In this document: one piece after another, positions 1-64,000 of the stretch
Layout of the letters: each line of letters begins with the position of its first letter
Position numbering within the stretch: position 1 is the stretch's first letter
From: Actinomycetes bacterium
GTDB lineage: Bacteria > Actinomycetota > Acidimicrobiia > Acidimicrobiales > RAAP-2
Direction: 5' to 3'
Assembly (NCBI GenBank): GCA_021844425.1
Contig: JAKBTL010000042.1
Coordinates: 2,133 to 66,132 of the forward strand
Length of the DNA stretch: 64,000 bases
Translations under genes and position numbers: made by a program
Notes under the pieces: model-generated
The model's database searches: none
The model's input: only the letters and a program-made list of their open reading frames with translations
Told to the model about the DNA's origin: nothing

Positions 1-151
1 CTTGGCGAGTCGGCGGAGGGCGTCACGAGAGGTCATCGGTCGGCGAGCATGCCCGCCGCGCCGGGGTGCTGTCGAATGGGAGGATTGAAGAGCTGTCAGA
101 GCTGCAGGAGCTTCGGGAGCTGCGGAAGGCCCAGAGAGGAGCACGCGCGCG

Positions 152-1768
152 ATGCGCATCATGATCACCGGCCACGCGGGTATGTTCGTGGAGGCCAACG
201 GGCGGACCCTGCTGTGCGACCCGTGGTTCAACGGGGCGTACTTCGGCTCCTGGTTCCCCTTCCCCGACAACGCCGACCTCGATCTCGACCGGATCTCGTC
301 GCCTGACTACCTCTACATCTCGCACCTGCACAAGGACCACTTCGACGCGCGCTTCCTGTCCGAGCACGTCGACAAGGCCACGACCGTGCTGCTTCCGGAC
401 TTCCCGCTCGACGACCTCCAGGACGCGCTCGAGGCGCTCGGCTTCTCGAAGTTCGTGGCCACCCACTCGGGACGCCGAGTGGACCTCGACGGCCTGCGCG
501 TCGCCATCGCCACCACCACCTCGGTGGCCGACGGGCCGATCGGCGACTCCGCGCTCGTCGTCGACGACGGGACGACGCGGATCCTCGACCAGAACGACTG
601 CCACCCGCGCGACCTGAGCGCGCTGCGCGCGCTCGGGCCTTACGACGTCCACTTCCTCCAGTACTCAGGCGCGATCTGGTACCCGATGGTGTACCGGTGG
701 GACGAGGCCAAGATGCGCGGGCTCGCCCACGAAAAGCGGGTGCGCCAGGGCCAGCGGGCCATGCACTACATCCGCGAGATCGACGCGGCCCATGTGGTGC
801 CGTTCGCCGGTCCACCCGCCTTCCTGGACGACCCCCTCTTCGCGCTCAACGACCTCGACGACGACCCGGCGAGCATCTTCCAGGACCAGCGCAGCTTCCT
901 GCGGGTGCTCGAGGAGCACGGGATCGGACGGGGGTGCCTCGCCGTGGCGGGGACCGAGATCGAGGTCTCCCCGGGCCGGTTCGAGGTCTTCGAGCACCCT
1001 GCGAACGCGGACGTCGAGTCGATCTTCCGCGACAAAGCCGGCTACCTCCGCCGCTACCAGGCGCGTCGCCGGGCAGAGATCGCAGCGGCGCTGCCGGCGC
1101 TGCCGGAGCCGTCGCCCGAGCCCGGCGTGACGGTGGCCCGGTTGGCCGAGTGGATCGAGCCGCTGCTCGCCGCGGCCCCCTCGGTGCGGGCCGCGCTGGG
1201 AGGCGTGATCCTCCTCGACGTCGGACGGTTCGGCGTCGTCATCGATCCCGGCGAGGGGCGGGTGCGCCGCGCGGGGCCCGATGACGCCGGGAGCGCCGGC
1301 CACGCGTTCTTCTTCGACGAGGCGCTCCTCCACTCGCTCGTGGAGCGCCGAGTCGAGGACTGGGTCAACGAGCTCTTCTTGTCGTGCCGTTTCGAGGCGA
1401 CCCGGCGAGGCGAGTACAACGAGACGGTGTTCAGCTTCTTCAAGTGCCTTTCCACACGGCGGATGGCGTACCTCGAGGCGACGCTCAGGCTTGCGACCCG
1501 CACGCACGAGAGCGGGGACGGCGCACCAGGGGAGCTGTGGCGAGCCGACGGCTACCTCGTGCAGCGCCGCTGCCCTCACCTGGGCGCGGACCTCTCGAAG
1601 TTCGGGCACGTCGAAGACGGGGTGCTGACGTGCTCGCTGCACGGGAACCGCTACGACCTCGCCACCGGCCGCTGTCTCACCGCGGAGGGCTTCGACCTCT
1701 TCACCATCCCGCTGGCTCGCGGTCCTTGGACGGGCACGACGGCGGACCCCGCCGTCACGACCGAGTAA
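152..1768 (+). CDS. Metallo-beta-lactamase-fold protein fused to a C-terminal Rieske [2Fe-2S] domain
   Basis: 538-aa ORF. MBL-type metal motif SHLHKDHFD near the N-terminus. C-terminal Rieske ligand pattern CPH-x17-CSLH. Purine-rich GAGAGGA lies about 11 nt upstream of ATG 152; ATG 161 is an alternative start. Confidence 0.8.
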   Translation: MRIMITGHAGMFVEANGRTLLCDPWFNGAYFGSWFPFPDNADLDLDRISSPDYLYISHLHKDHFDARFLSEHVDKATTVLLPDFPLDDLQDALEALGFSKFVATHSGRRVDLDGLRVAIATTTSVADGPIGDSALVVDDGTTRILDQNDCHPRDLSALRALGPYDVHFLQYSGAIWYPMVYRWDEAKMRGLAHEKRVRQGQRAMHYIREIDAAHVVPFAGPPAFLDDPLFALNDLDDDPASIFQDQRSFLRVLEEHGIGRGCLAVAGTEIEVSPGRFEVFEHPANADVESIFRDKAGYLRRYQARRRAEIAAALPALPEPSPEPGVTVARLAEWIEPLLAAAPSVRAALGGVILLDVGRFGVVIDPGEGRVRRAGPDDAGSAGHAFFFDEALLHSLVERRVEDWVNELFLSCRFEATRRGEYNETVFSFFKCLSTRRMAYLEATLRLATRTHESGDGAPGELWRADGYLVQRRCPHLGADLSKFGHVEDGVLTCSLHGNRYDLATGRCLTAEGFDLFTIPLARGPWTGTTADPAVTTE

Positions 1769-1779
1769 CCCTCGCCGTC

Positions 1780-2532
1780 CTACGCGACGCCGCGTGCCTC
1801 TTCGACGCGATGGCGCCAGACGATCAACCCTCCGAGCGCGAGGGTGTAGCCCCCGAGGACCAGCCAGTGCGAGGCCGCGAGCGTCCTGCCGCTCAGGACC
1901 TCGAGGCCGAGCGAGAGGTGGTGGAAGTTGGGGAGGAGGTGCGCGGCGACCTGCAGCGCCCCCGGCATGCTGGTCACGGGCGTGAAGAGCCCGCCGAAGT
2001 AGGCGAGCACGAAGAGGAGGCCGGTCACCACCGGGAAGACCGCCTCGGTGCTGACGGCGAAGCCGAGCAGGACGCCGAGCGCGGAGAACGGGAGCGCGGT
2101 CCCCCACAGCAGCGCGCTGAGGCCGACCCACGTCTCAGGAGAGAGCGACACGCCGCCGAACGTCGCGGCGACCAGCTCGACGAGGAGGACCACGGGGAGG
2201 ACCACGAGCATGCTCGCCGTCATCTTCACGGCGACGTACGACCAGGCGGGAAGCGGCGTCACCCGCAGCTGGCGGGCCCATCCCCCTGCGCGCTCGAGCG
2301 CCACACGGCTGCCCCCGGCGTTCAGCGCGGCGATCAAGGCCCCGAAGGAGCACATCGACACCATCAGGTACTCGCGCCAGGTGACGCCCGCGTAGACGAT
2401 CTTGCCCGACGAGTGATCTCGCAAGAAGAGCATGTAGAAGAGGACGGGGAACCCGACCGTGATGACGAGGAACTTCCAGCTGCGCAGCAGCCGCCCGACC
2501 TCGAACCGGCCGAACGCGACGAGCGCGCTCAT
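1780..2532 (-). CDS. ABC-2 type exporter permease
   Basis: 250-aa strongly hydrophobic ORF beginning MSALVAFGRFEV. Its ATG (2530-2532) overlaps the stop of the upstream ATPase gene (ATGA). The 1005-aa track ORF 1780..4797 is an artefactual upstream extension. Confidence 0.8.
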   Translation of the reverse strand: MSALVAFGRFEVGRLLRSWKFLVITVGFPVLFYMLFLRDHSSGKIVYAGVTWREYLMVSMCSFGALIAALNAGGSRVALERAGGWARQLRVTPLPAWSYVAVKMTASMLVVLPVVLLVELVAATFGGVSLSPETWVGLSALLWGTALPFSALGVLLGFAVSTEAVFPVVTGLLFVLAYFGGLFTPVTSMPGALQVAAHLLPNFHHLSLGLEVLSGRTLAASHWLVLGGYTLALGGLIVWRHRVEEARGVA

Positions 2533-3584
2533 GGCTGGCCCTTCTTCTCGGGGCGGCTCTTCTCGGGGCGGCTCTTCTCGGGGCGGCGGGCAGCGGAGGT
2601 GAGCGCGAGGAACGCCTCCTCCAGTCCGGCTCCGGTCACCTCGAGGTCGCGGAATTCGACTTCCGAGCGCACGAGCGCACGGATCGACGCGTCGGCGTCG
2701 AGGCAGCTCAGCGTGACCGTCGTGCCGCGTACCTCGACGTCGGTAACGCCCTCGAGCGAGTTCAGGACGTCGACGTCCGGCCGGCCCGAGACGAAACGCA
2801 CCTGGCGGCTCGCGACGGCAGCCTTCAGCGTCGCACCGGGGCCGTCGGCCACGACCTGCCCGTGGTGCAAGACGACGACGCGGTCGGCCACCTGGTCTGC
2901 TTCTGCGAGGTGGTGCGTGGCGAACACGGTCGTGCGGCCCTCGTCGCCGAGCGCCCGGATCATCTTCCAGAACGACCGGCGTGCCTCCACGTCCATCGCG
3001 GCGGTGGGCTCGTCGAGGAACACCACCTCGGGGTCGCCGGCGATGGCGAGCGCGAACCGGACGCGCTGGGCCTGGCCGCCCGAGAGGTGGTCGGTGCGGC
3101 GGTAGAGCAGCGTCGTGATGGCGGCGCGTTCGACCACCACGTCGAGCGGTGCAGGGTGGGAGTAGAGCCTGCGGACGAGCCTCACCACGTCGACGACGCG
3201 CACGCCCGGCGGCAGCCCCGTCCCAGAGCCGGTCTGGAGCATCGCCCCGACGCGCCCGGACTCGACTGCGTCCCTCGGAGCACGGCCGAGGACCTCGACG
3301 TGGCCGAAGCGGGGTCGGACGAGACCGAGCAGCACCGAGATCGTCGTGGACTTGCCTGCGCCGTTGGGGCCGAGGAGGGCGAGCGTCTGGCCGCGCCTCA
3401 CCTCGAGGTGCAGGTCGTCGAGCGCACGATGCTCGCCGTAGAAGTGGGTGACGCCCGAGAAGCGGAGGGCGGGCTCGCGCTCGGAGGAAAGGGCGCCCGA
3501 GGGCGGCACTGGCTCGTGCTGTGCTAGGCGGGCCGGCGCGTCCACCGGCGGGAGATCCCCGAAGCTGTGGGCTGCGGGTGCCAC
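2529..3584 (-). CDS. ABC transporter ATP-binding protein
   Basis: Walker A GPNGAGKST, signature LSGGQ, Walker B VVFLDEP. The C-terminal tail carries RPEKS x3 from a 15-bp repeat. The N-terminal about 40 aa and the exact start are uncertain. Confidence 0.85.
   Translation of the reverse strand: MAPAAHSFGDLPPVDAPARLAQHEPVPPSGALSSEREPALRFSGVTHFYGEHRALDDLHLEVRRGQTLALLGPNGAGKSTTISVLLGLVRPRFGHVEVLGRAPRDAVESGRVGAMLQTGSGTGLPPGVRVVDVVRLVRRLYSHPAPLDVVVERAAITTLLYRRTDHLSGGQAQRVRFALAIAGDPEVVFLDEPTAAMDVEARRSFWKMIRALGDEGRTTVFATHHLAEADQVADRVVVLHHGQVVADGPGATLKAAVASRQVRFVSGRPDVDVLNSLEGVTDVEVRGTTVTLSCLDADASIRALVRSEVEFRDLEVTGAGLEEAFLALTSAARRPEKSRPEKSRPEKKGQP
2544..2588. repeat. 15-bp tandem repeat x3 (cttctcggggcggct) in the ABC ATPase C-terminal tail
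   Basis: Read directly from the sequence. In-frame, encoding RPEKS RPEKS RPEK. Confidence 0.9.
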
Positions 3585-3780
3585 ATGCTGCCTCCTTGCT
3601 GCAGGCGCCGTCGTTGTCGGGCGCCTCGAACTTCCTGCCGCTCGCCGTGGCGTTGCGCCCGGCGATCGTGCCGGTGCGATGGTACGGGTGGACGGGGGGC
3701 GACAGCAGGTCGCAACGGCCCTTTTTCTCTGCGAGTTTTCTCTGCGAGCCGTTCCCGGCCCCGACCCCTACACTCGTGCA

Positions 3781-5193
3781 ATGCCCCGATCCTCCGACGA
3801 CCGGCAGGGTCGCGCACAGAGACCGCCCCGGGCGGGAGAACAGGGTCGTCGAAGGAGCGCGCCGCTTGCTGGCGCCTACGGCACCGGCAAGCCGGCGGGA
3901 CCGCGTCGTCCGCCGACGGCGAAGGCAGGCGTGACCAGGGGTGGGTCTCGTGGAGGCGGAACCGAGCACGGCGCGGCCGGCACTCCCCGCACTCCCCGCA
4001 CGCAGGGCGCCCGCCCGCGACCCCAGGGCACCGCCGACCGGCGGGGAGGGGCGCGCGAACCTCGCGGCGAACGGCGCGGCGGCGAACCTCGCGGCGAACG
4101 GCGCGGCGGCGAACCTCGCGGCGAACGGCGCGGCGGCGAACCTCGCGGCGAACGTGCGGGGCGCCAGCCGGATCGCGCCGATCGCGGAGCCGACCGGAGC
4201 CGCCGTGGAGACCTCCCGCCAGGCGCCCGCCGCTGGGGCGGGGTCGCGCGGCGGGGCGCGCACGAGGTCTCGAGGCCCGACGCGAGACCTGCTGGACCGA
4301 GTGGTCGCAGGCCCGAGGGGGGTCTGCACGACGAGGAGCGCGAGCACCGTCGGGGGTACCGCCTGCCTTCGGCGCCTCCCCCGCCACAGGACGAGTGGGT
4401 GCGCGTGGAAGACGCTCGAGCGACGGCCCCGCGTGCGAACGACGTGGTGCGGCGGCCGCCGGTGAGAACGCCCTCGCTGCCCGCAGACGTCGCGAGCGAG
4501 ATCCGCCGCGCAGCGGACGCTGCGACTGCCCACCACCGAGAGGCGCTGGTCAGCCGGATGGAGAAGGCGGTCGCCGCGTACGAGCGCGGGAGGTACCAGG
4601 AGGCGGCGCGCTACGGGACGGAGCTCGTGCGCGAGGTCAGGACAGTGCCCGCGGTGCGACGGATCGCCGGCTTCGCGGCCTACCGGCTGGGGCGCTGGCG
4701 CGACGCGGCCAGGCACCTCGAGGCGTACACGAAGCTGAGCGGCGACCCCGACGCGCTTCCCGCGCTGATGGACTCGCTGCGTGCGCTCGGACGCCACTCG
4801 AAGGTCGCTCAGGCATGGACGGAGCTCCGGCGCGCCGCAGCCGACGCCGACGTGCTCGCCGAGGCGCGCATCGTCGCGGCCGGGAGCCTCGCCGACCGAG
4901 GTCAGCTGCCCGAGGCGATCGAGCTATTGGCGTCGGCAGGGGCCGCACGCCCGCTGCGCAACCCGTCGGACCGCCACCTGCGCCAGTGGTACGCATTGGC
5001 GGATCTCTTCGAGCGTGCAGGCGACCTTCCCAGGGCTCGGGAGCTCTTCGGGCGGGTCGCGCAGGTGGACCCCGAGGCCTACGACGTCGCCGAGCGGCTC
5101 GACGCGCTCGGGCCCGCGAGGGCGCGCCGGTCTCGCCGTCCGAGGCGCGGGTCCTGGCAGGTCCCGAACGGACCGTTCCAGGGTGCGAAGTAG
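3781..5193 (+). CDS. Arg/Gly-rich disordered N-terminus + C-terminal TPR-like helical repeat protein
   Basis: ATG 3781 is the first Met after the divergent intergenic region, in frame with track ORF 3448..5193. The C-terminal half has TPR-like helices (YERGRYQEAARYG..., LADLFERAGDLPRARELF). The N-terminal half is low complexity with GERRGGEPR repeats. Confidence 0.6.
   Translation: MPRSSDDRQGRAQRPPRAGEQGRRRSAPLAGAYGTGKPAGPRRPPTAKAGVTRGGSRGGGTEHGAAGTPRTPRTQGARPRPQGTADRRGGAREPRGERRGGEPRGERRGGEPRGERRGGEPRGERAGRQPDRADRGADRSRRGDLPPGARRWGGVARRGAHEVSRPDARPAGPSGRRPEGGLHDEEREHRRGYRLPSAPPPPQDEWVRVEDARATAPRANDVVRRPPVRTPSLPADVASEIRRAADAATAHHREALVSRMEKAVAAYERGRYQEAARYGTELVREVRTVPAVRRIAGFAAYRLGRWRDAARHLEAYTKLSGDPDALPALMDSLRALGRHSKVAQAWTELRRAAADADVLAEARIVAAGSLADRGQLPEAIELLASAGAARPLRNPSDRHLRQWYALADLFERAGDLPRARELFGRVAQVDPEAYDVAERLDALGPARARRSRRPRRGSWQVPNGPFQGAK
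4055..4154. repeat. 27-bp tandem repeat, about 3.7 copies (gcgaacctcgcggcgaacggcgcggcg)
   Basis: Read directly. In-frame within 3781..5193. Confidence 0.9.
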
Positions 5194-5202
5194 GCTGCCG
5201 GC

Positions 5203-6258
5203 ATGGCCATCGATCTCCAGCAGCTGCTCGGCGACGACGCGGACTTCCTGTTGAACCACGAGGCGAAGGCGTTCCCGGCCGACGGCCTCGTCCTCCCCGG
5301 GCCAGACTTCCTCGAGCGCACCTTCCGGGACTCGGACCGGTCCTCCGCCGTCCTCCGGGCGCTCGGCACCCTCTATGCCCACGGGCGCCTCGGAGGCACC
5401 GGGTACCTCTCGATCCTCCCGGTCGACCAGGGGATCGAGCACTCTGCCGCGGCGAGCTTCGCCAAGAACCCGAAGTACTTCGACCCGGCGAACCTCTGCG
5501 AGCTCGCGCTGGCCGGGGAGTGCAGCGCGATCGCCACCACCCTCGGGGTGCTCGGCGCGGTGTCGCGGCGCTACGTGCACCGTATCCCGTTCATCGTGAA
5601 GCTGAACCACAACGATTTCCTTCACTACCCGAACACGTACGACCAGGTGCCGTTCGCCTCTCCGCGTCAGGCCTTCGAGCTCGGGGCGCTTGGGGTCGGC
5701 GCGACCGTGTACTTCGGGTCCGACCTCGCCGACCGCCAGCTCCACGAGGCGTCCGACGCGTTCGCGGAGGCGCACGAGCTCGGGATGTTCACGGTGCTGT
5801 GGTGCTACCTGCGGAACCCTGGGTTCACGAAGGACGGCGTCAACTACGAGGTGTCGGCGGACCTCACCGGCCAGGCCAACCACATCGGAGCCACCATCGA
5901 GGCGGACATCGTCAAGCAGAAGCAGCCGGAGAACAACGGCGGCTACAGCGTGCTCCAGTTCGGGAGGACCGACCCGCTCGTCTACGACCAGCTGACCACC
6001 GACCACCCGATCGACCTCACGCGCTGGCAGGTCGTGAACTGTTACGCCGGGCGGATCGCCCTCATCAACTCGGGGGGGGAGTCCCACGGGGCGAGCGACC
6101 TCGCGCAGGCAGTGCGCACCGCGGTGGTGAACAAGCGGGCCGGCGGTCAGGGGCTCATCGTCGGTCGCAAGTCCTTCCAGCGTCCCATGGACGAGGGGGC
6201 GGCGCTCATCCACGCGATCCAAGACGTCTACTTGGACTCCGACGTCACGATCGCCTGA
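5203..6258 (+). CDS. fbaB: Class I fructose-bisphosphate aldolase (FbaB/DhnA type)
   Basis: 351 aa, collinear by recall with E. coli FbaB: [57 protein letters not shown], and C-terminal [13 protein letters not shown]. Confidence 0.9.
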
Positions 6259-6336
6259 CCACCGCTTCGGGATCCCGGCCGCACGGACCGCGCGCACCAG
6301 CTGTGGACTGAAGTCGCACAACTAGACTCGAGCCGC

Positions 6337-8235
6337 GTGACCACCACCGAAGAGCAACGAACCGACGAGCACCAGAACGCCCAGCGCCAGCTGAGCCGGG
6401 TCGTCGTGCGCTTCGCCGGCGACTCGGGCGACGGGATGCAGCTGACCGGTGACCGGTTCACGGCGTCGAGCGCGCTCTTCGGCAACGACCTGTCGACCTT
6501 CCCCGACTTCCCGGCGGAGATCCGGGCACCGTCGGGCACCCTCGCAGGCGTGTCCGCGTTCCAGGTCCAGATCGCCGACGCCGACGTGACGACCCCGGGC
6601 GACGCGCCGAACGTGCTCGTGGCGATGAACCCTGCCGCGTTGAAGGCGAACGTCGGGATCCTCGAGAAGGGCGCGACCCTCGTGGTCAACGTGGACGCGT
6701 TCGACGAGCGGAGCCTGGCCAAGGCCGGCTACGAGTCGAACCCGCTCTCGGACGGCAGCCTGGCGGGCTTCACCGTCTACGAGGTCCCGATGACCTCGCT
6801 CACCCAGGAGGTCTGCAAGGACGCCGGGGTGAAGCCTCGCGACGCGGAGCGCTCCAAGAACTTCTTCGCACTGGGGCTCGTGAGCTGGCTGTACACCCGA
6901 CCGGTGGAACCGACGGTCGACTGGATCGAGAAGCGCTTCGCCGACAAGCCCCTCGTGCTCGAGGCGAACGCGAGGGCCTTTCGTGCCGGGTACCACTTCG
7001 GCGAGACGGCCGAGCTGTTCGAGGCGACCTACGAAGTCGGCCCCGCGCAGTTCCCGCCCGGCGAGTACACGCAGATCAGCGGCAACCAGGCCCTCGCGTG
7101 GGGGCTCATCGCAGCGTCGAAGCTCTCGGGACTGCCGCTCTTCCTCGGAAGCTATCCGATCACCCCCGCGTCCGACATCCTCCACGAGCTTTCTCGCCGT
7201 AAGGAGTTCGGCGTGCGGACGTTCCAGGCGGAGGACGAGATCGCCGGCATCGGCTCGGCGATCGGCGCGGCTTTCGGCGGCGCGCTCGGCGTGACGACGA
7301 CGAGCGGTCCCGGCGTCGACCTCAAGTCCGAGGCGATCGGGCTCGCGGTCAACCTCGAGCTGCCGCTCGTCGTGGTCGACGTCCAGCGCGGCGGGCCCTC
7401 GACCGGGCTGCCGACCAAGGCCGAGCAGGCCGACCTCTTGCACGCGATGTACGGGCGTCACGGCGAAGCGCCCGTCCCCATCGTGGCGGCGAAGACGCCC
7501 TCGCACTGCTTCGACGCTGCCATCGAGGCGGTCAGGATCGCGGTCAAGTACCGAACGCCGGTGATCTTGCTGTCCGACGCCTACCTTGCGAACGGGGCGG
7601 AGCCCTGGCGCCTGCCGGACGTCGACCTCCTCGAGCCGATCGACCCCGGGTTCGCCGCTGCGGCGAACCATCTCGACCCTGACGGTACGCCTGTCTTCTG
7701 GCCGTACCTTCGCGACCCAGAGACTCTCGCCCGTCCGTGGGCACCGCCGGGGATCCCGGGGCTCGAGCACCGCGTCGGCGGCCTCGAGAAGGCGGACGGG
7801 TCCGGCAACGTCTCCTACGACCCCGCCAACCACGAGCGCATGGTCCGCCTGCGAGCGGCCAAGGTCGACGGGATCGTCCGGGACGTCCCGTCGGTCGAGG
7901 TCGACGACGAGACGGGCGACGCGGAGCTGCTGGTGCTCGGCTGGGGCTCCACTTTCGGAGCCATCGTCGCCGCTGTGCGCCGTGTGCGCGCACGCGGGCA
8001 CAGGGTCGCCCACGCCCATCTGGTCCACCTGCACCCGTTCCCCGGGAACCTCGGCGAGGTGCTCGCCCGCTACCGGCTCGTGCTGGTCCCGGAGATGAAC
8101 CTCGGCCAGCTCTCGCGTCTCGTGCGGGCCGAGTACCTCGTGGACGCCCGCTCGCTGTCGAAGGTCCAAGGCGTCCCGTTCCGCGCGCGAGAGATCGAGG
8201 CGGCGATCGAAGCCGAGCTTGGAGGACTCGCATGA
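6337..8235 (+). CDS. korA: 2-oxoglutarate/2-oxoacid:ferredoxin oxidoreductase alpha subunit
   Basis: 632 aa. Motifs FAGDSGDGMQLTG and GSYPITPASDILHEL. GTG start. The stop overlaps the korB start (ATGA). Confidence 0.85.
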   Translation: MTTTEEQRTDEHQNAQRQLSRVVVRFAGDSGDGMQLTGDRFTASSALFGNDLSTFPDFPAEIRAPSGTLAGVSAFQVQIADADVTTPGDAPNVLVAMNPAALKANVGILEKGATLVVNVDAFDERSLAKAGYESNPLSDGSLAGFTVYEVPMTSLTQEVCKDAGVKPRDAERSKNFFALGLVSWLYTRPVEPTVDWIEKRFADKPLVLEANARAFRAGYHFGETAELFEATYEVGPAQFPPGEYTQISGNQALAWGLIAASKLSGLPLFLGSYPITPASDILHELSRRKEFGVRTFQAEDEIAGIGSAIGAAFGGALGVTTTSGPGVDLKSEAIGLAVNLELPLVVVDVQRGGPSTGLPTKAEQADLLHAMYGRHGEAPVPIVAAKTPSHCFDAAIEAVRIAVKYRTPVILLSDAYLANGAEPWRLPDVDLLEPIDPGFAAAANHLDPDGTPVFWPYLRDPETLARPWAPPGIPGLEHRVGGLEKADGSGNVSYDPANHERMVRLRAAKVDGIVRDVPSVEVDDETGDAELLVLGWGSTFGAIVAAVRRVRARGHRVAHAHLVHLHPFPGNLGEVLARYRLVLVPEMNLGQLSRLVRAEYLVDARSLSKVQGVPFRAREIEAAIEAELGGLA

Positions 8236-9254
8236 GCGCGACGGCCGTTGCGGCGACCACGAGGAAAGACTGGGCGAGCGACCAGGAGGTGCGCTGGTGC
8301 CCTGGGTGCGGCGACTACTCGATCCTCGCGGCGGTGCAGATGCTCCTCCCCGAGCTGGGCGTGCGACGTGAGAACACGGTGTTCCTTTCGGGGATCGGGT
8401 GCGCCGCGAGGTTCCCCTACTACATGTCCACCTACGGGATGCACTCGATCCACGGGCGTGCTCCGGCGATCGCGACGGGTCTCGCGACCACGCGCCCGGA
8501 CCTCGACGTGTGGGTCGTGACGGGCGACGGGGACGCCCTGTCCATCGGGGGGAACCACCTCATCCACGCCCTGCGGCGCAACGTGCGGATGACCATCCTC
8601 ATGTTCAACAACCAGATCTACGGTCTGACGAAGGGGCAGTACTCGCCGACGTCGGAGGTCGCGAAGGTCACGAAGTCCACGCCGTTCGGCTCCCTCGACA
8701 CGCCGTTCAACCCGGTCAGCCTCGCGCTCGGTGCCGAGGCCAGCTTCGTGGCGCGCACCCACGACATGGACCGCCAGCACATGCAGGAGACGTTCCGGCG
8801 GGCACACGAGCACGAGGGCGCGGCGTTCGTCGAGGTGTACCAGAACTGCAACGTGTTCAACGACGGCGCCTTCGAGAAGATCACCGGGCGAGAGGCCCGC
8901 AGCTCCATGCTGGTGCCGCTGGTGCACGGCGAGCCCATCCGCTTCGGAAAGGACTTGGACAAGGGCGTGGTCCAGCGACCCGACGGACGCCTCGAGGTCG
9001 TCGACGTGGCAGACGTCGGCGAGGACGCGCTCGTCGTCCACGACGAAGAGCGAGAGGATCCTGGGCTCGCGTTCGCCCTGTCGCGCCTTTCGAGGGGGCC
9101 GTACGAGCCGACGCCGATCGGGGTGTTCCGCGCGGTGCGCCGGCCCGAGTACGGCGCGTCCATGGCGGAGCAGCTGGCCGACGCCCAGGAGCGCCGCGGG
9201 GTCGGGGACCTGAAGGCGTTGCTGCGCTCCGGCGCGACCTGGACCGTCGCCTAA
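8232..9254 (+). CDS. korB: 2-oxoglutarate/2-oxoacid:ferredoxin oxidoreductase beta subunit (TPP-binding)
   Basis: ATG 8232 lies in frame inside track ORF 7737..9254. Motifs WCPGCGDYSIL and the TPP motif GDGDALSIGGNH. Confidence 0.85.
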   Translation: MSATAVAATTRKDWASDQEVRWCPGCGDYSILAAVQMLLPELGVRRENTVFLSGIGCAARFPYYMSTYGMHSIHGRAPAIATGLATTRPDLDVWVVTGDGDALSIGGNHLIHALRRNVRMTILMFNNQIYGLTKGQYSPTSEVAKVTKSTPFGSLDTPFNPVSLALGAEASFVARTHDMDRQHMQETFRRAHEHEGAAFVEVYQNCNVFNDGAFEKITGREARSSMLVPLVHGEPIRFGKDLDKGVVQRPDGRLEVVDVADVGEDALVVHDEEREDPGLAFALSRLSRGPYEPTPIGVFRAVRRPEYGASMAEQLADAQERRGVGDLKALLRSGATWTVA

Positions 9255-10480
9255 GGCCGGGCGACCTCGGAACTGGTGTCGCCCGAGAGGATGCGGAACA
9301 CCATGCCGGTGCGGGGCTTCGGCGAGAAGTAGGTGGTCTTCGGCGGCATGCGCCGGCGCGCGCGTGCCCATTCCGAGATCTGCGAGACGGTCACGGGACG
9401 AAGGAGGATCGCGAGCTGCGCGCTGCCTTCGCCGACCTCGCGCAACGCCTCCTGCCACGCCGCGGTGTAGGTGACCTGGGCCCCGGGCACCTCGCGCAGC
9501 GCCAGGTCGACCAAGCCGGCCTCGAGGTCCGTGCCCGCCTCCTCGAAGGCGCCGGGGCGGACGGTGAGGAGCCACGCGTCGAGCGGCGTCACCGCGGCGA
9601 GCGACCCGGACGACTCGAGCGCACCCACCACGCGCTCGGTCGCGGGGCCCGCGTGGACCGCGTCGAAGTACCGTCCGAGCAGCCCGTCGGGGTACGTCCC
9701 CGGCGAGAGTCCCCCGACCATCCGGTGGATCGCCTGGACGTGCAGCTGCGATTCGGCCAGCTCGACCATGAGCGCCATCACGAGGTCGTGGTCGCCCGGC
9801 CGATCCCCGTTCGCGCGTCGGACCTCGTCGCGGTACGCGCGGGCGGTCTCGTAGCGGTGATGGCCGTCGGCGATCACGACGGGCGACGCCGCCACCGCGG
9901 CGCGGACCTTCGCGATCGCCGCGGGGTCGTCGAGGACCCACATCTCGTGGCGCACGCCGTCGTCGTCGAACGCGACCTCTGCGGGAGGGCCGTCGGGAGC
10001 GAACGTCTCGGTCAGGCCCGGGGTGAGTGACAGGCCCCAGATCGGCGAGAGGTTCGCGCCCGTCGCGCGCAGCAGGTCGAGCCGGTCGCTCTTGGGCTTC
10101 GGCATCGTCTCTTCGTGAGGGAGCACGTCGTCGCCCATCGCCAGCGCGCCCACCACCCCGTTCGTGGTCGTGCCGTCCGGCGCCGTCATGCGGTAGGGGT
10201 AGAGGGCGGGTGCGGCGTCCTCGACGACGATCCGCCGCTCGAGCCAGGAGTCGAGGAGGTCGGCCGCCGCGACGTAGCGATCGCGGCCGGAGCCCAGCTC
10301 GGGCTCGGGAAGCTCGAGGTGGATCGCGTTGTAGGGGCTTCGGTGCGCGAGCACGTCCCGCTCGTGGGGCCCGACGACGTCGTAGGGCGGCGCGATCACC
10401 TGTCCGAGGTTCACCGCGCTGTTGTCGTAGCGCGCTCCTCTGAAAGCGTCGAAGCGTGGCACAGGCAAAGACTGGCACAT
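9251..10480 (-). CDS. DUF1015 family protein
   Basis: N-terminal FDAFRGARYD...VIAPPYDVV and DGHHRYE are typical of DUF1015. Start taken as ATG 10480 (MCQSLPVPRF); 10504 is possible. Its stop overlaps the korB stop (convergent). Confidence 0.75.
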   Translation of the reverse strand: MCQSLPVPRFDAFRGARYDNSAVNLGQVIAPPYDVVGPHERDVLAHRSPYNAIHLELPEPELGSGRDRYVAAADLLDSWLERRIVVEDAAPALYPYRMTAPDGTTTNGVVGALAMGDDVLPHEETMPKPKSDRLDLLRATGANLSPIWGLSLTPGLTETFAPDGPPAEVAFDDDGVRHEMWVLDDPAAIAKVRAAVAASPVVIADGHHRYETARAYRDEVRRANGDRPGDHDLVMALMVELAESQLHVQAIHRMVGGLSPGTYPDGLLGRYFDAVHAGPATERVVGALESSGSLAAVTPLDAWLLTVRPGAFEEAGTDLEAGLVDLALREVPGAQVTYTAAWQEALREVGEGSAQLAILLRPVTVSQISEWARARRRMPPKTTYFSPKPRTGMVFRILSGDTSSEVARP

Positions 10481-10503
10481 CGGCCGCCCGTAGACTGCAC
10501 TCA

Positions 10504-11205
10504 ATGGCGGACCCGGACCCTGTGCCCCACGCGCGACGCTCAGAGCCAGCCGGGGGGGAGCCGGGGCACAGCGCCGAAGACCGCGTCCTGACCCTCGCGA
10601 ACGTGGTCACCTCTATCCGGCTCCTCGGCGTCGGCGTGTTCCTGTGGCTGCTCTTCGGCCCTGGCGACCAGACCGCAGCGGCCGTCCTCCTCGCCGTCCT
10701 CGGCACCACCGACTGGGTGGACGGGCAGCTCGCCCGCCGCCTCCACCAGGTGTCGCGGATCGGCAAGGTGCTCGACCCGGCTGTCGACCGGGTGCTCGTC
10801 GGCGCTGCGGTCGTCGCCGTCATGGTGCACGGCGCGGTGCCCGTGTGGTTCGGCCTGCTCACGATCGCGCGGGAGGCGCTCGTCTCGGGCACGGTCGTCG
10901 TGCTGGCGGCGCTCGGGGCGCGGCGGATCGACGTACTGTGGATCGGCAAGGCCGGGACCTTCGGGCTGATGGTCGCCTATCCGGGGTTCCTCGTCAGCTA
11001 CGGCACCGCAGGGTGGCAGCAGCCGTTGCACGTCGCGGCCTGGGTCGCAGGGGCGGCGGGGATCGCGCTCGCCTGGGCAGCTGCCCTCGCGTACGTCGTG
11101 CCCGCCCGCCGCGCACTCGCAGAGGGCCGGGCGGGCCGCAGGCGGGACGGGGGAGCGCCCGGGGCGCGAGGATCGCTTCGAGAGCCCAGGGAGGTCGGCG
11201 CGTGA
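10504..11205 (+). CDS. CDP-alcohol phosphatidyltransferase family protein (phospholipid synthase)
   Basis: Complete family motif D-x2-DG-x2-AR-x8-G-x3-D-x3-D (DWVDGQLARRLHQVSRIGKVLDPAVD). Multiple TM stretches. Start at ATG 10504 is assumed. Confidence 0.8.
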   Translation: MADPDPVPHARRSEPAGGEPGHSAEDRVLTLANVVTSIRLLGVGVFLWLLFGPGDQTAAAVLLAVLGTTDWVDGQLARRLHQVSRIGKVLDPAVDRVLVGAAVVAVMVHGAVPVWFGLLTIAREALVSGTVVVLAALGARRIDVLWIGKAGTFGLMVAYPGFLVSYGTAGWQQPLHVAAWVAGAAGIALAWAAALAYVVPARRALAEGRAGRRRDGGAPGARGSLREPREVGA

Positions 11206-13688
11206 AGGCCGTCATCATGGCAGGGGGCGAGGGCACCCGGCTCCGCCCACTCACCTCCAACCAGCCGAAACCGATGCTGCCGATGGCCAACCGGCCGATG
11301 ATGGAGCACGTCGTCAACCTGCTCCGCCGCCACGGGATGACCGAGATCGTGGTGACTGTGGCGTTCATGGCCAACGCGGTGCGGACCTACTTCGGCGACG
11401 GGTCGGAGCTCGGCGTCCGCATGGTCTACGCCACGGAGGAGACCCCGCTCGGCACCGCCGGCTCGGTGCTGAACGCCCGCGACGAGCTCGACGAGCGCTT
11501 CCTCGTCATCTCCGGCGACGTGCTCACCGACATCGACCTCACCGCGGTGGTCGAGTTCCACGAGCGAAAGGAAGCGCTCGCGACCCTGGCGTTGTCCGCG
11601 GTCGAGAACCCCCTCGAGTTCGGGATCGTCATCACCCGCGAGGACGGGTCCATCGACCGGTTCCTCGAGAAGCCGACCTGGGGGCAGGTCTTCAGCGACA
11701 CCATCAACACCGGCATCTACGTCCTCGAGCCGGAGATCTTCGACCACATCCCCGCAGAGCGCCCCGTCGACTTCTCCGGTGAGGTCTTCCCCGAGGTGCT
11801 CGCACGCGGTCGTCCGATCTACGGCTACGTCGCCGAGGGCTACTGGGAGGACGTCGGCACGACCGAGGCGTACTTGCGCGCGCACCAAGACGTCCTCGAC
11901 GGCAAGGTGCAGGTCGACCTCGGCGGGTTCGAGATCCGGCCTGGGGTGTGGGTGGGCAAGGGCTGCACCATCGACCCTGCGGCGAGCATCGAGGGGCCGG
12001 CGCTCGTCGCAGACAACTGCACGATCGGCGCCGGTGTCGTCTTGGGCGAGTACTCGACGCTCGGCTCCAACGTCCGGGTGGCCGAGGGCGCAGAGGTGCG
12101 CCGCTCCGTGGTGCACGACAACGCCTACTTCGGACCAGGCTCCCGGGTGGCCGGCGCGGTGATCGGGCGCTCGTGCGACCTGCGCCGAGGAGCGACCTGC
12201 GAGCCCGGCTCGGTCCTCGGGGAGGGCTGCCTCATCGGTGCGCACGCGCACGTGCGGGGCGGCGTGAAGGTTTACCCCTTCAAGACGGTCGAGGCCGGAG
12301 CGGTGGTGAACTCGTCGATCGTCTGGGAGTCCCGGGGCGCGCGCACCCTCTTCGGGCGCGACGGCGTCCGCGGCATCGCGAACGTCGACATCATCCCGGA
12401 GCTCGTGGTGCGGCTCTCCATGGCGTGGGCCTCGACGCTGGACCGAGGGATGACCATCACCGCCTCGCGGGACACGAGCCGGGCTGCCCGTGTGCTCAAG
12501 CGCGCGGCGATGATCGGGTGCAATGCCGCCGGGGTGAACGTGGAGGACCTGGAGGTCGCGACGGTCCCCGTCACGCGGCACCACATCCGCGCGGCGGGGA
12601 ACCAGGGCGGTTTCACCGTCCGTCTGGCGCAGGACGATCCCCAGTCCGTCATCATCCGCCTCTTCGACGAGGAGGGACTGGACCTGGCCGAGAGCGGGCA
12701 GCGCAAGGTCGAGCGCCTGTACCACCGCGAGGACTTCCGCAGGGTCCTCGCGGGGCAGATCGGCGACATCGACTTCCCGGCGCGGGCGGTCGAGCAGTAC
12801 ACGAACGACATGGTCGGCGCAGTCGACCTCTCCGCCGCTCGCGCGGCCAACATGAAGATCGTCCTCGACCTCTCCTTCGGCTCGGCGAGCTTCGTGATGC
12901 CGTACCTGCTCGCGAAGCTCGATGCCGACGTGCTCGTGGTGAACCCCTACGCGCACACGACGGGGATGATGTCGGTCGACCGGGACGTGCACTCCCGTCG
13001 GGTCGCCGACCTCGTGCGCGCGTCGGGCGCGCAGCTCGGCGCGCTCGTCGACGCCGACTGCGAGCGGATCGTGATCGTCGACGACGCCGGGACCGTCCTC
13101 TCCGATGACCAGGCGCTGCTCGCGCTCTTGCGGCTCGTCGTCCAGACGCGCCGGGACCTGTCGGTCGCGCTCCCCGTCGGCGTCAGCCGATGGGCTGAGG
13201 CGATCTGCTCCGAGGCAGGTGTCCCGATCGTGTTCACCAAGGCCTCCGCGGCGAACGTCATGGAGGTTGCTTCGTCGGGGGAGGTCGGCTTCGCGGCCAG
13301 CCAGTCGGGCGGCTTCGCCTGGCCGGAGATCCTGCCGGCCTTCGACGCCGCGGCCACCCTGGTCGAGCTCGTCTCGATGCTCTCGCTCACGAGCCAACCG
13401 CTCTCGAAGATCGTCGACGATCTCCCCGCGGTGCACATCGTCCACGAGGCGGTGATGACCCCATGGGAGCAGAAGGGGATGGTCATGCGTACCCTGGTCG
13501 AGCAGCTCGACGGTCAGGACCTGGTGCTCATCGACGGAGTGAAGGTGCCCGCAGACGACGGATGGGCCCTCGTGCTGCCCGACCCCGACGACCCGGTGAC
13601 CCATGTCTGGGCGGAGGGGCCGAGCGAGGCGCGGGCCAGGGCACGTGCCCAGCAGTACGCCGTGCGATTGCGCCAGCTGCTCCGCTGA
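11202..13688 (+). CDS. Fusion: sugar-1-phosphate nucleotidyltransferase (mannose-1-P guanylyltransferase-like) + left-handed beta-helix + phosphomannomutase/phosphoglucomutase-like domain
   Basis: GTG 11202 overlaps the upstream stop (GTGA), with GGGAGG 9 nt upstream. N-terminus VIMAGGEGTRLRPLT. Hexapeptide-repeat middle section. PGM/PMM-like C-terminal half. The track ORF 10644.. is an upstream extension. Confidence 0.8.
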   Translation: MKAVIMAGGEGTRLRPLTSNQPKPMLPMANRPMMEHVVNLLRRHGMTEIVVTVAFMANAVRTYFGDGSELGVRMVYATEETPLGTAGSVLNARDELDERFLVISGDVLTDIDLTAVVEFHERKEALATLALSAVENPLEFGIVITREDGSIDRFLEKPTWGQVFSDTINTGIYVLEPEIFDHIPAERPVDFSGEVFPEVLARGRPIYGYVAEGYWEDVGTTEAYLRAHQDVLDGKVQVDLGGFEIRPGVWVGKGCTIDPAASIEGPALVADNCTIGAGVVLGEYSTLGSNVRVAEGAEVRRSVVHDNAYFGPGSRVAGAVIGRSCDLRRGATCEPGSVLGEGCLIGAHAHVRGGVKVYPFKTVEAGAVVNSSIVWESRGARTLFGRDGVRGIANVDIIPELVVRLSMAWASTLDRGMTITASRDTSRAARVLKRAAMIGCNAAGVNVEDLEVATVPVTRHHIRAAGNQGGFTVRLAQDDPQSVIIRLFDEEGLDLAESGQRKVERLYHREDFRRVLAGQIGDIDFPARAVEQYTNDMVGAVDLSAARAANMKIVLDLSFGSASFVMPYLLAKLDADVLVVNPYAHTTGMMSVDRDVHSRRVADLVRASGAQLGALVDADCERIVIVDDAGTVLSDDQALLALLRLVVQTRRDLSVALPVGVSRWAEAICSEAGVPIVFTKASAANVMEVASSGEVGFAASQSGGFAWPEILPAFDAAATLVELVSMLSLTSQPLSKIVDDLPAVHIVHEAVMTPWEQKGMVMRTLVEQLDGQDLVLIDGVKVPADDGWALVLPDPDDPVTHVWAEGPSEARARARAQQYAVRLRQLLR

Positions 13689-13751
13689 GCCAGCCGCGGC
13701 GGCTGCGGGATTGCGCCAGCTGCTCCGCTGAGCCAGCCGCGGCGGCTGCGG
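13666..13751. repeat. Perfect 43-bp tandem duplication spanning the last 7 codons plus stop of 11202..13688
   Basis: gattgcgccagctgctccgctgagccagccgcggcggctgcgg occurs twice back to back (13666-13708 and 13709-13751). Confidence 0.95.
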
Positions 13752-13775
13752 CGGCTGGCAGGATAGGGTTCCTCC

Positions 13776-14156
13776 GTGCTCGTTCCCGATGACCTCCGGT
13801 ACTCGACCGATCACGAATGGGCTCGCCCCGGCGAGGGGCGGGTACGCGTCGGGATCACCGACTACGCGCAGGACGCGCTGGGCGACGTCGTCTTCGTCGA
13901 CCTGCCCGAGGTGGGCAAGGCGGTGGCGGTGGGCGACGTCCTCGGAGAGGTCGAGTCCACGAAGTCCGTCTCGGAGGTGTACGCGCCGGTGGCCGGCAGG
14001 GTCGTCGCGGTGAACGACGCACTGTCGGGCGCACCCGAGAAGCTGAACCAGGACCCCTACGGCGAGGGATGGCTCTGCGAGATCGAGCTGGCTGGGACCG
14101 GCGACCTGGCCGGCCTGATGGACGCAGCCGGCTACCGGCAGCTCACCGAGGGTTGA
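13776..14156 (+). CDS. gcvH: Glycine cleavage system H protein
   Basis: 126 aa. Lipoyl-lysine motif EVESTKSVSEVYAP. HEW near the N-terminus. Confidence 0.92.
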   Translation: MLVPDDLRYSTDHEWARPGEGRVRVGITDYAQDALGDVVFVDLPEVGKAVAVGDVLGEVESTKSVSEVYAPVAGRVVAVNDALSGAPEKLNQDPYGEGWLCEIELAGTGDLAGLMDAAGYRQLTEG

Positions 14157-14173
14157 CCGCCGTCCCCGGCGGT
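14156..14173 (+). terminator. Small GC hairpin after gcvH (accgcc-gtcccc-ggcggt), possible terminator
   Basis: 6-bp stem read from the sequence. No U-tract. Confidence 0.2.
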
Positions 14174-14220
14174 CGAAAGAAGGCGCCCAACCCCGGAACC
14201 CCTCGTGCAAAGCGGCTACC

Positions 14221-14706
14221 GTGGTGGGCGTGTTCTGCCATAACTGCGGGCACCGCAACCCTGAAGGGGTGAACTTCTGCTCCTCATGCGGCGTCGCGCT
14301 TCCCTCGGAGCGGTCGGAGACGACGGTGGTGTTCATGCCCGTCGATGACCACGGCGAGAGCGCGGACGAAGAGCCTGCAGTCACCCTGGTCGAAGTGCCC
14401 CACGGCACGCCTGCCCTCGTGGTCAAGCGCGGCCCCGCGGTCGGGGCTCGTTACCTCTTGAAGTCGCAGGTGACCCGCGCCGGACGGCATCCGGAGAGCG
14501 ACATCTTCCTCGACGACATCACGGTTTCTCGTCGCCATGCGGAGATCGCGCGCGATGCGAGCGGCAGGATGATCGTGCGTGACGTCGGCTCGTTGAACGG
14601 GACGTACGTCAACCGCGAGCGGATCGAAGAGCACGTCCTCGCCGCCGGCGACGAAGTGCAGATCGGCAAGTTCAAGCTCGTGTACCTGGTGGCAGGCGAC
14701 GAGTGA
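14221..14706 (+). CDS. garA: FHA-domain regulator, GarA/OdhI-like, with an N-terminal zinc-ribbon
   Basis: [19 protein letters not shown] (CxxC-x10-CxxC), then SETTVVF resembling the GarA ETTS phospho-threonine motif. C-terminal FHA domain ([30 protein letters not shown]). Sits directly after gcvH, as in mycobacteria. Confidence 0.8.
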
Positions 14707-14722
14707 GCCGCAGCTCAGGGGG

Positions 14723-15985
14723 GTGGGCGCCACGACGGGGGCGCGGGCGGTGAGCGGCCGGTCGTACCTGTCGATCGGCGACGTGCTCAGCCTGCTGCGG
14801 GAGGAGTTCCCAGACGTCACGATCTCGAAGATCCGGTTCTTGGAGAGCCAGGGCTTGGTGGACCCTGAGCGGTCCCCCTCGGGCTACCGGAAGTTCTACG
14901 ACGACGACGTCGCACGCCTGCGCTGGGTGCTGCGCAAGCAGCGGGACCAATTCCTCCCGTTGAAGGTCATCCGGGACCGGCTCGCCGCAGCCGGCAACGG
15001 CGTGCCGGTCGACCCCGAGCCTGCCGACAGCGCGGGGGTTGCCGGGGCTGGGAGCGAGGAGGGTGCCGCCGCTGCTGCAGGTGGGAGCGAGGACGCGTAC
15101 GTGGTGGCCGGCTCCGACGGCCAGGCGAGCAACGGGACCGCTGAGACCTCGCCGGCAGACGGACGCGGCGACGACGTCCGAGGTATCGAGCTCGTCGACG
15201 AGCGGGAGGCGGCGACCGCGGCGGTGCATCCCGCCCAGCGACCGGAGGCGGCGACCGCGGCGGTGCATCCCGCCCAGCGACCGGAGGCGCCGAGCGCGGC
15301 GGTGCATCCCGCCCAGCGACCGGAGGCGGCGACCGCTGCGGTGCATCCCGCCCAGCGACCGGAGGCGCCGACCGCTGCGGTGCATCCCGCCCAGCGACCG
15401 GAGGCGCCGACCGCTGCGGTGCAAGGGCACCAGGGCGTCCTCTCGGCCGCGCCCCCTCCCGTCGGGCGGGGCGGGCCCTACCCTTCGTCGCGCCCTGCCC
15501 AACCGGCGGGAGCCGCGGACGAGTATTCGGCCCACGACGTCGGCCCTGCGCCTGCCAAGGCGAGCGCCGCCGACGCTGCAGGAGTGCTGGCGCCGTCGGT
15601 GTCAAGCGTCAGCCTCACGCTTGCCGAGCTGTGCGCCGCGACGGGGCTCAGCCCCGAGGCGGTGGCGTCGCTCGAGGGCTTCGGCCTCCTCGCCCCGATG
15701 GCGGTTGCCGGCGGGTCGTACTACGACGAGGAGGCGCTCACTGTGGGCAAGCTGGTCGTCGACTTCAGCCGCTACGGCGTCGAGCCGCGCCACTTGCGGA
15801 TGTACCGCAATGCAGCGGACCGGGAGATCGGACTGGTCGAGCAGATCATCACCCCGCTCCTTCGCCAGCGCAACCCGGAGGCGCGCCAGCGAGCCGTCGA
15901 TGCTGCAACGGACCTCGCTCGGCTCGGGCAGGCCATGCGTGCCTCGCTCGTGCGGGCGGAGCTCCGGCGGAAGCTCGGCGGCTGA
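14723..15985 (+). CDS. MerR-family transcriptional regulator (FtsR/Rv1828-like) with a repeat-expanded linker
   Basis: N-terminal MerR HTH ([10 protein letters not shown]...[25 protein letters not shown]). Second MerR-like C-terminal domain. A 39-bp repeat array lies between them. Confidence 0.8.
15206..15423. repeat. 39-bp tandem repeat, about 5.6 copies ([13 protein letters not shown] units)
   Basis: Copies start at 15206, 15245, 15284, 15323, 15362 and 15401, with a few substitutions. In-frame. Confidence 0.9.
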
Positions 15986-16030
15986 TCGAGTCGCCGCACA
16001 CCGCCTCCGGGGTCACGCTACATTGCTCGT

Positions 16031-16531
16031 ATGGTCGAAGTCCGCCTGCGGGCTGTCAGGGTGGACCTGCAGTCCAACACTCCTGTGCTGTTGCTCCAGG
16101 AGACCGAGGGGGAGGGACGTACTCTGCCGATCTTCATCGGCACCCCGGAGGCCGCCGCGATCGCGTATGCCGTGCAGGGTGTCGCGATGCCGCGCCCGAT
16201 GACCCACGACCTCATCCGTGACCTTCTCGCCACGCTCGACGTGTCGGTGGAGCGAGTGGTGATCACCGAGCTGCGGTCGTCGACGTACTTCGCCGAGTTG
16301 CAGCTGCGCCGAGGAGCGGAGCGATCAGTGGTGTCGAGCCGTCCTTCCGACGCGGTCGCCGTCGCGGTGCGTATGAACAGCCCGCTCTACGTGGCGGACG
16401 ACTTGATGGACGCCGAGGGCATCATCCTGGCGATCGAGCCCGCCGACGAGGACGACGAGAGCCCGGACGAGCTCGTCGGGCAGTTTCGTCAGTTCCTCGA
16501 CTCCGTCAAGCCCGAGGACTTCGGCGGCTAG
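16031..16531 (+). CDS. Bifunctional nuclease family protein (DUF151/BFN)
   Basis: 166 aa. PVLLLQE...LPIFIG..EA.AI and RPMTHDL are typical of BFN. Conserved position after the MerR gene. Confidence 0.8.
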   Translation: MVEVRLRAVRVDLQSNTPVLLLQETEGEGRTLPIFIGTPEAAAIAYAVQGVAMPRPMTHDLIRDLLATLDVSVERVVITELRSSTYFAELQLRRGAERSVVSSRPSDAVAVAVRMNSPLYVADDLMDAEGIILAIEPADEDDESPDELVGQFRQFLDSVKPEDFGG

Positions 16532-16547
16532 TCCCGGCTGGGCCGGT

Positions 16548-17561
16548 CTAGCTCGAGAGCGCTGGATGCACGAGGACGCGTCCCCTCACGCGCGCCCCCA
16601 GCACGTCGCCGAGCACCCCGCGCAGCTCGCCGAGACCGACTTCTCTCGCGACCATCGCGTCGACCGTAGATGCGGGGAGCCGCTCTTGGATGGTCGACCA
16701 GATGCGCCTGCGCTGTGTGATCGGCGTCTGGACGGAATCGACGCCGAGGAGGGAAACGCCCCGGATGATGAACGGGTAGACGGTCGAAGGGAGGTCCGTC
16801 CCCCCCGTGAGCCCGCTCGCGGCCACCGCTCCTCCGTAGCGAAGCGCGCGCAGCACGGAGGCGAGCGTCTCGCCACCCACGCAGTCGACCGCGCCGGTCC
16901 AGCGCTCGGAGGAGAGGGCTCGGCCTGTGTCTCCGAGCGCATCGCGCCCGATCACCTCGGCCGCGCCGAGCCCCCGCAGGTAGTCGTGCTCGGCGGCCTT
17001 GCCCGTGCTCGCAACGACCTCGTACCCCTGCCCTGCGAGCGCGGCGACCGCCATGCTGCCGACGCCGCCGGAGGCGCCGGTCACGAGCACGGGGCCGTCG
17101 CCGGGGTCCACGCCGGCGTGGCGGAGCTTGTCGAGCGAGAGGACTGCAGTGAACCCAGCGGTGCCGATCGCAGCGGCATGCCTGGTCGTGAGGGACTCGG
17201 GGAGCGGGACGACCCACGATGCGGGCACACGCGCCCGGGTCGCGAAGCCTCCGTGGTGCGCGACGCCGAGGTCGTAGCCGTGGACCAGGACCGCCGCGCC
17301 TGGCTCGAAGCTCGGGTCGGTGCTCTCGAGCACGCGCCCTGCGAGGTCCACTCCGGGGACGAGCGGCGAGCGGCGAGCGACCCGGTTGCCCGCCACCGTC
17401 ACCAGTGCGTCCTTGTAGTTGACCGCCGACCACTCGACAGCGACGAGCACCTCTCCTTCGGATCCTTCGGATCCTTCGGAGAGCTGGGCGTCGTCGAGCT
17501 CTTCGACGGCGGTGCGCACGTTGCCGTTGGTGCGGGTGGCGGTGAAGGCGAGCCAGGTCAC
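16548..17561 (-). CDS. NADPH:quinone/acrylyl-CoA reductase, YhdH/AcuI-type MDR oxidoreductase
   Basis: 337 aa. VNYKDAL, GASGGVGS nucleotide-binding loop, and overall YhdH-like layout. Confidence 0.8.
   Translation of the reverse strand: MTWLAFTATRTNGNVRTAVEELDDAQLSEGSEGSEGEVLVAVEWSAVNYKDALVTVAGNRVARRSPLVPGVDLAGRVLESTDPSFEPGAAVLVHGYDLGVAHHGGFATRARVPASWVVPLPESLTTRHAAAIGTAGFTAVLSLDKLRHAGVDPGDGPVLVTGASGGVGSMAVAALAGQGYEVVASTGKAAEHDYLRGLGAAEVIGRDALGDTGRALSSERWTGAVDCVGGETLASVLRALRYGGAVAASGLTGGTDLPSTVYPFIIRGVSLLGVDSVQTPITQRRRIWSTIQERLPASTVDAMVAREVGLGELRGVLGDVLGARVRGRVLVHPALSS
17454..17480. repeat. 9-bp tandem repeat x3 (SEG SEG SEG in the reductase)
   Basis: tccttcgga x3, read directly. Confidence 0.9.
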
Positions 17562-17748
17562 GGCGACACTGTACGGCCGCGCCCACAGGTCGGGGAGTAG
17601 GGTGGGTCGTGGTGGGCGTCTCCGTCACACCGGAGTGACCGCGACCGCGCGACGCAGCCACCACCTTGAGGGAGCCGCCGTGATCGCCTGGGCAACGTGC
17701 ACGACGCAGCGCGTGACGGCGCGCACGCACGGCGCCGTGAGGACGCTC

Positions 17749-19056
17749 ATGACGGCATGGGGCCCCGAGGGCGGCGACGCAGTGCTCTACGGCCTTGCCG
17801 CGCTCTTCGCAGTGCTGACCGGTCTTCTGGCCGGCCTTCCCGGTTACCGAGACTGGGCCTGGCTGGCGCTCGGTCCCTACGCTGCCGGGGCGCTCGTGTC
17901 CGCGTACGTGGGGCGACGGCGCTCGAGAGCAGCCTCGGCCGCCCGACGCGGCTCGGAGTGGGGACCGGCGCGCGTGTGGGTCCTGCTCTTCCTGCTCGTC
18001 GGTGCGACGCTCGCGCCCCTCGCCGCCGAAGTCGCGCTGCGCAACGACGGCCCCCCGGGCTCGCACGTGCAGCCCGAGGTGGTGGTGATCGCCCAGGCCG
18101 GGGAGCGCCTGTTCCACGGCAAGGACCTGTACGCGGCCACCGTCCGCGACGGCCACGTGCGCTCTGCCGTGCGCGGAGAGCCCACCTACGAGTCGTTCTT
18201 CCCCTACCTGCCGCTCATGGCGGTGTTCGGGCTGCAGAACGTCGGCAAGGGACCCGTCAAGGTGACCGACACGCGCGTGCTGTTCAGCATCGTCACGCTG
18301 GTCGTCGTCGGCGTGGCGCTCGTGCTCCTGCGCGCCCCGAAGGAGCGCAAGATGCGAGCGCTGCAGTTCTTGACCGTGCTGCCGACCGCCGCCCTCCCTC
18401 TTGCGACGGGCGGCGACGACATGCCGATCGTCGCATTCCTCTTGCTCGCCGTAGTCCTCGCACAGCGCCGCCGTCCCGGCTGGAGCGGGGTCGTGCTCGG
18501 GGTCGTCTCGGCGATGAAGTTCACGGCGTGGCCGTTCGCGGCCCTCGCGCTGTTCTGCGCGCGCGACCGCGACGGCCGCAGGGCGCCCGGGAGGATGCTG
18601 CTTGGGATCGTGGCGATCGCGGGCCCTGTGGTGGCGCCGTTCGCCGCTTCCGAGGCGCGGGCGTTCTTCGACAACGTGATCCTCTTTCCGCTCGGGCTCT
18701 CCGGGGTCGCCTCGCCTGCTGCGAGCAACCTCCCCGGCCACGTGCTCGTCACCGAGCTGCCCTGGCTGCACACCGCGCTGCCCGTCGTGGTGGCGCTGGT
18801 CGGCGGCGCGCTGGTGGTGCAGCGGCTGTGGCGGCGCCCCCCAGCCTCCCCGGCCGAGGTGGCGACGCTCGCCGGCTGGGTCATGCTCGTGGCGATCTTC
18901 TTCGCCCCGGCGACGCGCGTCGGCTACCTGCTCTATCCGGCCGACTTCTTCGTCTGGGGGTGGATGCTGTCCGCCGCGGAGAGCGGGGAGCCCGACACGG
19001 CTCCGGCGACGGTGCTCGAGCTCGAGCGCGCTCAGGTCGCGTCGGGCATCTCGTAG
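17749..19056 (+). CDS. Polytopic membrane protein, DUF2029/GT87-like putative glycosyltransferase
   Basis: About 435 aa with many hydrophobic segments. ATG 17749 is in frame in track ORF 17419..19056. The functional call is only by general resemblance. Confidence 0.55.
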   Translation: MTAWGPEGGDAVLYGLAALFAVLTGLLAGLPGYRDWAWLALGPYAAGALVSAYVGRRRSRAASAARRGSEWGPARVWVLLFLLVGATLAPLAAEVALRNDGPPGSHVQPEVVVIAQAGERLFHGKDLYAATVRDGHVRSAVRGEPTYESFFPYLPLMAVFGLQNVGKGPVKVTDTRVLFSIVTLVVVGVALVLLRAPKERKMRALQFLTVLPTAALPLATGGDDMPIVAFLLLAVVLAQRRRPGWSGVVLGVVSAMKFTAWPFAALALFCARDRDGRRAPGRMLLGIVAIAGPVVAPFAASEARAFFDNVILFPLGLSGVASPAASNLPGHVLVTELPWLHTALPVVVALVGGALVVQRLWRRPPASPAEVATLAGWVMLVAIFFAPATRVGYLLYPADFFVWGWMLSAAESGEPDTAPATVLELERAQVASGIS

Positions 19057-19679
19057 AGGTCGAGGCTGAACCTGGTCACGTCCGCGTCGGACGGCGCGTG
19101 GCGGAAAGTGGTGGGGAAGACCACCACGCCGGCCTCCCAGAACCACCCGTCGGCGCTCGCGCGCTGCGCGAGGACCTCCGTCGCCCCCTTCTCGGCGCGG
19201 GCCGGGCCGACGTTCACGATCGACCACCCCCTCGTGCGCAGCTCGGTGTGGAAGAAGCTGACGATCGTTGCCTGAGAGGACGCGAGTTGGAAGGTCATCT
19301 TGGCCGAGTACTGTGTCTCCCCGCTCCACGGCGACGCCGCCACCCTCTGGGCACCCCTGGGCACGACGAGAGCGTCGAGCACGTCTGCCGGGGGTGTTCC
19401 GAGGATCTCGATCGGGTGCAGCGCCGCGCCGGCCGGTACGGCGACGAGGCCGGTACCCCTGAGCGGTGCGTCCCTCGGCACGGTGGACGAGCGGGTCGTC
19501 GTGAGCGCGGCGCCGACGCCGAAGACGACGACGACCAGCAGCGCCACGCCCACGACGACGAGCGCCGGCCGGATGCTCGGCATTGGAGTGCGGCGAGGCG
19601 GGACCGGGTCCGCCGGCACGCCCGCGGGCGGCGGGGGTGGTGGGACGTGCGCAGCGCCGGGAGCTTCGAGCCGGGCCAT
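19032..19679 (-). CDS. Membrane-anchored hypothetical protein (Pro-rich N-terminus, single TM)
   Basis: 215-aa ORF with one TM (ALVVVGVALLVVVVFGVGAAL) and good coding-like composition. Overlaps the convergent upstream gene by 25 nt. Confidence 0.55.
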   Translation of the reverse strand: MARLEAPGAAHVPPPPPPAGVPADPVPPRRTPMPSIRPALVVVGVALLVVVVFGVGAALTTTRSSTVPRDAPLRGTGLVAVPAGAALHPIEILGTPPADVLDALVVPRGAQRVAASPWSGETQYSAKMTFQLASSQATIVSFFHTELRTRGWSIVNVGPARAEKGATEVLAQRASADGWFWEAGVVVFPTTFRHAPSDADVTRFSLDLYEMPDAT

Positions 19680-19782
19680 GACTGCCTCAGCCTAGGACCG
19701 CTCGAAGGGCGGTGGTCAGCGACCCGTCAGCGGCTCGGCGGGGGGCGGGTCAGCGACCCGTCAGCGACCCGGCGGGGGGTCG

Positions 19783-21515
<1,733 letters not shown>

Positions 21516-21554
21516 GGCCGGGCTGTCACCTGGGCCCGCGACATGTCGCGCGGC

Positions 21555-22391
21555 TCACGCCTGGGCAGCGGGAGGCGCGGGCTTGCGCTGGGCGCGACGG
21601 CCCTTCGAGAAGAGGCCGATCGTGACGGCGAGGTACACCACGTAGACGCCGAGCTGTGCCGCGGTCGGCCGGTCCGCATAGCCGAAGAACGTGTGGAACA
21701 CGTCGCCGATGGAGCTGCTCTCCGAGAGCGCGCCCGCGGTGCTCCACAGGTGCGGGCCGACGACGGGCAGCCAGTGCAGCTGCTGGAGGTTCTCGACGGC
21801 GTCGGCGAGGATCCCGGCTGCGAAGACCATGAGCAGCGCCCCGACCACGGTGAAGAACCGCCCGATGTCGATCCTCCTGCCCAGCCGGTACATCACGAAC
21901 GCGGTCGCCAGGGCGACGGCGAGGCCGCCGGCGCCGCCTGCGATCACGCCCTTGCCGCGCGAGGCGAACACGATGGCGAGGGTGAAGACCATCGTCTCGA
22001 GACCCTCGCGTCCGACAGCCTGGAAGGCGAGCAGCCCGAGACCCCATCTCGCTCGGCCGTCGAGAGCCTGCTCGGCCCTCGTGCGAAGCTCCGAAGAGAG
22101 GACGCGGGCATGATGCTGCATCCAAAAGGTCATGTAGGTGAGCACTGCCGCGGCGAGCAGGTAGGTCCCGGTCTCGAAGATGGTCTGGACGCGCGACCCC
22201 GCGTACGTCGTCAAGAGCAGGTACGCGGCCACGCCGCCGCCGAGCATCAGCACGACCGCGGCGCCGACGCCGAGGAGCACGTCGCGAAAGTGCCGCCGCT
22301 GGCCGATGCGGTCGAGGTAGGCGAGGAGGATCGCGACGATCATCGACGCCTCCACGCCCTCTCGGAGGAAGATGACGAAGGTCGCGAGCAT
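21555..22391 (-). CDS. efeU: FTR1/EfeU-family high-affinity iron permease
   Basis: 278 aa, polytopic. Two REGxE motifs (REGVE, REGLE). Confidence 0.85.
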   Translation of the reverse strand: MLATFVIFLREGVEASMIVAILLAYLDRIGQRRHFRDVLLGVGAAVVLMLGGGVAAYLLLTTYAGSRVQTIFETGTYLLAAAVLTYMTFWMQHHARVLSSELRTRAEQALDGRARWGLGLLAFQAVGREGLETMVFTLAIVFASRGKGVIAGGAGGLAVALATAFVMYRLGRRIDIGRFFTVVGALLMVFAAGILADAVENLQQLHWLPVVGPHLWSTAGALSESSSIGDVFHTFFGYADRPTAAQLGVYVVYLAVTIGLFSKGRRAQRKPAPPAAQA

Positions 22392-22546
22392 GATCTCAGG
22401 TCTCCCGAACTCGAGATGAACGGACAGCCTATCGTGCGACTGTGCCGAGCCGGTACCTTGCGGCTGGAGATCACTCCGGCGTAACTACCGCGATGTGACT
22501 TCTTGGGGTACGATGCGCGAGTCGGACGATCGCACGGGAGGGCCCG

Positions 22547-23098
22547 ATGACCGCGACGGAGACCGAACGGGATGGCGCCGAGCAGGGGAGCGGCGAGGGG
22601 TACCGCGGCCCGACGGTGTGCAAGCTGGTCGGCATCACCTACCGCCAGCTCGACTACTGGGCGCGTACGGGTCTGCTGCGGCCCTCTGTCGCGGACGCGC
22701 GGGGCAGCGGCAGCAAGCGTCTCTACTCCTACCGGGACCTCGTCGAGCTGAAGGTCATCAAGCAGCTGCTCGACGCCGGCGTCTCGCTGCAGTCCGCGCG
22801 AAGGGCCGTCGACTGCCTGCGCCAGAACCTCGGCGTGGACCTCGCGTCCGCCAAGCTCGTGCTGACGGAAGGGCGCTCGGTGCTCGCGCAGACCAACGGG
22901 GAGGTGGTCGACCTGCTGGCCGGCGGCCAGGGAGTGTTCAACATCGTGCCGCTCTCCGGGGTCGTCGGCGAGCTCGACGCCGCGATCGTGGAGCTCGGCG
23001 GCCGGCGTGACCCGTCACTGCCCCTCGGCTGGGATGCCACCGTTAGTGGCGCGGGGTCGGGCGTGGGGTCGGGCGTGGGCAAGGTGTCGGCGCGTTGA
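22547..23098 (+). CDS. MerR-family transcriptional regulator (Rv1830-like)
   Basis: HTH VCKLVGITYRQLDYWARTGLL...RLYSYRDLVELKVIKQLL. The tail has a GSGV repeat. Confidence 0.8.
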   Translation: MTATETERDGAEQGSGEGYRGPTVCKLVGITYRQLDYWARTGLLRPSVADARGSGSKRLYSYRDLVELKVIKQLLDAGVSLQSARRAVDCLRQNLGVDLASAKLVLTEGRSVLAQTNGEVVDLLAGGQGVFNIVPLSGVVGELDAAIVELGGRRDPSLPLGWDATVSGAGSGVGSGVGKVSAR

Positions 23099-23195
23099 CC
23101 AAGGTGCCGACGGCTGCTCCCGTCGACGGTTCGTTCCGCGGAGGGCTGCTCGCGCCGGGGCCGGCCGGCGGGGGGCCGACGGTGAGCCGCGTTTC

Positions 23196-23630
23196 GTGAG
23201 CCGGCACGACTCCGCCTGCACTGGCGCGTCGGCGCGGCGCGGGGATCAGGGCGCTGCCTACCGTCTTCGGCACCCCTCGGCGTCGCCGGCGGCGCGGATC
23301 CGCTTCGCGCACCCCTCCGAGCGGGTGTTCGCCGCGTTGCTGGAGCTGCACGGCATTCGTTGGGAGTACGAGCCCGTGGAGTTCACGCTGCGCTGGGACG
23401 AGGAGGGGACCCCGTCGGGCGGCTTCCGGCCGGACTTCTGGCTGCCGGACCTCGGATGCTTCGTCGAGCTCACGACCGCCGACCAGCGGCTGGTCACGCG
23501 CAAGAACGCGAAGGTACGCCGGATGCGGGAGCTCTATCCCGAGGTGGAGGTGCTGGTGCTCTACCAGCGGGACTTCCTCGAGCTGCTGGCCCGGCACGGC
23601 TTGGACCCCTCGTGCGCCGGTGCCGCGTGA
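23196..23630 (+). CDS. Hypothetical protein; conserved-looking C-terminal domain with a possible endonuclease-like (RPDF...VEL) core
   Basis: The C-terminal about 110 aa (FAHPSERVFAALLELHGIRWEYEPVEF...GGFRPDFWLPDLGCFVELT...YPEVEVLVLYQRDF) look coding. The start (GTG 23196) is a guess. The N-terminal part of track ORF 23007.. looks non-coding. Confidence 0.45.
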   Translation: MSRHDSACTGASARRGDQGAAYRLRHPSASPAARIRFAHPSERVFAALLELHGIRWEYEPVEFTLRWDEEGTPSGGFRPDFWLPDLGCFVELTTADQRLVTRKNAKVRRMRELYPEVEVLVLYQRDFLELLARHGLDPSCAGAA

Positions 23631-23690
23631 CGGCGCGGGCAGCCGCGCGGGCGACCGTCGAGGGCGAGGCCGAGACGTAGGCTGCTCCCG

Positions 23691-24773
23691 ATGAGCTCGA
23701 CGAGTGGCGCGCTCCGCCGGACGCCCCTCTACGACGTGCACCGGTCGCTCGGGGCGAAGCTCGTCGAGTTCGGCGGGTGGGAGATGCCGCTCGCGTACCC
23801 CTCGGGGACCTTGGCCGAGCACCGCGCCTGCCGGAGGGCCGCCGTCGCCTTCGACGTGAGCCACCTCGGAACCGTCCGCGTGGACGGACCGGGCGCGTTC
23901 GAGGTGCTGCAGGGGACGCTCACGAACGACCTCATGAAGATCGCGCCCGGTCGCGCGCAGTACACCCACCTCCTCGAGGAGGACGCTTCCGTGGCCGACG
24001 ACATCATCGTGTGGTGGGTCGCCGAGCAGGTCTTCGACGTGATGCCCAACGCGTCGAACACCTCACGGGTGGTCGCTGCGCTCGGAGGCACCGACACCAC
24101 TGCGCAGCGTGCGGTCGTGGCCGTCCAGGGCCCAAAGGCGCGCGAGCGCCTCGCCGACGTCGTACCCGAGGCGGCGGCGGTCCCCAGGTTCTGCGTGGCG
24201 CATTTCGAGTGGAAGGGGGCTCCGTGCACCGCGGCGGGGACGGGGTACACGGGTGAGGACGGCGTCGAGTGCGCGGTCCCTGCGCACGTCGCCCCGGGGT
24301 TCTTCGCCGCGGTGCTCGACGCAGGGGTCGTCCCTGCCGGGCTCGGCGCACGCGACACCCTTCGGCTCGAAGCCGGCCTCCCGCTCCACGGGCACGAGCT
24401 CGGGCCCGGCATCACGCCGCTGCAAGCTGGCCTCGGCTGGGTCGTCGGCTGGGACAAGGGCGAGTTCAGGGGCCGTGCGGCGCTCGAGCGAGAGCGCGCC
24501 GCCGGGCCGCGCCGGACGCTCCGCGGCCTCGTCGCCGAGGGCCGCCAGCCGCTACGCGACGGGGCGGAGGTCACGTCACGTGGCGAGAGGGTCGGCACCG
24601 TGACGAGCGGCAACTTCTCGCCGATGCTCGAGCGCGGGATCGCGCTCGCCTTCGTCGACACGGTGGCGGGGATCCCCGACGGTGCGCACCTCGTCGCGGT
24701 GGTCCGTGGCCGGGAGGTGCCTGTCACCGTCGGGAGGACCCGCTTCTGGCCGCCTCTGGGAGGGGCGCGCTGA
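23691..24773 (+). CDS. gcvT: Glycine cleavage system aminomethyltransferase T
   Basis: 360 aa. TPLYD.H..LGAK...FGGWEMP..Y and FDVSHLG motifs. Confidence 0.92.
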   Translation: MSSTSGALRRTPLYDVHRSLGAKLVEFGGWEMPLAYPSGTLAEHRACRRAAVAFDVSHLGTVRVDGPGAFEVLQGTLTNDLMKIAPGRAQYTHLLEEDASVADDIIVWWVAEQVFDVMPNASNTSRVVAALGGTDTTAQRAVVAVQGPKARERLADVVPEAAAVPRFCVAHFEWKGAPCTAAGTGYTGEDGVECAVPAHVAPGFFAAVLDAGVVPAGLGARDTLRLEAGLPLHGHELGPGITPLQAGLGWVVGWDKGEFRGRAALERERAAGPRRTLRGLVAEGRQPLRDGAEVTSRGERVGTVTSGNFSPMLERGIALAFVDTVAGIPDGAHLVAVVRGREVPVTVGRTRFWPPLGGAR

Positions 24774-26158
24774 TGCCCGACTACCTCCCGCACACCGACG
24801 CGGACGTCGCCACCATGCTGGCGTTCCTCGGGCTGTCCGACATCGACGAGCTGTTCTCTGCGGTGCCGCACGCGCTGCGCCTCGCCGGCGGCCTGGCGCT
24901 GGCGAGCGGGGAGCCCGAGCCCGACGTGCTCGCGCACATGGGCGCCCTCGCCGGAGCGAACCGGGCGGCGGACCTGGTGTGCTTCGCGGGCGCGGGGGCC
25001 TACGACCACGAGGTGCCGGCGGTCGTGCGCGCGCTCGCCGGGCGCTCGGAGTTCGTGACCGCGTACACGCCCTACCAGCCCGAGGTCGCCCAAGGGGTGC
25101 TCCAGGCGGTCTTCGAGTACCAGACGATGGTCTCGAGGCTTTCGGGGCTGCCGGTGGCCAACGCCTCGCTCTACGACGGCGCGAGCTCCCTGGTGGAGGC
25201 CGTGAACCTGGGGGCGGCTGCGAGCGGTCGGGGGACCGTCTGGGTGTCCTCAGGCGTCCATCCGCACTGGCGGGCGTGCCTGCGCACGTTCTCCCGGGGC
25301 TCGGGTCACCGGATCGTGGAGATCCCGCTCGTCGACGGGGTGAGCGCGTGGCCGCATGACCCCGCACTTCGGGGCGACCACGAACCGCCTGGCGTGGTCG
25401 TGGTCGCCTACCCGAACTACCTCGGCTGCCTCGAGGACCTCGCCGCCGTGCGTCGCATCGCCGACGCGCACGGCTCGACGATGGTCGTGGCGCAGGACCC
25501 CGTCGCCGCCGGGCTCCTGCGCTCGCCGGGCGACTGGGGCGCGGACGTCGTCGTCGGGGAGGGCCAGGCGTTCGGGATGCCGCTCTCCTTCGGCGGACCG
25601 TACCTCGGGCTGTTCTCCTGCACGATGGCCCAGGTGCGCCGCCTCCCTGGCCGTCTCGTCGGCGAGACCGTCGACGTCGCGGGCCGCCGGGCGTACGTCA
25701 CGACGTTGAGAGCGCGCGAGCAGGACATCCGGCGAGAGAAAGCGACGTCCAACGTCTGCACGAACCAGACGCTCATGGCGGTGACGGCCGCCATCCAGCT
25801 GGGATGGCTCGGCACGCAGGGGTTGGCGGAGGTCGCCCTGCGCTGTGCGAGGGGCACCCGGTACCTGCGCGACGGCGCGCTCGGCATGAGCGGTGTCTCG
25901 CCGCTCACCGGGGACACGCCGGTCGTCCGGGAGCTCGCGCTGCGCACGGCCGTGCCGGCGCGCACGGTGATCGACCGCATGGCGGCTGAAGGGTTCCTCG
26001 CCGGCGTCGCGCTCGACGAGCTGACCGGCGAAGGTGGCGACGGTTCCGCAGACGCCAGCGCGGCGGAGCACGGTCTGCTCGTCGCCGTCACCGAACGCAG
26101 GACGCTCGCCGAGTTGAACGCGTACCTCGTCGCCCTCGAGAAGGCGGTGCGGCCGTGA
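24773..26158 (+). CDS. gcvPA: Glycine dehydrogenase (decarboxylating) subunit 1
   Basis: ATG 24773 overlaps the gcvT stop (TGATG). MPDYLPHTDAD...ML, AYTPYQPE.SQG-like (TAYTPYQPEVAQG). Confidence 0.9.
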   Translation: MPDYLPHTDADVATMLAFLGLSDIDELFSAVPHALRLAGGLALASGEPEPDVLAHMGALAGANRAADLVCFAGAGAYDHEVPAVVRALAGRSEFVTAYTPYQPEVAQGVLQAVFEYQTMVSRLSGLPVANASLYDGASSLVEAVNLGAAASGRGTVWVSSGVHPHWRACLRTFSRGSGHRIVEIPLVDGVSAWPHDPALRGDHEPPGVVVVAYPNYLGCLEDLAAVRRIADAHGSTMVVAQDPVAAGLLRSPGDWGADVVVGEGQAFGMPLSFGGPYLGLFSCTMAQVRRLPGRLVGETVDVAGRRAYVTTLRAREQDIRREKATSNVCTNQTLMAVTAAIQLGWLGTQGLAEVALRCARGTRYLRDGALGMSGVSPLTGDTPVVRELALRTAVPARTVIDRMAAEGFLAGVALDELTGEGGDGSADASAAEHGLLVAVTERRTLAELNAYLVALEKAVRP

Positions 26159-27801
26159 CGACCGAGGTCCCGCCGGACGGGACGGCAGGCGGCCACGACC
26201 TGCCTGGTGGCCGGGAGCCCGGGGGCCGGGCCCCCGGGGGCCGCGCGTGGAGCGCCCCGCTCATGGGCCGTGCCGAGGAGCCGACGCTCTTCGAGCTCTC
26301 AGAGCCGGGTCGGCACAGCTGGCAGCTCCGCACGACGGGCGTTCCGGAGTGGAGCGCCGAAGAGCTCCTCCCCGCCGCGCACCGCCGGCACGAGCCTGTG
26401 CCGCTCGCCGAGGTGTCCGAACGGGACCTCGTCGCACATTTCACGCGCCTTTCGCACCGGCAGTTCTCGGTCGACCTCGGCGCCTACCCGCTCGGGTCGT
26501 GCACGATGAAGTACAACCCGAAGGTCTGCGACACGGTGGCCTCGTTGCCGGGGCTGGCCGGGGTGCACCCCGCCGCCCCCGCACAGATGAGCCAGGGGTG
26601 GCTCGCACTGCTCGTCGAGCTCGAGGAGGCGCTGTGCGCGGTCACCGGCATGGCCGCCGCGACCTTCCAGCCTGCTGCCGGCGCGGCGGGCGAGCTGACG
26701 GGGCTGCTTCTCATGCGGGCGTACCACGAGGCGAGGGACGACAGGCGCCGGCGCGTGATCATCCCGGACTCGGCCCACGGCACGAACCCGGCCTCGGTCA
26801 GGATCGGTGGCTACGAGGTGACCACGGTGCCGTCGGACGACCGGGGTTGCGTCGACCTGGCCGCGCTGCGCTCGGTGCTCGACCGCGACGTCGCGGGGAT
26901 CATGCTCACGAACCCGAACACGCTGGGGCTCTTCGAGGAGGGCATCGAGGAGATCGCAGCCGCCGTCCACGACGTGGGCGGTCTCCTCTACTACGACGGC
27001 GCGAACCTGAACGCGATCCTCGGCGTCGTGCGCCCTGGGGACATGGGGTTCGACATCGTCCACCTGAACCTGCACAAGACCTTCGCCACGCCGCACGGCG
27101 GCGGCGGCCCCGGCGCAGGGCCTGTCGCGGTCGGCGAGCACCTGGTGGACTTCCTCCCCGGACCTCGCCCGGTCCGGCTCCTCCACGAAGCACAGGAGAG
27201 CGCGGCGTCGAACGGCACGGGTGCCGCCGCGTACGGCTGGGCGATGCCGCCGCGCTCGATCGGGCGAGTCCACTCCTGGCACGGCAACGCGCTCGTGCTC
27301 GCCCGCGCGCTCACCTACATCCGCGTCCACGGCGGCGACGGGCTGCGCCGGGTCGCCGAGCGTGCGGTGTTGAACGCGAACTGGCTGCGCGCCCGGCTCT
27401 CGTCCGCCTACGACGTGCCGTTCGACCGGCCGTGCATGCACGAGGCGGTGCTCGCTGCCTCCACGCTGAAGCGCCGCTACGGCGTACGTGCGCTCGACGT
27501 GGCCAAGCGGCTGCTCGAAGAAGGGTTCCACGCGCCGACCGTCTACTTCCCTCTGGTGGTGGACGAGGCGCTCATGGTGGAGCCGACCGAGACCGAGAGC
27601 CTCCAGACGCTCGAAGCTCTCGCCGACGCGTTCGAGCGGATCGCCACCGACGCGGCTGAGCCGGCGGGCGCCGAGGCCGCGCACGCCGCACCCCGCACGA
27701 CGCCGGTCGGTCGTCTCGACGAGGCGCGTGCAGCCCGGGTGCTCGTACCGACCTTCGACGCACGCGCGGACGTCGGGAAGCAAGGAGCGTCAGGGCCCTA
27801 G
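26155..27801 (+). CDS. gcvPB: Glycine dehydrogenase (decarboxylating) subunit 2
   Basis: GSCTMKYNPK, SAHGTNPAS, and the PLP-lysine context NLHKTF. The start overlaps the gcvPA stop; internal Met MGRAEEP is an alternative. Confidence 0.9.
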   Translation: MTTEVPPDGTAGGHDLPGGREPGGRAPGGRAWSAPLMGRAEEPTLFELSEPGRHSWQLRTTGVPEWSAEELLPAAHRRHEPVPLAEVSERDLVAHFTRLSHRQFSVDLGAYPLGSCTMKYNPKVCDTVASLPGLAGVHPAAPAQMSQGWLALLVELEEALCAVTGMAAATFQPAAGAAGELTGLLLMRAYHEARDDRRRRVIIPDSAHGTNPASVRIGGYEVTTVPSDDRGCVDLAALRSVLDRDVAGIMLTNPNTLGLFEEGIEEIAAAVHDVGGLLYYDGANLNAILGVVRPGDMGFDIVHLNLHKTFATPHGGGGPGAGPVAVGEHLVDFLPGPRPVRLLHEAQESAASNGTGAAAYGWAMPPRSIGRVHSWHGNALVLARALTYIRVHGGDGLRRVAERAVLNANWLRARLSSAYDVPFDRPCMHEAVLAASTLKRRYGVRALDVAKRLLEEGFHAPTVYFPLVVDEALMVEPTETESLQTLEALADAFERIATDAAEPAGAEAAHAAPRTTPVGRLDEARAARVLVPTFDARADVGKQGASGP

Positions 27802-27802
27802 G

Positions 27803-27928
27803 GACTGCTCCACGTGCGGGTTGTGCGCCCTCGCCTGCCCTCCGACAGCGATTGCGTACGACCCGGGTGCTCAGGTGCTCGAGGTGCCGCTTGGCCGGCG
27901 CCCCGGCGCTGCGCAGGTTCGCTGCTGA
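27803..27928 (+). pseudogene. Orphan 4Fe-4S ferredoxin motif without a usable start codon (putative gene remnant)
   Basis: The frame +1 relative to gcvPB reads DCSTCGLCALACPPTAIAYDPGAQVLEV, a complete CxxCxxCxxxCP motif, then stops at 27926-27928. There is no ATG/GTG between the gcvPB stop and the motif, and no second Cys motif. Confidence 0.35.
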
Positions 27929-28064
27929 GCAGTTGCGGTTGTGTGTGCGGCGCGTGATGGCCGCTTCGATCGGGCAGACCGAGCGGCGACCCGAAGTGGG
28001 TGCTGCGACATGCGACCGGAGGTGGGCGGACCGTGGTGCGCCCGGAAGGGAATGGAGGTTCGCG

Positions 28065-28199
28065 ATGCTGGCGGAGATCTTCGGCTTGGACGGCGTGCTG
28101 GTGCTCGTCACCGTCCCGGGGGTGCTCTTCGCGGCACCGGCCATCCCGAAGCTGGCGCGGAACCTCGGGTCGGCGAGGAGCGAGCTCGCAAGGGCCTGA
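28065..28199 (+). CDS. TatA/E-like mini-protein (44 aa), possibly truncated by a frameshift
   Basis: GGAGG lies 7 nt upstream of ATG 28065. The product MLAEIFGLDGVLVLVTVPGVLFAAPAIPKLARNLGSARSELARA has a TM helix plus a (P)KLARNLG hinge/amphipathic start like TatA. See findings for the -1 frame continuation. Confidence 0.45.
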   Translation: MLAEIFGLDGVLVLVTVPGVLFAAPAIPKLARNLGSARSELARA

Positions 28200-28218
28200 A
28201 GGAGTCCGCCGCGGCCAC

Positions 28219-28290
28219 GGATGTGGCCAAGGATGTGGCCAAGGATGTGGCCAAGGATGTGGCCAAGGATGTGGCCAAGGATGTGGCCAA
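28219..28290. repeat. 12-bp perfect tandem repeat x6 (ggatgtggccaa)
   Basis: Read directly. Encodes (DVAK)6 in the frame that continues the TatA-like ORF after a -1 shift. Confidence 0.95.
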
Positions 28291-28370
28291 GGCTGCCGGC
28301 TGGAGCTCCACGCGCACGTCGACTGCAGGTTGGATGGTTCTCGACCTGGACCTCCGGCGTGACGGGAGGT

Positions 28371-28466
28371 GACCGGGCGCACCGGGCGCACCTGGAGCAC
28401 CGGGCGCACCTGGAGCACCGGGCGCACCTGGAGCACCGGGCGCACCTGGAGCACCGGGCGCACCGG
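28371..28466. repeat. 18-bp tandem repeat, about 4.5 copies plus flanking partials (caccgggcgcacctggag)
   Basis: Read directly. Intergenic, about 150 nt upstream of the hydrogenase-like operon. Confidence 0.95.
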
Positions 28467-28559
28467 GCCATCTGGCGCACTAGGACGGTGAGCCCATGCG
28501 ATAACGTGTGACCCGCCAGATGAGTCCCTGGTGGGCCGACGTGCCCGAACTGCTCGCAC

Positions 28560-28586
28560 GGGATGCGGCATCCCGCGCGCGCTAAT
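28560..28586 (+). promoter_or_regulatory. Palindrome gggatgc-g-gcatccc followed by a gctaat (-10-like) hexamer upstream of the operon
   Basis: 15-nt perfect palindrome at 28560-28574. GCTAAT at 28581-28586. GGAGG at 28606-28610, 5 nt before GTG 28616. Confidence 0.25.
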
Positions 28587-28615
28587 GGCCTCTACGCGAT
28601 TGCGTGGAGGCACAT

Positions 28616-29584
28616 GTGACCCCAGGGTTTGCCGTCGTCGCGCCGAAGGCCGTCCAGGCGCTTCAGGTGCTGACGATCGTCGTCGGCGCCCCGCTCGTGA
28701 GCGGGGTGATCTCGCATGTCGAAGCGCGCCTGCAGGGACGGCGTGGCCCTCGGATCCTCCAGCCCTACTACGACCTCGCGAAGCTCTTCCGCAAGGAGAC
28801 GCTCGTCACCGACGAGTCGAGCTGGGTCTTCCTGGCGGCGCCGGTCGTCGCGTTCAGCTGCTACCTGATCGTGCCGCTGCTCATCCCGGTCCTCACGACG
28901 TACCCCCTGCCGCTCGGCTACATGGGCGACATCCTCGGCGGGGGCTTCGTGCTCGCGCTCGGCGGGTTCTCGGTCGCGCTCGCGGCTGCAGAGTCCGGGG
29001 CTCCGTACGCGCAGCTGGGCGCCAGCAGAGCGATGACGTTCGGCGCGCTGGTGGAACCGACGATCCTCTTCGTCGTCTTCGTGGTGGGCCTGATCACCAG
29101 CACCGATCTTCCCTACGCGCTCGCCGGAACCGTCCGCTCGTCGTCGGAGATCGTGCGGCCGGGCCATGTCCTCGCAGCCGTTGCATTCTTCCTCGTGGTG
29201 CTCGTGGACACCGGGCGGATCCCCGTGGAGACCCATACCGGGACCCTTGAGCTCGGCATGATCGACGAGGCGCGCACCCTCGAGCACTCTGGGCCCGCCC
29301 TCGCCCTCTTGCAGTGGGGATCGGCGATGAAGCAGCTGGTCCTCTACACGATCCTCATCAACGTGTTCGTCGCTCCCTTCGGCCTCTCCTCGAACGGCGC
29401 GCCAGGGTCGGTGGTCGGAGCGATCGGCGCGCTCCTCGGCAAGGCCGTGCTCCTCGGGCTCGTCTTCGCGGTGATCGACAACCTGTTCGCCAAGCTGCGG
29501 CTGTACAAGATCCCCGAGTTCCTGGCGGCGGCCTTCGGCATCGCGGTGCTCGCCGTCGTCGTCTTCTACGTGGGTCCTGCGTGA
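28616..29584 (+). CDS. HycD/HyfC (NuoH-like) membrane subunit of a group-4-hydrogenase-related complex
   Basis: The N-terminus QALQVLTIVVGAPLVSGVISHVEARLQGRRGPRILQPYYDLAKLF is collinear with the recalled E. coli HycD N-terminus. GTG 28616 is preceded by GGAGG; GTG 28604 is an alternative. Confidence 0.85.
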   Translation: MTPGFAVVAPKAVQALQVLTIVVGAPLVSGVISHVEARLQGRRGPRILQPYYDLAKLFRKETLVTDESSWVFLAAPVVAFSCYLIVPLLIPVLTTYPLPLGYMGDILGGGFVLALGGFSVALAAAESGAPYAQLGASRAMTFGALVEPTILFVVFVVGLITSTDLPYALAGTVRSSSEIVRPGHVLAAVAFFLVVLVDTGRIPVETHTGTLELGMIDEARTLEHSGPALALLQWGSAMKQLVLYTILINVFVAPFGLSSNGAPGSVVGAIGALLGKAVLLGLVFAVIDNLFAKLRLYKIPEFLAAAFGIAVLAVVVFYVGPA

Positions 29585-30252
29585 TGCCCGTCCACGTCCC
29601 CTCCACCACCGCAGGCGTCGAGGACGTCGTCGCGGTGCTCGTCTTGCTCACCGAGTTCGCGATGCTGCGGGGTCCGCTCCTGCGCTCCCAGGTGCGCCTG
29701 TACGCGTTCCAGTCGCTCGCGGTGAGCGTGCTCGCCGTCGTCGTCGCCGCGACGAGGCACCTGGCGGACATCTACGCGCTCGCCGGGCTCTCCTTCGTCT
29801 TGAAGGTGGTGATCGTCCCCGCAGTCATGACGCGGCTGCTCCGAGACGTCGACGTCGACCTCGCCGGCAGCTCGAAGCTGGGCGTGGCCAGCTCCATGCT
29901 GGTGGCGCTGGCGGTGTCGGTCTTCGGCTTCTTCGCCGTCGGGTCTCTCCACGTCCACTCCTCGCTCCTGCCGTCGACGACGCTGGCGGTCGCGTCCGCG
30001 GTCGTGCTGGTCGCCTTCGTGCTGATCGTGCTGCGCTCCGACGTGGTCTCCCAGGCGATGGGGTTCTTCTCGCTCGAGAACGGCGTGTCGATCGCGGGCC
30101 TGGTGATCGCCGCGGGGCTGCCGCTCGTCGTCGAGACGACGTTCCTCTTCGACCTGCTCGTCGCGGTGGTGGCCTTCGGGATCATCATCCGCGTCCATCA
30201 CGGCCGATCGAGGACCCTGTCCACCGACGAGCTCGACAGGCTGCGCGGGTAG
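29584..30252 (+). CDS. HyfE/HycP-like small membrane subunit
   Basis: 222 aa, polytopic. ATG 29584 overlaps the upstream stop (TGATG). Size and position match HyfE/mycobacterial HycP. Confidence 0.75.
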   Translation: MPVHVPSTTAGVEDVVAVLVLLTEFAMLRGPLLRSQVRLYAFQSLAVSVLAVVVAATRHLADIYALAGLSFVLKVVIVPAVMTRLLRDVDVDLAGSSKLGVASSMLVALAVSVFGFFAVGSLHVHSSLLPSTTLAVASAVVLVAFVLIVLRSDVVSQAMGFFSLENGVSIAGLVIAAGLPLVVETTFLFDLLVAVVAFGIIIRVHHGRSRTLSTDELDRLRG

Positions 30253-30260
30253 GAGGAGAG

Positions 30261-31811
30261 ATGGCTGCCTTGCTCGTCGTGCTGCTCGCCTTCCCGTTCG
30301 CCGTGGGCGTGGTTTCCTACCTGGTGCCGGTGCGGGTCTCCAAGGTCCTCGCGCCCGTGTCAGGGGCAGTCGCGTTCGCCCTCTCGATTGCCCTCGTGCC
30401 GGCGGTCCTCACCCACGGCCACATCACCGCAGGAAGCGAGCTGCGGGTCGACTCGCTGTCCGTGGTGTTCTTGATCGCCACCTCGTTCCTCTACCTCGCG
30501 ACCGCGATCTTCTCGGCGGGGTACCTGCATCTCGACAGCGGCCCGGCAGGCGCCCGCTACGGCCGGCGCTTCTACGCCGGCCTGAACGTCTTCTGCTGGG
30601 CGATGCTCGCCGCGCCGCTCGTGAGCGGTCTCGCGCTGCTGTGGGTCGCGATCGAGGTCACGACGGTGGTCTCCGCGCTGCTCGTCGCGATCGACGACAC
30701 CGAGACGGCGACCGAGGCTGCGTGGAAGTACGTGCTGATCGCCTCGATGGGGCTCGGCATCAGCCTGCTCGCGACGATCGTGCTCTACTACGCGGGGACC
30801 TCCGTCTTCGGGGCGGGCTACGACCTCTCGTACGCGAAGATGCTCGCAGCGGGGCACCACCTTCCCCCTGAGGTGCTGCGGCTCGCGTTCGTGCTCGCAG
30901 TGCTCGGCTACGGGACGAAGATGGGCCTCGTACCGGTGCACACGTGGCTTCCCGACGCGCACTCCGAAGCCCCGACCCCGGTGTCCGCGCTGCTCTCGGG
31001 GGCGCTGCTTGCGACCAGCTTCTACGCGATCCTCCGGTACTACCAGATCACGGCCGCGGCGATCGGCTCCGTCTTCCCTCGCAACGTCCTGCTGGTCTTC
31101 GGCCTCGCCTCCCTTCTTCTCGCGGCGCTCTACCTGCTGCGTCAGCGCGACATCAAGCGGATGCTCGCCTACTCGAGCATCGAGCACATGGGCGTCCTCG
31201 CCATCGGGGTGAGCTTCGGGGTGACGCTCGCGTTCATCGGCGTCCTCCTCCACGTCCTCGCGCACGCCGCCGCGAAAGGCACCGCCTTCTTCGGGGCGGG
31301 CTCGGTCGTGCGCAAGTTCGGGACGAAGGACATGGCGCTCGTGCGTGGAGGGGTGGGCGCGCTGCCATGGAGCGGCTCGATGCTCGTTGCCGCGGTGCTC
31401 GCCCTCTCCGCCATGCCGCCGTTCGGCCTGTTCAGGAGCGAGTTCCTCATCGTCTCAGGTGGGCTCTCCGATCCGCGCTACGCGGTCGCGGCGGTGCTCG
31501 TGGTCCTCGTGACGCTCGCCTTCGTGGGCCTCGGGTGGTCGACCACGCAGACCATGCTCACGACGGGGCCCGCGGACGCCGCGCTCGCCGCGGCGCCGCA
31601 CGCGACCCCGCACACCCCGCACGCCCCGCACGCCCCGCACGCCCCGCACGCCGCTGTCGTGTCATCTCGCGTGCGAAAAGGCGAGGTGAGCCCGTGGATC
31701 GTCCTCGCGATGGCGCTCGGCATCGCGGCGTTGGTGCTTCTCGGTGTCCACCTGCCTGCCGACCTCAGCAGGCTGCTCGACCATGCGGCGCACGAGCTGA
31801 GGACACCGTGA
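30261..31811 (+). CDS. HyfF/HycQ-like antiporter-type (NuoM/N, MrpD family) subunit
   Basis: AGGAGGAGAG directly upstream. Canonical motifs VHTWLPDAHSEAPTPVSALLSG, AYSSIEHMG, HVLAHAAAKG. PHA repeat near the C-terminus. Confidence 0.88.
   Translation: MAALLVVLLAFPFAVGVVSYLVPVRVSKVLAPVSGAVAFALSIALVPAVLTHGHITAGSELRVDSLSVVFLIATSFLYLATAIFSAGYLHLDSGPAGARYGRRFYAGLNVFCWAMLAAPLVSGLALLWVAIEVTTVVSALLVAIDDTETATEAAWKYVLIASMGLGISLLATIVLYYAGTSVFGAGYDLSYAKMLAAGHHLPPEVLRLAFVLAVLGYGTKMGLVPVHTWLPDAHSEAPTPVSALLSGALLATSFYAILRYYQITAAAIGSVFPRNVLLVFGLASLLLAALYLLRQRDIKRMLAYSSIEHMGVLAIGVSFGVTLAFIGVLLHVLAHAAAKGTAFFGAGSVVRKFGTKDMALVRGGVGALPWSGSMLVAAVLALSAMPPFGLFRSEFLIVSGGLSDPRYAVAAVLVVLVTLAFVGLGWSTTQTMLTTGPADAALAAAPHATPHTPHAPHAPHAPHAAVVSSRVRKGEVSPWIVLAMALGIAALVLLGVHLPADLSRLLDHAAHELRTP
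31596..31652. repeat. 9-bp tandem repeat, about 5-6 copies (ccccgcacg; PHAPHAPHAPHA)
   Basis: Read directly. In-frame in the HyfF-like gene. Confidence 0.85.
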
Positions 31812-33388
31812 ACGACGCCATGAAGACGTTGTGGTCATCGGCGCACGCGCAGCCAGCAGACGCCGAGGATGCGGGGGATGTCGCGGTCTTCCCTTCCACG
31901 CGCCAGCGCGTCGCCGCCGGCGCGCGCTTCTGCGGGCTCTTCGAGGGCTTCCGAGGCGCGGGCTCCCCAGGCGAGGGATCCCCAGGCGAGGGCTTCCGAG
32001 GTGCCGCCGGCGCGGCGCTGCTCGCGGTGGTGTCGTCGGAGGGAACGCTGTTCGTCGAAGAGGCGCGTCTCGACGCGGGGCGGAGGCCCAGGTACGAGTC
32101 GCTCACCCCGGCGACCCCGGCCGCAGGCTGGTACGAGCGGCGCCTGCGCGACCTGTTCGGCATCGAGCCGCTCGGCCACCCGCGGCTCGACCCGCTCTCC
32201 TTCCCCGTGCCCGCAGGCAGCGCCGCGCCGCGGGGGATCGGAGGCGACCCGATGGTCCCGATGACCCCCGACCCGAGCCCCCTGCCGGCGCACGTCCACG
32301 GCGAGGGCGTGTTCACCCTTCCCTACGGCCCGGTCCGCTCGGGCGTGTTCGAGGCCGTCGAGTACCTGGTGGAGACGTCGGGCGAGGACATCTCGCACCT
32401 CCGGACGCGCATCTTCTACAAGCACCGGGGGATCGAGGCGCGCTTCTGCGGCCTGGGCGTCGCGGACGGCGTGCTGCTCGCCGAGCGCGTCGAGGGCGTG
32501 GCGTCCGTCGCGCACGCCGTCGCCTTCAGCCAGGCGATCGAGCAGATCGGCGACGTCGCGGTCCCGCTCGAGGCGCAGCTCGTCCGCGTCGTGCACGCCG
32601 AGCTCGAGCGTGTCGCGAACCACCTGGACACCATGGTCCGCCACACCGAGGCGGCGGGACAGGCGGTGGCCTACGCCGTGCTCTCGCACCACAAGGAGCG
32701 GGTCCAGCGGCTCCGGGCACGGCTTTCCGGCAGCCGCTTCGGAAGGGGGGTGGTCGTGCCGGGCGGTGTCATCAGGCCGCTGCGGCTCCGCCCGTCAGAG
32801 GTGCTGGCGACCCTGACCTCGCTCGAGCGGGAGATCGACGAGGACGTCCGCCGGCTGATGGACACCCCGTCCTTCGTGGACAGGCTGCGGGGGACCGGAG
32901 TGCTCGCGCATAGCGACGCGCGCCGGTTCGCGGTCGTCGGCCCGGTCGGGAGGGCCTCGGGGCAGTCGGAGGACGTCCGCACCAGCCGTCCCTACGGCGC
33001 CTACCAGCGTCTCGGGCAGCGGATCTTCGAACCCCACGAAGAGGGCGACGCCTTGGCGCGCCAACGCGTCCGCATCGCCGAGATCGCCGGCGCGTTCCAC
33101 CTGGTGCGCCAGGCGGTCGACCTGCTCGACGAGCTCGGGGAGCCGCAGCGCTGGCGTGCCGGTGTCCCTGCGGTGACCGGCCGGTCGATCGGGTGGGCGG
33201 AGGCGCCGCAAGGCGAGCTGCTCTACGTCGTCGAGGCGGCCGAGGGGCGCCTCGTGCAGGTGAGCCAGCGCTCCGCGTCGTTCCACAACCTCGCCGCGTA
33301 CCCGGCGGCCTTCCCGAAGGACATCTTCACCGACGTGGCCTTCATCGAGGCCAGCTTCGGGCTCTCGATCGCAGGGGCGGCCGGCTGA
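31808..33388 (+). CDS. HycE-like NuoC-NuoD fusion ('large subunit') lacking NiFe cysteine ligands
   Basis: GTG 31808 overlaps the upstream stop; ATG 31820 is an alternative. NuoC-like WYERRLRDLFGIEPLGHP. NuoD/HycE-like LPYGPVRSG...RIFYKHRGIE...ERVEGVASVAH. C-terminus FIEASFGLSIAGAAG. Confidence 0.85.
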   Translation: MNDAMKTLWSSAHAQPADAEDAGDVAVFPSTRQRVAAGARFCGLFEGFRGAGSPGEGSPGEGFRGAAGAALLAVVSSEGTLFVEEARLDAGRRPRYESLTPATPAAGWYERRLRDLFGIEPLGHPRLDPLSFPVPAGSAAPRGIGGDPMVPMTPDPSPLPAHVHGEGVFTLPYGPVRSGVFEAVEYLVETSGEDISHLRTRIFYKHRGIEARFCGLGVADGVLLAERVEGVASVAHAVAFSQAIEQIGDVAVPLEAQLVRVVHAELERVANHLDTMVRHTEAAGQAVAYAVLSHHKERVQRLRARLSGSRFGRGVVVPGGVIRPLRLRPSEVLATLTSLEREIDEDVRRLMDTPSFVDRLRGTGVLAHSDARRFAVVGPVGRASGQSEDVRTSRPYGAYQRLGQRIFEPHEEGDALARQRVRIAEIAGAFHLVRQAVDLLDELGEPQRWRAGVPAVTGRSIGWAEAPQGELLYVVEAAEGRLVQVSQRSASFHNLAAYPAAFPKDIFTDVAFIEASFGLSIAGAAG

Positions 33389-34239
33389 TGCCCTGGATCC
33401 CCCGCGGCCTGCGTCACGGCATCGTGACGAGCGGCTACCCGAAGCGTCCCGACGGGTACGGTCCCGGCTTCTTCGGGCACGTCGAGGTCGCGCCCGCCCG
33501 CGGCGACGGTCCCGAGGCGCTCGCCCGCGGCGACGGTCCCGAAGCGCTCGCCGCGGCGGTGGACGAGTGCCCCACCGGCGCGATCACGTTCGACGGCGAC
33601 GTGGTGCGGCTGGACCGCGGGCGGTGCATCCTGTGCGGCCGCTGCGTGGCGCTCGCCCCGTCGACGTTCCGTGCCGACCCGGGCTTCGAGACGGCTGGCC
33701 ACGGCCGGCGCGCGCTCGTGGTGCCGGCGGCCGAGGACGACGACGCGGCGCTGGCGGAGACCCGGGCGCGGCTCGCCCGGCGGGTCCGCGGGCTGCGCCG
33801 CTCCGTCCACGTCCGTCATGTCGACGCCGGATCGGACGGCGCAGAGGAGTGGGAGGTGGCGGCGCTGACCAATCCCGTCTACGACGTCCAGCGCCTCGGG
33901 GTCTTCTTCACCGCGAGCCCCAAGCACGCGGACGTGCTGCTCGTCACCGGCATCGGCACGGCGGGCATGGAGTCCCCGCTCCGCCAGACCTACGACCTGA
34001 TGCCCGAGCCCAAGGTGGTGGTCGCCGCCGGGGTCGACGCCGCGAGCGGCGGCATGGTGCATGCGGGCTACGCCGCGCGCGGCGGGGTTGCCGGGTTCAT
34101 CCCCGTGGACGTGTACGTCCCGGGCTCCCCGCCGAGTCCCTTCGGCATCCTCCACGGCATCTTGGAGGCTGTGGGGATCCTCGGCTCGCGCCGGCACATC
34201 GGCGCGGAGGGCCCGAAGGATGAGGCGGGCGCCCGATGA
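33388..34239 (+). CDS. Ferredoxin-like domain fused to a NuoB/HycG-like 'small subunit' lacking cluster cysteines
   Basis: ATG 33388 overlaps the upstream stop. N-terminal ECPTGAI...CILCGRCVALAP. The C-terminal part is collinear with HycG (PVYDVQRLGVFFTASPKHADVLLVTG, PEPKVVVAAG, PVDVYVPGSPPSP). Confidence 0.85.
   Translation: MPWIPRGLRHGIVTSGYPKRPDGYGPGFFGHVEVAPARGDGPEALARGDGPEALAAAVDECPTGAITFDGDVVRLDRGRCILCGRCVALAPSTFRADPGFETAGHGRRALVVPAAEDDDAALAETRARLARRVRGLRRSVHVRHVDAGSDGAEEWEVAALTNPVYDVQRLGVFFTASPKHADVLLVTGIGTAGMESPLRQTYDLMPEPKVVVAAGVDAASGGMVHAGYAARGGVAGFIPVDVYVPGSPPSPFGILHGILEAVGILGSRRHIGAEGPKDEAGAR
33497..33550. repeat. 27-bp tandem repeat x2 (ARGDGPEAL x2)
   Basis: Read directly. In-frame, with one substitution. 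Confidence 0.9.
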
Positions 34240-36392
34240 CCGCCGCGCTCATCGTGGCCGCGCTCGCCTGTCTGCTCGCCGGCGCTGCGGTCGACCTGGG
34301 TCTCGGGACGCGCTGGGCCATGGTGCGCGCGCTGCCATACCTGCTCGGCGCTGTAGGCAGCGCCTGTCTGCTCGCGGTCGGGATCCACGCGACGCTCTCT
34401 CGCACGCCGACCACCATCGGCATCGCGCCGCTCTTCGACGTGGCGCGCGGCGCGTTGCGAGTGGACCCGCTCGCCGGGCTCTTCCTGACGCTCATGTTCG
34501 GGATCGGCCTGGCGGTGTCCTTGTGCTTCGCCTCGTGGGCGTGGTCGGACGCCGGAAGGGCGCACCGCCGAGCGGTCGCGACCGGCTACCTCACGCTCCT
34601 CGCCTCGGTGGCGGTGGTGGTGTGCGCGGCCGACGCGTTCGTCTTCCTCTTCGCCTGGGAGGCGCTGACGGTCTCCTTCTACCTGCTGACGTCGGCGCAG
34701 CGGGGGAGCGAGCGCCAGGCGCGCGCCCCGTGGATCACGGCGGGCATCGGGAAGCTGAGCGGAGCGAGCCTGCTGTTCGGCTTCCTGCTCCTGGCGGGCC
34801 GCACCCACAGCTTGGCGATCGCGAGCTGGTCGCACGTCGGCCCCGGCGGGCTGCACGACGTCGCGTGGGTGCTCCTCCTGGTCGGCTTCGCCGCCAAGCT
34901 CGGCGTGGTGCCGTTGCAGGTCTGGATCCCGGTCGGCTACCCGGCCGCGCCGGGGCCGTCCCGTGCCGCGATGGCGGGGATCGCCGCCAACGTCGGCGTC
35001 TACGGCCTCTGGCGCTTCCTCGGCGTCCTCGGACGACCACCGGTGTGGCTGGTGATCGTCGTCTTGCTTGCCGGAGGGGTCACCGCGTTCCTCGGCATCC
35101 TCTTCGCGGGCGTGCAGTCGCGCCTCAGCCGCGTGGTGGCGTACTCGAGCGTCGAGCAGGCCGGGATCATCCTCGTCGCCTACGGCGTGGCGCTCACCGG
35201 GGTCACCGTCGGCTCGACGACTCTGGAGGTGGTCGGCCTCCTCGCCGCTTCGCTCCAGGTGGTGGCCCACGCCGTCGCGAAGTCCACGGTGTTCTGCTCG
35301 CTCGCGTTCGCCGAAGCCGAAGCGGGGACCGACGACCTCGACGCGCTGCGCGGCGCGGGTCGCCGCCTGCCGTGGAGCGGCGCGGCGTTCGGGGCTGGCG
35401 CCCTGGCGCTCGCGGGGCTCCCGCCGACGATCGGCTTCGTCTCGGAGTGGTTCGTGCTCGAGGCGCTCATGCAGCAGTTCCGTCTGGGGGGGCTCGCGTT
35501 GCGTCTCGGCCTCGCAGGGGCCGGGGCGCTCGTCGCGCTGACCACCGGGCTCGCCGCCCTCGCGTTCGTCCGCGTCCTCGGCCTCACGTTCCTGGGCCGC
35601 CGGATTGACTCGACTGCCTCGGTGTCGGTGTCGGTGTCGCCGTCGTCGGTGTCGCCGTCGTCGGTGTCGCCGGTGTCCGCGTCGGCTGCGCCGGCGTCGA
35701 GTGCGGCGACGCGAGCCGGGGACGCCGGCGTGCTCGGACGGGTCGGTCTCGTCGCGCTGACGCTCGGGTGCCTAGGGATCGCTGCGGCGAGCCCCTGGGA
35801 GGTCCGGTTCCTCGGGCACGGGCTCGCGCCGCTCGTGCCGCGAGCCGGCGTGCTGGGGGCGCTCAAGTCCCCATGGGTGCTCCAGCCCGTCTACCAGGGG
35901 TTCTCCATCCTCTCGCCGTCGTGGCTGTGGGTCGTCCTGCCGTTCGCGTGCGTGGGCGCCTTCGCGATGGCGATGCTCTTGTCGAGGGGGCGCTACGTGC
36001 GGGTCCGCCGGGTGCCGGCGTGGCGCTCCGCCACCGCGGGGGTGGCCGGCCGGTCGTCGTACACGGCGTTCGGTTTCGCGAACCCGCTGCGCCACGTGCT
36101 TGCCAACGTGCTCGCGACGGAGCGGATCCGTCGTGTCCGACCGGTGGTCGCAGGGATGTCCGTCGCGGGCGAGGCGGAGAGCCGTCTGCAAGAGGGAACG
36201 AGCGTCCACGTCGAGTCGGAGACGAGAGTCGTCGAGCCGGTCGAGGCGTACCTCTACCGGCCGGCGTGGAGGCTGGCCGTCGCGGTGGCCGACGCAGCAC
36301 GCCGGCTGCAGTCGGGGTCGCTCAACGCCTACGTTGCCTACATGCTGGTCGCGCTCCTCATCGCGCTCGCGGTCACGGCGGCACTGCGATGA
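34236..36392 (+). CDS. HycC/HyfB-like (NuoL-type) antiporter-like subunit
   Basis: 718 aa. ATG 34236 overlaps the upstream stop (ATGA). AYSSVEQAG, HAVAKS. The C-terminal SYTAFGFANPLRHV region is typical of HycC/HyfB. Confidence 0.85.
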   Translation: MTAALIVAALACLLAGAAVDLGLGTRWAMVRALPYLLGAVGSACLLAVGIHATLSRTPTTIGIAPLFDVARGALRVDPLAGLFLTLMFGIGLAVSLCFASWAWSDAGRAHRRAVATGYLTLLASVAVVVCAADAFVFLFAWEALTVSFYLLTSAQRGSERQARAPWITAGIGKLSGASLLFGFLLLAGRTHSLAIASWSHVGPGGLHDVAWVLLLVGFAAKLGVVPLQVWIPVGYPAAPGPSRAAMAGIAANVGVYGLWRFLGVLGRPPVWLVIVVLLAGGVTAFLGILFAGVQSRLSRVVAYSSVEQAGIILVAYGVALTGVTVGSTTLEVVGLLAASLQVVAHAVAKSTVFCSLAFAEAEAGTDDLDALRGAGRRLPWSGAAFGAGALALAGLPPTIGFVSEWFVLEALMQQFRLGGLALRLGLAGAGALVALTTGLAALAFVRVLGLTFLGRRIDSTASVSVSVSPSSVSPSSVSPVSASAAPASSAATRAGDAGVLGRVGLVALTLGCLGIAAASPWEVRFLGHGLAPLVPRAGVLGALKSPWVLQPVYQGFSILSPSWLWVVLPFACVGAFAMAMLLSRGRYVRVRRVPAWRSATAGVAGRSSYTAFGFANPLRHVLANVLATERIRRVRPVVAGMSVAGEAESRLQEGTSVHVESETRVVEPVEAYLYRPAWRLAVAVADAARRLQSGSLNAYVAYMLVALLIALAVTAALR
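35621..35680. repeat. 6/15-bp tandem repeats (SVSVSVSPSSVSPSSVSPVS)
   Basis: Read directly. In-frame in a loop of the HyfB-like subunit. Confidence 0.85.
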
Positions 36393-36838
36393 GCGCGGCC
36401 GGAGGAGGGCCGCCGCGCGCTCGTGCCTTCCGGCGCATCCTCGTGGGCTACGACGGGTCGAGGGAGGCGCAGGATGCGCTGCGAACCGCGGTCGCGCTGG
36501 CTGAGGAGGTCGACGGCGACGTGCGCGTGCTTCTCGTGGTCCGCCCGCCCGCGCACGTCGAGACGCCCGAGGAGCTCGCGAGTGCCGCGTCGGCCGAACG
36601 CGACAACCTGTCGCAGGGCCTCGAAGCCCTTCTCCGCCCGGGACTCGGGCGAGTGCCCGAGACGCGCGTAGTCTTCGCCGACGACCCCGCCCGCGCGATC
36701 GCGGAGCACGCGGAGGTCCACGGCTTCGACCTCGTCGTCGTGGGGTGCCACGGGCGGGAGCGGGCGACCCACCGCGGCATCGGCCAGGCGCTCGAGTCGC
36801 TGTTGCGGCACCATCCCTGCCCGGTGCTGGTGGTCTGA
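36389..36838 (+). CDS. Universal stress protein (UspA family)
   Basis: ATG 36389 overlaps the HyfB-like stop (ATGA). RILVGYDGSREAQDAL ... DLVVVGCHGR ... GIGQALESLLRHHPCPVLVV. Confidence 0.8.
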   Translation: MSAAGGGPPRARAFRRILVGYDGSREAQDALRTAVALAEEVDGDVRVLLVVRPPAHVETPEELASAASAERDNLSQGLEALLRPGLGRVPETRVVFADDPARAIAEHAEVHGFDLVVVGCHGRERATHRGIGQALESLLRHHPCPVLVV

Positions 36839-36844
36839 GCGCTC

Positions 36845-36907
36845 TCGTCGGGGCTCGTCGGGGGTCCCCGGGGCTCGTCGGGGCTCCGCGGGGCTCGTCG
36901 GGGGTCC
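36845..36907. repeat. Degenerate approximately 12-bp repeats (ggggctcgtcgg) in the convergent intergenic spacer
   Basis: Read directly. A 7-bp-stem hairpin ggggtcc/ggacccc at 36901-36924 encloses the dynamin-like stop codon. Confidence 0.7.
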
Positions 36908-38815
36908 TCAGCTGCGGGGACCCCGGCCCTGGGGTGCGCCCAGCTCGGTGCTCGAGAGCTGCTCGGCCTGGCGTGCGAGGCACATGGTTCGGGCGCGCTC
37001 GGCTTCTCTCGCCGCCTGCTCGGACTCGGTCGACTCGAGTGCGTGCTGCGCACTCGACGCCGCCGCGATGATGGAGGCCTCGGTCTCCTCGAGCTCTGCG
37101 GTCATCGCGGCGACGAACCGCCGTGACACCGTGTCGAGACGCTGCACGACGTCGAATCGGGCGCGTCCCGCGTGCTTGTCGAGCTCCGAGACGAGCCGTC
37201 GGTGCGCCCGGTCGAGCATCGCACGGCGGGACCGCTCCGTCGGAAGGACCGTCCGAACGGCGCGTGCGAGCGAGGAGCCGGGGCTCTCCACCTGCAAGAA
37301 CAGGTACGAGAAGCGCTCGCGTTGCTCGGCGACCGTCGGGAGGACCGCTTCGGGGAGGTGCACTTCGAAGAGGGCGCTCGCCGCCGTGCGCAGCGACTGG
37401 ACCTGCTGGCGCAGCTTGCCCGCGAACGCTTCCGCGGACCGCGCCCAGCCCTCGTCCGCCGTCTCCTCGACCGCATGGCGCAACGGGTCGAAGGCGTCGG
37501 TGACCGCGCGGTCCACAGCGTCGTCGAGCGCGCGGTCGAGGGCGCGGCCGCGAAGACCTGCCACGGACTCCTCGACGCTGGGCCAGGCACGTCGAGCCAC
37601 CTCGGCCGCGCCTGCGGCGAGCGCGGCGCCCACCGCCTCTGCGATCTGTGCGACGTCGTGGTCGAGCACGAGCCGGCTGGCTGCGAGCTCGCGCCGCACG
37701 TCGTCCGCAGCCGCGCGGAACCGCTCGAGCCGCTCTTTCAGCGCGGCGAGGTCGAAGGTGGCTGCCGCCCGCTCGATGGCGACGGTCTCCGAGAGGGCCG
37801 CGGCCAGCCGGCCGAGCTCCGCGGCGCCTGCCCGCTCTCGCTCGGCGGCGAGGTCGTCGCGCAGGAACGCCTCCAGGTCGCCCCTGAACGCGTCGAAGCC
37901 CGGGTCGCCTGGCGCGCCCGTCCCGCCCGCCTCGCCTGGCGCGCCCGTCCCGCCCGCCTCGCCTGGCGCGCCCGTCCCGCCCGCCTCGCCTGGCGCGCCC
38001 GTCCCGCCCGCCTCGCCTGGCGCGCCCGGAGCGTCGGTCCCGCCCGCCGGGAACAGCGCGTCGAGGGCTCGGCGCGCCGAGAGGAAGTAGACCTCAGCGT
38101 GCTCGCCGAGCAGCCGTGCGAGGTGGCCGCTCAAGTAGCTGCGAACCTCTGCGAGCTCGTGCGCGACGAGGTGGTCGCACTTGTTGACCGCGACGAACAC
38201 CCGTCCGCCGCGGTCGGCGAGATCGGCGAGAAGGCTCTCTTCCTGCTCGGAGAGTGGGGCGTCGACGGACAGGACCACGACCGCTCCGTCGCTGTCGGAG
38301 AGCGCCTCTTTAGCTGCAAGGGTGTGCTGCTCGCTCACCGACGCGACGCCGGGGGTGTCGACGAGCACCACGCCCTGGGCCCCGAGGGGCGTGTCGACGT
38401 GCACCTCGACGCGCCTGACGCCCAGCCGGTTGGCGGGGTTGTCCCGCTCGCTCACGTAGCGCGCGAGCTCGCTCAGAGGAAGCTCGCGGCTCGTGGCGTC
38501 GTCGAAGACCACGCGCAGTCCCGGGTGCGGGTGCGCGAAGTGGACCTCGGTTGCGACGGAGGTGACGGGGACGACGCCCGTGGGGAGGACCGGCGCGCCG
38601 ATCAGGGCGTTCACGAGCGTGGACTTGCCGCGTTTGAACTCGCCGAGCACCGCGATGTGGTAGCGCTGGGCCTCGGAGCGCTCCGCGAGCCGCAGTGCTC
38701 GCTCGGCGAACGCGGCTGGCTGGTCCCCGAGCGCAGCCATCTCACGGGCGAGCGACGCGACCGTCGTGCTCGGTCGTGGGCTGGCTGGCATAGGTTCCTC
38801 CCGCCGGTGCTGCAC
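36908..38815 (-). CDS. Bacterial dynamin-like GTPase
   Basis: G1 GEFKRGKST, G3 LVDTPG, G4 NKCD. Long alpha-helical Ala/Arg/Glu-rich stalk. ATG 38791 is an alternative start. Confidence 0.8.
   Translation of the reverse strand: MQHRREEPMPASPRPSTTVASLAREMAALGDQPAAFAERALRLAERSEAQRYHIAVLGEFKRGKSTLVNALIGAPVLPTGVVPVTSVATEVHFAHPHPGLRVVFDDATSRELPLSELARYVSERDNPANRLGVRRVEVHVDTPLGAQGVVLVDTPGVASVSEQHTLAAKEALSDSDGAVVVLSVDAPLSEQEESLLADLADRGGRVFVAVNKCDHLVAHELAEVRSYLSGHLARLLGEHAEVYFLSARRALDALFPAGGTDAPGAPGEAGGTGAPGEAGGTGAPGEAGGTGAPGEAGGTGAPGDPGFDAFRGDLEAFLRDDLAAERERAGAAELGRLAAALSETVAIERAAATFDLAALKERLERFRAAADDVRRELAASRLVLDHDVAQIAEAVGAALAAGAAEVARRAWPSVEESVAGLRGRALDRALDDAVDRAVTDAFDPLRHAVEETADEGWARSAEAFAGKLRQQVQSLRTAASALFEVHLPEAVLPTVAEQRERFSYLFLQVESPGSSLARAVRTVLPTERSRRAMLDRAHRRLVSELDKHAGRARFDVVQRLDTVSRRFVAAMTAELEETEASIIAAASSAQHALESTESEQAAREAERARTMCLARQAEQLSSTELGAPQGRGPRS
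37905..38027. repeat. 27-bp perfect tandem repeat, about 4.6 copies (GAPGEAGGT units) inside the dynamin-like gene
   Basis: tcgcctggcgcgcccgtcccgcccgcc repeated from 37905. In-frame. Confidence 0.95.
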
Positions 38816-38851
38816 CTCGACAGGAGCTATCAGCCGTGATGGCGGTCGGTG

Positions 38852-38982
38852 GCGAGCTCCATCGCCGACGTCAGTCTACGTCTTCGGCACCGCGCACCGG
38901 CGATGCAGGCAGGCTCCACAGGCCCGGCCCCGTGCGACGCGCGACTCGGTAGGATCATGCAAGGAACGGCGATGGAGCTCGC
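38852..38982. promoter_or_regulatory. Perfect 15-bp inverted repeat pair (gcgagctccatcgcc / ggcgatggagctcgc) in the divergent promoter region
   Basis: Arms at 38852-38866 and 38968-38982, 101 nt apart, between the dynamin-like and MutS-like genes. Confidence 0.5.
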
Positions 38983-39077
38983 TGCACCGCCCTCGGGCCG
39001 CACCGGCCTCGGGCTGATGGCTCCTACTGACCGCTGGCGGCCTTCGGCCGCGATGCCGGCGAGAAGGGGAGTGGTGC

Positions 39078-40664
39078 ATGGGACCAGAGCGTGGGGAGAG
39101 CTTGGCAGCGTTCGACCTTCTCGCCCCGGCGCCCGTCCAGCACGGCGATGCCCAGCACGGCGATGCCCAGCACGGCGATGCCCAGCACGGCGACGTCGAC
39201 CGGCGTGATCACGCGCGCGATCTCCACCTCGACCAGATCGTCTCGGCCATCACGCGCGACGACGACACGCTCGAGACGTGGTACTTCACGCGTACGCGTG
39301 ACGTCGCGACGGTGCAGCACCGCCACGAGGTGTTCGGGGACCTCGAGGACTCCGGCGTGTGGGCTGCGGTCGGGGAGCTCTGCGCGTCGCTGCGGGAGGT
39401 CGTCTCCCATCTTGCCCAGGCGCGCGCCATGCGAGTGGCGCAGCAGCGCCAGGCCTGGACGCTCGACGCCGCGGCGATCTACTGCGCCGCCGTCCGGAAG
39501 CTGACAAAGGAGCTCGGCGGGGCGCCGCTCGCCTCGCGAGGGCTGCAGGACTTCCGACGGTACCTCGAGGCCTACGCGGGCTCCGAGGCATTCGAGCGGC
39601 TCGAGGCCGAGACCACCGAGTGCAAGGACGCGCTGGCTGGGGTCTCGTACTGCGTGCAGATCGACGGCGGGCGGGTGACCGTCCGGCGAACTGCCGGAGA
39701 GGCGGACTACAGCGAGGAGATCCAGTCGGTGTTCGAGCGGTTCCGCCAAGGTGCCGTGCGCAGGTACCTCATCGACTACAGGATGTGGCCCGGCATGACG
39801 AGGGTGGGCGAGCAGATCCTGGCGCTCGTGGTGAGGCTGTTCCCCGACGAGTTCTCGCTCCTCGCGGTGCACTTCGAGCGGCACGGAGGCTTCCTCGACC
39901 CCGGCGTCCATCGCTTCTACCGCGAGCTGCAGTTCTACGTGTCCTACCGCGAGCACATCGACCCGATGCGAGCGGCGGGGCTCACCTTCTGCTACCCCGA
40001 GGTGGACGCGCAGTCCAAGGAGGAGCTCGCAGAGGACACCTTCGACCTCTCGCTCGCCTCGATGCTCCTCGCCGAGGGGGGAACGGTCGTCACGAACGAC
40101 CTCCGGCTCGATCCGGGCGAGCGGATCTTCGTCGTCTCCGGGCCGAACCAGGGTGGCAAGACCACCTTCGCCCGGACCTTCGGGCAGCTCCACCATCTCG
40201 CTGCCATCGGGGTGCCGGTGCCCGGTCGGCGTGCGAGGCTCTACCTGTGCGACCGGATCTTCACCCACTTCGAGCGTGAGGAGGAGCTCTCCACCCTGAC
40301 GGGGAAGCTCGAGACGGACCTGGTCGAGATGCAGCGGACCCTGCGCAGCGCGACCCCCAGAAGCGTCGTGATCATGAACGAGGTGTTCTCCTCCACGTCG
40401 CTCGAAGACGCCCGGTTCCTCGGCACCGAGGCCATGCGGTGCCTCGTCGACCTCGACTGTCTCGCCGTCTACGTGACCTTCATCGACGAGCTGGCGTCGT
40501 TCGCTCCCTCGGTGGTGTCCATGATCTCGACGATCGTGCCCGAGGACCCGGCGACCCGCACCTTCAAGGTGGTGCGCGCACCGGCGAACGGGCTCGCCTA
40601 CGCGCTCTCGCTCGCGCAGAAGCACCGGCTCACCTACCCCCAGCTCCTCGAGCGCATCTCGTGA
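39078..40664 (+). CDS. MutS-family ATPase (domain V only, no mismatch-binding domain), paralogue 1
   Basis: Walker A GPNQGGKTTF. Walker-B-equivalent VVIMNEVFSSTS. The MutS TH motif position reads TF. C-terminal GLAYALSLAQKHRL resembles MutS SYGIxVAxLAG. Confidence 0.8.
   Translation: MGPERGESLAAFDLLAPAPVQHGDAQHGDAQHGDAQHGDVDRRDHARDLHLDQIVSAITRDDDTLETWYFTRTRDVATVQHRHEVFGDLEDSGVWAAVGELCASLREVVSHLAQARAMRVAQQRQAWTLDAAAIYCAAVRKLTKELGGAPLASRGLQDFRRYLEAYAGSEAFERLEAETTECKDALAGVSYCVQIDGGRVTVRRTAGEADYSEEIQSVFERFRQGAVRRYLIDYRMWPGMTRVGEQILALVVRLFPDEFSLLAVHFERHGGFLDPGVHRFYRELQFYVSYREHIDPMRAAGLTFCYPEVDAQSKEELAEDTFDLSLASMLLAEGGTVVTNDLRLDPGERIFVVSGPNQGGKTTFARTFGQLHHLAAIGVPVPGRRARLYLCDRIFTHFEREEELSTLTGKLETDLVEMQRTLRSATPRSVVIMNEVFSSTSLEDARFLGTEAMRCLVDLDCLAVYVTFIDELASFAPSVVSMISTIVPEDPATRTFKVVRAPANGLAYALSLAQKHRLTYPQLLERIS
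39137..39194. repeat. 15-bp tandem repeat, about 3.9 copies (QHGDA units) at the N-terminus of MutS-like 1
   Basis: ccagcacggcgatgc repeated. In-frame. Confidence 0.9.
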
Positions 40665-42235
40665 AGGCGCACCTCCTTTACCCGGATCGGGACTTCGACG
40701 TCGCGGCCGAGCCGGTCTCCCAGCACGACGATCTCGAGCGCGATCTCGAGCTCGGCGTCGTCCTTCGGGCGATGGCCGGAGGCGACCGGTACCTCTTCGA
40801 CGTGTCGAGGAAGGTGATCCTCGAGGGCCTCGACGACGCTGCGGTGGTGCGCTATCGCCAGGCCGTGTTAGCAGACTGCATCGCCAATGAAGAGACGGTT
40901 CGCGAGCTCTACGCGCTCGTGATCGCGGCGCTCGAGGACAAGCGCGGCATCTGGGGCATTCGCTCGACCACCTCGACGTCGGTCCTCCTGCACGGCGCGG
41001 TCGCGCAGCTCGAAGCGTTCGCCGCTCGGCTGGCGCAGCTGCGAGCGCTCGCCGACGCGCACGCAGAAGATGTTCGCTCCGAAGGGTTCAAGAGCCTCTT
41101 CGACTCGGTGCGCCGTGACCTCGACGACGAGTACCTCGACGTCCTGCGCACGCACCTGCGCCAGCTCCAGTTCCGAGGCGGGGTGCTCCTCAGCGCACGT
41201 CTCGGCCGCGACGCGACGGGCGTCGACTACGTCTTGCGTTCCCCTTCGACCACGCGGACGCGCTGGCGCGAACGCGTGGGCCTCGCGCCGCGGACCTCCT
41301 ACTCGTTCACTATCCCGCCGCGCGACGAGGCGGCGGGCAACGAGCTGGCCGACCTCACGAACCGGGGGCTGAACCACGTGGCGAACGCGGCGGCCCAGTC
41401 GGCGGACCACGTGGAGAGCTACTTCACGATGCTCCGCCTGGAGCTCGCGTTCTACGTGTCGTGCCTGAACCTCCGGGCCGCGCTCGTAGAGCGGGGAGCG
41501 CCGTTGACCTTCCCCGAGCTCCGGGAGCGCGCGCCGGCGCACGACCCGACGCGCGAACCGACGCGCGAACCGGCACACGAGCCGGCGCGCGAGCCAGTGC
41601 ACTTCTCGTGCTCGGACCTGCGCGACGTGTCGCTCAGCCTCCAGACCTCCGAGCCGGTGGTGGGCAACGACGTCGAGGCGGACGGGCGGCCGCTGGTCGT
41701 CGTCACCGGGGCGAACTCGGGAGGCAAGACCACCTTCCTGCGCAGTGTGGGGCTCGCGCAGCTGATGGCGCAGTGCGGCATGTTCGTGACCGCCTCCTCG
41801 TTTCGGTCGAGCCTTCGAAGCGGCGTCTTCACCCACTTCGGCAGGGAGGAGGACGCCTCGATGCGCAGCGGGCGCCTGGACGACGAACTTCGCCGGATGG
41901 ACGCCATCGTGGACGCCGCGCGCCGCGGTGCCCTCGTCCTCTTCAACGAGTCGTTCTCGGGGACCAACGAGCGGGAGGGCTCGGAGATCGGCCGCCAGGT
42001 GGTCCAGGCCCTCTTGGAGCGTGACATGACCGTGTTCTTCGTGACGCACCTCTTCGATCTCGCAGACGGGTTCCGCAGGTCGAGGCCGGAGACCACCCGG
42101 TTCTTGCGCGCCGAGCGGGCCGCCGACGGCGCTCCGACCTACGCGCTGGTGCCTGCAGACCCCCTGCCGACCAGCTTCGCGGTCGATGTCTACCGCAGGA
42201 TCGGGAGCTTCGACTCCGCGGCTGCCCGACCCTGA
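40661..42235 (+). CDS. MutS-family ATPase (domain V only), paralogue 2
   Basis: GTG 40661 overlaps the upstream stop (GTGA). Walker A GANSGGKTTF. LVLFNESFSGTN. VTHLFDL retains the TH motif. Confidence 0.8.
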   Translation: MKAHLLYPDRDFDVAAEPVSQHDDLERDLELGVVLRAMAGGDRYLFDVSRKVILEGLDDAAVVRYRQAVLADCIANEETVRELYALVIAALEDKRGIWGIRSTTSTSVLLHGAVAQLEAFAARLAQLRALADAHAEDVRSEGFKSLFDSVRRDLDDEYLDVLRTHLRQLQFRGGVLLSARLGRDATGVDYVLRSPSTTRTRWRERVGLAPRTSYSFTIPPRDEAAGNELADLTNRGLNHVANAAAQSADHVESYFTMLRLELAFYVSCLNLRAALVERGAPLTFPELRERAPAHDPTREPTREPAHEPAREPVHFSCSDLRDVSLSLQTSEPVVGNDVEADGRPLVVVTGANSGGKTTFLRSVGLAQLMAQCGMFVTASSFRSSLRSGVFTHFGREEDASMRSGRLDDELRRMDAIVDAARRGALVLFNESFSGTNEREGSEIGRQVVQALLERDMTVFFVTHLFDLADGFRRSRPETTRFLRAERAADGAPTYALVPADPLPTSFAVDVYRRIGSFDSAAARP

Positions 42236-42298
42236 CCGCGGCTTGCCCGACCCTGACCGCGGCTTGCCCCACCCTGACCGCGGCTTGCCTGCGTCTGA
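42216..42298. repeat. 20/21-bp tandem repeat x4, each unit ending in TGA; the first unit contains the real stop of MutS-like 2
   Basis: ccgcggct(t)gcccgaccctga repeated. Units 2-4 are 21 nt, so the TGAs stay in the gene frame. Confidence 0.9.
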
Positions 42299-42334
42299 CC
42301 GCCGCGAGCCCGGAGCCGCCCGTACACTTCAGGC

Positions 42335-43147
42335 GTGAGCGACGACACCGCCGCCGGGGGCGCGCGCGCGTCGGGGATGGGCTCGCCAGCCGCGGGCGCG
42401 TCGGGGATGGGCGCGTCGGGGACGGGCCCGGTGCCCGCACACGTCGCGGTGATCATGGACGGCAACGGGCGGTGGGCGGAGTCGAAGGGCCTCCCGCGCA
42501 CCGAGGGCCACCGGCAGGGCGAGGTGACCCTCGCCGAGGTGGTGCGAGCGGCCGACGACCTCGGCATCCGGTGGTTCACCGCGTACGGCTTCTCCACTGA
42601 GAACTGGTCGCGCCCGAAGCTGGAGGTGGACTTCATCTTGAGCCTCCACAAGAACATCTTCGACAGGCGCCTCGAGATGCATCGCAACAACGTGCGCATC
42701 CGGTGCATCGGCCGTCCGGTCGCCGGCACGTCGAGGCTGCCCCGTCAGATCCTGAGAGAGATGGAGGAGTCGGTCGAGCTGACCAAGGCGAACACCGGGC
42801 TGAACTTCACCCTCGCCTTCGACTACGGCTCGCGTGAGGAGCTCGTCTACGCGGCCCGCAACCTCCTCGAGGCGCACCTGCGCGAAGGGACCGTGATCGA
42901 CGAGCGCTCCGTCGCGCAGTTCCTCTACGAGCCGGCGATGCCGCCGGTGGACCTCCTCGTGCGCACGTCGGGTGAGCAGCGCCTGTCGAACTTCCTCCTG
43001 TGGCAGTCGGTCGGCGCACCGTTCTACGTGACGTCGACCTACTGGCCCGATTTCGGTCGCGCCGAGCTCGAGGCGGCGGTGGACTGGTGGCGCGCCGTGC
43101 CGCAGGGTGATGGTGCACGCGGCCCAGCCTCGAGCGCGATTGCGTGA
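42335..43147 (+). CDS. uppS: Isoprenyl (undecaprenyl/decaprenyl) diphosphate synthase, cis-prenyltransferase
   Basis: HVAVIMDGNGRWA, FSTENW.RP, RTSGEQRLSNFLLWQ. The start is uncertain (GTG 42335, or ATG 42377 / 42407) because the N-terminus is repeat-derived (ASGMG). Confidence 0.88.
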   Translation: MSDDTAAGGARASGMGSPAAGASGMGASGTGPVPAHVAVIMDGNGRWAESKGLPRTEGHRQGEVTLAEVVRAADDLGIRWFTAYGFSTENWSRPKLEVDFILSLHKNIFDRRLEMHRNNVRIRCIGRPVAGTSRLPRQILREMEESVELTKANTGLNFTLAFDYGSREELVYAARNLLEAHLREGTVIDERSVAQFLYEPAMPPVDLLVRTSGEQRLSNFLLWQSVGAPFYVTSTYWPDFGRAELEAAVDWWRAVPQGDGARGPASSAIA

Positions 43148-43183
43148 AGGACGAAGGGTGCGTAACCTCGCGTTTCACCGCAG

Positions 43184-45028
43184 GTGCGATGCTGGGGGAG
43201 CGTCGGCGCAGGTGGGCGCCTGCACGTGGGTAGTCGGCAAGAGGGTGGTCCGACATTGGGGACGAGCGGAGGGTTGACAGGATGTGGCGGTCCTGCGCCC
43301 GAGATCGGTGTCGCGCTGCGGGACCGGGCAGAGGAGATCTGCGACCGCCTCGTGTCGTGGTGGCGCCGGCAGAGCGAGTCGACCGGCCAGCAGCGGACAC
43401 TGACACTGGAGACCGACATCCGCCATGCGAGCCGGGCAGGGATCTTCGCAGTGGCGGACTACCTCGTCACCGGCCAGGAGATCCCGAGGGACCGGTCCGA
43501 GGCGTGGGTGTGGGTGGGCGAGGCGCCGCTTGCCGGGCGTACCACGCTGTCGGGGCTCACGAAGCTCTACACCCACTGGCGCGCCGCGTGCGAGGACGTG
43601 CTGCGCGAGGAGGTACGGCGGCGCGGGGCCGGCGAGGATGCGCTCGAGCAGTGCCTGCGGGTCCTCCAGGTCGGCTTCGACGTGAGCCTCGTGCAGATGA
43701 CCCAGCGCTTCGAGAGGACCCGCAGCGGCCTCGAGGAGGAGGTGGCCGAGCAGCGCGCCAGGCTCGAGCACCAGGCGCTCCACGACCCGCTGACCGGTCT
43801 CGCCAACCGGGTCCTGCTGTTCGACCGCATCCAGCATGCAGCAGAGAGCGCCGCGCGGCGGCGCACGGGTGCCGTGGTGCTCTTCATGGACCTCGACTTC
43901 TTCAAGGCGGTCAACGACGCCTCAGGGCATTCGGCGGGCGACCGGCTGCTGCTCGACGTCGGCCGGCGGCTCCAGAGCGCGGTCCGGCCCGAGGACACGA
44001 TCGCCCGGCTGGGGGGCGACGAGTTCGTCGTCCTGTGCGAGGACGTTTCCGACCCGACGGCAGAGGGGCTCATGGTCGCCCGGCGCATCATCGAGCTGTT
44101 CGAAGAGCCGTTCACAGTCTCGGGTCACCCGGTCGTCGTCAGGGCCAGCATCGGCGTCGCGCCTGCCGGGGTACGTGACAGCGCCGATGCGCTCCTCGCG
44201 CGTGCGGACCACGCGATGTACCGCGCGAAGCAGCTCGGGCGCGGCCGCGTCGAGCTCTACGACCCCGCGATCGACGACCTCGAGACTCGGCATGGGAAGG
44301 TGGCGGCAGCGCTCAGTCGTGCCCTGGAAGACCAGCTCCTGCGGCTCGTCTACCAGCCGCTGTGCGACGTGGTCACCCGCCGGCTGCTCGCCCGAGAGGC
44401 GCTGGTGCGCTGGCACGACCCCGTGCTCGGGGACGTCGCGCCCTCCGAGATGATCCCCCTCGCCGAGTCGACGCGGCTCATCACAGGCATCGGGCGGTGG
44501 GTGCTGTCCGCCGCGTGCAGGGACTGCGCGGCCTGGCGCAGGGGCGGCGAGCCAGATGTGGGCGTCACGGTGAACGTCTCAGGGCTCCAGCTGGCGAGCG
44601 CGGCGTTCCCAGGGGAGGTCGAGGCGGCGCTCGGGGAGAACGGCCTGCCGCCGGACGCGCTCACCGTCGAGCTCACCGAGGCGCTGCTCGTGACAGATCG
44701 TGCCGACGCGCTGGAGCGCCTCCGGGCGCTCGGGGTGCGCATCGCCGTCGACGACTTCGGCACCGGGTACTCGTCGCTCTCCTGGCTTGCCAGGCTGCCC
44801 GTGGACGTGGTGAAGGTGGACCGCAGCTTCGTCGCTCAGCTCGGCACCGCCGACCGCTACGCGGCGATCGTCGACGCCATGATCCACCTCGCGCACGCGC
44901 TCGGCCTCGACGTCGTCGCAGAGGGAGTGGAGACGGACGCGCAGCTGGAGCATCTCGCCCGGCTCGGCTGCGACGCGGCGCAGGGGTTCTTGCTGGGCCA
45001 CGCGGCGCCGGTGGTGGGCGCGACGTAG
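43184..45028 (+). CDS. GGDEF-EAL dual-domain c-di-GMP turnover protein with a helical N-terminal domain
   Basis: LGGDEFVVL (GGDEF), EALVRW (EAL), DDFGTGYSSL, EGVETDAQ. The start is uncertain. Confidence 0.85.
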   Translation: MRCWGSVGAGGRLHVGSRQEGGPTLGTSGGLTGCGGPAPEIGVALRDRAEEICDRLVSWWRRQSESTGQQRTLTLETDIRHASRAGIFAVADYLVTGQEIPRDRSEAWVWVGEAPLAGRTTLSGLTKLYTHWRAACEDVLREEVRRRGAGEDALEQCLRVLQVGFDVSLVQMTQRFERTRSGLEEEVAEQRARLEHQALHDPLTGLANRVLLFDRIQHAAESAARRRTGAVVLFMDLDFFKAVNDASGHSAGDRLLLDVGRRLQSAVRPEDTIARLGGDEFVVLCEDVSDPTAEGLMVARRIIELFEEPFTVSGHPVVVRASIGVAPAGVRDSADALLARADHAMYRAKQLGRGRVELYDPAIDDLETRHGKVAAALSRALEDQLLRLVYQPLCDVVTRRLLAREALVRWHDPVLGDVAPSEMIPLAESTRLITGIGRWVLSAACRDCAAWRRGGEPDVGVTVNVSGLQLASAAFPGEVEAALGENGLPPDALTVELTEALLVTDRADALERLRALGVRIAVDDFGTGYSSLSWLARLPVDVVKVDRSFVAQLGTADRYAAIVDAMIHLAHALGLDVVAEGVETDAQLEHLARLGCDAAQGFLLGHAAPVVGAT

Positions 45029-45043
45029 GGCGCGGCCCGCGCC
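45029..45043. terminator. GC hairpin ggcgcg-gcc-cgcgcc between convergent genes
   Basis: 6-bp stem immediately after the stop at 45028. No U-tract. Confidence 0.2.
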
Positions 45044-45103
45044 AGGACGAAGGTCACCTGGGCGCCAGGACCGGCGCGCACCGCGACGATGGGCGCCTCG
45101 AGG

Positions 45104-47032
45104 TCAGGGCGGGGTCGCACCGGCGAGCTTCCAGACCCATGCCCGAAGGGTTCGGCGCGGCGGCCTCCCGATCGCGCGGGTGAGCAGGCGGAGCGCGAGC
45201 TGAGGGTCGCGCCCTTTTTCGACGACCACGACGACGTCCACGCGCCAGCGTGCGAGCGCGGCCCGCAACGCGTCGACCTCAGGGGCTCGGGCCGCGGGCA
45301 GGCGCCCGTCGGCTCGGGCGGTGAGCGGGGCGAGGAGGTCGTAGGGGGAGGACAAAGGACGGTCCGAGAGCGGCCGTCCGCCGTGGCCCGGCTCCTTCAC
45401 GTAGCCGCCTGCGAGGCGGAACTGCATCCCGTCGACGGCCTGCCACACCATCGGGGCCGAGCTGCCGTCGAGGGGGAAGGGAAACGGGTAGGACAAGACG
45501 ATCGTCTGCGGCGGGAGCCGAGGGGCTGCCACGCGGAACCATTCGGGCGCGGCGACAGCCCGGGTCTCGAACGGCACCTGGTAGGTCCGCCACGTCGATC
45601 CCACCGCTGCGGCGGACAGGATGATGACCGCCGCGACGGTGCACCAGGATCCGGCGCGGCGGCCCACGAACGGCGCGCGCCGCACGGAGTCGATGCCGAC
45701 GCAGATCACGAGGGCGAGGCACAAGTCGATGACCGCGCTGAAGCGCTGCGGGATCACGTCGTCGAGAAGGGGCCACGTGCCGAGGATCCGCCATGGGGCC
45801 CAGAGGTTCAGTGCGTGCCCAGGCGTCCACCAGACGAGGGCCCCGAGCGAGCACACGGCAGCGAGCACCGCCCCGAGCGCGAGCACCCATGCGCTCCGCC
45901 TGCGCCGCGCAGCGACGAGCGACGCGCCTCCGAGCGCGAGCAGCACGGGCCCGAGGTACGAGGACGGCGGTCCCGCTTGGCCTTCGTAGCCTCCGAACCG
46001 AAGGAGTGTGCCCGCAGCCGCCCTGTAGCGGCCGGCATCCCACAGCGCCGACACGGGATTGCCCTCGGCAGGGGCCCCGGGCCACAGCGGGCCGTGCAGG
46101 TGCTGAGGGCCCCACACGAAGAGCCACATCGGGAAGGCGAGGAGGCCGAGCGCGACCAGCCCGGCCGCCGCCAGCGCCCGGGCGAGCTCCGAGACGGAGC
46201 CGAGCGAGCGGCGGCCAACCACCGCGGCCACGAGCGCGCAGGGCGCGCCCACGACCACCGCGATCGCGAGCACCTCGCTCGAGATGAGGAACTGGAGGCC
46301 GAGAAGCGCCCCGAGGGCGACGCCCCAGCGCACGCGGCGCTCCGGGGCACCGAAGAGCACGTGACGCGTGGCGACCAGCAGCAGGGGAGGGACGACGAGG
46401 AGGGCCAGGCCGGCGTGGCCCATTGCGAGGTTGGTGACCACGAAGGGCGAGTAGGCGAACACGAGCCCCGCAAGCAACGCAGCCGGCTGCCAGCTGACCA
46501 GGCTGCGGGCAGCGACCCAGCACGACCATCCGCTGAGCGCCGGGCAGAGCGTGAGGGCGACGTTGGTGGCGGCGATCGGCCCGGCGGTGAGCGTGAGCGG
46601 CGCGACGAGGACGCCGATCGGAACCGCGCTGGCGTTGGCGAGCAGGTTCACTCCGTAGGGTGCTTGCACTGCTCCTGAATAGAATGGATCCAGACCGTGC
46701 GCGAGCGCGTAGGCAGGCCACGCGACGAACCACACGGTCTGTCCTGCGTCGCCGCACGTGCACGTGAGCGTCGAGGAGAGGTGGCCGTCCCACGCGTGCC
46801 ACCACAGGGCGACCCCAGGGAGCGCGAACGCCGCGACGACGAGCACGTGGACGCCGATCGCACGCAGCGCGTCGGTCACACGGCCGGCGCCCGTCGAAGC
46901 CCGTAGCAAGGCGCCCGGCTGGACGCCTGTCGAAGCCCGTAGCAAGGTGCCCGGCGACCCGTGCGGCGACCCATTCGGCGACCCATGCGAAGAGGACACC
47001 GCAAGAGCGTCTCCGACCGCATGCGTGCGCAT
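45104..47032 (-). CDS. Large polytopic membrane protein with a C-terminal extracytoplasmic domain (possible GT-C-type glycosyltransferase)
   Basis: 642-aa ORF with many TM stretches, then a soluble about 170-aa C-terminus. The N-terminal about 50 aa are repeat-derived, so the start is uncertain. The functional call is weak. Confidence 0.6.
   Translation of the reverse strand: MRTHAVGDALAVSSSHGSPNGSPHGSPGTLLRASTGVQPGALLRASTGAGRVTDALRAIGVHVLVVAAFALPGVALWWHAWDGHLSSTLTCTCGDAGQTVWFVAWPAYALAHGLDPFYSGAVQAPYGVNLLANASAVPIGVLVAPLTLTAGPIAATNVALTLCPALSGWSCWVAARSLVSWQPAALLAGLVFAYSPFVVTNLAMGHAGLALLVVPPLLLVATRHVLFGAPERRVRWGVALGALLGLQFLISSEVLAIAVVVGAPCALVAAVVGRRSLGSVSELARALAAAGLVALGLLAFPMWLFVWGPQHLHGPLWPGAPAEGNPVSALWDAGRYRAAAGTLLRFGGYEGQAGPPSSYLGPVLLALGGASLVAARRRRSAWVLALGAVLAAVCSLGALVWWTPGHALNLWAPWRILGTWPLLDDVIPQRFSAVIDLCLALVICVGIDSVRRAPFVGRRAGSWCTVAAVIILSAAAVGSTWRTYQVPFETRAVAAPEWFRVAAPRLPPQTIVLSYPFPFPLDGSSAPMVWQAVDGMQFRLAGGYVKEPGHGGRPLSDRPLSSPYDLLAPLTARADGRLPAARAPEVDALRAALARWRVDVVVVVEKGRDPQLALRLLTRAIGRPPRRTLRAWVWKLAGATPP
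46889..46990. repeat. 36-bp repeat x2 followed by 12-bp repeat x3 (LLRASTG x2; GSP(N/H) x3) at the 5' end of the membrane protein gene
   Basis: gtcgaagcccgtagcaagg recurs at 46893 and 46929. ggcgaccc-atkc units lie at 46953-46990. Confidence 0.85.
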
Positions 47033-47077
47033 GTCCCATCTTGCGCCGCGAGGTGCTCTCGGGGCGAGAGACGCGGC

Positions 47078-47124
47078 GTCGTGTGCCGGCTCCGGCGGCC
47101 TCGTCGTGTGCCGGCTCCGGCGGC
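47078..47124. repeat. 25-bp direct repeat x2 (gtcgtgtgccggctccggcggc)
   Basis: Read directly. Intergenic. Confidence 0.9.
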
Positions 47125-47235
47125 GTCGGGGAGCCCGGCCGGATGGCCGCGTCTGGACCCTCTAGGGCCCAGGCGACGGGCCGTCACATTCTGACATAAT
47201 GGCCCTTATCGGCGGTTTCGAGAGATCGCTCCGAG

Positions 47236-47320
47236 CTCCTCCGGGGCCTGCTCCTCCGGGGCCTGCTCCTCCGGGGCCTGCTCCGCCGGGGCCTGCTCCT
47301 CCGGGGCCTGCTCCGGCGGG
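47236..47320. repeat. 15-bp tandem repeat, about 5.5 copies (ctcctccggggcctg)
   Basis: Read directly. Intergenic, upstream of ppa. Confidence 0.95.
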
Positions 47321-47327
47321 CTTCGGC

Positions 47328-47437
47328 GGGCGGGCCTCTGCCGCCGGGCCTCCCCGGGCGGGCCTCTGCCGCCGGGCCTCCCCGGGCGGGCCTCTGCCGT
47401 CGGGCCTCCCCGGGCGGGCCTCTGCCGTTGGGCCTCC
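47328..47437. repeat. 28-bp tandem repeat, about 3.9 copies (gggcgggcctctgccgccgggcctcccc)
   Basis: Read directly. Intergenic; ends about 50 nt before the ppa start. Confidence 0.95.
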
Positions 47438-47485
47438 TTTCCAGCCCGCTCGAGGTGTGCGCCCCGGCGGGCGACGGGGAAAGAT

Positions 47486-48007
47486 GTGGAGGTGGCTACA
47501 GGCGGAACGAGTGAAGACGTCGTCGACGTGATCGTGGAGATCCCAGCGGGCAGCAGGAACAAGTACGAGTACGACCACGATCGGCACCTGATCCGTCTCG
47601 ACCGCAGGCTCGCGACCGCGACGAGCTACCCGACGGACTACGGCTTCGTGCCTGACACGCTGGCGCTCGACGGTGATCCGCTGGACGCGCTGGTGATCCT
47701 CGACGACCCGACCTTCCCGGGCTGCCTGGTGCGCGTCCGGGTCATCGGTGTCTTCCAGATGCGCGACGAGAAAGGAATGGACGCGAAGCTGCTGACCGTG
47801 CTCGAGCACGACCCGATCCGCGCCGACACCACCGACGTCTCGGACTTGGCACCCCAGTTGCTGGATGAGATCGCGCACTTCTTCAGCGTGTACAAGGCGC
47901 TGGAGCCTGGGAAGGAGACCCAGACGATGGGGTTCTTGGGGCGGGAGGCGGCGCTCGAGGAGCTGCGAGTGTCTCGTGAGCGGTTTCGCCGCCAGGCGGC
48001 GCACTGA
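47486..48007 (+). CDS. ppa: Inorganic pyrophosphatase (family I)
   Basis: VEIPAGSRNKYEYD, YPTDYGFVP.T...DGDPLDALV. Confidence 0.92.
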   Translation: MEVATGGTSEDVVDVIVEIPAGSRNKYEYDHDRHLIRLDRRLATATSYPTDYGFVPDTLALDGDPLDALVILDDPTFPGCLVRVRVIGVFQMRDEKGMDAKLLTVLEHDPIRADTTDVSDLAPQLLDEIAHFFSVYKALEPGKETQTMGFLGREAALEELRVSRERFRRQAAH

Positions 48008-48081
48008 GTTGCGGGGCGGCTCCTCGGACGCGGACGTGTGCAGCACGCGCCTCGTCGTAGAAGCGGTAGCGTGACCGCCGC

Positions 48082-49446
48082 ATGCCGCGCCGTATCGAGA
48101 TCGAACTGACGAGCCGGACCGGCGACGGGGTGTTCACCTGGCGTGCGGCCGGGGCGAAGCAACCCAAGGGCACCGTGGCCACGAACCTCGTCCCCGATGG
48201 CGTCGGGGTCGGCGACGTGGTGCGTGCGGAGGTGGAGACCGGCCTCGAGGGCCTCGAGATCGTGGCTGTGCTCCCCCGCCACGACAAGACCGAGGAGCGA
48301 CCGACCAACCGCATCGAGCTCCTCACCGCCGAGCGCCGCGGCCCCGACGTGGTGGTGAGCTACGCAGGAGGACGCCCGCGCCGGGACGACGCGGCGCGGT
48401 CTGCAGGGCGTGCGCCCCGCGGCGGTCGTCCGCCGTCAGGCGCGTCGAGGGCACCCAGGGAGGGTCGCGCACGGCGAGAGCACGCGGAAGAAGGCGGCAC
48501 GCATGCAGGCCCGAGGCCGGAGGGACGCAGGACGCAGGCGGGTGGGCAGGAGCGCGTCGAGCGGCGCAGGACGCAGGCGGGTGGGCAGGAGCGCGTCGAG
48601 GGACGCAGGACGCAGGCGGGTGGGCAGGAGCGCGTCGAGCGGCGCAGGGAGCGCCGACCGGCGATCTCGACCGCGCACCGCAACGCGATGCTGGCGAAGC
48701 TCGGCCCCCAAGAGCTCCCGATCGCCGAACAGCTGCTTCGTGGAGGCATCCCTGCGGTACGCCAGGCGCTCGAAGACCAGCACGCCGCACGCCCGGGCGA
48801 CGCCGCGACCGCGGCGAACCGCGATGCGGTCCTCGCGCTCGCCGAGCAGCTCCTGCCGCGGGTCAACCTCGCGAATTGGAAGGACCGTGCGGCGTCTGCG
48901 CAGGCGGCGGGCAAGGAGCTCCGACTGCGCGAGCTGCGAGCGGTGGTGACCGCTGCGCGAGCCGTGACCCTCGACGACGAGGCTCGGGCGATGTCTCGCG
49001 CCCTTCAGGAGTCCTTGGACCAGCGCGTGCGCTTGCTCAGCGAGGAGTGGGTCGGACGGGTCACGAAGGCGCTCGACGACGGCCGCGTGGTCGACGCGGT
49101 GCGCGCCGCCGCCCGGCCGCCCGAGCCCTCGACGCGCCTTCCTGCAGAGCTCGCGGTCCGCCTCGCCGAGGCGGCCAGCGAGGCCATGACCGCGGAGACC
49201 CCGCTTGCCCAGTGGATCACCCTGCTCGAGGCGGTCGTCGAGTCGCCGGTGCGCCGCAACGTGAAGCCTCGCGGCATCCCCGCGGACGAGCAGGCGAAGG
49301 ACGCCGCGCGCCGCGCTGCGGGCCTCGTGCCCGAGCTGGCGAAGCTGCTCGGGCTGCGGATCCCCCCTCCCCCGCCGCGCCGCCCGGCGCTGCGAGGCCC
49401 GAGCCTCATGGCAGCCGGCGGCGCAGGACCAGCAAGCGCGCGCTGA
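48082..49446 (+). CDS. Hypothetical protein (structured N-terminal about 70 aa, Arg-rich repeat linker, helical C-terminal domain)
   Basis: 454-aa ORF with coding-like N- and C-terminal parts. No family recognised. Confidence 0.55.
   Translation: MPRRIEIELTSRTGDGVFTWRAAGAKQPKGTVATNLVPDGVGVGDVVRAEVETGLEGLEIVAVLPRHDKTEERPTNRIELLTAERRGPDVVVSYAGGRPRRDDAARSAGRAPRGGRPPSGASRAPREGRARREHAEEGGTHAGPRPEGRRTQAGGQERVERRRTQAGGQERVEGRRTQAGGQERVERRRERRPAISTAHRNAMLAKLGPQELPIAEQLLRGGIPAVRQALEDQHAARPGDAATAANRDAVLALAEQLLPRVNLANWKDRAASAQAAGKELRLRELRAVVTAARAVTLDDEARAMSRALQESLDQRVRLLSEEWVGRVTKALDDGRVVDAVRAAARPPEPSTRLPAELAVRLAEAASEAMTAETPLAQWITLLEAVVESPVRRNVKPRGIPADEQAKDAARRAAGLVPELAKLLGLRIPPPPPRRPALRGPSLMAAGGAGPASAR
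48524..48648. repeat. 39-bp tandem repeat, about 3.2 copies (RRTQAGGQERVER units)
   Basis: Copies start at 48529, 48568 and 48607. In-frame. Confidence 0.9.
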
Positions 49447-49882
49447 GGCCCTGCGACTCGAAGAGCTGCTTGGTCTCGCGGTCACCGGGGAGCGCGGGCG
49501 CGTCGATCGCGACGCACGCGGCCGCCGTGAACCAGTCGACGAGGGCCTGGGCCAGCGCAGTGCCCACTCCCACTCCGCGGGCGGCCGCCTCCACGTAGCA
49601 GCAGTCGACCACGCCGACGCGCTCGCCGGCGTGCCGTGTCACGTGCCCCGCGCCGACGCCGACGGCGACTTGGTCGATCGTGCCCACGAGGAGCACCCGA
49701 TCGCCGCCGCTCCAGTGCTGCGTGAGCCACTGCTCGGTGATCTGGTCAGGCGCGGCAGGCAGCAGCCACACTGCAAGAAGCTCGGGGCCGCCGCGCAACG
49801 TCGTCGCACGGTCCCTCGCTTCTTCGAGGAGGCGGGCGCATGTCGAGAGCTCCTCGGGTCGCGCGGGACGGGCTCCCTCCAT
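49406..49882 (-). CDS. GNAT-family N-acetyltransferase
   Basis: 158 aa. Acetyl-CoA-binding-like V....RG.GVG.AL (YVEAAARGVGVGTALAQAL). Overlaps the convergent gene by 41 nt. Confidence 0.65.
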   Translation of the reverse strand: MEGARPARPEELSTCARLLEEARDRATTLRGGPELLAVWLLPAAPDQITEQWLTQHWSGGDRVLLVGTIDQVAVGVGAGHVTRHAGERVGVVDCCYVEAAARGVGVGTALAQALVDWFTAAACVAIDAPALPGDRETKQLFESQGLSARLLVLRRRLP

Positions 49883-49896
49883 GGCCGCGTCGATCC

Positions 49897-50730
49897 TCAG
49901 TCAGTGCTGCCGGTGTCCGTCGGCCTGTCACGCTCGCTGCCGGGTTGCCCGAGTAGCTCCTCGGCGCGCTGGACGATGGCGCGCCGGGCACGGGTGGCCT
50001 GCTCATGGCGCAGCACGACGCGCAGCTCGTCGTGGTCGAGCCCGTCGAGGCGACGGACGACCTGGGAAGCCGCCAGGATGTCGTAGTCGGGGATCGCCCG
50101 GTCGACCTCAGGGTCCCGAGGGGGCGCCGTGCCGTGCCGCTCCGCCCCCGGACGGGAGGTCCCCGGACGGGAGGTCCCTGGACGGGACTGATTCCGACGA
50201 GGCCGCTCTCGATGGGACTCTTCTCGATGTACGGACGTGACTGGACGCGAGTTCTCTGCAGGTGTGCGCGTGCCGGCGGCCCGCTCCCCCCTTCGCGACT
50301 GCTCCTTCGAGGCGGTCGCGCTGCGAGCCTCGCGAGCCTCGTGGGCCTCGCGAGCCTCGTGGGCCGCTCGAGCCTCGTGGGCCGCTCGAGCCTCGCGGAC
50401 CCCGCGGTCCGCTCGAGCCTCGCGGGCGAGGGACTCGATCTGCCATTTCAGCTGGCGCCATCCGAGATCTACGGCGAAGCGACCCACGAACTGCGCATTG
50501 CGGAGCTCTTGGTCGACGCGCGTCCGGCCCTTGGCCACCGCCTCGGAGGTGTCCTCCATCGCCGTGAGGAGCACGCCGGCGGGCAGGTACACGAAGAGGT
50601 CGAGCACCCGCTCAGTGACCGAGCGACTGCCGTCTCCTCGTCCACCCGACTGCTCGGTCGGCTCGGACGGCTCGGTCGGCTCGGTCGGCTCGGTCGGCTC
50701 GGACGGCTCGGACGGCTCAGACACAGTCAC
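49897..50730 (-). CDS. Hypothetical protein, repeat-rich, with a conserved-looking C-terminal helical domain (IPDYDILAASQVVRRLDGL...)
   Basis: 277-aa ORF. GTG 50730 overlaps the end of the DUF4193 gene by 14 nt. Contains three separate repeat arrays. Confidence 0.5.
   Translation of the reverse strand: MTVSEPSEPSEPTEPTEPTEPSEPTEQSGGRGDGSRSVTERVLDLFVYLPAGVLLTAMEDTSEAVAKGRTRVDQELRNAQFVGRFAVDLGWRQLKWQIESLAREARADRGVREARAAHEARAAHEAREAHEAREARSATASKEQSRRGERAAGTRTPAENSRPVTSVHREESHRERPRRNQSRPGTSRPGTSRPGAERHGTAPPRDPEVDRAIPDYDILAASQVVRRLDGLDHDELRVVLRHEQATRARRAIVQRAEELLGQPGSERDRPTDTGSTD
50146..50187. repeat. 15-bp tandem repeat, about 2.8 copies (SRPGT units)
   Basis: Read directly. In-frame. Confidence 0.85.
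50323..50430. repeat. 9/18-bp tandem repeats (EARAAH/EAREAH units)
   Basis: Read directly. In-frame. Confidence 0.8.
50652..50718. repeat. 9-bp tandem repeat, about 7.4 copies (gctcggtcg/gctcggacg; SEP/TEP units)
   Basis: Read directly. In-frame at the N-terminus of 49897..50730. Confidence 0.9.
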
Positions 50731-51217
50731 GGCACAGCATCAGCGTCTTGTCCGCGAGCTGGCTCGGGTGCTTCACGAGGAAGCAGGAGCGGCACACGAA
50801 TTCGTCGGGCTGCTTCGGCAGGACCCTCTCGCCAGCCTCGGTGCGGTCCTCGACGTCGCTCCCCTCCTCGTCGTCGTCCGGCTCGTCGTCGACGACGACG
50901 AGCCGCTCCTTCAAGATGACGTCGAGGCTAGCCTCCACGTCCTCCTCGTCGATGTCGTCCTCGTCCTCGTCTTCCAGCTCTGCCTCATCGGCGGATCGCT
51001 CCGCCGCGCCGGTCGGTCCCGCCTCCTCCTCCTCCTCTTCTTCCTCCTCTTCGTCGACATCCTCGTCGAGCTCGTCGTCGAGGTCCTCGTCGAGGTCCTC
51101 CACGAGCTCGTCGTCGAGCTCGTCCGCGCCGGTCTCGTCGATCTCGTCGATCTCGAGCTCGTCGTCCAGCCCGTCGAGGTCGTCAGGGATGGTGACGTCG
51201 TCAAGGTCGTCTGCCAT
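50717..51217 (-). CDS. DUF4193 family protein (highly acidic, C-terminal CxxC...CxxC zinc-ribbon)
   Basis: 166 aa. Long D/E tracts. C-terminus FVCRSCFLVKHPSQLAD...LCRDCV is typical of DUF4193. Confidence 0.8.
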   Translation of the reverse strand: MADDLDDVTIPDDLDGLDDELEIDEIDETGADELDDELVEDLDEDLDDELDEDVDEEEEEEEEEEAGPTGAAERSADEAELEDEDEDDIDEEDVEASLDVILKERLVVVDDEPDDDEEGSDVEDRTEAGERVLPKQPDEFVCRSCFLVKHPSQLADKTLMLCRDCV

Positions 51218-51247
51218 GGCCGCCTTTCGCCGCGAATGTGACGCGGC

Positions 51248-51275
51248 AGCATAGACGTTGGTCCCGCGCGATCAA
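51248..51275 (-). promoter_or_regulatory. Candidate sigma-70-type promoter for the DUF4193 gene (TTGATC-16 nt-TATGCT)
   Basis: On the minus strand, the -35 is at 51275-51270 and the -10 at 51253-51248, about 30 nt upstream of ATG 51217. AAAGG lies before the start. Confidence 0.3.
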
Positions 51276-51565
51276 GCAACGCGGAGCGGCTCGGAGGAGC
51301 GGCTCTCACCAGGGAAAACCTGACCCAGGTCGTGCTCAGGCGGCCGGGCCCGGGAGCCTTTGGGGCCGTCTCGTCGCCGATGGGGCCGTCCCCCCATGGA
51401 CAAGACGTTCTCTACTCGACCCCCTGGGCCTCGCTCCGCCTCTCACAGCATCCCCCCCGTCGCGGGCCTGGGCTCTGGCCAGCCTCGTCGCGGCGTCTGG
51501 GACTGCGCAGCACACTAGACAGTTCTCAGGTCGCGCTCAAGGGGTTTCATCGCGCCTGGTCAGGG

Positions 51566-53335
51566 TCACGCGAAACCGTCGGATCGCGCGACCCGCGAGC
51601 GCCTGGCCTCCGCCTGCCGCTCGGCGTCGAGACGCTCGAGGCCTGCAGGCGATCGGTCGAGGTGCACCATCGCCTCGGCGATGAGCCGGTGCCCCGCTTC
51701 CTCGGCGATGAGCCTGTGCATCTCCTGCGCGACGCTCCGGTAGGAGGGATGTCCCTGCGTCCCGGACCGCAGCTCGATGACATGCATTGCTTCGCGCGCG
51801 TTCATCTGCATCACGTAGCGCACCCGAAAGGCCAACGCGACCGCGTACTGCGCCTGCGCGGGGAACACCGGCGCAAGCGCGTCGTAGAGGGCGTGCGACC
51901 GCTCCATCGTCTCGGTGAAGGCTCGGGCCTCGCCCGCCTCGACGATCAGGTCGGGGACGTCGTAGCCCAGCCCGGTCGAGAGCGGCTGCCAGTCGACCGT
52001 GAGGATCCGATGACGCTGGAGGTCCCGGAACGCGCCGTAGTCGGTGACGATCTCGAAGCGGTACCCGGTCCGCTCGAAGGCGCGGCCGGGGCGGTGCCGG
52101 CGGTTCTTGCGCTCGCCGACGTAGGCCTCGAACAGCGCTCGCCGGTCCTCGGCGGACAGCGCGCGCACGCGCGCCAGCGCCTCGAGCTCTGAGACGGCGC
52201 CGTGGGGGAAGCAGATGGCCGCGAGCACTTTGTCCTCGGCATCCGAGTCGAAGTCGAGGAGCCGCACCTGCGGCCCGCCGTCCTCGGGTGCGCCGCCGCT
52301 ACCGGCCATCCCGGTGTCCTCGGCCATGCCGCCGTCCTCGGCCATGCCGGTGTCCTCGGCCATGCCGGTGTCCTCGGGTGCGCCGCCCCCGCCGGTTCGA
52401 CCGCCCACCACGATCGTGCCGCGGCCACCGGCGCGTTCCGACCACAGCCGCTCGACGACGCGGGCCGTGTCCTCGCGGGTAGCCGCCAGGTACGCGGCCC
52501 AATCGCCGCCGCGATCGGGGATGTCCACGCGCTGGAGGAAGGAGGGGATGACCTTGCGCAGCTCGGTCAGCATCATCGCCCCGTAGGCGCGCACCTCGGG
52601 GAGCGGGTGAGCCGCCATCCGCAGGAGGAGCCCCTCGTACGCCTGCCCGTCGCCATAGATGCCGACGTTCGAGAGGGACGCCGCGGGCAGGAGCCCGCGC
52701 GCCGCGTCGAGCGCCTTCGCCTTGATCGCCTGGCGGTGGACGAAGTCCGAGTCGCCTGGCTGGCGCGGGTAGCGCGTGCTCAGCCACGCGACGAGACGCA
52801 GGAGGAGGGCGCCGTAGCCGTCGAACATGCGGTCCATGTCCCCGACGTAGCGGGCGCCGAGGGGCGACTCGAGGATCTCGGGGGGACGGTGGTAGCGGTA
52901 GTGGCCGCTCGGCAGGCGCTGGTCGTAGGCGATGTAGCGCGTCGACTGCTCGAGGTACGACATGAGCCGTCCCCGCTCGAGCACCTTGGTGAGGACGTTC
53001 GACGACTGCTCGCAGGCGAGGTGGACCCCGCCGAGCTGCGCGACCGAGTCGTCGCCGTACTCGAAGAAGACCCGCTGGTACAGCTTCTCCGCGCGTCGCA
53101 AGCCGACCGTGGCGTCGATGGTCGCGTCGCCCGTGACGTCGAGCTCTCCTACGAACTCGTCGAGGAATAGGCGCCGCAGGCTCTTGGCGGAGCGCGAGTA
53201 GCGGGCGAACAGGGCGCCCTTCACGACCTCGGGAAGGTTCACTAGCGCAAAGACCGGCAGGTCGAGGTTCGTCACGTAGCGGCGGAGCACCGCTTGCTCG
53301 TCTTGGGTGAACTCCTCGGGGATGTAGGGCGCCAT
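51566..53335 (-). CDS. thyX: FAD-dependent thymidylate synthase, double-length (two ThyX-like halves)
   Basis: ATG 53335 (MAPYIPEEF) lies in frame inside track ORF 51566..53608. N-half LFARYSRS. C-half FRDLQRHR and REAMHVIELRS. 589 aa, versus roughly 230-250 aa for canonical ThyX. Confidence 0.8.
   Translation of the reverse strand: MAPYIPEEFTQDEQAVLRRYVTNLDLPVFALVNLPEVVKGALFARYSRSAKSLRRLFLDEFVGELDVTGDATIDATVGLRRAEKLYQRVFFEYGDDSVAQLGGVHLACEQSSNVLTKVLERGRLMSYLEQSTRYIAYDQRLPSGHYRYHRPPEILESPLGARYVGDMDRMFDGYGALLLRLVAWLSTRYPRQPGDSDFVHRQAIKAKALDAARGLLPAASLSNVGIYGDGQAYEGLLLRMAAHPLPEVRAYGAMMLTELRKVIPSFLQRVDIPDRGGDWAAYLAATREDTARVVERLWSERAGGRGTIVVGGRTGGGGAPEDTGMAEDTGMAEDGGMAEDTGMAGSGGAPEDGGPQVRLLDFDSDAEDKVLAAICFPHGAVSELEALARVRALSAEDRRALFEAYVGERKNRRHRPGRAFERTGYRFEIVTDYGAFRDLQRHRILTVDWQPLSTGLGYDVPDLIVEAGEARAFTETMERSHALYDALAPVFPAQAQYAVALAFRVRYVMQMNAREAMHVIELRSGTQGHPSYRSVAQEMHRLIAEEAGHRLIAEAMVHLDRSPAGLERLDAERQAEARRSRVARSDGFA
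52280..52387. repeat. 18-bp tandem repeat x4 (ggccatSccgSYgtcctc; EDTGMA units) flanked by an 18-bp direct repeat
   Basis: Read directly. In-frame between the two ThyX halves. Confidence 0.9.
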
Positions 53336-53379
53336 GGCCCGGCCAAGGTTATGCGTCCGCCCCGTCGCGGTGGCGGACC

Positions 53380-55629
53380 TCACTCGCCGAGGTCGGGGGA
53401 CCCTCCCGCAGCCACGACGTCGCGTCTGAGGAGCCGCAGCGCGCCGTCCGCGGCGGCAGCGACAGCAGGGTCGGCGGCCACCGACGCGACCTGCCCGACG
53501 AGGTCCACCAGCTGCTTGACCGTCCGTACGAAGTCCCCTGGGGCGATCTCTCCGACGTCGCGTGATGCGATCTCGAGCACCGTGCCGAAGGAGGCGCCCC
53601 GGGCCCACGCGGCCACCGCCCCCGCGAGGCCGGGCTCGGGCTGGCGGGTTCTCGGGACGAGGTGGACCTCCTCCACCCCTCGAAGATGCTCGCCGAGCTC
53701 GCCGAGCACGACGAGCCGGGACGCGAGCTCCTGGCGCCTGCGCTCGCCGATCCGGTCGCTCCCGCCCTTTCCCCGGCGCGGCGTGCGGGCAAGCTCCCTG
53801 GCGGCCCTACGCCGGCCGTGCGCCGGTCCCCCGGCGGGCCGGCGGGCACGGCGGCGCTCGAAGACGACCGACGACAGGACGCCGGCGAGCACCGCCGGCT
53901 CCGCGTCGGCGAGCACGTCGCCGGCGAGCGCTTCGGCGACGAGGAGGTCGCACTCGTGGTAGATCCGGGCGAGCAGCGCCCCGCGCGCGGTGAGCCGCCA
54001 CCCGTCGAGGTAGCCCAGCTCCTCGAGCACGGCGAGGCGGCGGCCGAGGTGTTCGACGAGGACGTCGCGCGGCGTGGTCCGTCGCTTCGGCTGAGCCGAC
54101 CTCGACGCTCCGGCCGCTGCGTCCGCCTGCCACTGCGCGAACGAGCGGCGCAGCACCGACACCGCGGTGGGCCGGTCGAAGCGGCGCACCAGGTTCACGG
54201 CGAGGTTGTAGGTCGGGCGGAACGCCGAGCGGAGGTCCGGCGGCGGGGCGACGGCGATCCTGGCCATCTCGGCGACAGGGACGTCGGGGGCCCACAGGAC
54301 TACCGCATGGCCGACGTCGTCGAGACCGCGCCGGCCCGCCCGTCCGGTCAGCTGGGCGTACTCGCCCGACGTGAGCGGCGCGCGTCCGGCGCTGCCGTAC
54401 TTGTCGAACCGTTCGATCGCGACGGTGCGCGCCGGCATGTTGATGCCGAGCGACAGCGTCTCGGTCGCGAACACGACCTGGAGGAGGCCGCGGGCGAAGC
54501 ACTCCTCCACCGTCTCGCGGAACGCTGGGACGAGGCCAGCGTGGTGGGCCGCGACGCCCGACGTCAATCCTTCGAGCCACTGGGTGTAGCCGAGCACGTC
54601 GAGCGCGTCGTCGCTCAGGTCCTCTGCGTGCGCCTCGGCGATGTAGCGGATCTCCGCACGCTGGTGGTGGTCGGTGAGGCGCATCCCCTCGCGAAGGCAC
54701 TGCGCGACGGCGTCGTCGCAGGACGCCCGGCTGAAGATGAACACGATCGCCGGCAGGAGGTCGCGCTCTTCGAGCGCCTCTACGAGCTCGATGCGTCTTG
54801 GCGCCCGGAAGGGCAGGCGCGGCCAGCGCCGGTCGCTCCCGCGCCAGCGCGGCGCAGGAGTCGACCTCGCCAGCCTGCGTGCGGTGTCGTCGAGGCGCAG
54901 CGCCTCGGCGCTCGGGCGCGAGTCGTGGAGGAGCGGGAGCAGATCGGTCTCCGGCGGCCCTCCCCCTTCGGGCTGGCGGCGATGGACGGCCAGGTGGTGG
55001 CGAAGGACCACAGGGCGTCGCCGCTCCACGACGACGGCCGTCGGGCCGCGCACCGAGGTCAGCCAGTCGCCGAGCTCGGAGGCGTTGGAGACCGTGGCCG
55101 ACAGGCACACGAAGGTCACCGTCGGTGGGCAGAGGACGAGGACTTCCTCCCACACCGCTCCCCGGTAGGGGTCTTGGAGGTAGTGGACCTCGTCGAGCAC
55201 CACGGTGCGCAGGCCGTCGAGGAGCTCCGAGCCGGCGAGGAGCATGTTGCGCAGGACCTCGGTCGTCATGACGACGACGGGCGCCTCTGCGCGTCTCGCG
55301 ATGTCGCCGGTGAGGAGGCCGACACGCTCGCTCCCGTGCGCCGCGGAGAGCTCGGCGAACTTCTGGTTCGAGAGCGCCTTGAGCGGCGTCGTGTAGAAAG
55401 CCTTGCCTCCCGTCGCCAGTGCGCGGTCGACCGCGTAGGCGGCGACGAGGGTCTTGCCGGAGCCGGTGGGCGCGGAGACGAGGACGGAGCAGCCGTCGTC
55501 GAGCGCGTCGAAGGCCTCCGTCTGGAAAGGGTCCGGCACGAAGCGGAGCGAGCGGAGAAAGCGTGCCCGCAGGGGGTGCGGGGTCCCGGCCGGCGCTGCC
55601 GCGGGCCGACCCGTAGACGGGGTGGTCAA
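53380..55629 (-). CDS. helY: Ski2-like DEAD/DEAH-box helicase HelY
   Basis: PDPFQ..A, SAPTGSGKT, DEVHY, SAT, C-terminal GDFVRTVKQLVDL. Start proposed at TTG 55629, overlapping the tatC stop (TTGA). The upstream 1124-aa track ORF extension overlaps tatC and is rejected. Confidence 0.8.
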   Translation of the reverse strand: MTTPSTGRPAAAPAGTPHPLRARFLRSLRFVPDPFQTEAFDALDDGCSVLVSAPTGSGKTLVAAYAVDRALATGGKAFYTTPLKALSNQKFAELSAAHGSERVGLLTGDIARRAEAPVVVMTTEVLRNMLLAGSELLDGLRTVVLDEVHYLQDPYRGAVWEEVLVLCPPTVTFVCLSATVSNASELGDWLTSVRGPTAVVVERRRPVVLRHHLAVHRRQPEGGGPPETDLLPLLHDSRPSAEALRLDDTARRLARSTPAPRWRGSDRRWPRLPFRAPRRIELVEALEERDLLPAIVFIFSRASCDDAVAQCLREGMRLTDHHQRAEIRYIAEAHAEDLSDDALDVLGYTQWLEGLTSGVAAHHAGLVPAFRETVEECFARGLLQVVFATETLSLGINMPARTVAIERFDKYGSAGRAPLTSGEYAQLTGRAGRRGLDDVGHAVVLWAPDVPVAEMARIAVAPPPDLRSAFRPTYNLAVNLVRRFDRPTAVSVLRRSFAQWQADAAAGASRSAQPKRRTTPRDVLVEHLGRRLAVLEELGYLDGWRLTARGALLARIYHECDLLVAEALAGDVLADAEPAVLAGVLSSVVFERRRARRPAGGPAHGRRRAARELARTPRRGKGGSDRIGERRRQELASRLVVLGELGEHLRGVEEVHLVPRTRQPEPGLAGAVAAWARGASFGTVLEIASRDVGEIAPGDFVRTVKQLVDLVGQVASVAADPAVAAAADGALRLLRRDVVAAGGSPDLGE

Positions 55630-56390
55630 CGTCGGAGGAGCTTGCCGACGCCGATGGACGCGAAGTAGAAGGCGATGAGGGGGACTGCGAGGGCGATCAT
55701 GGAAAAGGGATCGGAGCTCGGCGTGAAGACCGCGGCAGCGACGGTGATCCCGATCACCGCCCACCGCCAGTGACGGAGGAGTGCGGCGGGAGTGATCACG
55801 CGGGCGACCTGCAGCGCGACGAGCACGACCGGGAACTCGAAGGTGAGCCCGAAGAGCAGCATCAAGAGCAGCACCAGCGTGAGGTACGCGTTCGGGTTCA
55901 ACAGCGCGTGGATGCTCGGGCCGCCGATGTGGATCAGCCAGCCGAGGGTGTGGGGGAGCACGACGTAGACGACTGCGCAGCCGCACAGGAAGAGGACGAC
56001 CGAGGCGATCACGAACGGAACGGCGTAGCGCTTCTCGGAGGGGCGCAGTCCCGGGGTGATGAACCTCCACAGCTCCCACAGCGCCACAGGGGAGGTGAGG
56101 ACGAGCCCGCCGAACGCGGCGAACTTCACCCGAAGCCCGAGCGCATCGAGCGGGGCGGTCACGTAGAAGCGGCACGCGCCGGCGTGCTCGATCTCGCAGA
56201 AGGGATGGCGGAGCAGCGAGAACTCCCAGCTGTAGAAGAACACCGAGACGGTCGCGAGGACGACGAACGCCACCACGACGATGACGAGCCGGCGACGAAG
56301 CTCGCCCAGGTGCTCCCCGAGCGTCATCGCGTCGGGACGGGCGCGGAGGCGACGCAGCGCCGGGACGCGCTCGGAGAGGGGCATGGCCAT
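55626..56390 (-). CDS. tatC: Twin-arginine translocase subunit TatC
   Basis: 254 aa, 6-TM layout. HL.ELR.RL, and F.FP pattern (FEFPVV). Confidence 0.88.
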   Translation of the reverse strand: MAMPLSERVPALRRLRARPDAMTLGEHLGELRRRLVIVVVAFVVLATVSVFFYSWEFSLLRHPFCEIEHAGACRFYVTAPLDALGLRVKFAAFGGLVLTSPVALWELWRFITPGLRPSEKRYAVPFVIASVVLFLCGCAVVYVVLPHTLGWLIHIGGPSIHALLNPNAYLTLVLLLMLLFGLTFEFPVVLVALQVARVITPAALLRHWRWAVIGITVAAAVFTPSSDPFSMIALAVPLIAFYFASIGVGKLLRR

Positions 56391-56393
56391 CGG

Positions 56394-56858
56394 CTAGTTC
56401 AGGTTCGGGTCGTCGGTGTCGAGCCTCGCGAGCGCCGGAGCCACGAACCGCGCCGCTCCGGTGCCGGTCTCCTCGGCGGCTCGGGCGCCGTTGGCCGGCG
56501 TGGACGCCCCGGCGGCTCCGGCTCGGGCGCCGTTGGCCGGCGTGGACGCCCCGGCGGCTCGGGTGCCTGCGACCCCGTCGGCGTGCGCGTCCTCGTCCTG
56601 TGACGGCGACTCGCCGTGCACGTCCGCCAGCTGGTTCAAGAGGGTCACCGGCGAGCGGGCGAAGCGCACGATGTCCTGGCTGCTCGGGAGGTCCGGGACG
56701 GCCTGGCGGAGCTCGCTGTCGAGCCGCAGGTGCAGCTCGCGCACCTTGCGCCACCCCGCGCCGAGCTGGCGGGCGACCTCGGGCAGGCGCTTGGGCCCGA
56801 GGAGGACCACCACGACGACGAAGATGATGATGAGCTTTGTCGGGCTGAGGTCCAGCAC
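56394..56858 (-). CDS. tatA: Twin-arginine translocase TatA/TatB-family subunit
   Basis: GTG 56858. VLDLSPTKLIIIFVVVVVLLGPKRLPEVARQLG. The long tail has a 42-bp repeat. Confidence 0.8.
   Translation of the reverse strand: MLDLSPTKLIIIFVVVVVLLGPKRLPEVARQLGAGWRKVRELHLRLDSELRQAVPDLPSSQDIVRFARSPVTLLNQLADVHGESPSQDEDAHADGVAGTRAAGASTPANGARAGAAGASTPANGARAAEETGTGAARFVAPALARLDTDDPNLN
56475..56570. repeat. 42-bp tandem repeat, about 2.2 copies (AGASTPANGARA units)
   Basis: Read directly. In-frame in the TatA/B tail. Confidence 0.9.
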
Positions 56859-56887
56859 GCGCCGCCAGTTTACCTGGGGGCTCCGAT

Positions 56888-57691
56888 CTAGAAGTACCGG
56901 AACTGCGACGGCGGCCAGAGGATGAGGAAGACCTTCCCGACGACGTAGGACGCCTTGACGGGGCCCCACATCCTGCTGTCGCACGAGTTCACCCGATTGT
57001 CCCCCATGACGAAGTAGTCCCCCTTCGGCACGGTGAACGGCTTCGACATTCTCGTGTAGGTCTGGGGACCCTTCGGCAACCAGGGCTCCTTCAGGAGCTT
57101 CCCTGTGATGTACACCTGCCCGCCTTGGGCGGAGACCGTCTGGCCCGGGAGCCCGACGACGCGCTTGACGAGGTCTGGGACCGGCGGTCCGCCGCAGTCC
57201 TCTGCCGGCGGCCGCTTGAACACGATGATGTCGCCCACGTGGATCGTGCCGTAGAGCTTGTTCACGACGATCCGGTCCCCTGCCTTTAGCGTGGGCCACA
57301 TGGATGTCGACGGCACGTAGTAGGTCTGCGCGACGAACGTTCGGACTCCGAAGGCGACGCCGACCGCGACGAGGATGACGACGATCCACTCGACGATCCA
57401 GCGGTGTGAGCGGCGTCGGGGCCCGGCCCCGCCGCCGGTTCCGTTCTCGCCGCCGGCCGTGCCGCTCGGACCACCGCCTGTCGCGCTGGTCGGCTCGCCG
57501 CCGGCCGTGCCGCTCGGACCACCGCCTGTCGCGCTGGTCGGCTCGCCGCTCGGCCCACCGCTCAGCTCGCCGCCGGTCGTGGTCGCTGGTTGCCGGGCAT
57601 CGACCGCGTCGCCGGGCAGGACGGTGCCGGGGCTGCTGCCAACCGAAGGGCCGGCGTTGGGCACGGCGTGGGCAGGGAGTTCGTCGCTCAC
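56888..57691 (-). CDS. lepB: Signal peptidase I
   Basis: PSTSMWPTL (catalytic Ser), DLVKRVVG (Lys), GDNRVNSCDSR. The N-terminal repeat region makes the start uncertain. Confidence 0.88.
   Translation of the reverse strand: MSDELPAHAVPNAGPSVGSSPGTVLPGDAVDARQPATTTGGELSGGPSGEPTSATGGGPSGTAGGEPTSATGGGPSGTAGGENGTGGGAGPRRRSHRWIVEWIVVILVAVGVAFGVRTFVAQTYYVPSTSMWPTLKAGDRIVVNKLYGTIHVGDIIVFKRPPAEDCGGPPVPDLVKRVVGLPGQTVSAQGGQVYITGKLLKEPWLPKGPQTYTRMSKPFTVPKGDYFVMGDNRVNSCDSRMWGPVKASYVVGKVFLILWPPSQFRYF
57446..57555. repeat. 48-bp tandem repeat, about 2.3 copies (GGEPTSATGGGPSGTA units)
   Basis: Period is 48 nt, measured between 57446 and 57494. In-frame. Confidence 0.9.
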
Positions 57692-57774
57692 GGGGTCCCG
57701 AGGCTACAGGGTGTGCTCCTCCTTGGCAGGACGGGGGCCGGCAGAACGGGCCCTGCCGAGGGCTGGCAACGGCG

Positions 57775-59133
57775 TCAGAGCGAGGCGATGAGGCGCTCGA
57801 CGCGCTCGTCGTGCGAGCGGAACGGGTCCTTCAGCAGCACGGTGCGCTGGGCCTGGTCGTTCAGCTTCAGGTGGACCCAGTCGACGGTGAAGTCGCGCCG
57901 GCGCTCCTTCGCACGTCGCACGAAGGCGCCGCGGAGCCGCGCCCGGGTCGTCTGGGGGGGCTCCGTCATGGCCGTGACGATGTCGGCGTCGGCGCAGGTC
58001 CGCTCGACCTGGTCGCGGGCCTGGAGCTTGTAGAAGAGCCCGCGCTCTCGGTCGACGTCGTGGTACATGAGGTCGATCATCGCGACCTTGGGGTGCGAGA
58101 GCGCGACGCCCTGGCGCTTGCGCAGCTCGTCGATGAGCCGGTACTTGGCCACCCAGTCGCACTCCCGCCACAGGGACAGCGGGTCGGACTCGAGGCCCTT
58201 CAGACAGTGCTGCCACATCTCGAGCGCACGATCCCCCTCGGGCCCGAGCCCATGGCGGTCTCGGAAGCGCAACGCGCGCTCGAGATACTCGAACTGGATG
58301 TCGAGCGCGCGCATCTCGCGCCCGTTGGCAAGGCGGACCCGCCGCTGGCAGGTGATGTCGTGGCTGATCTCGCGGATCGCCCGGATCGGGTTCTCGAGCG
58401 TGAGGTCCCGCAGCACGGTGCCGCTGTCCTCGAGCATGGTGAGGAGGACGGCCGTGGTGCCGACCTTGAGGTACGTCGCGTACTCGCTCATGTTCGAGTC
58501 GCCGACGATCACGTGCAGCCTGCGGAAGCGCTCCGCGTCGGCGTGCGGCTCATCGCGCGTGTTGATGATCGGGCGACTGCGCGTGGTCGCCGACGAGACG
58601 CCCTCCCAGATGTGCTCGGCTCGCTGGCTCATGCAGTAGACGGCGCCGCGTGCCGTCTGGAGCACCTTGCCCGCCCCGGCGAAGATCTGCCGGCTCACGA
58701 GGAACGGGATGAGCACCTCGGTGTAGCGGCCGAAGTCGTCGTTGCGCTCGGTGAGGTAGTTCTCGTGGCAGCCGTAGGAGTTCCCGGCCGAGTCCGTGTT
58801 GTTCTTGAAGAGGTAGACGTCGCCGCGGATCCCCTCCTCGCGCAGGCGCGTCTGAGCTCCTGCCACGAGCTGCGAGAGGATCCACTCCCCCGCCTTGTCG
58901 TGCACCACGAGGTCGCTGACGCGGTCGCACTCTGGCGTGGCGTACTCCGGGTGGCTGCCGACGTCGAGGTACAGCCGGGCGCCGTTCTCCAAGAAGACAT
59001 TCGACGAGCGGCCCCAGCTGACCACGCGGCGGAAGAGGTAGCGCGCCACCTCGTCGGGGCTCAGCCGGCGCTGGCCGCGCAGGGTGAAGGTGACCCCGTA
59101 CTCGTTCTCGAGCCCGAAGATCCGCCTCTCCAC
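57775..59133 (-). CDS. pafA: Pup--protein ligase PafA
   Basis: GTG 59133 ([16 protein letters not shown]). [47 protein letters not shown] is nearly identical to the recalled mycobacterial PafA. Confidence 0.92.
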
Positions 59134-59265
59134 AGTGGTCACGGTAGTGCCGGGCACGCAGCCGGCGAGCGTCAGGCAGGAACGAGCGCCAGCCGCCACC
59201 GGCGAGCGCCAGCCGCCGGCGAGCGAGCGTCAGGCGGACAGAGGAGCTGCCAGGCTGCCTCCCGG

Positions 59266-60039
59266 CTACCCGCTGTTCTCGACGGCGGCCTGGTCGTCCG
59301 CTCCGCCGGAGGTCCGTGGAGTGGGCTCGCCCGCCTGCGCCGGCGCGGGGGGAGGCTCCACCCCTTCGAGGACCTGGGCGAGCTCGCCGTCGGTGACCCG
59401 CTTGAAGGAGCGGCGGCCGTTCTCCCTGCTCAGCACCGCAACTTCGAGGTCGTTCGGGCCGAGGGTGCGCTGCGGGCCGGCCAGGGCCTTCACCGCCGCC
59501 CTGATCGCCTCGGCCCGGTCACGATCCGGTCGCCAGTCGGCGGCGAACCGCTCGCTGATCGTCTCCGCTTCTCCGCCGAGGACGGCGAAACGGTCCTCGT
59601 CGGTGATCGTTCCCTCGTAGGCCACGTGGTACAGCTGGTCGGCCCTTCCGTTGGTCCCGAGCTCGGCGACGAGGATCTCCACCTCGAGCGGCTTCATCTC
59701 GTGCGTGAAGACGTTCCCGAGGTACTGCGCGTAGAGATTGGCGAGTGAGCGTGCGTCGACGTCCTCCCGGCTGAACGCGAAGCCCTTCGTGTCCGCGTGA
59801 CGCACGCCAGCCACGCGGAGCTGGTCGTACTCGTTGTACTTGCCGACCCCGGCGAACGCGATGCGGTCGTAGATCTCACTGATCTTGTGCAAAGAGCGCG
59901 AGGGGTTCTCCGCGACGATGAGGACCCCGTCGGCGTACGCGGTGGCGATGAGGGAGCGGCCGCGGGCGATCCCCTTCTGGGCGTACTCGGCCCGATCCTT
60001 CATCACCTGCTCGGGGGCGACGTAGAACGGCATCGTCAT
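59266..60039 (-). CDS. prcA: Proteasome alpha subunit
   Basis: MPFYVAPEQVMKDRAEYA.KGIARGRS. The start overlaps the prcB stop. Confidence 0.92.
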   Translation of the reverse strand: MTMPFYVAPEQVMKDRAEYAQKGIARGRSLIATAYADGVLIVAENPSRSLHKISEIYDRIAFAGVGKYNEYDQLRVAGVRHADTKGFAFSREDVDARSLANLYAQYLGNVFTHEMKPLEVEILVAELGTNGRADQLYHVAYEGTITDEDRFAVLGGEAETISERFAADWRPDRDRAEAIRAAVKALAGPQRTLGPNDLEVAVLSRENGRRSFKRVTDGELAQVLEGVEPPPAPAQAGEPTPRTSGGADDQAAVENSG

Positions 60040-60869
60040 GCCAGCTCACCTCCGCTCGAGGAGCCCCCAACGGCTTCGCGCTCGGTCCGCTTTCGCTCGA
60101 TGAGCGCCTGGAAGCGCTCCGCCACCTCCTCTTCGGGCACCTCTCGGTAGCCGTCGGCCGTGACGACGGCTACCGTCGGGTAGATCCCGCGCACCACGTC
60201 CGGCCCGCCCGTGCCCGAGTCCTCGTCCGCCGCCTCGTACAGCGCCTGGATGGCGAGCTCCACGCCCTCCGAGTGCGAGAGGCCTTCGCGAAAGCCCAGC
60301 TTGATCGTCGTCCTGGCATCCCGCCCGCCCGAGCCGGTCGCCTGGTAGTCGGCCTCCTCGTAGTGGCCGCCGGTCACGTCGTAGGTGAAGATCCGCCCGG
60401 CTCCCCGCGCCGTGTCGTAGCCGGCGAACAGTGGGACGACGGCGAGGCCCTGGAACGCGAGCGGCAGGTGCTGGCGGACCATCTGGGCGAGCTGGTTCGC
60501 CTTTCCCTCGAGGCTGAGGTGCACCCCCTCGACCTTCTCGTAGTGCTCGAGCTGGGTCTGGAAGAGACGGACCATCTCGACGGCGAACCCCGCAGCGCCC
60601 GCGATGGCCACCGCAGAGTACCGGTCGGCAGGGAACACCTTCTCCATCGCGCGGTGCGCGATCGCATGACCCTCGGTCGCGCGCCGGTCGCCCGCCATCA
60701 CGACGCCCTCGGCGAAACGCAGCGCGACGACGGTCGTGGCGTGGCGGACGGACGCGGCCACGTCAGCTCCCTGCGGCACGGCGGGCACGGCAGGCATGCC
60801 GCTTCGCCGCAGGAGGCTCGAGAAGTCCGGTCCAGGGTCGTCGGTCGGATGGAAGAGCGGGAGCGCCAC
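60036..60869 (-). CDS. prcB: Proteasome beta subunit (with propeptide)
   Basis: HATTVVALRF gives the catalytic Thr after propeptide cleavage. GSGG present. Confidence 0.92.
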   Translation of the reverse strand: MALPLFHPTDDPGPDFSSLLRRSGMPAVPAVPQGADVAASVRHATTVVALRFAEGVVMAGDRRATEGHAIAHRAMEKVFPADRYSAVAIAGAAGFAVEMVRLFQTQLEHYEKVEGVHLSLEGKANQLAQMVRQHLPLAFQGLAVVPLFAGYDTARGAGRIFTYDVTGGHYEEADYQATGSGGRDARTTIKLGFREGLSHSEGVELAIQALYEAADEDSGTGGPDVVRGIYPTVAVVTADGYREVPEEEVAERFQALIERKRTEREAVGGSSSGGELA

Positions 60870-60875
60870 CTCGGG

Positions 60876-61073
60876 CTACTGCCCGCCCTTCTGGACGTAA
60901 TTGCGGACGAACTCCTCGGCGTTGTCCTCGAGCACTTCGTCGATCTCGTCCATGAGATCGTCGAGCTCCGCTTTGATCTTCTCGCCGCGCTCGGAGGTCG
61001 CGGGGGTCTCTTCGACCACCTCGCTCTCGGTGCGAGCCGGCGCGCTCTTGCGCTTCAGTTCTCGCTCAGGCAT
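60876..61073 (-). CDS. pup: Prokaryotic ubiquitin-like protein Pup
   Basis: 65 aa, acidic. C-terminal FVRNYVQKGGQ. GAGGGGA lies upstream of the ATG. Confidence 0.95.
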   Translation of the reverse strand: MPERELKRKSAPARTESEVVEETPATSERGEKIKAELDDLMDEIDEVLEDNAEEFVRNYVQKGGQ

Positions 61074-61166
61074 CGCTTCGTCCCCTCTTGCACGTCACTG
61101 TCTTATCTCGCCAGCCACCGGTATGTGCGTCTTTTCCGATCGCGGGCCTGCGGTCCTCGAGGTTCG

Positions 61167-62657
61167 TCATGCGCTCAGCCGCTCCAGGAGCTGCGCCGGC
61201 GTCGCGCTCGCGTCCAGGAGGGCGGCCGTGTGCGCCGCCGTCCCCCGCAGGGGGTCCATCATAGGGACGCGGCGCAACGGGTCGGTCCCCAGGTCGAACA
61301 CGAGCGAGTCCCAGTTCGCCGTCACCACGGCCTCGGGCCACCGGGCGAGGCACTGCCCGCGGAACCACGCCCGCGTGTCGGCCGGCGGGGTTGTGACCGC
61401 TGCCGCGACCGCCGCGTCGTCGACCAGGCGCTCCATGCCGAGGCGGGCATAGAGGGAGCGCTCCGGGCGCAGGTCGTGGTACTGCAGGTCGAGGGCGAAG
61501 AGCCTGCTGTCCCCCCAGTCGCAGCCGTGACGCTCTCGGTAGGCCTCGACCACCCTGCGCTTGGCGACCCAGTCGAGCTGGCCGGCGAGCGTGGAAGGGT
61601 CCTGCTCCAGGCCGTGGAGGACGGCCTCCCAGCGTCCGAGGACGCGCTCGCCGACCTCGTCTCCTCCGAGCACCGACAGGCCGTGGTGGTCGGCGTACTT
61701 GCGGGCTGCCGTGTACAGCTCCCACTGGACGGCGAGCGCCGTGGCGGTCGAGCCGTCCGCCATGGTGAACGGGCGGCGCAAGGTGAGGTCGGTCGAGACC
61801 TCGTGCAGGGCTCGGACGGGATCGGCCGGGGTGAGGTCCCGGGGCGGGGCGAGGCCGTCTTCGACCATGGCGAGCACGAGCGCGGTGGTGCCGGCCTTGA
61901 GGAAGGTCGCGACCTCGGACAGGTTGGCGTCCCCGATGATGACGTGGAGGCGGCGGAAGCGCCTCGGGTCGGCGTGTGGCTCGTCCCTGGTGTTCACGAT
62001 CGGGCGCTTGAGCGTCGTCTCGAGGCCGATCACCTCTTCGAAGAACTCCGCGCGCTGGGAGATCTGGAAGGTCACCCCGGCCTTGTCGAGCGTGGGGGTC
62101 TCGGCGCCCACCTTGCCCGATCCGGTGTAGATCTGGCGGGTCACGAAGTGCGGGACCACCGCGGCGGCGACCTTGACGAAGGGGACGGCCCGGTCCACGA
62201 GGTAGTTCTCGTGGCAGCCGTAGGAGTTGCCCTTGCCGTCCGAGTTGTTCTTGTAGACGACGACTGGCGGCGTGCCCGGGTAGAGGTGCGCCGCCGCGCG
62301 CATCGAGCGGCGCAGCACCTCCTCTCCGGCCTTGTCGTAGAGGACGAGGGTCAGCGGGTCGGCGCACTCGGGCGAGGAGTACTCGGGGTGGGCGTGGTCC
62401 ACGTAGTAGCGCGCGCCGTTGGTGAGCACCGTGTTGGCCAGGTGCGTCTCGACGATCGGGGCGAGAGCCCCCTCCTTCGTGAACCCGCGCGCGTCGTTGG
62501 CCGGTGTCTCGTCCTCGAAGTCCCAGTCCGTTCGGCGCTCGGCCTCGGTCGCGTAGGCGTTGACGAGGAGCGAGGACGCGGTGATCGGATTGCCGTCGCC
62601 ACCGGGCACGCTGATGCCGTACTCGGTCTCGATCCCGCAGACCTTGGGAATGGCCAT
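61167..62657 (-). CDS. dop: Pup deamidase/depupylase Dop
   Basis: [38 protein letters not shown]. 496 aa. Confidence 0.92.
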   Translation of the reverse strand: MAIPKVCGIETEYGISVPGGDGNPITASSLLVNAYATEAERRTDWDFEDETPANDARGFTKEGALAPIVETHLANTVLTNGARYYVDHAHPEYSSPECADPLTLVLYDKAGEEVLRRSMRAAAHLYPGTPPVVVYKNNSDGKGNSYGCHENYLVDRAVPFVKVAAAVVPHFVTRQIYTGSGKVGAETPTLDKAGVTFQISQRAEFFEEVIGLETTLKRPIVNTRDEPHADPRRFRRLHVIIGDANLSEVATFLKAGTTALVLAMVEDGLAPPRDLTPADPVRALHEVSTDLTLRRPFTMADGSTATALAVQWELYTAARKYADHHGLSVLGGDEVGERVLGRWEAVLHGLEQDPSTLAGQLDWVAKRRVVEAYRERHGCDWGDSRLFALDLQYHDLRPERSLYARLGMERLVDDAAVAAAVTTPPADTRAWFRGQCLARWPEAVVTANWDSLVFDLGTDPLRRVPMMDPLRGTAAHTAALLDASATPAQLLERLSA

Positions 62658-62678
62658 GAGAGCGACCCTACCCGCTCG

Positions 62679-64000
62679 TCAGAGGTACTGGCCGGTCCCC
62701 ACCCGCTCGATCGCACGCCCGCCGCGCCCGTCGCGTTCCTCGCTCATGAGGGTGCGCACGTAGACGATCCGCTCCCCCTTCTTGCCCGAGATCCTCGCCC
62801 AGTCGTCGGGGTTGGTCGTGTTGGGCAGGTCCTCGTTCTCCTTGTACTCCTGACGGATGGAGGCGACGAGGTCCGAGGTGCGGATGCCCCTCCCCTCCCT
62901 CGCGATCTCGCGTTTGATCGCGAGCTTCTTGGCGCGTCGCACGATGTTCTCGATCATCGCCCCGGAGGCGAAATCCCGGTAGTAGAGGACCTCTTTGTCG
63001 CCGTTCTGGTAGGTGACCTCGAGGAAGCGGTTCTCGTCGTCGGCACGGTACATGTCTGCGACCGTCGCCTCGATCATCGCCTGGGCCGCCTTCTCGGGGT
63101 CGCCTCCGCCGAGGCGGTCGACTTCCTCGGCATCGAGAGGCAGGTCGGCGCGGAGGTACCTCGAGAAGATCTGGGCAGCGGCCTCGGCGTTGGGTCGCTC
63201 GATCTTGATCTTGACGTCCAGGCGTCCCGGTCGCAGGATCGCCGGGTCGATGAGGTCCTCCCGGTTGGAGGCGCCGATCACGATCACGTCCCGCAACGCC
63301 TCCACGCCGTCGATCTCCGCCAGCAGCTGCGGGACGATCGTCGACTCCATGTCCGAGCTGATCCCGGTGCCCCTCGTGCGGAAGAGAGAGTCCATCTCGT
63401 CGAAGAAGACGATGACGGGCACGCCTTCTTCCGCCTTCTCCCGGGCGCGCTGGAAGACGAGGCGGATCTGGCGCTCCGTCTCCCCGACGTACTTGTTCAG
63501 GAGCTCTGGCCCCTTGATGTTCAAGAAGTAGCTCCGCACGTTGGCGTTGCCGGTCGCCTCTGCGACCTTCTTGGCGAGGGAATTGGCGACGGCCTTGGCG
63601 ATGAGGGTCTTGCCGCACCCGGGCGGGCCGTAGAGGAGGATGCCCTTGGGCGCAGGCAGCCGGTAGTCGTTGAAGAGCGCGCGATGCAGGTACGGCAGCT
63701 CCACGGCGTCGGTGATCGCCTCGATCTGGGTGTCGAGGCCGCCGACGTCCGCGTACGTGATGTCCGGCACCTCTTCCAAGACGAGCTCTTCGACCTCGGG
63801 ACGCGGGAGCTTCTCGATGATGAGGCGGCTGCGAGCGTCCATGAGCAGCGTGTCGCCCGCGCGCAGGCGGACCTCGGCCATCGCGTCGGACAGCTCCACT
63901 ACCTGCTCTTCGTCGGCGCGGACGAAGACGGCCACGCGGCGTCCCGGGTCGAGCACCTCCTTCAGGGTGACCACATCGCCGGCGAGCTCGCCGGGGCGCG
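62679..64000 (-). CDS. mpa: Proteasome-associated AAA ATPase Mpa/ARC (5' end outside the window)
   Basis: Walker A GPPGCGKT, Walker [11 protein letters not shown]-terminal GTGQYL proteasome-docking motif. The reading frame is still open at 64000. Confidence 0.92.

Follow-up and report, generated by a model that had tools for sequence, protein, structure and literature searches.

What can a complete set of hydrogenase-type subunits do once the residues that hold nearly all of its metal centres have been replaced? This question is raised by an operon in a 64,000-nucleotide stretch of DNA (the window) from a soil Acidimicrobiales bacterium, in which the original prediction had described seven packed genes with stop/start overlaps and one 8-nt gap. 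All of these junctions were found again as described. Seven overlapping plus-strand genes, every reading frame being present, occupy positions 28616-36838 as one operon, with one-base TGA/ATG overlaps at 29584 and 33388, GTGA/ATGA overlaps at 31808, 34236 and 36389, and an 8-nt gap carrying GGAGGAGAG between the stop of the second gene and the ATG of the third (30261). A GGAGG at 28606-28610 precedes the GTG start of the first gene at 28616.

Domain and profile matches agree with the HycD/NuoH-, HyfE-, HyfF-, HycE (NuoCD)-, HycG (NuoB)- and HyfB-like identities proposed earlier, and with a terminal universal stress protein (USP). The first gene, g1 (28616..29584), encodes a NuoH/HycD-like membrane subunit (PF00146, 4e-33; best PDB match 7z0s_D, 2.5e-36), followed by g2 (29584..30252), a HyfE-like small membrane subunit that matches NF008556 (hydrogenase-4 membrane subunit) over its full length at 86.5 bits, short of that model's cut-off of 136 bits, and gave no match in a PDB sequence search. 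The next three genes encode a HyfF-like antiporter-type subunit of the NuoM/N class (g3, 30261..31811; PF00361, 7.5e-47; HyfF models up to 352 bits), a NuoC-NuoD fusion resembling the HycE 'large subunit' (g4, 31808..33388; PF00329 and PF00346; 7z0s_E, 5.7e-39), and a ferredoxin-like half-domain of the HycF/NuoI kind, fused to a HycG/NuoB-like domain (g5, 33388..34239; PF01058). A second antiporter-type subunit, HyfB/HycC-like and of the NuoL class, carries a C-terminal extension (g6, 34236..36392; NF005086, 357 bits; 7z0s_C, 1.6e-29), and the USP gene (g7, 36389..36838; PF00582, 1.5e-27) is coupled to it through ATGA. The group 4 hydrogenase-type subunit set (HycC/D/E/F/G and HyfE/F) is complete in the operon, and the best solved-structure matches are HycC, D, E, F and G of E. 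coli formate hydrogenlyase (FHL; PDB 7Z0S), whose genes are also tightly coupled. As assigned from these matches, the membrane arm is made up of the NuoH-, HyfE-, HyfF- and HyfB-like subunits, and the peripheral arm of the NuoCD-like subunit and the HycF-HycG fusion. The USP is a genuine member of the operon, as had been proposed, since it lies on the same strand within 500 nt of g6 at 36 of 61 loci. In Enterobacter cloacae, a USP has been proven to lie within a fluoride-riboswitch operon (PMC5533749).

An identity as hydrogenase or formate hydrogenlyase was rejected; both the NiFe cysteines and the N2 cysteines are replaced. When g4 was aligned with HycE, neither the L1 (RxCGxCxxxH) nor the L2 (DPCxxCxxH/R) cysteine pair of group 4 [NiFe]-hydrogenases was found, as the original prediction had stated for the large subunit. 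The sequence 'RVEGVASVAH' aligns with 'RVCGICGFAH' of HycE, so that E229 and A232 stand for Cys1 and Cys2; S516 and L519 stand for Cys3 and Cys4, the C-terminus 'IEASFGLSIAGAAG' being without DPCxxC and without an extension of the maturation-cleavage kind. The motifs ERxEGVASVAH and IEASFGLSIAG are kept across 120 homologs, and the beta1-beta2 loop (YGPVRSGVFE) is invariant. The quinone ligands of complex I are also replaced, with F181 at the position of Nqo4 H38 and G230 at that of Y87.

The four-cysteine ligand set that binds the proximal [4Fe-4S] cluster in group 4 small subunits was absent from g5 in alignment. These positions had been read earlier as A/D/D/S; the loss holds, and the residues are corrected to D150, E153, D217 and S247 by alignment with HycG, MbhJ and an N2-bearing paralog, A147 being aligned with an additional cysteine found only in HycG. 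The four replacements are conserved in 72-77 of 77 relatives. Foldseek returned complex I PSST/NuoB and HycG as the top matches of g5; with a pLDDT of 59 its AlphaFold model is poor, and the D/E/D/S site takes its geometry from homology only. In place of the lost cubane, this acidic cluster probably binds a cation or forms a network of salt bridges. One N6b-type [4Fe-4S] site is kept (C61-P and C80xxC83xxC86), confirming the single ferredoxin-type set of four cysteines that had been noticed, and it is kept without exception in 77/77 relatives; of the N6a and N2 equivalents, neither remains. Among related small subunits, N2 has been lost several times independently.

The Ehr definition given by Marreiros in 2013 reportedly includes the absence of the quinone ligands, which are missing here as described above. 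A group-4-hydrogenase-like cluster whose large subunit is without NiFe ligands, which is what this operon encodes, defines the class (PMC6349859, PMC10284858, PMC4378227). Known examples are Geobacter sulfurreducens GSU0739-45, the six-gene clusters of Sulfobacillus, and further clusters in comammox Nitrospira, in ammonia-oxidising archaea and in CPR bacteria; like the window operon, they combine NuoH-like, HyfE-like, two antiporter-like, large and small subunits, and their large subunit is without the RxCGxCxxxH and DPCxxCxxH/R motifs. The function of Ehr is given as unknown in the literature (PMC4378227, PMC7894505, PMC10284858, PMC10432482, PMC6349859). Unlike these clusters, the window operon encodes a small subunit that is without all four N2/proximal-cluster cysteines and is fused to a HycF-like half-domain keeping one cluster, and it has a USP gene and a leader of the fluoride-riboswitch type. 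On sequence grounds, the complex is placed in the Ehr class, as a derived N2-less clade of hydrogenase-4/formate-hydrogenlyase descent. The earlier view that it is Ehr-like yet more extreme is upheld by a contrast drawn against the Ehr relatives inspected rather than against the original Ehr descriptions: the N2 cysteines (CCCC) are present in thaumarchaeal and actinobacterial relatives and in an Ehr paralog that adjoins the N2-less operon in some genomes of the same lineage (L040, L068). Compared with E. coli Hyc/Hyf, whose HyfE and HyfF models match, the window complex is without the NiFe site and the proximal cluster, keeps one of HycF's two clusters, and has neither the HycB/FdhF electron-input module nor the C-terminal cleavage extension.

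Two homolog searches returned 2993 and 3418 database homologs. From 312 species-representative contigs, the best 80 were all Acidimicrobiales/Actinomycetota MAGs, and the order g1-g6 was identical in those of the 80 with sufficient flank. The metal-site substitutions recur in ~80 Acidimicrobiales species representatives, and the fixation of identical substitutions in ~80 species-level loci places the pattern far above chance. Ratios of dN/dS were 0.07-0.29 across the operon genes (0.07-0.10 for g1) and 0.13-0.18 for the comparison gene gcvPB, so that these are not the decaying pseudogenes, with dN/dS near 1, that had been considered at the outset. By this measure, all operon genes are under purifying selection, and the replacement residues are themselves invariant. 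No Hyp/HycI maturation genes were found among the subset of window ORFs scanned with Pfam, and no conserved redox partner was found near the operon in ~80 loci.

Conservation extends through the membrane arm. Of the 322 residues of g1, 131 show 97% invariance or more, among them many acidic ones in loops and channel, and the NuoH-like loop is invariant; K74, D153, E165 and D190 are invariant in g2. Both antiporter-like subunits keep four charged residues without exception, namely the Glu of TM5 and TM12 and the Lys of TM7 and TM11 (E132, K220, H234, K339 and E394 being the invariant residues of g3, and E142, K221, K349 and E404 those of g6), and the central TM8 Lys is missing from both (Ala251 in g3, Asn252 in g6). 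The canonical proton-channel motifs earlier ascribed to the HyfF-like subunit can thus be retained for TM5, TM7, TM11 and TM12 and not for TM8. In E. coli NuoM the central TM8 Lys is essential for activity, and ion conduction by the canonical path is therefore not assured here. The complex shares with complex I homologs of NuoB, C, D, H, L, M/N and in part NuoI, together with the beta1-beta2 and NuoH loops; unlike complex I, it has Phe and Gly for His38 and Tyr87 of Nqo4, is without clusters N2 and N6a, and has no homologs of NuoA, J, E, F and G among its seven genes. With Mrp-type and other Na+/H+ antiporters it has in common the PF00361 subunits, conserved intramembrane Glu/Lys residues and an association with fluoride riboswitches, whereas it differs from Mrp in having a NuoH-like subunit and a NuoB/NuoCD-type peripheral arm, in being without MrpB, E, F and G of the MrpA-G set, and in missing the TM8 Lys. 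The Mrp likeness may best be taken as a comparison of how the complex could work. For the antiporters of the fluoride regulon, a role in pH homeostasis under HF stress has been proposed (PMC11139923).

Directly 5' of g1, at 28513-28610, lies a pseudoknotted fluoride-riboswitch-like element that the original prediction had overlooked. In its putative aptamer (28513..28598, plus strand), the helix CCGCCAG/CUGGUGG around the loop AUGAGUCC is followed by an inserted hairpin (28533-28546), a CGAACUGC junction, an extended P2 hairpin and, last, GCUAAUGGCCUCUACGCG; the pseudoknot is formed between the GGCCUC of this last segment and GAGUCC. The element has the helix, pseudoknot and P2 architecture and the conserved GAUGR...CUGAUGR core, and it is found <90 nt 5' of g1 in 63 of 68 loci. 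In the aptamer alignment, 92.3% of cells were paired versus 30-55% in slid controls; all three helices covary, seven pairs are changed on both sides, and the score was reached by none of 500 shuffles. A U-C mismatch is seen in the pseudoknot of the window's own clade. The inserted hairpin kept the score of the window element with Rfam RF01734 down to 9.2 bits; the homologous L062 element scored 26.4 bits, and both fall below the gathering threshold of 34 bits. A putative expression platform follows at 28588..28611 (plus strand), where the hairpin GCCUCUACGCG-AUUG-CGUGGAGGC (MFE fold, z = -3.6) can pair away the Shine-Dalgarno GGAGG (28606-28610) with a CCUCU strand that it shares with the aptamer pseudoknot; over 45 loci, 94% of its cells were paired, with modest covariation.

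The core nucleotides (GAUGAG..., GCUGAUGGCCUCUAC) match those of the crystallised Thermotoga petrophila fluoride aptamer. The element resembles RF01734 (the crcB motif) in its core sequences, helix-plus-pseudoknot architecture, P2 hairpin and ON-type expression platform, and in its genomic company (CrcB, enolase, MutS, USP and 'FHL'). What sets it apart is an additional hairpin, 9-61 nt long, placed after the first helix and ahead of the CGAAC junction; fluoride is its putative ligand. Relative to canonical neighbours in the same genomes, AUGAGGCY replaces AUGGAGCU, the hairpin is inserted and the platform is translational. The extra hairpin could change specificity, and the leader is a candidate for a previously unrecognised, insertion-bearing fluoride riboswitch variant that Rfam-based annotation has missed. 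A scan with the sigma-70 consensus gave no match for an operon promoter; TAACGT at 28502..28507 (plus strand) may be its -10 box, a TANNNT being seen by eye ~5-15 nt 5' of the RNA element at most related loci.

The surroundings of the operon point in the same direction. A dynamin-like GTPase gene (36908-38815, minus strand; Dynamin_N, 1e-27) converges on its 3' end and is itself preceded by a canonical fluoride riboswitch (38814..38875, minus strand; RF01734, 39.4 bits), and a second one (38959..39033, plus strand; 38.5 bits) lies 5' of two MutS-domain-V-like genes (39078-40664 and ~40439-42235; MutS_V matches). Across 1.35 Mb of Ehr neighbourhoods, 43 riboswitch hits were found ahead of dynamin-like GTPase (11 hits), MutS-like (9 hits), CrcB and histidine-phosphatase genes, and canonical fluoride riboswitches, CrcB, DUF190, enolase, MutS-like and dynamin-like genes recur around Ehr clusters. 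In a distant N2-less lineage (L083; 38% identity to g4, 47% to g5), an RF01734 match of 54.9 bits stands directly 5' of DUF190-NuoH-HyfE-HyfF-large-small-HyfB-USP. Riboswitch-like elements, all below the Rfam gathering score, were also seen 5' of the N2-bearing Ehr paralog in L068, L051 and L030. At the thaumarchaeal locus L085 and the truncated actinobacterial locus L084 no fluoride link was seen, and the link is perhaps not general to all Ehr. [quoted passage not shown] The earlier position that no function could be assigned is superseded by this leader and gene island, which point to fluoride, and probably acid, as the stress concerned, in place of the dormancy or hypoxia first suggested.

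We therefore favour, at a probability of roughly 55%, an ion translocator that is induced by fluoride or acid stress and works without electron transfer. As fluoride rises, capture of the CCUCU strand by the aptamer would free the ribosome-binding site, and both the complex and its USP would then be made. In complex I, the path from N6b through N2 to quinone covers ~25 Å. With N2 gone, the distance separating the remaining cluster and the pocket of the large subunit would rule out physiological electron transfer, and the complex is thus most likely not an oxidoreductase. The conserved charged pathway of the membrane arm would most likely move H+, possibly against Na+ or K+, although the sequence indicates neither the ion nor the direction. 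In this way cytoplasmic pH and membrane potential would be protected when HF influx brings in acid. That role is attributed to Na+/H+ antiporters, which rank second among the classes of gene associated with fluoride riboswitches.

The invariant [4Fe-4S] cysteines could indicate that redox chemistry is still essential. A redox-driven ion pump, in which ferredoxin (reduced, for instance, by the 2-oxoacid:ferredoxin oxidoreductase encoded 20 kb upstream) hands electrons to this cluster, and the cluster hands them on to some nearby acceptor or a redox-active metal at D150/E153/D217/S247, with proton export under fluoride stress, would account for the retention of these cysteines in 77/77 relatives and of the beta1-beta2 and NuoH loops, as in a coupled machine, and formate raises the Ehr subunits of Geobacter (PMC7894505). 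We regard it as unlikely. With the N6a and N2 equivalents both lost, no wire reaches the large-subunit pocket; a cluster held by four cysteines offers no free coordination site at which catalysis could occur, carboxylates and serine make poor electron relays, and N2 proved dispensable, repeatedly among related small subunits, while the rest stayed under selection. The korAB genes earlier offered as a ferredoxin link are represented by a korA-like gene in the window (6337-8235), to which no tie of the operon was found, and the ~80 loci show no conserved redox partner. Nor does it seem probable, the odds being rather poorer here, that the leader is a diverged relative with another ligand or none and that the operon answers another stress (general acid, metal or hypoxia) through its USP context. 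The AUGAGGCY sequence, inserted hairpin, translational platform and missed gathering score would fit such a reading, as would the degenerate version of the element in L031 and L050; the core nucleotides shared with the T. petrophila aptamer, the canonical riboswitch 5' of the same operon in L083 and the classical fluoride-regulon neighbours speak against it.

That the complex handles fluoride itself, as an energy-coupled machine that exports or otherwise handles fluoride or metal-fluoride species and binds Mg-F complexes in acidic pockets of the peripheral arm, is very unlikely: CrcB and DUF190 are tightly linked to Ehr, in some lineages within the same operon, and both metal sites have become invariant carboxylate clusters, but no anion-moving homolog is known in the superfamily, the same islands already contain CrcB channels, and the sequence gives no sign of anion selectivity. 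Public annotation ('formate hydrogenlyase subunit 5', 'hydrogenase large subunit', 'Ni,Fe-hydrogenase III small subunit') would favour a decaying FHL/hydrogenase-4 remnant or a working [NiFe] hydrogenase with unconventional ligands. Either is scarcely credible given intact reading frames and gene order in ~80 species, the low dN/dS with invariant replacement residues, a large subunit without the cleavage extension, and window ORFs, as far as scanned, free of hyp genes.

Records of Ehr complexes go back to 2005 and cover Geobacter, Sulfobacillus, nitrifiers, CPR bacteria and other organisms, each time with the label 'function unknown'; here a widespread, selected clade has removed the last cluster able to feed electrons to the catalytic pocket. 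Such removal under purifying selection suggests that Ehr function may not need through-electron transfer, which would bear on complex-I-type coupling. In reviews, the 'formate hydrogen lyase' genes assigned to the fluoride regulon are still read as enzymes of fermentation, a view that probably needs correction, since at least here such genes, judged by their ligand positions, could not make a hydrogenase, and the class probably consists at least in part of Ehr complexes. Only tentatively would we go further, to Ehr as the unexplained 'formate hydrogen lyase' class as such, made up of complex-I-like ion translocators for fluoride/acid stress without electron transfer. The N2-less clade, with an insertion-bearing riboswitch in control, would then be a natural experiment, showing that in the complex I superfamily the NuoH/antiporter machinery can be driven or gated by non-redox means. 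The first testable clue to the role of Ehr may lie in the fluoride-type riboswitches of both N2-less operons and N2-bearing paralogs, and in the presence of CrcB/DUF190 in the same operon elsewhere. On one JGI contig, an N2-bearing Ehr cluster is followed on the same strand, 10 nt on, by CrcB-DUF190.

The seven plus-strand genes at 28616–36838 (window G+C ~71%) were found with the stop/start overlaps that had been listed for them, bearing out the original prediction of a single unit. Pfam and NCBIfam models assign them, in order, to NuoH/HycD (g1), a HyfE-like protein (g2), HyfF (g3), a NuoC–NuoD fusion (g4, the large subunit), a ferredoxin-like domain joined to NuoB (g5, the small subunit), HyfB (g6) and USP (g7). 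Where a structural subunit had any match among solved structures, its counterpart in E. coli formate hydrogenlyase (7Z0S) came top; g2 had no sequence match among these structures. A sigma-70 consensus scan of the operon region gave no promoter, and the five terminator-like sites from the same scan each lie within coding sequence. A 271-aa minus-strand open reading frame (27798–28613) was rejected as a GC-rich artefact, having no Pfam match and no homolog in related loci.

In HMMER alignments the L1 cysteine positions of the large subunit are taken by E229 and A232, and its C-terminus reads IEASFGLSIAGAAG at the expected place of DPCxxCxxH/R, in agreement with the earlier claim that the CxxC pairs for NiFe are missing. 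F181 and G230 stand opposite the quinone ligands His38 and Tyr87 of Thermus Nqo4. In the small subunit, the predicted loss of the N2 cysteines was confirmed, but the residues replacing them are D/E/D/S rather than A/D/D/S, since the CxxC of MbhJ, HycG and an N2-bearing paralog aligns to D150 and E153, and their third and fourth ligands to D217 and S247; A147 aligns to an extra cysteine present only in HycG. The N-terminal 100 residues of g5 are closest to HycF (7.4e-5), and the ferredoxin domain retains C61 ('CP', motif I) together with C80, C83 and C86 (CxxCxxC, motif II), the one ferredoxin-type four-cysteine set foreseen. Across 77 small subunits these cysteines, D217, S247 and the motif RHVDAGSDGxEEWE are invariant or nearly so. 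Under the standard ligand-swap rule for 2x[4Fe-4S] domains, the four cysteines bind a single cluster, the counterpart of N6b in complex I; the N6a equivalent is lost. An AlphaFold2 model of g5 (66 homologs) was poor (pLDDT 59, with the ex-N2 loop below 50), and Foldseek with this model recovered the NuoB/HycG fold and nothing further. The idea that arginine substitutes for a bound cation in some N2-less relatives (DERS, DEAR, DETR) was dropped because its representatives (proteins P0142, P0146, P0165 and P0194) are frameshifted metagenome ORFs.

In the membrane arm, invariant charges were found in g3 (E132 in TM5, K220 in TM7, H234, K339, and E394 in TM12) and in g6 (E142, K221, K349 and E404), those at TM5, TM7, TM11 and TM12 being invariant in both. 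By contrast with NuoM, NuoN, MbhH and HycC, in which the central TM8 lysine is conserved, both g3 and g6 lack it: the g3 position is Ala251 (Ala in 63/75, Thr in nine) and the g6 position Asn252 (Asn in 66/66). The canonical proton-channel motifs originally ascribed to the HyfF-like subunit are therefore kept as the TM5, TM7, TM11 and TM12 charges but not as the TM8 lysine. At least 97% invariance was seen at 131 of 322 positions of g1, including an acidic run around the TM5–6 loop, and the conserved charges of g2 are K74, D153, E165 and D190. The membrane arm has a conserved charged pathway, though not the textbook one.

Database searches returned 2993 homologs of the large and 3418 of the small subunit, and a one-genome-per-species scan gave 312 contigs. 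Synteny was taken from the best 80 of these 312, all from Acidimicrobiales, Acidimicrobiaceae or Actinomycetota MAGs (soil, peat and sediment); the order g1–g6 is identical in all of the 80 with sufficient flank. Relatives with at least 90% identity to window proteins are labelled as Acidimicrobiales MAGs. Large subunits share the invariant motifs ERxEGVASVAH, YGPVRSGVFE and IEASFGLSIAG. Pairwise dN/dS against four relatives was 0.07–0.29 for all seven genes (0.13–0.18 for the adjoining comparison gene gcvPB), with the strongest constraint on the NuoH-like and HyfE-like subunits, and the pseudogene decay that would have undermined the original prediction was not seen. No formate dehydrogenase, CODH, PFOR or hyp genes were found in the flanks of ~80 loci.

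A rough neighbour-joining tree of small subunits (representatives clustered at 50% identity, no bootstrap) divides into an N2-bearing group (CCCC) and a large N2-less clade (D-E/D/V-D-S), to which the window protein belongs. The N2-bearing group includes thaumarchaeal and actinobacterial proteins, many with the same fused one-cluster ferredoxin domain. A few further N2 losses (DTDN, DSSD, NEGD, DAAD, ECED) appear to be independent. At two related loci, L040 (13285–18874, minus strand) and L068 (1–6635, minus strand), a paralogous cluster of the same gene order adjoins the N2-less one; its large subunit is cysteine-less (ERxEGLSAVAN; IIEASFWLTVAG), and its small subunit has an intact N2 site (TGSCAACE, GACxLGG, PGCPP). 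Paralogous clusters also occur, on the plus strand, at L030 (12818–16276) and L051 (14240–15203). The ferredoxin-like and NuoB-like parts of this paralog are apparently in separate frames, and a GAUGAGGCCC-type riboswitch-like element of its own, scoring under the Rfam gathering threshold, lies 5' of the cluster. Given the N2-less clade in the tree, and an N2-bearing paralog of the same order and with a cysteine-less large subunit, the window complex is a derived member of the known energy-converting-hydrogenase-related (Ehr) class. Ehr complexes of the same six-gene composition are described in the literature as of unknown function (PMC4378227, PMC7894505, PMC6349859, PMC10284858, PMC10432482), and the class was deliberately left out of HydDB (PMC5037454). 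Our search, which did not extend to the founding Ehr papers, found no literature on N2-less Ehr or Ehr of Acidimicrobiia, and nothing relevant on Ehr with cryo-EM, N2 or Actinobacteriota; N2-less Ehr, or a non-hydrogenase 'FHL' of the riboswitch regulon, may have been noted in those founding papers or in earlier fluoride papers.

The 170 nt upstream of g1 were aligned across all loci. An Rfam search of this leader (E up to 1) gave only noise; two weak matches to a covariance model (L031, L050) came first, and visual inspection then revealed the element described here. Its layout is CCGG-AUGAGGCY-CCGG, an inserted hairpin (9–61 nt), CGAACYGCC, a short hairpin, GGCUGAUGGCCUCUACG, a spacer and CGU-GGAGG; in the window it occupies 28513–28610 (plus strand), with the start codon 5 nt 3' of GGAGG. 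The inserted hairpin aside, it matches the fluoride aptamer of Thermotoga petrophila known from a crystal structure (GGCGAUGAGGCCCGCCCAAACUGCCCUGAAAAGGGCUGAUGGCCUCUACUG). By a generic pattern, the element lies less than 90 nt upstream of g1 in 63/68 loci. Among 45 distinct sequences with variable inserts removed, 92.3% of cells in the helix, pseudoknot and P2 were paired, against 30–55% with slid partners; seven pairs changed on both sides (e.g. CCA/UGG, CCG/CGG, UCG/CGA), and none of 500 shuffles reached the covariation score. An alternative partner for the 3' strand CCUCUACGC is GCGUGGAGG; their pairing would bury the Shine-Dalgarno sequence in a helix that is 94% paired across loci and present in the minimum-free-energy fold (z = -3.6). 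This predicted layout is that of a translational ON switch. Against RF01734, the Rfam fluoride riboswitch model (threshold 34), the window leader scores 9.2 bits and that of L062 26.4 bits, and a U-C mismatch is present in the pseudoknot of the window's own clade. In L031 (6729–6787) and L050 (6734–6792) the 5' half is degenerate (GGCGAG--CGCUUGC) and the 3' half well kept, so that these may be decaying or re-purposed riboswitches; L023 and L037 instead have a canonical riboswitch ~800 nt upstream, before a same-strand histidine-phosphatase gene.

Just 3' of the operon lie two divergent canonical fluoride riboswitches, one (38814–38875, minus strand; RF01734 39.4 bits) 5' of a dynamin-like GTPase gene (36908–38815, minus strand) that converges on the USP gene, the other (38959–39033, plus strand; 38.5 bits) 5' of two MutS-domain-V-like genes (39078–42235). 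Both protein types are P-loop NTPases; one thought is that such proteins belong to the fluoride regulon through metal-fluoride inhibition of NTPases. A covariance model built from ten canonical sites and searched in 1.35 Mb of Ehr neighbourhoods gave 43 matches from 27/81 sources, the genes directly 3' encoding dynamin-like GTPases (11), MutS-like proteins (9), CrcB (6) and histidine-phosphatases (6). Matches also precede the first gene of the N2-bearing paralog in L068 and L051, and in L030 by pattern. CrcB, DUF190 and enolase are among the families met repeatedly in the DNA flanking related loci. These riboswitch-linked and flanking families are known members of the fluoride regulon: one Enterobacter fluoride operon contains ppaC-uspA-eno-gpmA-crcB (PMC5533749), and when the crcB motif was originally described, 'formate hydrogen lyase', mutS and ion-transporter genes were noted 3' of it (PMC2864571).

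The link is independently confirmed in a more distant N2-less lineage, L083 (GCA_964616005.1; 38% identity to g4 and 47% to g5), whose large subunit is cysteine-less and whose small-subunit sites are D-V-D-S. There an Rfam-significant fluoride riboswitch (54.9 bits) stands directly 5' of DUF190-NuoH-HyfE-HyfF-large-small-HyfB-USP; two further riboswitches lie 5' of DUF190-MFS and of MutS_V x2, with enolase adjoining. On the JGI contig encoding P0279, 10 nt separate an N2-bearing Ehr from CrcB-DUF190, which comes after it on the same strand. No fluoride link was found at the thaumarchaeal Ehr locus L085 or the truncated actinobacterial locus L084. The comparison of loci thus establishes the association in these bacterial lineages but not across Ehr as a whole. 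DUF190, an uncharacterised CrcB partner, repeatedly occurs with Ehr operons: in L083 (4958–5419 and 13529–13906) one such gene opens the operon, and on the JGI contig others stand beside CrcB 3' of the operon; this association with Ehr could be telling.

We put the probability of this identity of the complex and its regulatory context at about 0.85. The make-up of the complex, its lost metal sites, purifying selection, the RNA structure and the genomic association are shown; what the complex does is more tentative, and the model we favour, a redox-independent ion translocator in fluoride and acid stress, is rather less than an even bet. Fluoride binding by the leader would free the ribosome-binding site, so that the complex and USP would be made under fluoride stress. 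Fluoride would enter as HF, acidifying the cytoplasm and draining the proton-motive force needed for its export, and the complex would guard pH and membrane potential independently of through-electron transfer. Among riboswitch-associated genes, those for Na+/H+ antiporters rank second in frequency (PMC11139923).

The main rival is that the complex is still a redox-driven pump, and the invariance of the four cluster cysteines speaks for it and is a chief caution on our model, the other being the TM8 lysines missing from g3 and g6. Against such a pump, with the N2 and N6a equivalents gone, the surviving cluster would be unable to feed the large-subunit pocket. Redox-independent translocation is favoured because this path is absent, because N2 appears to have been lost repeatedly while the rest stayed constrained, and because regulation is apparently common to both paralogs. 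The remaining [4Fe-4S] cluster would then have a structural or regulatory part, and a cation or salt bridges would occupy the D/E/D/S pocket. The locus combines an N2-less Ehr with a new-looking fluoride-riboswitch subclass; its main value lies in tying Ehr complexes to fluoride stress, and it further implies that the 'formate hydrogen lyase' of the fluoride regulon, at least here, is not a hydrogenase.

Several neighbouring genes seem unconnected with the operon. The 2-oxoacid:ferredoxin oxidoreductase alpha-like gene originally brought in as korA is present (6337–8235), but its tie to the operon is absent in other genomes, as is any link of a metallo-beta-lactamase/SCP2/Rieske fusion protein (152–1768) or a GGDEF-EAL protein (43184–45028). 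The gcvT, gcvPA and gcvPB genes (23691–27801), on the same strand immediately 5' of the operon, are probably unrelated to it, since they keep this position only among the closest relatives. Compared with its intact orthologs in L002 and L003 (...SARSEFEKGLKESAA...), a small TatA-like ORF (28065–28199, then 28213–28292; MLAEIFGLDGVLVLVTVPGVLFAAPAIPKLARNLGSARSEL...) carries a frameshift, and its downstream frame enters DVAK repeats encoded by a 12-nt tandem repeat (GGCCAAGGATGT x6.7); the ORF is a genuine pseudogene or the product of misassembly. G+C-rich short tandem repeats with periods of 9–30 nt occur at 28372–28480, 31576–31654, 31942–32001, 33490–33558, 35619–35707 and 36844–36907, in intergenic DNA and in in-frame linker regions of g3, g4, g5 and g6. 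Among relatives of at least 90% identity, large subunits of 516, 521, 526 and 531 aa and small subunits of 274 and 283 aa were found, and these repeats are copy-number polymorphic, since the lengths differ by whole repeat units.

Follow-up and report, generated by a model that had tools for sequence, protein, structure and literature searches.

Gene content of the locus

The window analyzed here, the whole 64,000-nucleotide stretch of an Actinomycetes bacterium contig, carries a cassette of six genes in the order HyfC, HyfE, HyfF, large subunit, small subunit and HyfB. In-frame tandem repeats, detected with TRF, lie within the large- and small-subunit genes.

28604..29584, + strand: HyfC/HycD/NuoH-like membrane subunit of 326 aa that opens the cassette (Pfam NADHdh, 4.4e-33)
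29584..30252, + strand: HyfE-like (NuoK-related) membrane subunit, about 222 aa (NCBIfam hydrogenase 4 membrane subunit, 7.1e-24)
30261..31811, + strand: HyfF-like antiporter-like subunit, 516 aa (Pfam Proton_antipo_M, 7.5e-47)
31808..33388, + strand: large subunit, a NuoC-like domain fused to a NuoD/HycE-like domain, 526 aa; NiFe ligands and the NuoD quinone Tyr/His missing
31942..31994, + strand: in-frame tandem repeat of 15 bp (GSPGE, 3.5 copies) within a NuoC-like-domain loop
33388..34239, + strand: small subunit of 283 aa in which a HyfH/NuoI-like ferredoxin domain and a HyfI/HycG/NuoB-like domain are fused
33490..33558, + strand: in-frame 27-bp tandem repeat (ARGDGPEAL, 2.6 copies)
34236..36392, + strand: HyfB-like (NuoL/MrpA-like) antiporter-like subunit of 718 aa that closes the cassette (Pfam Proton_antipo_M, 9.3e-39)

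None of the six open reading frames is broken, and starts overlap with stops in a manner typical of translationally coupled operons. The large-subunit frame begins with a GTG that shares bases with the preceding stop codon (GTGA), and the start of the HyfE-like gene, which overlaps the hyfC stop, is ambiguous by one codon (GTG at 29581 or ATG at 29584). Gene order was fixed in 74 to 80 of 80 loci. The top-scoring models for the membrane subunits were HyfB, HyfC, HyfE and HyfF, including NCBIfam hydrogenase 4 subunit B (2e-106) and hydrogenase 4 subunit F (7.4e-105), the latter under its equivalog cut-off. The HyfC-like subunit is the best conserved member of the cassette (about 70% identity within the family, synteny across 74 loci, dN/dS of 0.08), and in alignment with E. 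coli HyfC, HycD and NuoH it keeps the acidic TM5-6 loop. The ENG motif is likewise kept in the HyfE-like subunit, as seen in alignment with E. coli HyfE and NuoK. Checked against NuoL, NuoM and NuoN, both antiporter-like subunits retain the residues of the proton channel: the HyfF-like subunit has Glu in TM5, Lys in TM7, His/Lys in TM11 and Glu in TM12, and the HyfB-like subunit retains the TM5 Glu, TM7 Lys and TM12 Glu together with both His and Lys in TM11.

No conserved redox partner, hyp, FDH or NuoEFG genes were found near the cassette, and HycB/HyfA, FdhF and hyp genes were absent from both the cassette and the window. A 2-oxoacid:ferredoxin oxidoreductase gene is located at 6259-8235 of the window.

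The large subunit lacks both NiFe ligands and quinone-site residues

In the large subunit, Pfam Complex1_30kDa matched residues 88-132 and Complex1_49kDa residues 287-442, the latter well above its cut-off (109 bits versus 24), whereas NiFeSe_Hases stayed sub-threshold (residues 207-272, 23.0 versus 25.8). The top sequence match among solved structures was E. coli HycE (7z0s_E, E = 5.7e-39), with only 26% identity. HycE 7z0s_E was also the top fold match of an AlphaFold2 model (pLDDT 81, pTM 0.87; TM 0.74), and the protein thus keeps a HycE-like fold.

We aligned the large subunit with E. coli HycE, HyfG and NuoCD. The initial annotation had proposed that both NiFe CxxC motifs are replaced, with Glu and Ala at the first two Cys positions, and this was borne out: ERVEGVASVAH stands opposite HycE DRVCGICGFAH, with E229 (nt 32492-32494) and A232 (nt 32501-32503) in place of Cys, and FGLSIAGAAG stands opposite LDPCYSCTDR, with S520 (nt 33365-33367) and G523 (nt 33374-33376). 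The C-terminus, noted earlier as being without DPCxxC, coincides with the end of mature HycE, and no C-terminal extension for a maturation protease was seen in this alignment. The upstream GPxHxG/EPGHFR-type signature is indeed altered as well, the beta1-beta2 loop reading GPVRSGVFEAVEY (nt 32327-32365) opposite GPLHVTSDEPGHFR in HycE. At the quinone site, T. thermophilus Nqo4 binds the quinone headgroup through Y87 (Tyr) and H38 (His) in the beta1-beta2 loop; the NuoD quinone Tyr column is occupied by G230 in the large subunit, and the column of the His in NuoD AAHG by F181. The whole protein contains only two Cys, C42 and C214, neither of them close to the NiFe or quinone sites, and the Cys-containing segments that would have overturned the initial annotation are found nowhere else in the frame.

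The earlier view that the protein matches neither the large subunit of a hydrogenase nor a typical NuoD therefore holds, since all four NiFe ligands are absent with no substitute Cys, the quinone Tyr/His are missing and the NCBIfam NuoD equivalog scores 163.8, far under its cut-off of 360. Database names nevertheless suggest a genuine [NiFe] group 4 hydrogenase/formate hydrogenlyase (JGI and NCBI annotation) or a normal complex I NuoCD, the labels being "formate hydrogenlyase subunit 5," "Ni,Fe-hydrogenase III large subunit" and "NADH-quinone oxidoreductase subunit C," and the Hyf-like gene set and HycE-like fold would agree with them. A hydrogenase is contradicted by the disappearance of the four NiFe Cys and of the four proximal-cluster Cys (see below), by the missing C-terminal processing extension and by the lack of HycB/HyfA, FdhF and hyp genes in cassette and window, and a NuoCD by the missing quinone residues and by NuoD, NuoB and NuoH equivalog scores far under the cut-offs. 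We rejected both identities, which fail on the defining features (NiFe Cys, N2 Cys and quinone residues) and are hardly credible.

The GSPGE repeat reported earlier in the NuoC-like part is real and in frame (aa 52-61, nt 31961-31990; TRF period 15). Homologues below about 85% identity do not have it, and model confidence in its loop is low (pLDDT < 50 at residues 51-55). It is a lineage-specific, low-complexity insertion.

The small subunit has lost iron-sulfur ligands

The small subunit was aligned with E. coli HycG, HyfI, NuoB, HycF and HyfH. Against the canonical small subunit/NuoB pattern (CxxC ... GxC ... GCPP), none of the four Cys that bind the proximal (N2-type) [4Fe-4S] is kept, and their positions hold D150 (nt 33835), E153 (nt 33844), D217 (nt 34036) and S247 (nt 34126). 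This D/E/D/S-type replacement is conserved in 75 loci and 120 proteins, and 200 of 204 N2-less small subunits have exactly three acidic residues at the four former ligand positions. The variants DEDS, DDDS and D[IV]DD all keep three carboxylates despite shifts in position; the small subunit of Mycobacterium branderi has two acidic residues only (N150, D153, D217, A247).

The ferredoxin domain contains exactly four Cys (C61, C80, C83 and C86), one cluster's worth, all invariant in the family, and the ARGDGPEAL repeat sits where ferredoxin motif 1 would have its first three Cys. Pfam assigned Oxidored_q6 and single-cluster Fer4 families to the protein, and the fold matches of its model were HycG, MbhJ and PSST. 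In this actinobacterial branch, the small subunit has thus lost the N2-type cluster and one of its two ferredoxin-domain clusters, leaving one isolated [4Fe-4S]. With a single ferredoxin cluster and N2 gone, no electron wire leads to the former active-site pocket of the large subunit.

Conservation, selection and clade structure

The large-subunit motif EG(V/I)A..AH and the ending IEASFG(L/V)S(I/V)AG recur in 120 database homologues and 80 genome loci, and the loss of cofactors as a whole is conserved in 75 to 80 genome loci and 240 database proteins. The six cassette genes are under purifying selection, with dN/dS of 0.08 to 0.26 across the cassette and 0.21 to 0.26 for the large subunit against its orthologues. 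We give next to no credence to an error in sequencing or assembly, or to a cluster of decaying pseudogenes, as the low-complexity repeat in the gene and the several short tandem repeats in the operon might suggest. An identical large-subunit protein is independently present in NCBI and in the Logan assembly of SRR13221984, the overlapping frames are intact, dN/dS is about 0.2, and the same substitutions occur in hundreds of homologues. Since the loss of NiFe and quinone residues is conserved in >200 homologues under purifying selection, it is not an assembly error; conservation and selection also refute decay.

Within the peripheral arm, the beta1-beta2 loop, E229 and the four-Cys cluster are invariant in the family, and the acidic triad is conserved. 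This arm is as conserved as the membrane subunits, for which reason an active role fits better than that of a mere cap. Clades were defined on a neighbour-joining tree without bootstrap support. In other N2-less subgroups, position 229 is S or A. Arg at large-subunit position 177 (R177), instead of the pocket His, is invariant and confined to the riboswitch-associated clade described below. A sister group retains N2 and two ferredoxin clusters, so that in the clade as a whole redox chemistry may still be of importance.

A complex that has stayed a redox enzyme is conceivable, though unlikely. Its one [4Fe-4S] would then take electrons from a ferredoxin-like donor and pass them to an unknown acceptor through a new non-cysteine metal site, formed by D150, E153 and D217 of the small subunit with E229 and R177 of the large subunit, and ion pumping would be coupled as in complex I/MBH. 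The invariant Cys of the retained cluster, the strictly kept three carboxylates (rather than random residues) in place of the N2 ligands, and the invariance of the pocket loop and E229 within the family are consistent with such an enzyme, as are the sister clade with its full Fe-S chain under the same riboswitch control and the 2-oxoacid:ferredoxin oxidoreductase gene of the window. However, E229 gives way to S or A in the other N2-less subgroups, and no donor or acceptor module is conserved beside the cassette. By the Nqo9 ligand pattern, the retained cluster is presumably the internal, N6b-type one, and it would then be without its input (N6a-type) and output (N2) neighbours. We know of no Fe-S cluster with three carboxylate ligands.

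Fluoride riboswitches

Two fluoride riboswitch aptamers were found in the window, 2.4 kb downstream of the cassette, on neighbouring genes:

36908-38791, - strand: dynamin-like GTPase gene, converging on the cassette (Pfam Dynamin_N, 1e-27)
38814..38875, - strand: fluoride riboswitch aptamer (Rfam RF01734, 39.4 bits versus a gathering score of 34; 57.8 bits with our own model R1)
38959..39033, + strand: fluoride riboswitch aptamer (RF01734, 38.5 bits; R1, 50.3 bits)

The first aptamer lies 22 nt upstream of the start of the dynamin-like GTPase gene, with an RBS and ATG context. The second precedes two paralogous MutS-domain-V ATPase genes (39078-40664 and 40439-42235; Pfam MutS_V), an arrangement also present in the related loci L002-L005. 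No RF01734 match, even at E <= 10, was seen upstream of the window's own cassette, and none upstream of the cassette in its closest relatives (L002-L010) either. The fluoride link at this locus therefore rests on neighbourhood and orthology. From these sequences, the window cassette appears to have lost its own riboswitch, yet it still lies within a fluoride-responsive gene neighbourhood.

Across the family, 59 of the 70 assessable loci in genomes have a same-strand aptamer upstream of hyfC, at a median distance of 88 nt; in M. branderi the order is riboswitch, NUDIX, cassette. Among metagenome loci, an aptamer was found in 25 of 39 of the R177 type versus 0 of 40 of the H177 type, which has His at that position (Ehr or true hydrogenases) (Fisher p = 6e-11). 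Both the N2-retaining and the N2-less sister groups are under riboswitch control, which suggests that the selected function would not need electron delivery to the pocket.

The crcB motif has been found ahead of "formate hydrogen lyase," mutS and ion-transport genes (PMC2864571). Because a riboswitch lies upstream of most orthologous cassettes, the six-gene family very likely belongs to this "formate hydrogen lyase" class of fluoride-riboswitch targets. Among riboswitch-controlled classes, Na+/H+ antiporters rank second in frequency, and fluoride stress has been tied to pH homeostasis (PMC11139923).

The same regulation bears on a reading that we consider decidedly improbable, in which Mg2+ (or another hard cation) is bound at the acidic triad and fluoride through it, and fluoride at the old N2 position gates or drives conformational coupling in a putative fluoride-sensing or fluoride-coupled transporter. 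Fluoride inhibition of enolase and pyrophosphatase acts via metal-bound fluoride. The proposed site would mirror the carboxylate-Mg2+ sites of these two enzymes and the Mg2+ in the riboswitch itself. Both enzymes are documented as fluoride inhibited (PMC11139923). Direct riboswitch control of cassettes, the three carboxylates kept even where their positions shift, and R177 replacing the pocket His in the riboswitch-associated clade only also speak for it. The two acidic residues of M. branderi do not fit, however, nor does the riboswitch control of the N2-retaining sister clade, which has no such site.

A putative ion translocator under fluoride stress

In sum, the six-protein membrane complex descends from hydrogenases and respiratory complex I, with the NiFe site and nearly all iron-sulfur clusters gone. 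As a fluoride-sensing RNA turns it on in most related bacteria, its probable role is that of an ion-handling machine in fluoride stress and not that of a hydrogenase. More specifically, and with roughly even confidence, we propose that the large subunit belongs to an Ehr-type six-subunit complex that acts as a redox-independent, Mrp-like ion translocator under fluoride and acid stress. This best guess at function draws on the missing features, the homology of the membrane arm to Mrp/complex I, and the regulation. Presumably neither hydrogenase nor quinone reductase, the complex would carry out putative redox-independent, Mrp-like cation/proton translocation, with the peripheral arm as its cap, its gate or a vestibule that binds cations. 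It would be expressed under fluoride (HF) stress and help to keep the pH of the cytoplasm and the membrane potential in check, for example by converting delta-pH into delta-psi, which would lessen fluoride trapping and power fluoride export.

A bolder version, which we regard as quite unlikely, holds that a large actinobacterial branch of the complex I/hydrogenase superfamily abandoned electron transfer altogether, with one isolated Fe-S cluster left, and that the carboxylate triad at the old N2 site binds a cation and fluoride, so that a ligand rather than an electron would trigger coupling in a fluoride-induced ion machine. If this were true, then for 15 years the "formate hydrogen lyase" class of fluoride-riboswitch targets would have been misinterpreted, and a first testable physiological role would emerge for the orphan Ehr complexes.

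Comparison with known systems

Ehr stands for energy-converting/Ech hydrogenase-related; GSU0739-45 of Geobacter sulfurreducens is an example, and the complexes were reportedly treated by Coppi in 2005 and by Marreiros et al. in 2013. Proteins of the present type have already been named in the literature as parts of Ehr/Hyq complexes (PMC6349859, PMC4378227, PMC3357923, PMC4758237). Ehr has a group-4-like large subunit without RxCGxCxxxH and DPCxxCxxH/R, its function is unknown, and it has also been reported in Sulfobacillus, Margulisbacteria, CPR and Elusimicrobia (PMC4378227, PMC6349859, PMC7304191, PMC7894505). The initial annotation had overlooked this precedent, as well as the loss of Fe-S ligands in the small subunit and the tie to fluoride riboswitches. 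Under the definition used here (PMC6349859, PMC4378227, PMC7894505), the window cassette is of the Ehr type, combining a large subunit without NiFe ligands with NuoH-like, NuoL/HyfB-like, HyfE-like and small subunits. However, most of the Ehr-like loci sampled (about 50) keep the four N2 Cys, whereas the window branch lost them together with one ferredoxin cluster, and the window branch and its sister are under fluoride riboswitches, unlike the H177-type Ehr loci. The window family is a more extreme branch of the known Ehr group.

Hyq of Azorhizobium caulinodans (hyqRBCEFGI) has the same six subunit types (homologues of HyfB, C, E, F, G and I). At about 504 aa, HyqG is likewise fused (NuoC::NuoD) and without either CxxC motif; it has three conserved Cys (C258, C491 and C497 in A. 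caulinodans), and HyqI has four Cys for an N2-type cluster (PMC3357923). In contrast, the window small subunit is without N2 Cys, and its large subunit has only C42 and C214. H2-linked activity has been reported for this Hyq "endo-hydrogenase," which is associated with N2 fixation and, unlike the window family, not with fluoride riboswitches. The alphaproteobacterial relatives share only about 32 to 33% identity.

The E. coli hydrogenase 4/hydrogenase 3 systems (Hyf/Hyc; formate hydrogenlyase, PDB 7Z0S) supply the top matches for the large (HycE) and small (HycG) subunits, but the window cassette is without the NiFe site, the proximal cluster, HycB/HyfA, FdhF, HyfD, the protease site and hyp genes, and its HyfH and HyfI are fused. 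The NuoC-NuoD fusion resembles the NuoCD of the complex I Q-module in E. coli and Aquifex (fold TM about 0.7) and, as in NuoD, has no NiFe Cys; unlike complex I, the window complex lacks the quinone Tyr/His, N2 and one of the two NuoI clusters, and the cassette has no NuoA, NuoJ or NuoEFG.

With Mrp antiporters, the complex shares two MrpA/MrpD-like subunits with intact Lys/Glu, a NuoK/MrpC-like subunit and the absence of any apparent redox input. It differs in having a NuoH-like subunit and a full, cofactor-poor peripheral arm, and no equivalents of MrpB, MrpE, MrpF or MrpG were identified in the cassette. "Mrp-like" thus compares how the complex may work, with a predicted antiport, and does not denote membership. 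Among the gene classes under fluoride riboswitches, the family resembles those for which crcB control has been reported, namely, "formate hydrogen lyase" and ion transporters (PMC2864571, PMC11139923).

Loss of the NiFe ligands in the large subunit

The open reading frame at positions 31808-33388 (+) lies in actinobacterial DNA with a G+C content of 70-74% across the window. It begins with a GTG start codon that overlaps the stop codon of the upstream gene and encodes a protein of 526 amino acids, referred to here as the large subunit. Pfam recognises a NuoC-like segment (Complex1_30kDa) and a NuoD-like domain (Complex1_49kDa), and the NiFeSe_Hases match falls below the Pfam cut-off. Among solved structures, the sequence is closest to E. 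coli HycE (7z0s_E, E = 5.7e-39); next come P. furiosus MbhL and many NuoD/49-kDa chains.

To examine the active-site region, we aligned the protein with HycE, HyfG, and NuoCD from the E. coli K-12 genome. The alignment bore out the initial annotation, according to which both NiFe CxxC motifs are replaced: where HycE has DRVCGICGFAH, the window protein has ERVEGVASVAH (E229 and A232), and LDPCYSCTDR of HycE corresponds to FGLSIAGAAG (S520 and G523). The upstream signature is likewise altered as proposed, reading GPLHVTSDEPGHFR in HycE and GPVRSGVFEAVEY in the window protein, and the C terminus coincides with the end point of processed HycE. Both quinone-site residues of NuoD, which the annotation had singled out for inspection, are absent, with G230 in the Tyr column and F181 in the His column (AAHG). 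The same alignment supports the view that this is neither a hydrogenase large subunit nor a typical NuoD. Cysteines hidden elsewhere in the reading frame could be ruled out, since the protein contains only two (C42 and C214), both unrelated to the ligand sites; four columns in which relatives partly keep Cys (241, 307, 453, and 485) hold S, S, V, and V. The in-frame GSPGE repeat was also confirmed, as a 15-bp tandem of 3.5 copies within a disordered loop, and is confined to the closest relatives. An AlphaFold2 model (pLDDT 81, pTM 0.87), which is weak in the beta1-beta2 strands and at the C terminus, most resembles HycE in structure (TM 0.74) and next the fused NuoCD chains.

An assembly error was ruled out, as the NCBI protein recurs unchanged in an independent Logan assembly. 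The E-G-(V/I)-A...A-H motif and the IEASFG(L/V)S(I/V)AG ending are present in all 120 best database homologues (56-100% identity) and again in 80 loci of GTDB species genomes (the genome loci), among them those of Acidimicrobiales, Streptosporangiaceae, and Actinoallomurus acaciae, which is in culture. Cultured carriers are Mycobacterium branderi JCM 12687, A. acaciae TBRC 0563, and Aciditerrimonas ferrireducens.

A conserved six-gene cassette with a retained membrane arm

The large subunit is encoded within a cassette of six plus-strand genes whose starts and stops overlap or nearly abut. The other five are as follows.

28604-29584, + strand, HyfC/NuoH-like subunit (gene 1)
about 29584-30252, + strand, HyfE-like subunit (gene 2)
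30261-31811, + strand, HyfF-like, antiporter-like subunit (gene 3)
33388-34239, + strand, small subunit (gene 5, after the large subunit)
34236-36392, + strand, HyfB-like, antiporter-like subunit (gene 6)

This order is kept in essentially all 80 genome loci, and no other gene is universally linked to it. Neither a HycB/HyfA-type polyferredoxin nor formate dehydrogenase, NuoEFG, or hyp genes were linked to the cassette among locus neighbours and window ORFs. The scanned ORFs of the 64-kb window held no hyp, nickel-transport, or formate dehydrogenase genes, and no conserved redox partner was found among the recurrent neighbours of the genome loci.

Measured against orthologues at 75-87% identity, the large subunit has a dN/dS of 0.21-0.26, comparable to that of the other cassette genes (0.08-0.24 where they do not overlap) and of the neighbouring gcvPB (0.12-0.18); the cassette is thus under purifying selection. 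The NuoH-like subunit is the best-conserved cassette protein (∼70% identity, dN/dS 0.08) and keeps its acidic TM5-6 loop, and the HyfE-like subunit keeps its ENG motif. Both antiporter-like subunits retain the TM5 Glu, TM7 Lys, TM11 His and Lys, and TM12 Glu, the defining proton-channel residues of NuoL, NuoM, NuoN, and Mrp. To judge from these sequences, the membrane arm appears functional.

A link to the glycine-cleavage genes gcvPA/PB was considered and rejected as lineage-specific, as these adjoin the cassette in only 2-4 of the 80 loci, those of the closest relatives. The glycine cleavage genes of the window are split (13767-14156, 23691-24773, 24269-26158, and 26155-27801), gcvH lying at a distance from both gcvT and the genes of the two-subunit P protein (gcvPA/gcvPB). 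Between gcvPB and hyfC lies a small ORF (27852-28199, +) with a C-terminal TatA-like segment (FGLDGVLVLVTVPGVLFAAPAIPKLARNLGSARSELARA), which has no Pfam match and is kept in the genome loci L002 and L003 (62-70% identity). Short tandem repeats with periods of 9-27 bp are abundant around the cassette: two arrays (28213-28292 and 28379-28464) lie within the 800-bp spacer upstream of hyfC, and four of the six cassette genes carry in-frame arrays (31576-31654, 31942-31994, 33490-33558, and 35619-35707). Farther away, a 2-oxoacid:ferredoxin oxidoreductase alpha-type subunit (6259-8235, +; POR, POR_N, PFOR_II), unlinked to the cassette in other loci, shows that ferredoxin-dependent metabolism is present in the organism. 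Minus-strand regions at 57775-63998, 55626-56393, and 51566-53806 encode a Pup-proteasome cluster (ARC/Mpa ATPase, two Pup-ligase family genes, PrcB, and PrcA), TatC, a signal peptidase, and a long ThyX-domain ORF, all of which are ordinary actinobacterial core genes.

Loss of Fe-S clusters in the small subunit

The small subunit fuses a HyfH/NuoI-like ferredoxin domain to a HyfI/HycG/NuoB-like domain. Alignment of the latter with HycG, HyfI, and NuoB places D150, E153, D217, and S247 at the ligand positions of the proximal N2-type [4Fe-4S] cluster (N2). These residues are well kept in 75 genome loci: D150 in 75, E153 in 68 (with D in 6 more), D217 in 73, and S247 in 71. A set of 120 database proteins of this subunit shows the same pattern, most having just four or five cysteines overall. 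Exactly three acidic residues occupy the four former ligand positions in 200 of 204 N2-less sequences, and this acidic set is kept despite shifted positions (DEDS, DDDS, or D[IV]DD). The small-subunit model is of moderate quality (pLDDT 66), and its NuoB-like core matches HycG, MbhJ, and PSST.

The first CxxCxxC of the ferredoxin domain is absent, with a 27-bp tandem repeat (ARGDGPEAL) in its place. C61 (the fourth Cys of motif 1) and C80, C83, and C86 (the first three of motif 2) are left, and the fourth position of motif 2 is A90. The four remaining cysteines, invariant or nearly so in the 75 genome loci, are the predicted ligands of exactly one cluster. By the ligand pattern of Nqo9, this cluster is probably of the N6b type, in which case it would lack both of its neighbours. 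The canonical chain runs from the donor through N6a, N6b, and N2 to the pocket (PMC7021789); N2 being absent, the large-subunit pocket is therefore unreachable for electrons by this route.

N2 loss in a putative single clade of relatives

A full HMMER scan covering 1.84 billion cluster representatives yielded 4372 matches at E ≤ 1e-3. All four NiFe cysteines were present in only ∼22 of the best 150 of these; the others of the best 150 are Cys-less and have EASG (the window type), SSSG, SNSG, SESG, SGTG, or other residues at the former ligand positions. We then examined 80 diverse metagenome loci, located with a profile built from a six-sequence alignment, and paired each large subunit with its own small subunit. 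Cys-less large subunits mostly adjoin a small subunit with four intact N2 cysteines (∼50 metagenome loci). Loss of N2 is limited to the EASG window family and the related AATG and AASG types, all with DEDS, and to a group that combines SSSG with D[IV]DD. These N2-less groups form one clade in a neighbour-joining tree computed without bootstrap; in the same tree their sister keeps N2 and has the GPVRSG loop in common with them. This loop places Arg at position 177 (R177 type), where hydrogenases and NuoD have His (H177 type).

Ferredoxin-cluster content also differs between groups. An H177-type SSSG subgroup of energy-converting hydrogenase-related (Ehr) complexes with N2 (metagenome loci L111, L119, L120, L139-L141, L144, L156, L159, and L161-L163) has lost the first ferredoxin motif independently and has Asp at the fourth Cys of motif 2. 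Fe-S loss in Ehr complexes was thus stepwise and happened more than once.

Association with fluoride riboswitches

Recurrent neighbours of the cassette are a MutS-domain-V pair (26 loci), Usp directly after hyfB (19 loci), and enolase (13 loci), and further a dynamin-like gene, DUF190, MFS, NUDIX, and histidine phosphatase genes. They resemble the gene set described around crcB-motif RNAs. The window itself contains two fluoride riboswitch aptamers above the Rfam gathering score (RF01734), divergently arranged in one 220-bp intergenic region; the aptamers begin 2.4 kb past the cassette end.

38814-38875, - strand, fluoride riboswitch, 22 nt ahead of a dynamin-like GTPase gene (36908-38791, -)
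38959-39033, + strand, fluoride riboswitch, ahead of MutS-domain-V ATPase paralogues (39078-40664 and 40439-42235, +)

The same divergent arrangement, with the dynamin-like and MutS-V genes under riboswitch control, adjoins the cassette in the genome loci L002-L005. No aptamer was detected upstream of the window cassette, even at E ≤ 10, and the genome loci without an upstream aptamer are mainly those of the window's own subclade (L002-L010). At a distance of 8 kb from the riboswitches, 47195-48007 (+) encodes an inorganic pyrophosphatase, a classic example of an enzyme sensitive to fluoride; no aptamer was detected ahead of this gene.

Nine related loci contain 17 further Rfam-confirmed aptamers, and a covariance model was trained on 19 confirmed aptamers. 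With this model, a same-strand aptamer was found upstream of hyfC, at a median distance of 88 nt, in 59 of 70 assessable genome loci, and 67 of the 80 genome loci have at least one aptamer. A histidine phosphatase gene separates the aptamer from hyfC in L011 (5888-6836). M. branderi JCM 12687 (L166, NZ_AP022607.1 510602-527903) has three aptamers within 2 kb: a riboswitch is followed by NUDIX and the six-gene cassette, whose subunits are in the same Cys-less states, and a second aptamer precedes a Usp gene, with enolase, DUF190, and MFS genes downstream. Aptamers also occur in 25 of 39 R177-type metagenome loci, N2-retaining and N2-less alike, compared with 0 of 40 H177-type Ehr or true-hydrogenase loci (Fisher p = 6e-11). 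Since riboswitch control is kept even where N2 has been lost, we infer that electron delivery to the pocket is not needed for the selected function under fluoride stress.

A possible role in ion and pH homeostasis

The cassette very probably encodes a cofactor-depleted Ehr complex, neither a hydrogenase nor a NuoD. "Formate hydrogen lyase" is among the typical genes downstream of the fluoride riboswitch (PMC2864571), has counted since 2010 as one of its commonest targets (PMC2864571, PMC11139923), and was still read in a 2024 review as a shift to fermentative metabolism (PMC11139923). Annotation pipelines label such cassettes formate hydrogenlyase, which the examined cassettes cannot be. For these actinobacterial members, ion and pH homeostasis is therefore the more natural reading. 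Na+/H+ antiporters are the second commonest class of riboswitch targets, and fluoride stress has been connected with cytoplasmic acidification (PMC11139923).

Given the homology of the membrane arm to Mrp, the simplest model is redox-independent cation/proton translocation that would serve pH and membrane-potential homeostasis upon HF entry, a proposal to which we assign a nearly even chance. The complex could, for example, trade delta-pH for delta-psi, which would lessen weak-acid trapping of fluoride and provide a driving force for channel-mediated export. The peripheral arm is strongly conserved and has an acidic triad and an invariant cluster, which argues that it does more than cap the membrane part and therefore keeps two alternatives alive. 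These same features could belong to an enzyme with residual redox activity at a non-cysteine metal site, which we regard as unlikely, or to a trigger site binding Mg2+/fluoride at the former N2 position, which seems less likely still.

Hundreds of these genes are named "formate hydrogenlyase subunit 5," "Ni,Fe-hydrogenase III large subunit," or "NADH-quinone oxidoreductase subunit C," and H2 or formate metabolism reconstructed from such annotations would be wrong. Moreover, Ehr complexes are a long-standing orphan within the complex I family, and selection in this branch preserves the complete architecture and the coupling loops although no electron path is left, which makes the branch a natural experiment in the role of the peripheral arm aside from electron transfer.

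Comparison with known complexes

The name Ehr for Cys-less group-4-like complexes reportedly goes back to Coppi (2005) and Marreiros et al. (2013); a Cys-less large subunit alone is ordinary to those familiar with these complexes. The role of Ehr complexes has repeatedly been called unknown (PMC6349859, PMC7304191, bioRxiv 10.1101/765248, PMC7894505). Sulfobacillus has the same gene set (nuoH, nuoL, HyfE, and HyfB) and a large subunit without the motifs (PMC4378227), and the six-subunit Hyq of Azorhizobium likewise lacks the CxxC pairs (PMC3357923). However, HyqI retains the N2 cysteines and HyqG three conserved cysteines (PMC3357923), whereas the window proteins have neither. The window cassette is thus a member of this known kind that has gone further in cofactor loss. 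Its interest comes from the loss of the full electron wire across a large, conserved actinobacterial family, combined with direct fluoride-riboswitch control; the two together make both the orphan complex and a so far unexplained class of riboswitch targets amenable to testing.

Follow-up and report, generated by a model that had tools for sequence, protein, structure and literature searches.

The name Ehr (energy-converting hydrogenase-related) was reportedly coined for Geobacter sulfurreducens GSU0739-0745 and is said to have been generalised by Marreiros et al. in 2013. Ehr complexes have no ligands for a NiFe site and their function is unknown (PMC6349859, PMC10284858, PMC4378227); they are also described in PMC8691401, and all four papers define the class by its large subunit only. 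Escherichia coli formate hydrogenlyase (FHL, Hyd-3; PDB 7Z0S; PMC9474812) provides the closest solved sequences for both halves of the small subunit considered here, as well as for its HycD- and HycE-like partners. In E. coli, HycF, with two clusters and a Cys4 metal site, and HycG, with one cluster, are separate proteins. The complex I subunits NuoI (clusters N6a and N6b) and NuoB (cluster N2) and the cyanobacterial subunits NdhI and NdhK (PMC7021789) have homologous folds and occupy the same architectural position. The Pyrococcus furiosus complexes MBH (MbhN/MbhJ, PDB 6CFW) and MBS (MbsN/MbsJ, PDB 6U8Y) share the group-4 architecture and the Mrp-like membrane subunits, while Mrp cation/proton antiporters have in common two MrpA/MrpD-like subunits with a conserved set of Glu and Lys residues.

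The stretch of 64,000 nucleotides that we analysed (the window) contains, on the plus strand, six contiguous genes that match the Ehr set. They encode a HycD/NuoH-like membrane subunit (28604-29584; Pfam NADHdh; HycD 7z0s_D, E 2.6e-36), a HyfE-like membrane subunit (29584-30252; NCBIfam hydrogenase 4 membrane subunit, E 2.3e-24 and below the curated cutoff, with synteny in 80 loci), a HyfF/NuoM-N-like antiporter-type subunit (30261-31811; Pfam Proton_antipo_M and alignment to MbhH and NuoM), a NuoC+NuoD/HycE-like large subunit without NiFe ligands (31820-33388; Pfam and alignment to HycE), the small subunit on which we focus (33388-34239) and, as the last gene of the core, a HyfB/NuoL-like antiporter-type subunit (34236-36392; Pfam and an NCBIfam hydrogenase 4 subunit B-like match, E 2e-106, below the curated cutoff). 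A universal stress protein gene (36389-36838, plus strand; Pfam Usp, E 1.5e-27) overlaps the stop of the HyfB-like gene, and in many related loci such a gene comes after the operon. The six-gene operon is conserved across Actinomycetota, recurring in 80 of 80 genome loci as far as the contigs extend, and relatives occur in at least 490 species genomes. Neither the operon nor the scanned window genes include FdhF, HycB, NuoEFG or hyp genes, and the conserved neighbours in 41 loci likewise include no maturation genes and none for the electron-input partners FdhF and HycB.

In the large subunit, alignment to HycE places Glu225, Ala228, Ser512 and Leu515 at the NiFe cysteine positions; among 77 homologues these residues are found in 77, 66, 76 and 57, respectively. 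The motifs L1 (RxCGxCxxxH) and L2 (DPCxxCxxH/R) read RVEGVASVAH and IEASFGLSIAG, so that both CxxC NiFe motifs are missing, as in described Ehr complexes. Since the NiFe ligands have been lost from the large subunit too, the complex is a six-subunit membrane Ehr, with group-4 [NiFe] hydrogenases as its ancestors. It keeps the coupling elements of its superfamily: the beta1-beta2 loop Glu of the large subunit (E178, 77/77, with E510 likewise 77/77), the loop and channel acids E151, E209, E216 and E222 of the HycD/NuoH-like subunit, and the antiporter-like Glu/Lys pairs, with E132, K220, H335, K339 and E394 conserved in the HyfF/NuoM-N-like subunit and E142, K221, H345, K349, E404 and E409 in the HyfB/NuoL-like one. 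Unlike E. coli FHL, this operon has no NiFe site, HycB or FdhF; unlike complex I, the complex has no N2 cluster, tandem-Cys motif, quinone-site Tyr in the large subunit, or input module for NADH or ferredoxin. MBH and MBS keep three clusters, the catalytic site and extra Mrp subunits that are not seen here. Of the full MrpA-G set, only MrpA/D-like subunits were recognised in the operon, alongside NuoH-, NuoD- and NuoB-like ones, and these last three, together with an Fe-S cluster, are what Mrp antiporters lack.

The small subunit is a protein of 283 amino acids whose ATG (33388) overlaps the stop of the upstream gene (ATGA) and whose TGA (34237-34239) overlaps the next start. In it, a ferredoxin subunit of the HycF/NuoI type and a HycG/NuoB-type subunit are joined end to end. 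This bears out the first-pass annotation, which had proposed a NuoB/HycG-like protein fused to a ferredoxin domain. Both of the Pfam families that it had named were matched: Oxidored_q6 (PF01058) at residues 154-260 (E 1e-19, 70.9 bits, cutoff 27) and single-cluster Fer4 models, above their cutoffs, at residues 73-101. The NCBIfam matches all fall far short of the curated cutoffs. Among solved proteins, E. coli HycG comes closest (7z0s_G, E 3.8e-32), and Foldseek matches the AlphaFold2 model to HycG, MbhJ and NuoB (E 6e-13), MbhJ being the best structural match for the NuoB-like domain (TM 0.77). Confidence in that model is moderate overall (mean pLDDT 69); the surroundings of the Cys motifs are the best-predicted stretch of the N-terminal domain (pLDDT 78-92). 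The HycF/NuoI-like domain spans residues 1-105 (33388-33702), and a profile of the N-terminal 108 residues covers the whole of HycF (profile 1-97 against 7z0s_F residues 1-103, E 9.7e-24) and also matches MbhN, NdhI, NuoI and Nqo9. With E. coli FHL the protein shares the NuoB fold and the N-terminal extension of HycF, kept among homologues as MPWIPRGLR.GIVT..YPRRPDGY; it differs in being fused, in having no HycF C-terminal extension and in retaining ligands for one of three clusters. The core of the HycG/NuoB-like domain lies at about residues 139-262 (33802-34173). The sequence carries the motifs VDAGSDGAEEWE, AAGVDAASGG, VPGSPPSP, AAAVDECP and CILCGRCVALAP, just as the first-pass annotation had given them.

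What is left of the three clusters? Where a 2x[4Fe-4S] ferredoxin would have two CxxCxxCxxxCP motifs with eight cysteines, this protein has the Cys-Pro of motif 1 and the CxxCxxC of motif 2, namely Cys61-Pro62 (33568-33573), Cys80 (33625-33627), Cys83 (33634-33636) and Cys86 (33643-33645), together spanning 33568-33645. The first three cysteines of motif 1 are replaced by a variable linker; within this degenerate region lies an in-frame 27-bp tandem duplication (33490-33558, ARGDGPEAL in 2.6 copies; Tandem Repeats Finder), an insertion that is missing in 112 of 121 homologues. The four cysteines are invariant in 121/121 close homologues and in 81/81 loci (the window and 80 species-level genome loci), and in a 25-sequence alignment reaching down to 21% identity they and Met1 are the only invariant columns. 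There is no further conserved Cys column; at position 90, where motif 2 has lost its final Cys, 20/121 close homologues still have one. Against both eight-Cys relatives and HycF, Cys61-Pro62 aligns with the last Cys-Pro of motif 1, and Cys80, Cys83 and Cys86 with the first three cysteines of motif 2. In 2x[4Fe-4S] ferredoxins the motifs are cross-ligated, the last Cys of motif 1 and the first three of motif 2 holding one cubane; by this rule and these positions, the four residues are predicted to bind a single [4Fe-4S] cluster. The claim that the surviving cysteines are exactly one cluster's ligand set thus stands, the alignment giving one set rather than a division between cluster sites. Their conservation among homologues likewise agrees with the accompanying proposal of selective retention over random decay, neither of the two refuting outcomes named in that annotation having been seen, and theirs is the only partial ferredoxin pattern in our tally of relatives. 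The counterpart of the set among the NuoI clusters is most likely the medial N6b (F2 in FHL), which would sit at the interface of the fused domains. This assignment follows from relatives that combine four ferredoxin cysteines with a NuoB cluster, which need a contiguous wire; it also uses the Thermus thermophilus ligand assignments.

The vacated site in the NuoB-like domain has not simply decayed. All four Cys ligands of the proximal (N2/G1-type) [4Fe-4S] cluster are absent, as the first-pass annotation had recognised, yet the residues it read in their place (Ala, Asp, Asp and Ser) need correction. Columns 150, 153, 217 and 247 are Cys in 66/66 Cys-retaining relatives, so the ligand positions are occupied here by Asp150 (33835-33837), Glu153 (33844-33846), Asp217 (34036-34038) and Ser247 (34126-34128). 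Two of the four positions had been mis-assigned; position 147 is Ala in Cys-retaining and Cys-less relatives alike. Among 121 homologues the replacements are conserved as D150 in 121, E/D153 in 119, D217 in 119 and S247 in 117, with D150 also present in 81/81 loci (the window and 80 genome loci), and this conservation speaks for a remodelled rather than a decayed site. Kept carboxylates or Ser fill most of the vacated ligand positions of the complex: D150, E153, D217 and S247 in the small subunit, joined by E225 and S512 of the large one. In sum, the complex is without Cys for the NiFe site, the proximal cluster and the outer ferredoxin cluster.

The relatives form a series, from eight ferredoxin and four NuoB cysteines, through four and four, to four and none. 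In a tally of two-domain representatives at 50% identity, confined to the well-aligned categories, the partial ferredoxin set is accompanied by an intact NuoB cluster in 13 cases and lacks one in 17. The NiFe cysteines are missing from the large subunits of all individually inspected loci; in the metagenome tabulation most large subunits lack them, with Cys at the two N-terminal positions in 10/80 loci. One relative (P0257/L083) has the gene order HyfB-HycD-HyfE-HyfF-L-S, which we take to be that of the Geobacter Ehr, and encodes the same one-cluster small subunit with a Cys-less NuoB-like part. The six genes here, NuoL-like, NuoH-like, HyfE-like, NuoM/N-like, large and small, are those of described Ehr complexes, but an Ehr small subunit in the form of a HycF-HycG fusion is not described in PMC6349859, PMC10284858, PMC4378227 or PMC8691401. 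Nor do these Ehr papers contain the stepwise loss of clusters, the Asp/Glu/Asp/Ser replacement or a link to fluoride riboswitches, Marreiros 2013 and Coppi 2005 lying outside the comparison.

That link emerges from the gene neighbourhood. Two fluoride riboswitches (RF01734, both at Rfam gathering score) lie 2.4 kb downstream of the window operon, in front of neighbouring genes: one (38814-38875, minus strand, 39.4 bits) precedes a dynamin-family GTPase gene (36908-38815, minus strand; Pfam Dynamin_N), and the other (38959-39033, plus strand, 38.5 bits) precedes two MutS-domain-V ATPase genes (39078-40664 and about 40652-42235; Pfam MutS_V). Upstream of the window operon itself no riboswitch was found by Rfam at E <= 1, nor with filters off. 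In seven orthologous loci RF01734 passes the Rfam gathering score directly 5' of the first operon gene, and our own riboswitch model gives same-strand matches at most 125 nt upstream in 17/59 loci, with two more recognised by eye. Any riboswitch match occurs in 38/86 cluster-less loci versus 3/74 Cys-retaining ones (Fisher p about 1e-9). Because three Cys-retaining Ehr operons carry the riboswitch as well, cluster loss and fluoride control are correlated but not identical. Around the orthologous operons lie genes for CrcB, DUF190, enolase and USP as well as mutS-like genes; CrcB is encoded in 15/80 neighbouring regions, DUF190 in 21/80 and enolase in 10/80. Both 'formate hydrogen lyase' and mutS are classic genes associated with the crcB motif (PMC2864571, PMC11139923), and genes annotated as formate hydrogenlyase under this riboswitch have been taken as real and read as a shift to fermentation (PMC2864571; PMC11139923, citing Baker et al. 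2012).

Based on these observations we propose, with a probability of roughly 0.6, that this one-cluster Ehr complex makes no H2 and is most likely an ion mover under fluoride stress, its cubane being structural or regulatory. The complex would then be a fluoride-inducible, non-hydrogenase ion translocator, and a Mrp-like role in pH homeostasis is plausible. As there is no redox centre beside the lone cubane, electron wiring to the old active-site pocket is probably impossible. The most likely role of the cubane is to stabilise both the ferredoxin fold and the head of the complex, and it may also report redox state. The complex would move H+, possibly Na+ or K+, across the membrane and so help to manage pH and membrane potential when influx of HF acidifies the cell, with the acidic remodelled head as part of the ion path or its gate. 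Several observations sit uneasily with parts of this proposal. A head of 800 residues is not obviously needed by a secondary transporter, the window operon has no riboswitch upstream, and among orthologous loci only about one in three carries one immediately before the operon. Three strictly conserved carboxylates where a cluster was once buried, and the likewise conserved beta1-beta2 loop Glu, are not explained by a purely structural head and suggest that it still binds a metal or carries out chemistry. A distinctly unlikely extension is that the remodelled head is no relic but a new kind of active site for fluoride chemistry, with the lone cubane as redox gate. Asp150, Glu153, Asp217 and Ser247, together with Glu225, Glu178 and Glu510 of the large subunit, would bind protons or a hard cation (perhaps Mg2+, Ca2+ or Fe), and the head might sense Mg-F species and gate ion pumping; alternatively, protons from the membrane arm might turn F- into HF, which would leave via the old gas or quinone tunnel. 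If true, a complex I scaffold would here host chemistry other than redox, broadly as cyanobacterial NDH-1MS does in hydrating CO2.

Could the complex still be a pump driven by redox chemistry? The cubane would be reduced by ferredoxin or another soluble donor of low potential, and Asp150, Glu153, Asp217 and Ser247 would hold a metal or relay leading to a substrate in the old NiFe pocket; the relay metal, having no Cys ligands, would be Fe, Mn or similar, and the pocket would be lined by Glu225, Glu178 and Glu510. The vacated positions are indeed kept as hard-metal ligands rather than hydrophobic residues, neither the coupling loops nor the beta1-beta2 Glu vary, and the window contains a 2-oxoacid:ferredoxin oxidoreductase gene. 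Sister Ehr complexes, moreover, keep a two- or three-cluster wire to the same pocket without NiFe, implying that the wider family uses a redox substrate other than hydrogen. However, we know of no precedent for a carboxylate/Ser site relaying electrons in place of an N2 or proximal cluster, no partner oxidoreductase gene is conserved beside the operon, and its conserved neighbours are fluoride-stress genes and not redox enzymes; we regard such a pump as unlikely, though with an appreciable chance. Reduction of menaquinone, the quinone of Actinobacteria, by the retained cluster in the manner of complex I would suit the homology to NuoB, NuoD, NuoH, NuoL and NuoM throughout, but it is highly improbable given the missing N2 cluster, the Gly at the quinone-binding Tyr position of the RxxG/Y motif in the large subunit, the operon without NuoEFG and the position of the retained cluster, which by the geometry of complex I would be too far from the cavity.

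Two readings of the annotation and of the fold fare no better. That the ferredoxin domain is a cofactor-less remnant, its four cysteines binding Zn or forming disulfides that stabilise the fold, is very unlikely: half of the ferredoxin ligands are gone and the mean pLDDT is modest, but the CP...CxxCxxC spacing is exactly that of the ferredoxin fold, the residues align column for column with eight-Cys relatives and HycF, their surroundings are the best-predicted part of the domain, single-cluster 4Fe-4S models pass their Pfam cutoffs, and stable disulfides are unlikely in a cytoplasmic protein. Taken literally, the source name 'Ni,Fe-hydrogenase III small subunit/ferredoxin' would make the protein part of a hydrogenase 3 or formate hydrogenlyase producing H2 from formate, in line with E. 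coli FHL subunits as the best solved relatives and with the name used in the riboswitch literature (PMC2864571, PMC11139923). The chance of this is virtually nil: the cysteines of the NiFe site (E225, A228, S512 and L515 here) and of the proximal cluster are gone, which refutes a hydrogenase identity at the sequence level, FdhF, HycB and hyp genes are absent from the operon and the scanned window genes, and the NCBIfam matches fall far under their curated cutoffs.

What are the implications of a one-cluster Ehr complex? In the fluoride literature since 2010, 'formate hydrogen lyase' has been listed among the commonest riboswitch-controlled genes and read as a fermentation switch. The complex descends from hydrogen-producing enzymes but has lost the NiFe site, so that the 'formate hydrogen lyase' tied to fluoride stress is not a hydrogenase; in Actinomycetota at least, such genes cannot encode one. 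Related to both complex I and hydrogenases, Ehr complexes are widespread and have no assigned function; a probably fluoride-inducible member in culturable hosts, for which Streptantibioticus parmotrematis, Leifsonia aquatica and Mycobacterium sp. pUA109 are candidates, offers a concrete phenotype for testing what they do. Finally, in the series from three clusters to two to one, with vacated sites turned into conserved carboxylates, nature has experimented with the head of the complex I scaffold, revealing which of its parts are needed for assembly and coupling once electron transfer has been dispensed with.

The gene at 33388–34239 on the forward strand encodes the small subunit of an energy-converting hydrogenase-related (Ehr) complex, a fusion of a HycF/NuoI-type ferredoxin domain with a HycG/NuoB-type domain. 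The frame runs from an ATG at 33388 to a stop codon at 34237–34239, with ATGA overlaps that couple it translationally at both ends; the window has a G+C content of ~72% and contains Pup-proteasome genes, which mark it as actinobacterial. The nearest genome locus belongs to an uncultured ‘Actinomycetes bacterium’ MAG (87% protein identity). Pfam places Oxidored_q6 (NuoB) on residues 154–260 (E 1e-19) and single-cluster 4Fe-4S models on residues 73–101, while in NCBIfam the NuoB-family matches fall far under curated cutoffs and HycF/HyfH are matched weakly over residues 8–93. The top sequence match among solved structures is E. coli HycG (7z0s_G, E 3.8e-32), and as a single sequence the protein matches HycF weakly at its N-terminus. 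A 108-residue N-terminal profile built from 25 diverse family members spans HycF from end to end (E 9.7e-24) and also matches MbhN, MbsN, NdhI, NuoI and Nqo9. The AlphaFold2 model is moderate overall (mean pLDDT 69, pTM 0.58), with both domain cores at 78–93, and a Foldseek search with it retrieves HycG, MbhJ and NuoB (E 6e-13; TM 0.77 to MbhJ).

What has this protein kept of its iron-sulfur ligands? Cys61, Cys80, Cys83 and Cys86 are present in 121 of 121 homologues and in all 81 sequences formed by the window and 80 genome loci. Only these four columns and Met1 are invariant in an alignment that descends to 21% identity and includes relatives with eight cysteines. Cys61-Pro62 is in register with the motif-1 Cys-Pro of these 8-Cys relatives, and Cys80/83/86 with their first three motif-2 cysteines. 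In ferredoxins of the 2x[4Fe-4S] type, the cluster bound by the first three cysteines of motif 2 takes its fourth ligand from the motif-1 Cys-Pro; by this cross-ligation rule and the observed register, the four residues make up one ligand set, and it is likely that they bind a [4Fe-4S] cluster. The first-pass annotation, whose quoted motifs all occur in the protein exactly as given, had argued that the surviving cysteines are a single cluster's ligands; the proposal is borne out both by their invariance among homologues and by the alignment with 8-Cys relatives, which assigns them to the same site. The stretch that held the first three motif-1 cysteines varies in length and sequence among homologues. 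In the window a 27-bp in-frame tandem duplication (33490–33558, ARGDGPEAL, 2.6 copies) lies precisely within this stretch, an insertion missing from 112 of 121 homologues. Because of this window-specific duplication, a pairwise phmmer comparison of the N-terminal domain with HycF put the Cys-Pro out of register, and the profile alignment was used instead. Short in-frame tandem repeats look like a genome-wide habit, for neighbouring genes contain many more: the HyfF-like protein ends in a His-Ala-Pro run (31576–31654), and there are a GEGSP repeat at the large-subunit N-terminus (31942–32001), Ser/Val/Pro repeats in the HyfB-like protein (35619–35707) and a collagen-like GAPGEAGGT repeat (27 bp x 4.9) in a dynamin-like gene (37898–38028).

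The proximal-cluster site of the NuoB-type domain has been vacated. We searched exhaustively with HMMER and aligned the top 150 representatives at 50% identity; 66 of them carry cysteine at four columns equivalent to positions 150, 153, 217 and 247, which the window protein occupies with Asp150, Glu153, Asp217 and Ser247. These columns revise the ligand residues of the first-pass annotation (Ala, Asp, Asp, Ser) to Asp, Glu, Asp, Ser; the misassignment arose from counting the first cysteine of E. coli VDCGGCNGC, which the family at large does not use as a ligand, and position 147 is alanine in Cys-retaining and Cys-less groups alike. The 121 close homologues have D150 throughout, Glu/Asp153 in 119, D217 in 119 and S247 in 117, and D150 recurs in 81 of 81 sequences from the window and the species-level genome loci. 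Drift does not account for such replacements.

The small subunit is the fifth gene of a six-gene operon that begins with HycD/NuoH-like (28604–29584), HyfE-like (29584–30252) and HyfF-like (30261–31811) genes and a NuoC+NuoD/HycE-like large subunit (31820–33388), and closes with a HyfB-like gene (34236–36392), followed by a universal stress protein gene. This order is kept in all 80 retrieved genome loci, and at least 490 species genomes match; the loci are mostly from Acidimicrobiales, with others from Leifsonia aquatica, Streptantibioticus parmotrematis, Mycobacterium sp., Acidothermus and Pseudonocardiaceae. Aligned to HycE, the large subunit has Glu225, Ala228, Ser512 and Leu515 at the NiFe ligand positions (E225 in 77, A228 in 66, S512 in 76 and L515 in 57 of 77 homologues). 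Since Ehr complexes are defined as group-4-like complexes whose large subunit is without the NiFe cysteines (PMC6349859, PMC10284858, PMC4378227, PMC7304191), the window complex is an Ehr by every criterion tested, and its identity is near certain. The defining features of [NiFe] hydrogenases, formate hydrogenlyase (FHL), complex I and Mrp were not found in it; it is a member of none of these, nor does it demonstrably work like any of them. FdhF, HycB, NuoEFG and hyp genes are absent from the operon, the scanned window genes and the conserved neighbours, and no conserved redox partner occurs among the flanking genes of 41 loci. Shortly before the operon come the glycine cleavage genes gcvH, gcvT, gcvPA and gcvPB (13767–14156 and 23691–27801), with no glycine riboswitch beside them at the Rfam gathering score; in three other loci (L001, L006, L015) the operon likewise follows gcvPB. 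M. tuberculosis Rv0082-87 goes under the name of a putative hydrogenase in the literature.

Judged by its residues, the coupling machinery is intact, with roles taken as given for E. coli FHL (PMC9474812). The beta1-beta2 loop glutamate E178 (HycE E193) and the canopy acid E510 (HycE Asp529) are present in 77 of 77 large subunits, and the canopy arginine (HycE R478) is Gln at residue 464 in 71 of 77. The HycD-like subunit conserves the NuoH-type loop (R205, E209, H211, E216, E222) and the channel glutamate E151, with other HycD channel residues changed (Y102 to F, R108 to G, E130 to A). Both antiporter-like subunits conserve the TM5 Glu, TM7 Lys, TM11 His/Lys and TM12 Glu.

The relatives of the small subunit form a graded series of cluster loss. 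Among representatives at 50% identity having both domains, about 18 combine a full ferredoxin ligand set with four NuoB-type cysteines, a figure made up of 9 canonical 8-Cys proteins and 9 scored as four plus the last cysteine, the latter read as having the non-canonical motif-1 spacing seen in P0162. Thirteen retain only the Cys61/80/83/86-type set in the ferredoxin domain together with four NuoB-type cysteines, 17 retain that set with no NuoB-type cysteine and one has eight ferredoxin cysteines with none in the NuoB columns; retention of the other cluster's set alone was found in none of the well-aligned categories. Genomic context was viewed for one example per type. P0162 (8 + 4) and P0147 (4 + 4) adjoin large subunits without NiFe cysteines (RVSAVG / RLAGVS), and P0257 (4 + DTDN) lies in the order HyfB-HycD-HyfE-HyfF-large-small, which we take to be that of the Geobacter Ehr. 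One locus, L050, has paralogous cluster-less and Cys-retaining Ehr operons, the second (12400–16746, reverse strand) encoding a small subunit with four NuoB-type cysteines (SCAACE / GACPLGG / PGCPP) and a large subunit without NiFe ligands; second operons also occur in L033, L036 and L044. The 4 + 4 forms would give a contiguous wire only if the kept ferredoxin cluster neighbours the NuoB cluster. N6b of T. thermophilus Nqo9 is presumably bound by Cys63 and Cys98/101/104, which fits a kept set beside the NuoB cluster. The clusters follow one another as N6a-N6b-N2 (PMC7021789, PMC8577454).

Two fluoride riboswitches (RF01734) lie downstream of the operon. The one at 38814–38875 on the reverse strand (Rfam, 39.4 bits) faces a dynamin-family GTPase gene (36908–38815, reverse strand), and that at 38959–39033 on the forward strand (38.5 bits) faces two tandem MutS-domain-V ATPase genes (39078–40664 and about 40652–42235). 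This trio recurs beside the operon elsewhere, dynamin-like genes in 11 and MutS-like genes in 9 of 41 loci. An inorganic pyrophosphatase gene, a classic fluoride target and frequent riboswitch-associated gene, stands 8 kb downstream of the riboswitches (47195–48007, forward strand), with no aptamer detected beside it. The region 5' of the window operon (27802–28603) gave only noise with Rfam at E <= 1 and with our own covariance model, filters off; the operon thus adjoins riboswitch-controlled genes and is not itself demonstrably riboswitch-controlled. Its 800-nt leader holds a 12-mer x 6.7 array (28213–28292), an 18-mer x 4.8 array (28379–28464) and a small ORF (28066–28200), TatA-like by eye and with no Pfam match. 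In seven other loci, an aptamer at the Rfam gathering score lies on the operon strand directly 5' of the HycD-like gene: L015, L077, L080 (Mycobacterium sp.), L062, L070 (Streptantibioticus), L060 (Acidothermus) and L075. Our own covariance model was built from seven hits. Of the 59 loci whose upstream sequence is long enough, 17 have same-strand matches to it 0–121 nt before the operon (two more by eye); divergent matches lie within 2 kb in 14 loci, and 36 of 80 loci have one match or more. Within 8 kb of the operon are found CrcB fluoride channels (15/80 loci), DUF190 (21/80), enolase (10/80) and histidine phosphatase (11/80), as well as USP and NUDIX genes. A contrast sample of 80 metagenome loci, retrieved with a Cys-retaining query, has aptamer matches in five, two of them cluster-less and three among 74 Cys-retaining loci. 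Any match occurs in 38 of 86 cluster-less versus 3 of 74 Cys-retaining loci (Fisher p about 1e-9), and a match directly upstream in 21 of 61 versus 2 of 28 (p 0.008), figures that are indicative only, since the two samples come from different sources and their contigs are not of like length. The aptamer is strongly enriched with the cluster-less type, not absolutely: three Cys-retaining metagenomic operons with an upstream aptamer (L087, 3105–3178; L100, 1430–1483; L105, 34–105) rule out an exclusive link and extend it beyond the cluster-less subfamily. The second Ehr operon of L044 has its own upstream aptamer (7186–7257).

Ehr complexes are already known, as is the association of the riboswitch with ‘FHL’. 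The crcB motif paper names mutS and ‘formate hydrogen lyase’ as typical downstream genes (PMC2864571), and a 2024 review still explains the latter link by a shift of metabolism towards fermentation (PMC11139923). In the papers that we read we did not find a small subunit fused in this way and reduced to exactly one set of ligands, the replacement by conserved carboxylates, the 3-2-1 cluster series, or the identification of the fluoride-linked ‘FHL’ of Actinomycetota as a cluster-poor Ehr; earlier descriptions of each are possible.

How might such a complex work? We propose that the four cysteines hold one [4Fe-4S] cubane where the two fused domains meet. Standing without neighbouring clusters, it would offer no electron wire to the old pocket, a gap that we take, from complex I and hydrogenase geometry, to exceed 14 A by far. 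The role that asks least of it would be to hold the ferredoxin fold, which in turn may use the conserved N-terminal extension to clamp the head to the membrane arm; a further task of the cubane may be to report redox state. The main alternative, which we think unlikely, is that the head is still redox-active, with a metal bound without cysteine ligands at the Asp/Glu/Asp/Ser site, and it is very improbable that the acidic head acts directly on fluoride or HF chemistry. A 2-oxoacid:ferredoxin oxidoreductase alpha-type gene (6259–8235, forward strand; POR_N, POR, PFOR_II) could supply the organism with reduced ferredoxin. To the reading that we favour, an Ehr with a single cluster and an ion-moving role, we give a probability of about 0.6. 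Na+/H+ antiporters are the next commonest riboswitch-associated class after fluoride exporters (PMC11139923), which fits the physiological role proposed here, itself held with moderate confidence: the complex would transport protons, which it may exchange for Na+ or K+, and would thereby counter HF-driven acidification and keep up the membrane potential on which fluoride export by CrcB depends.
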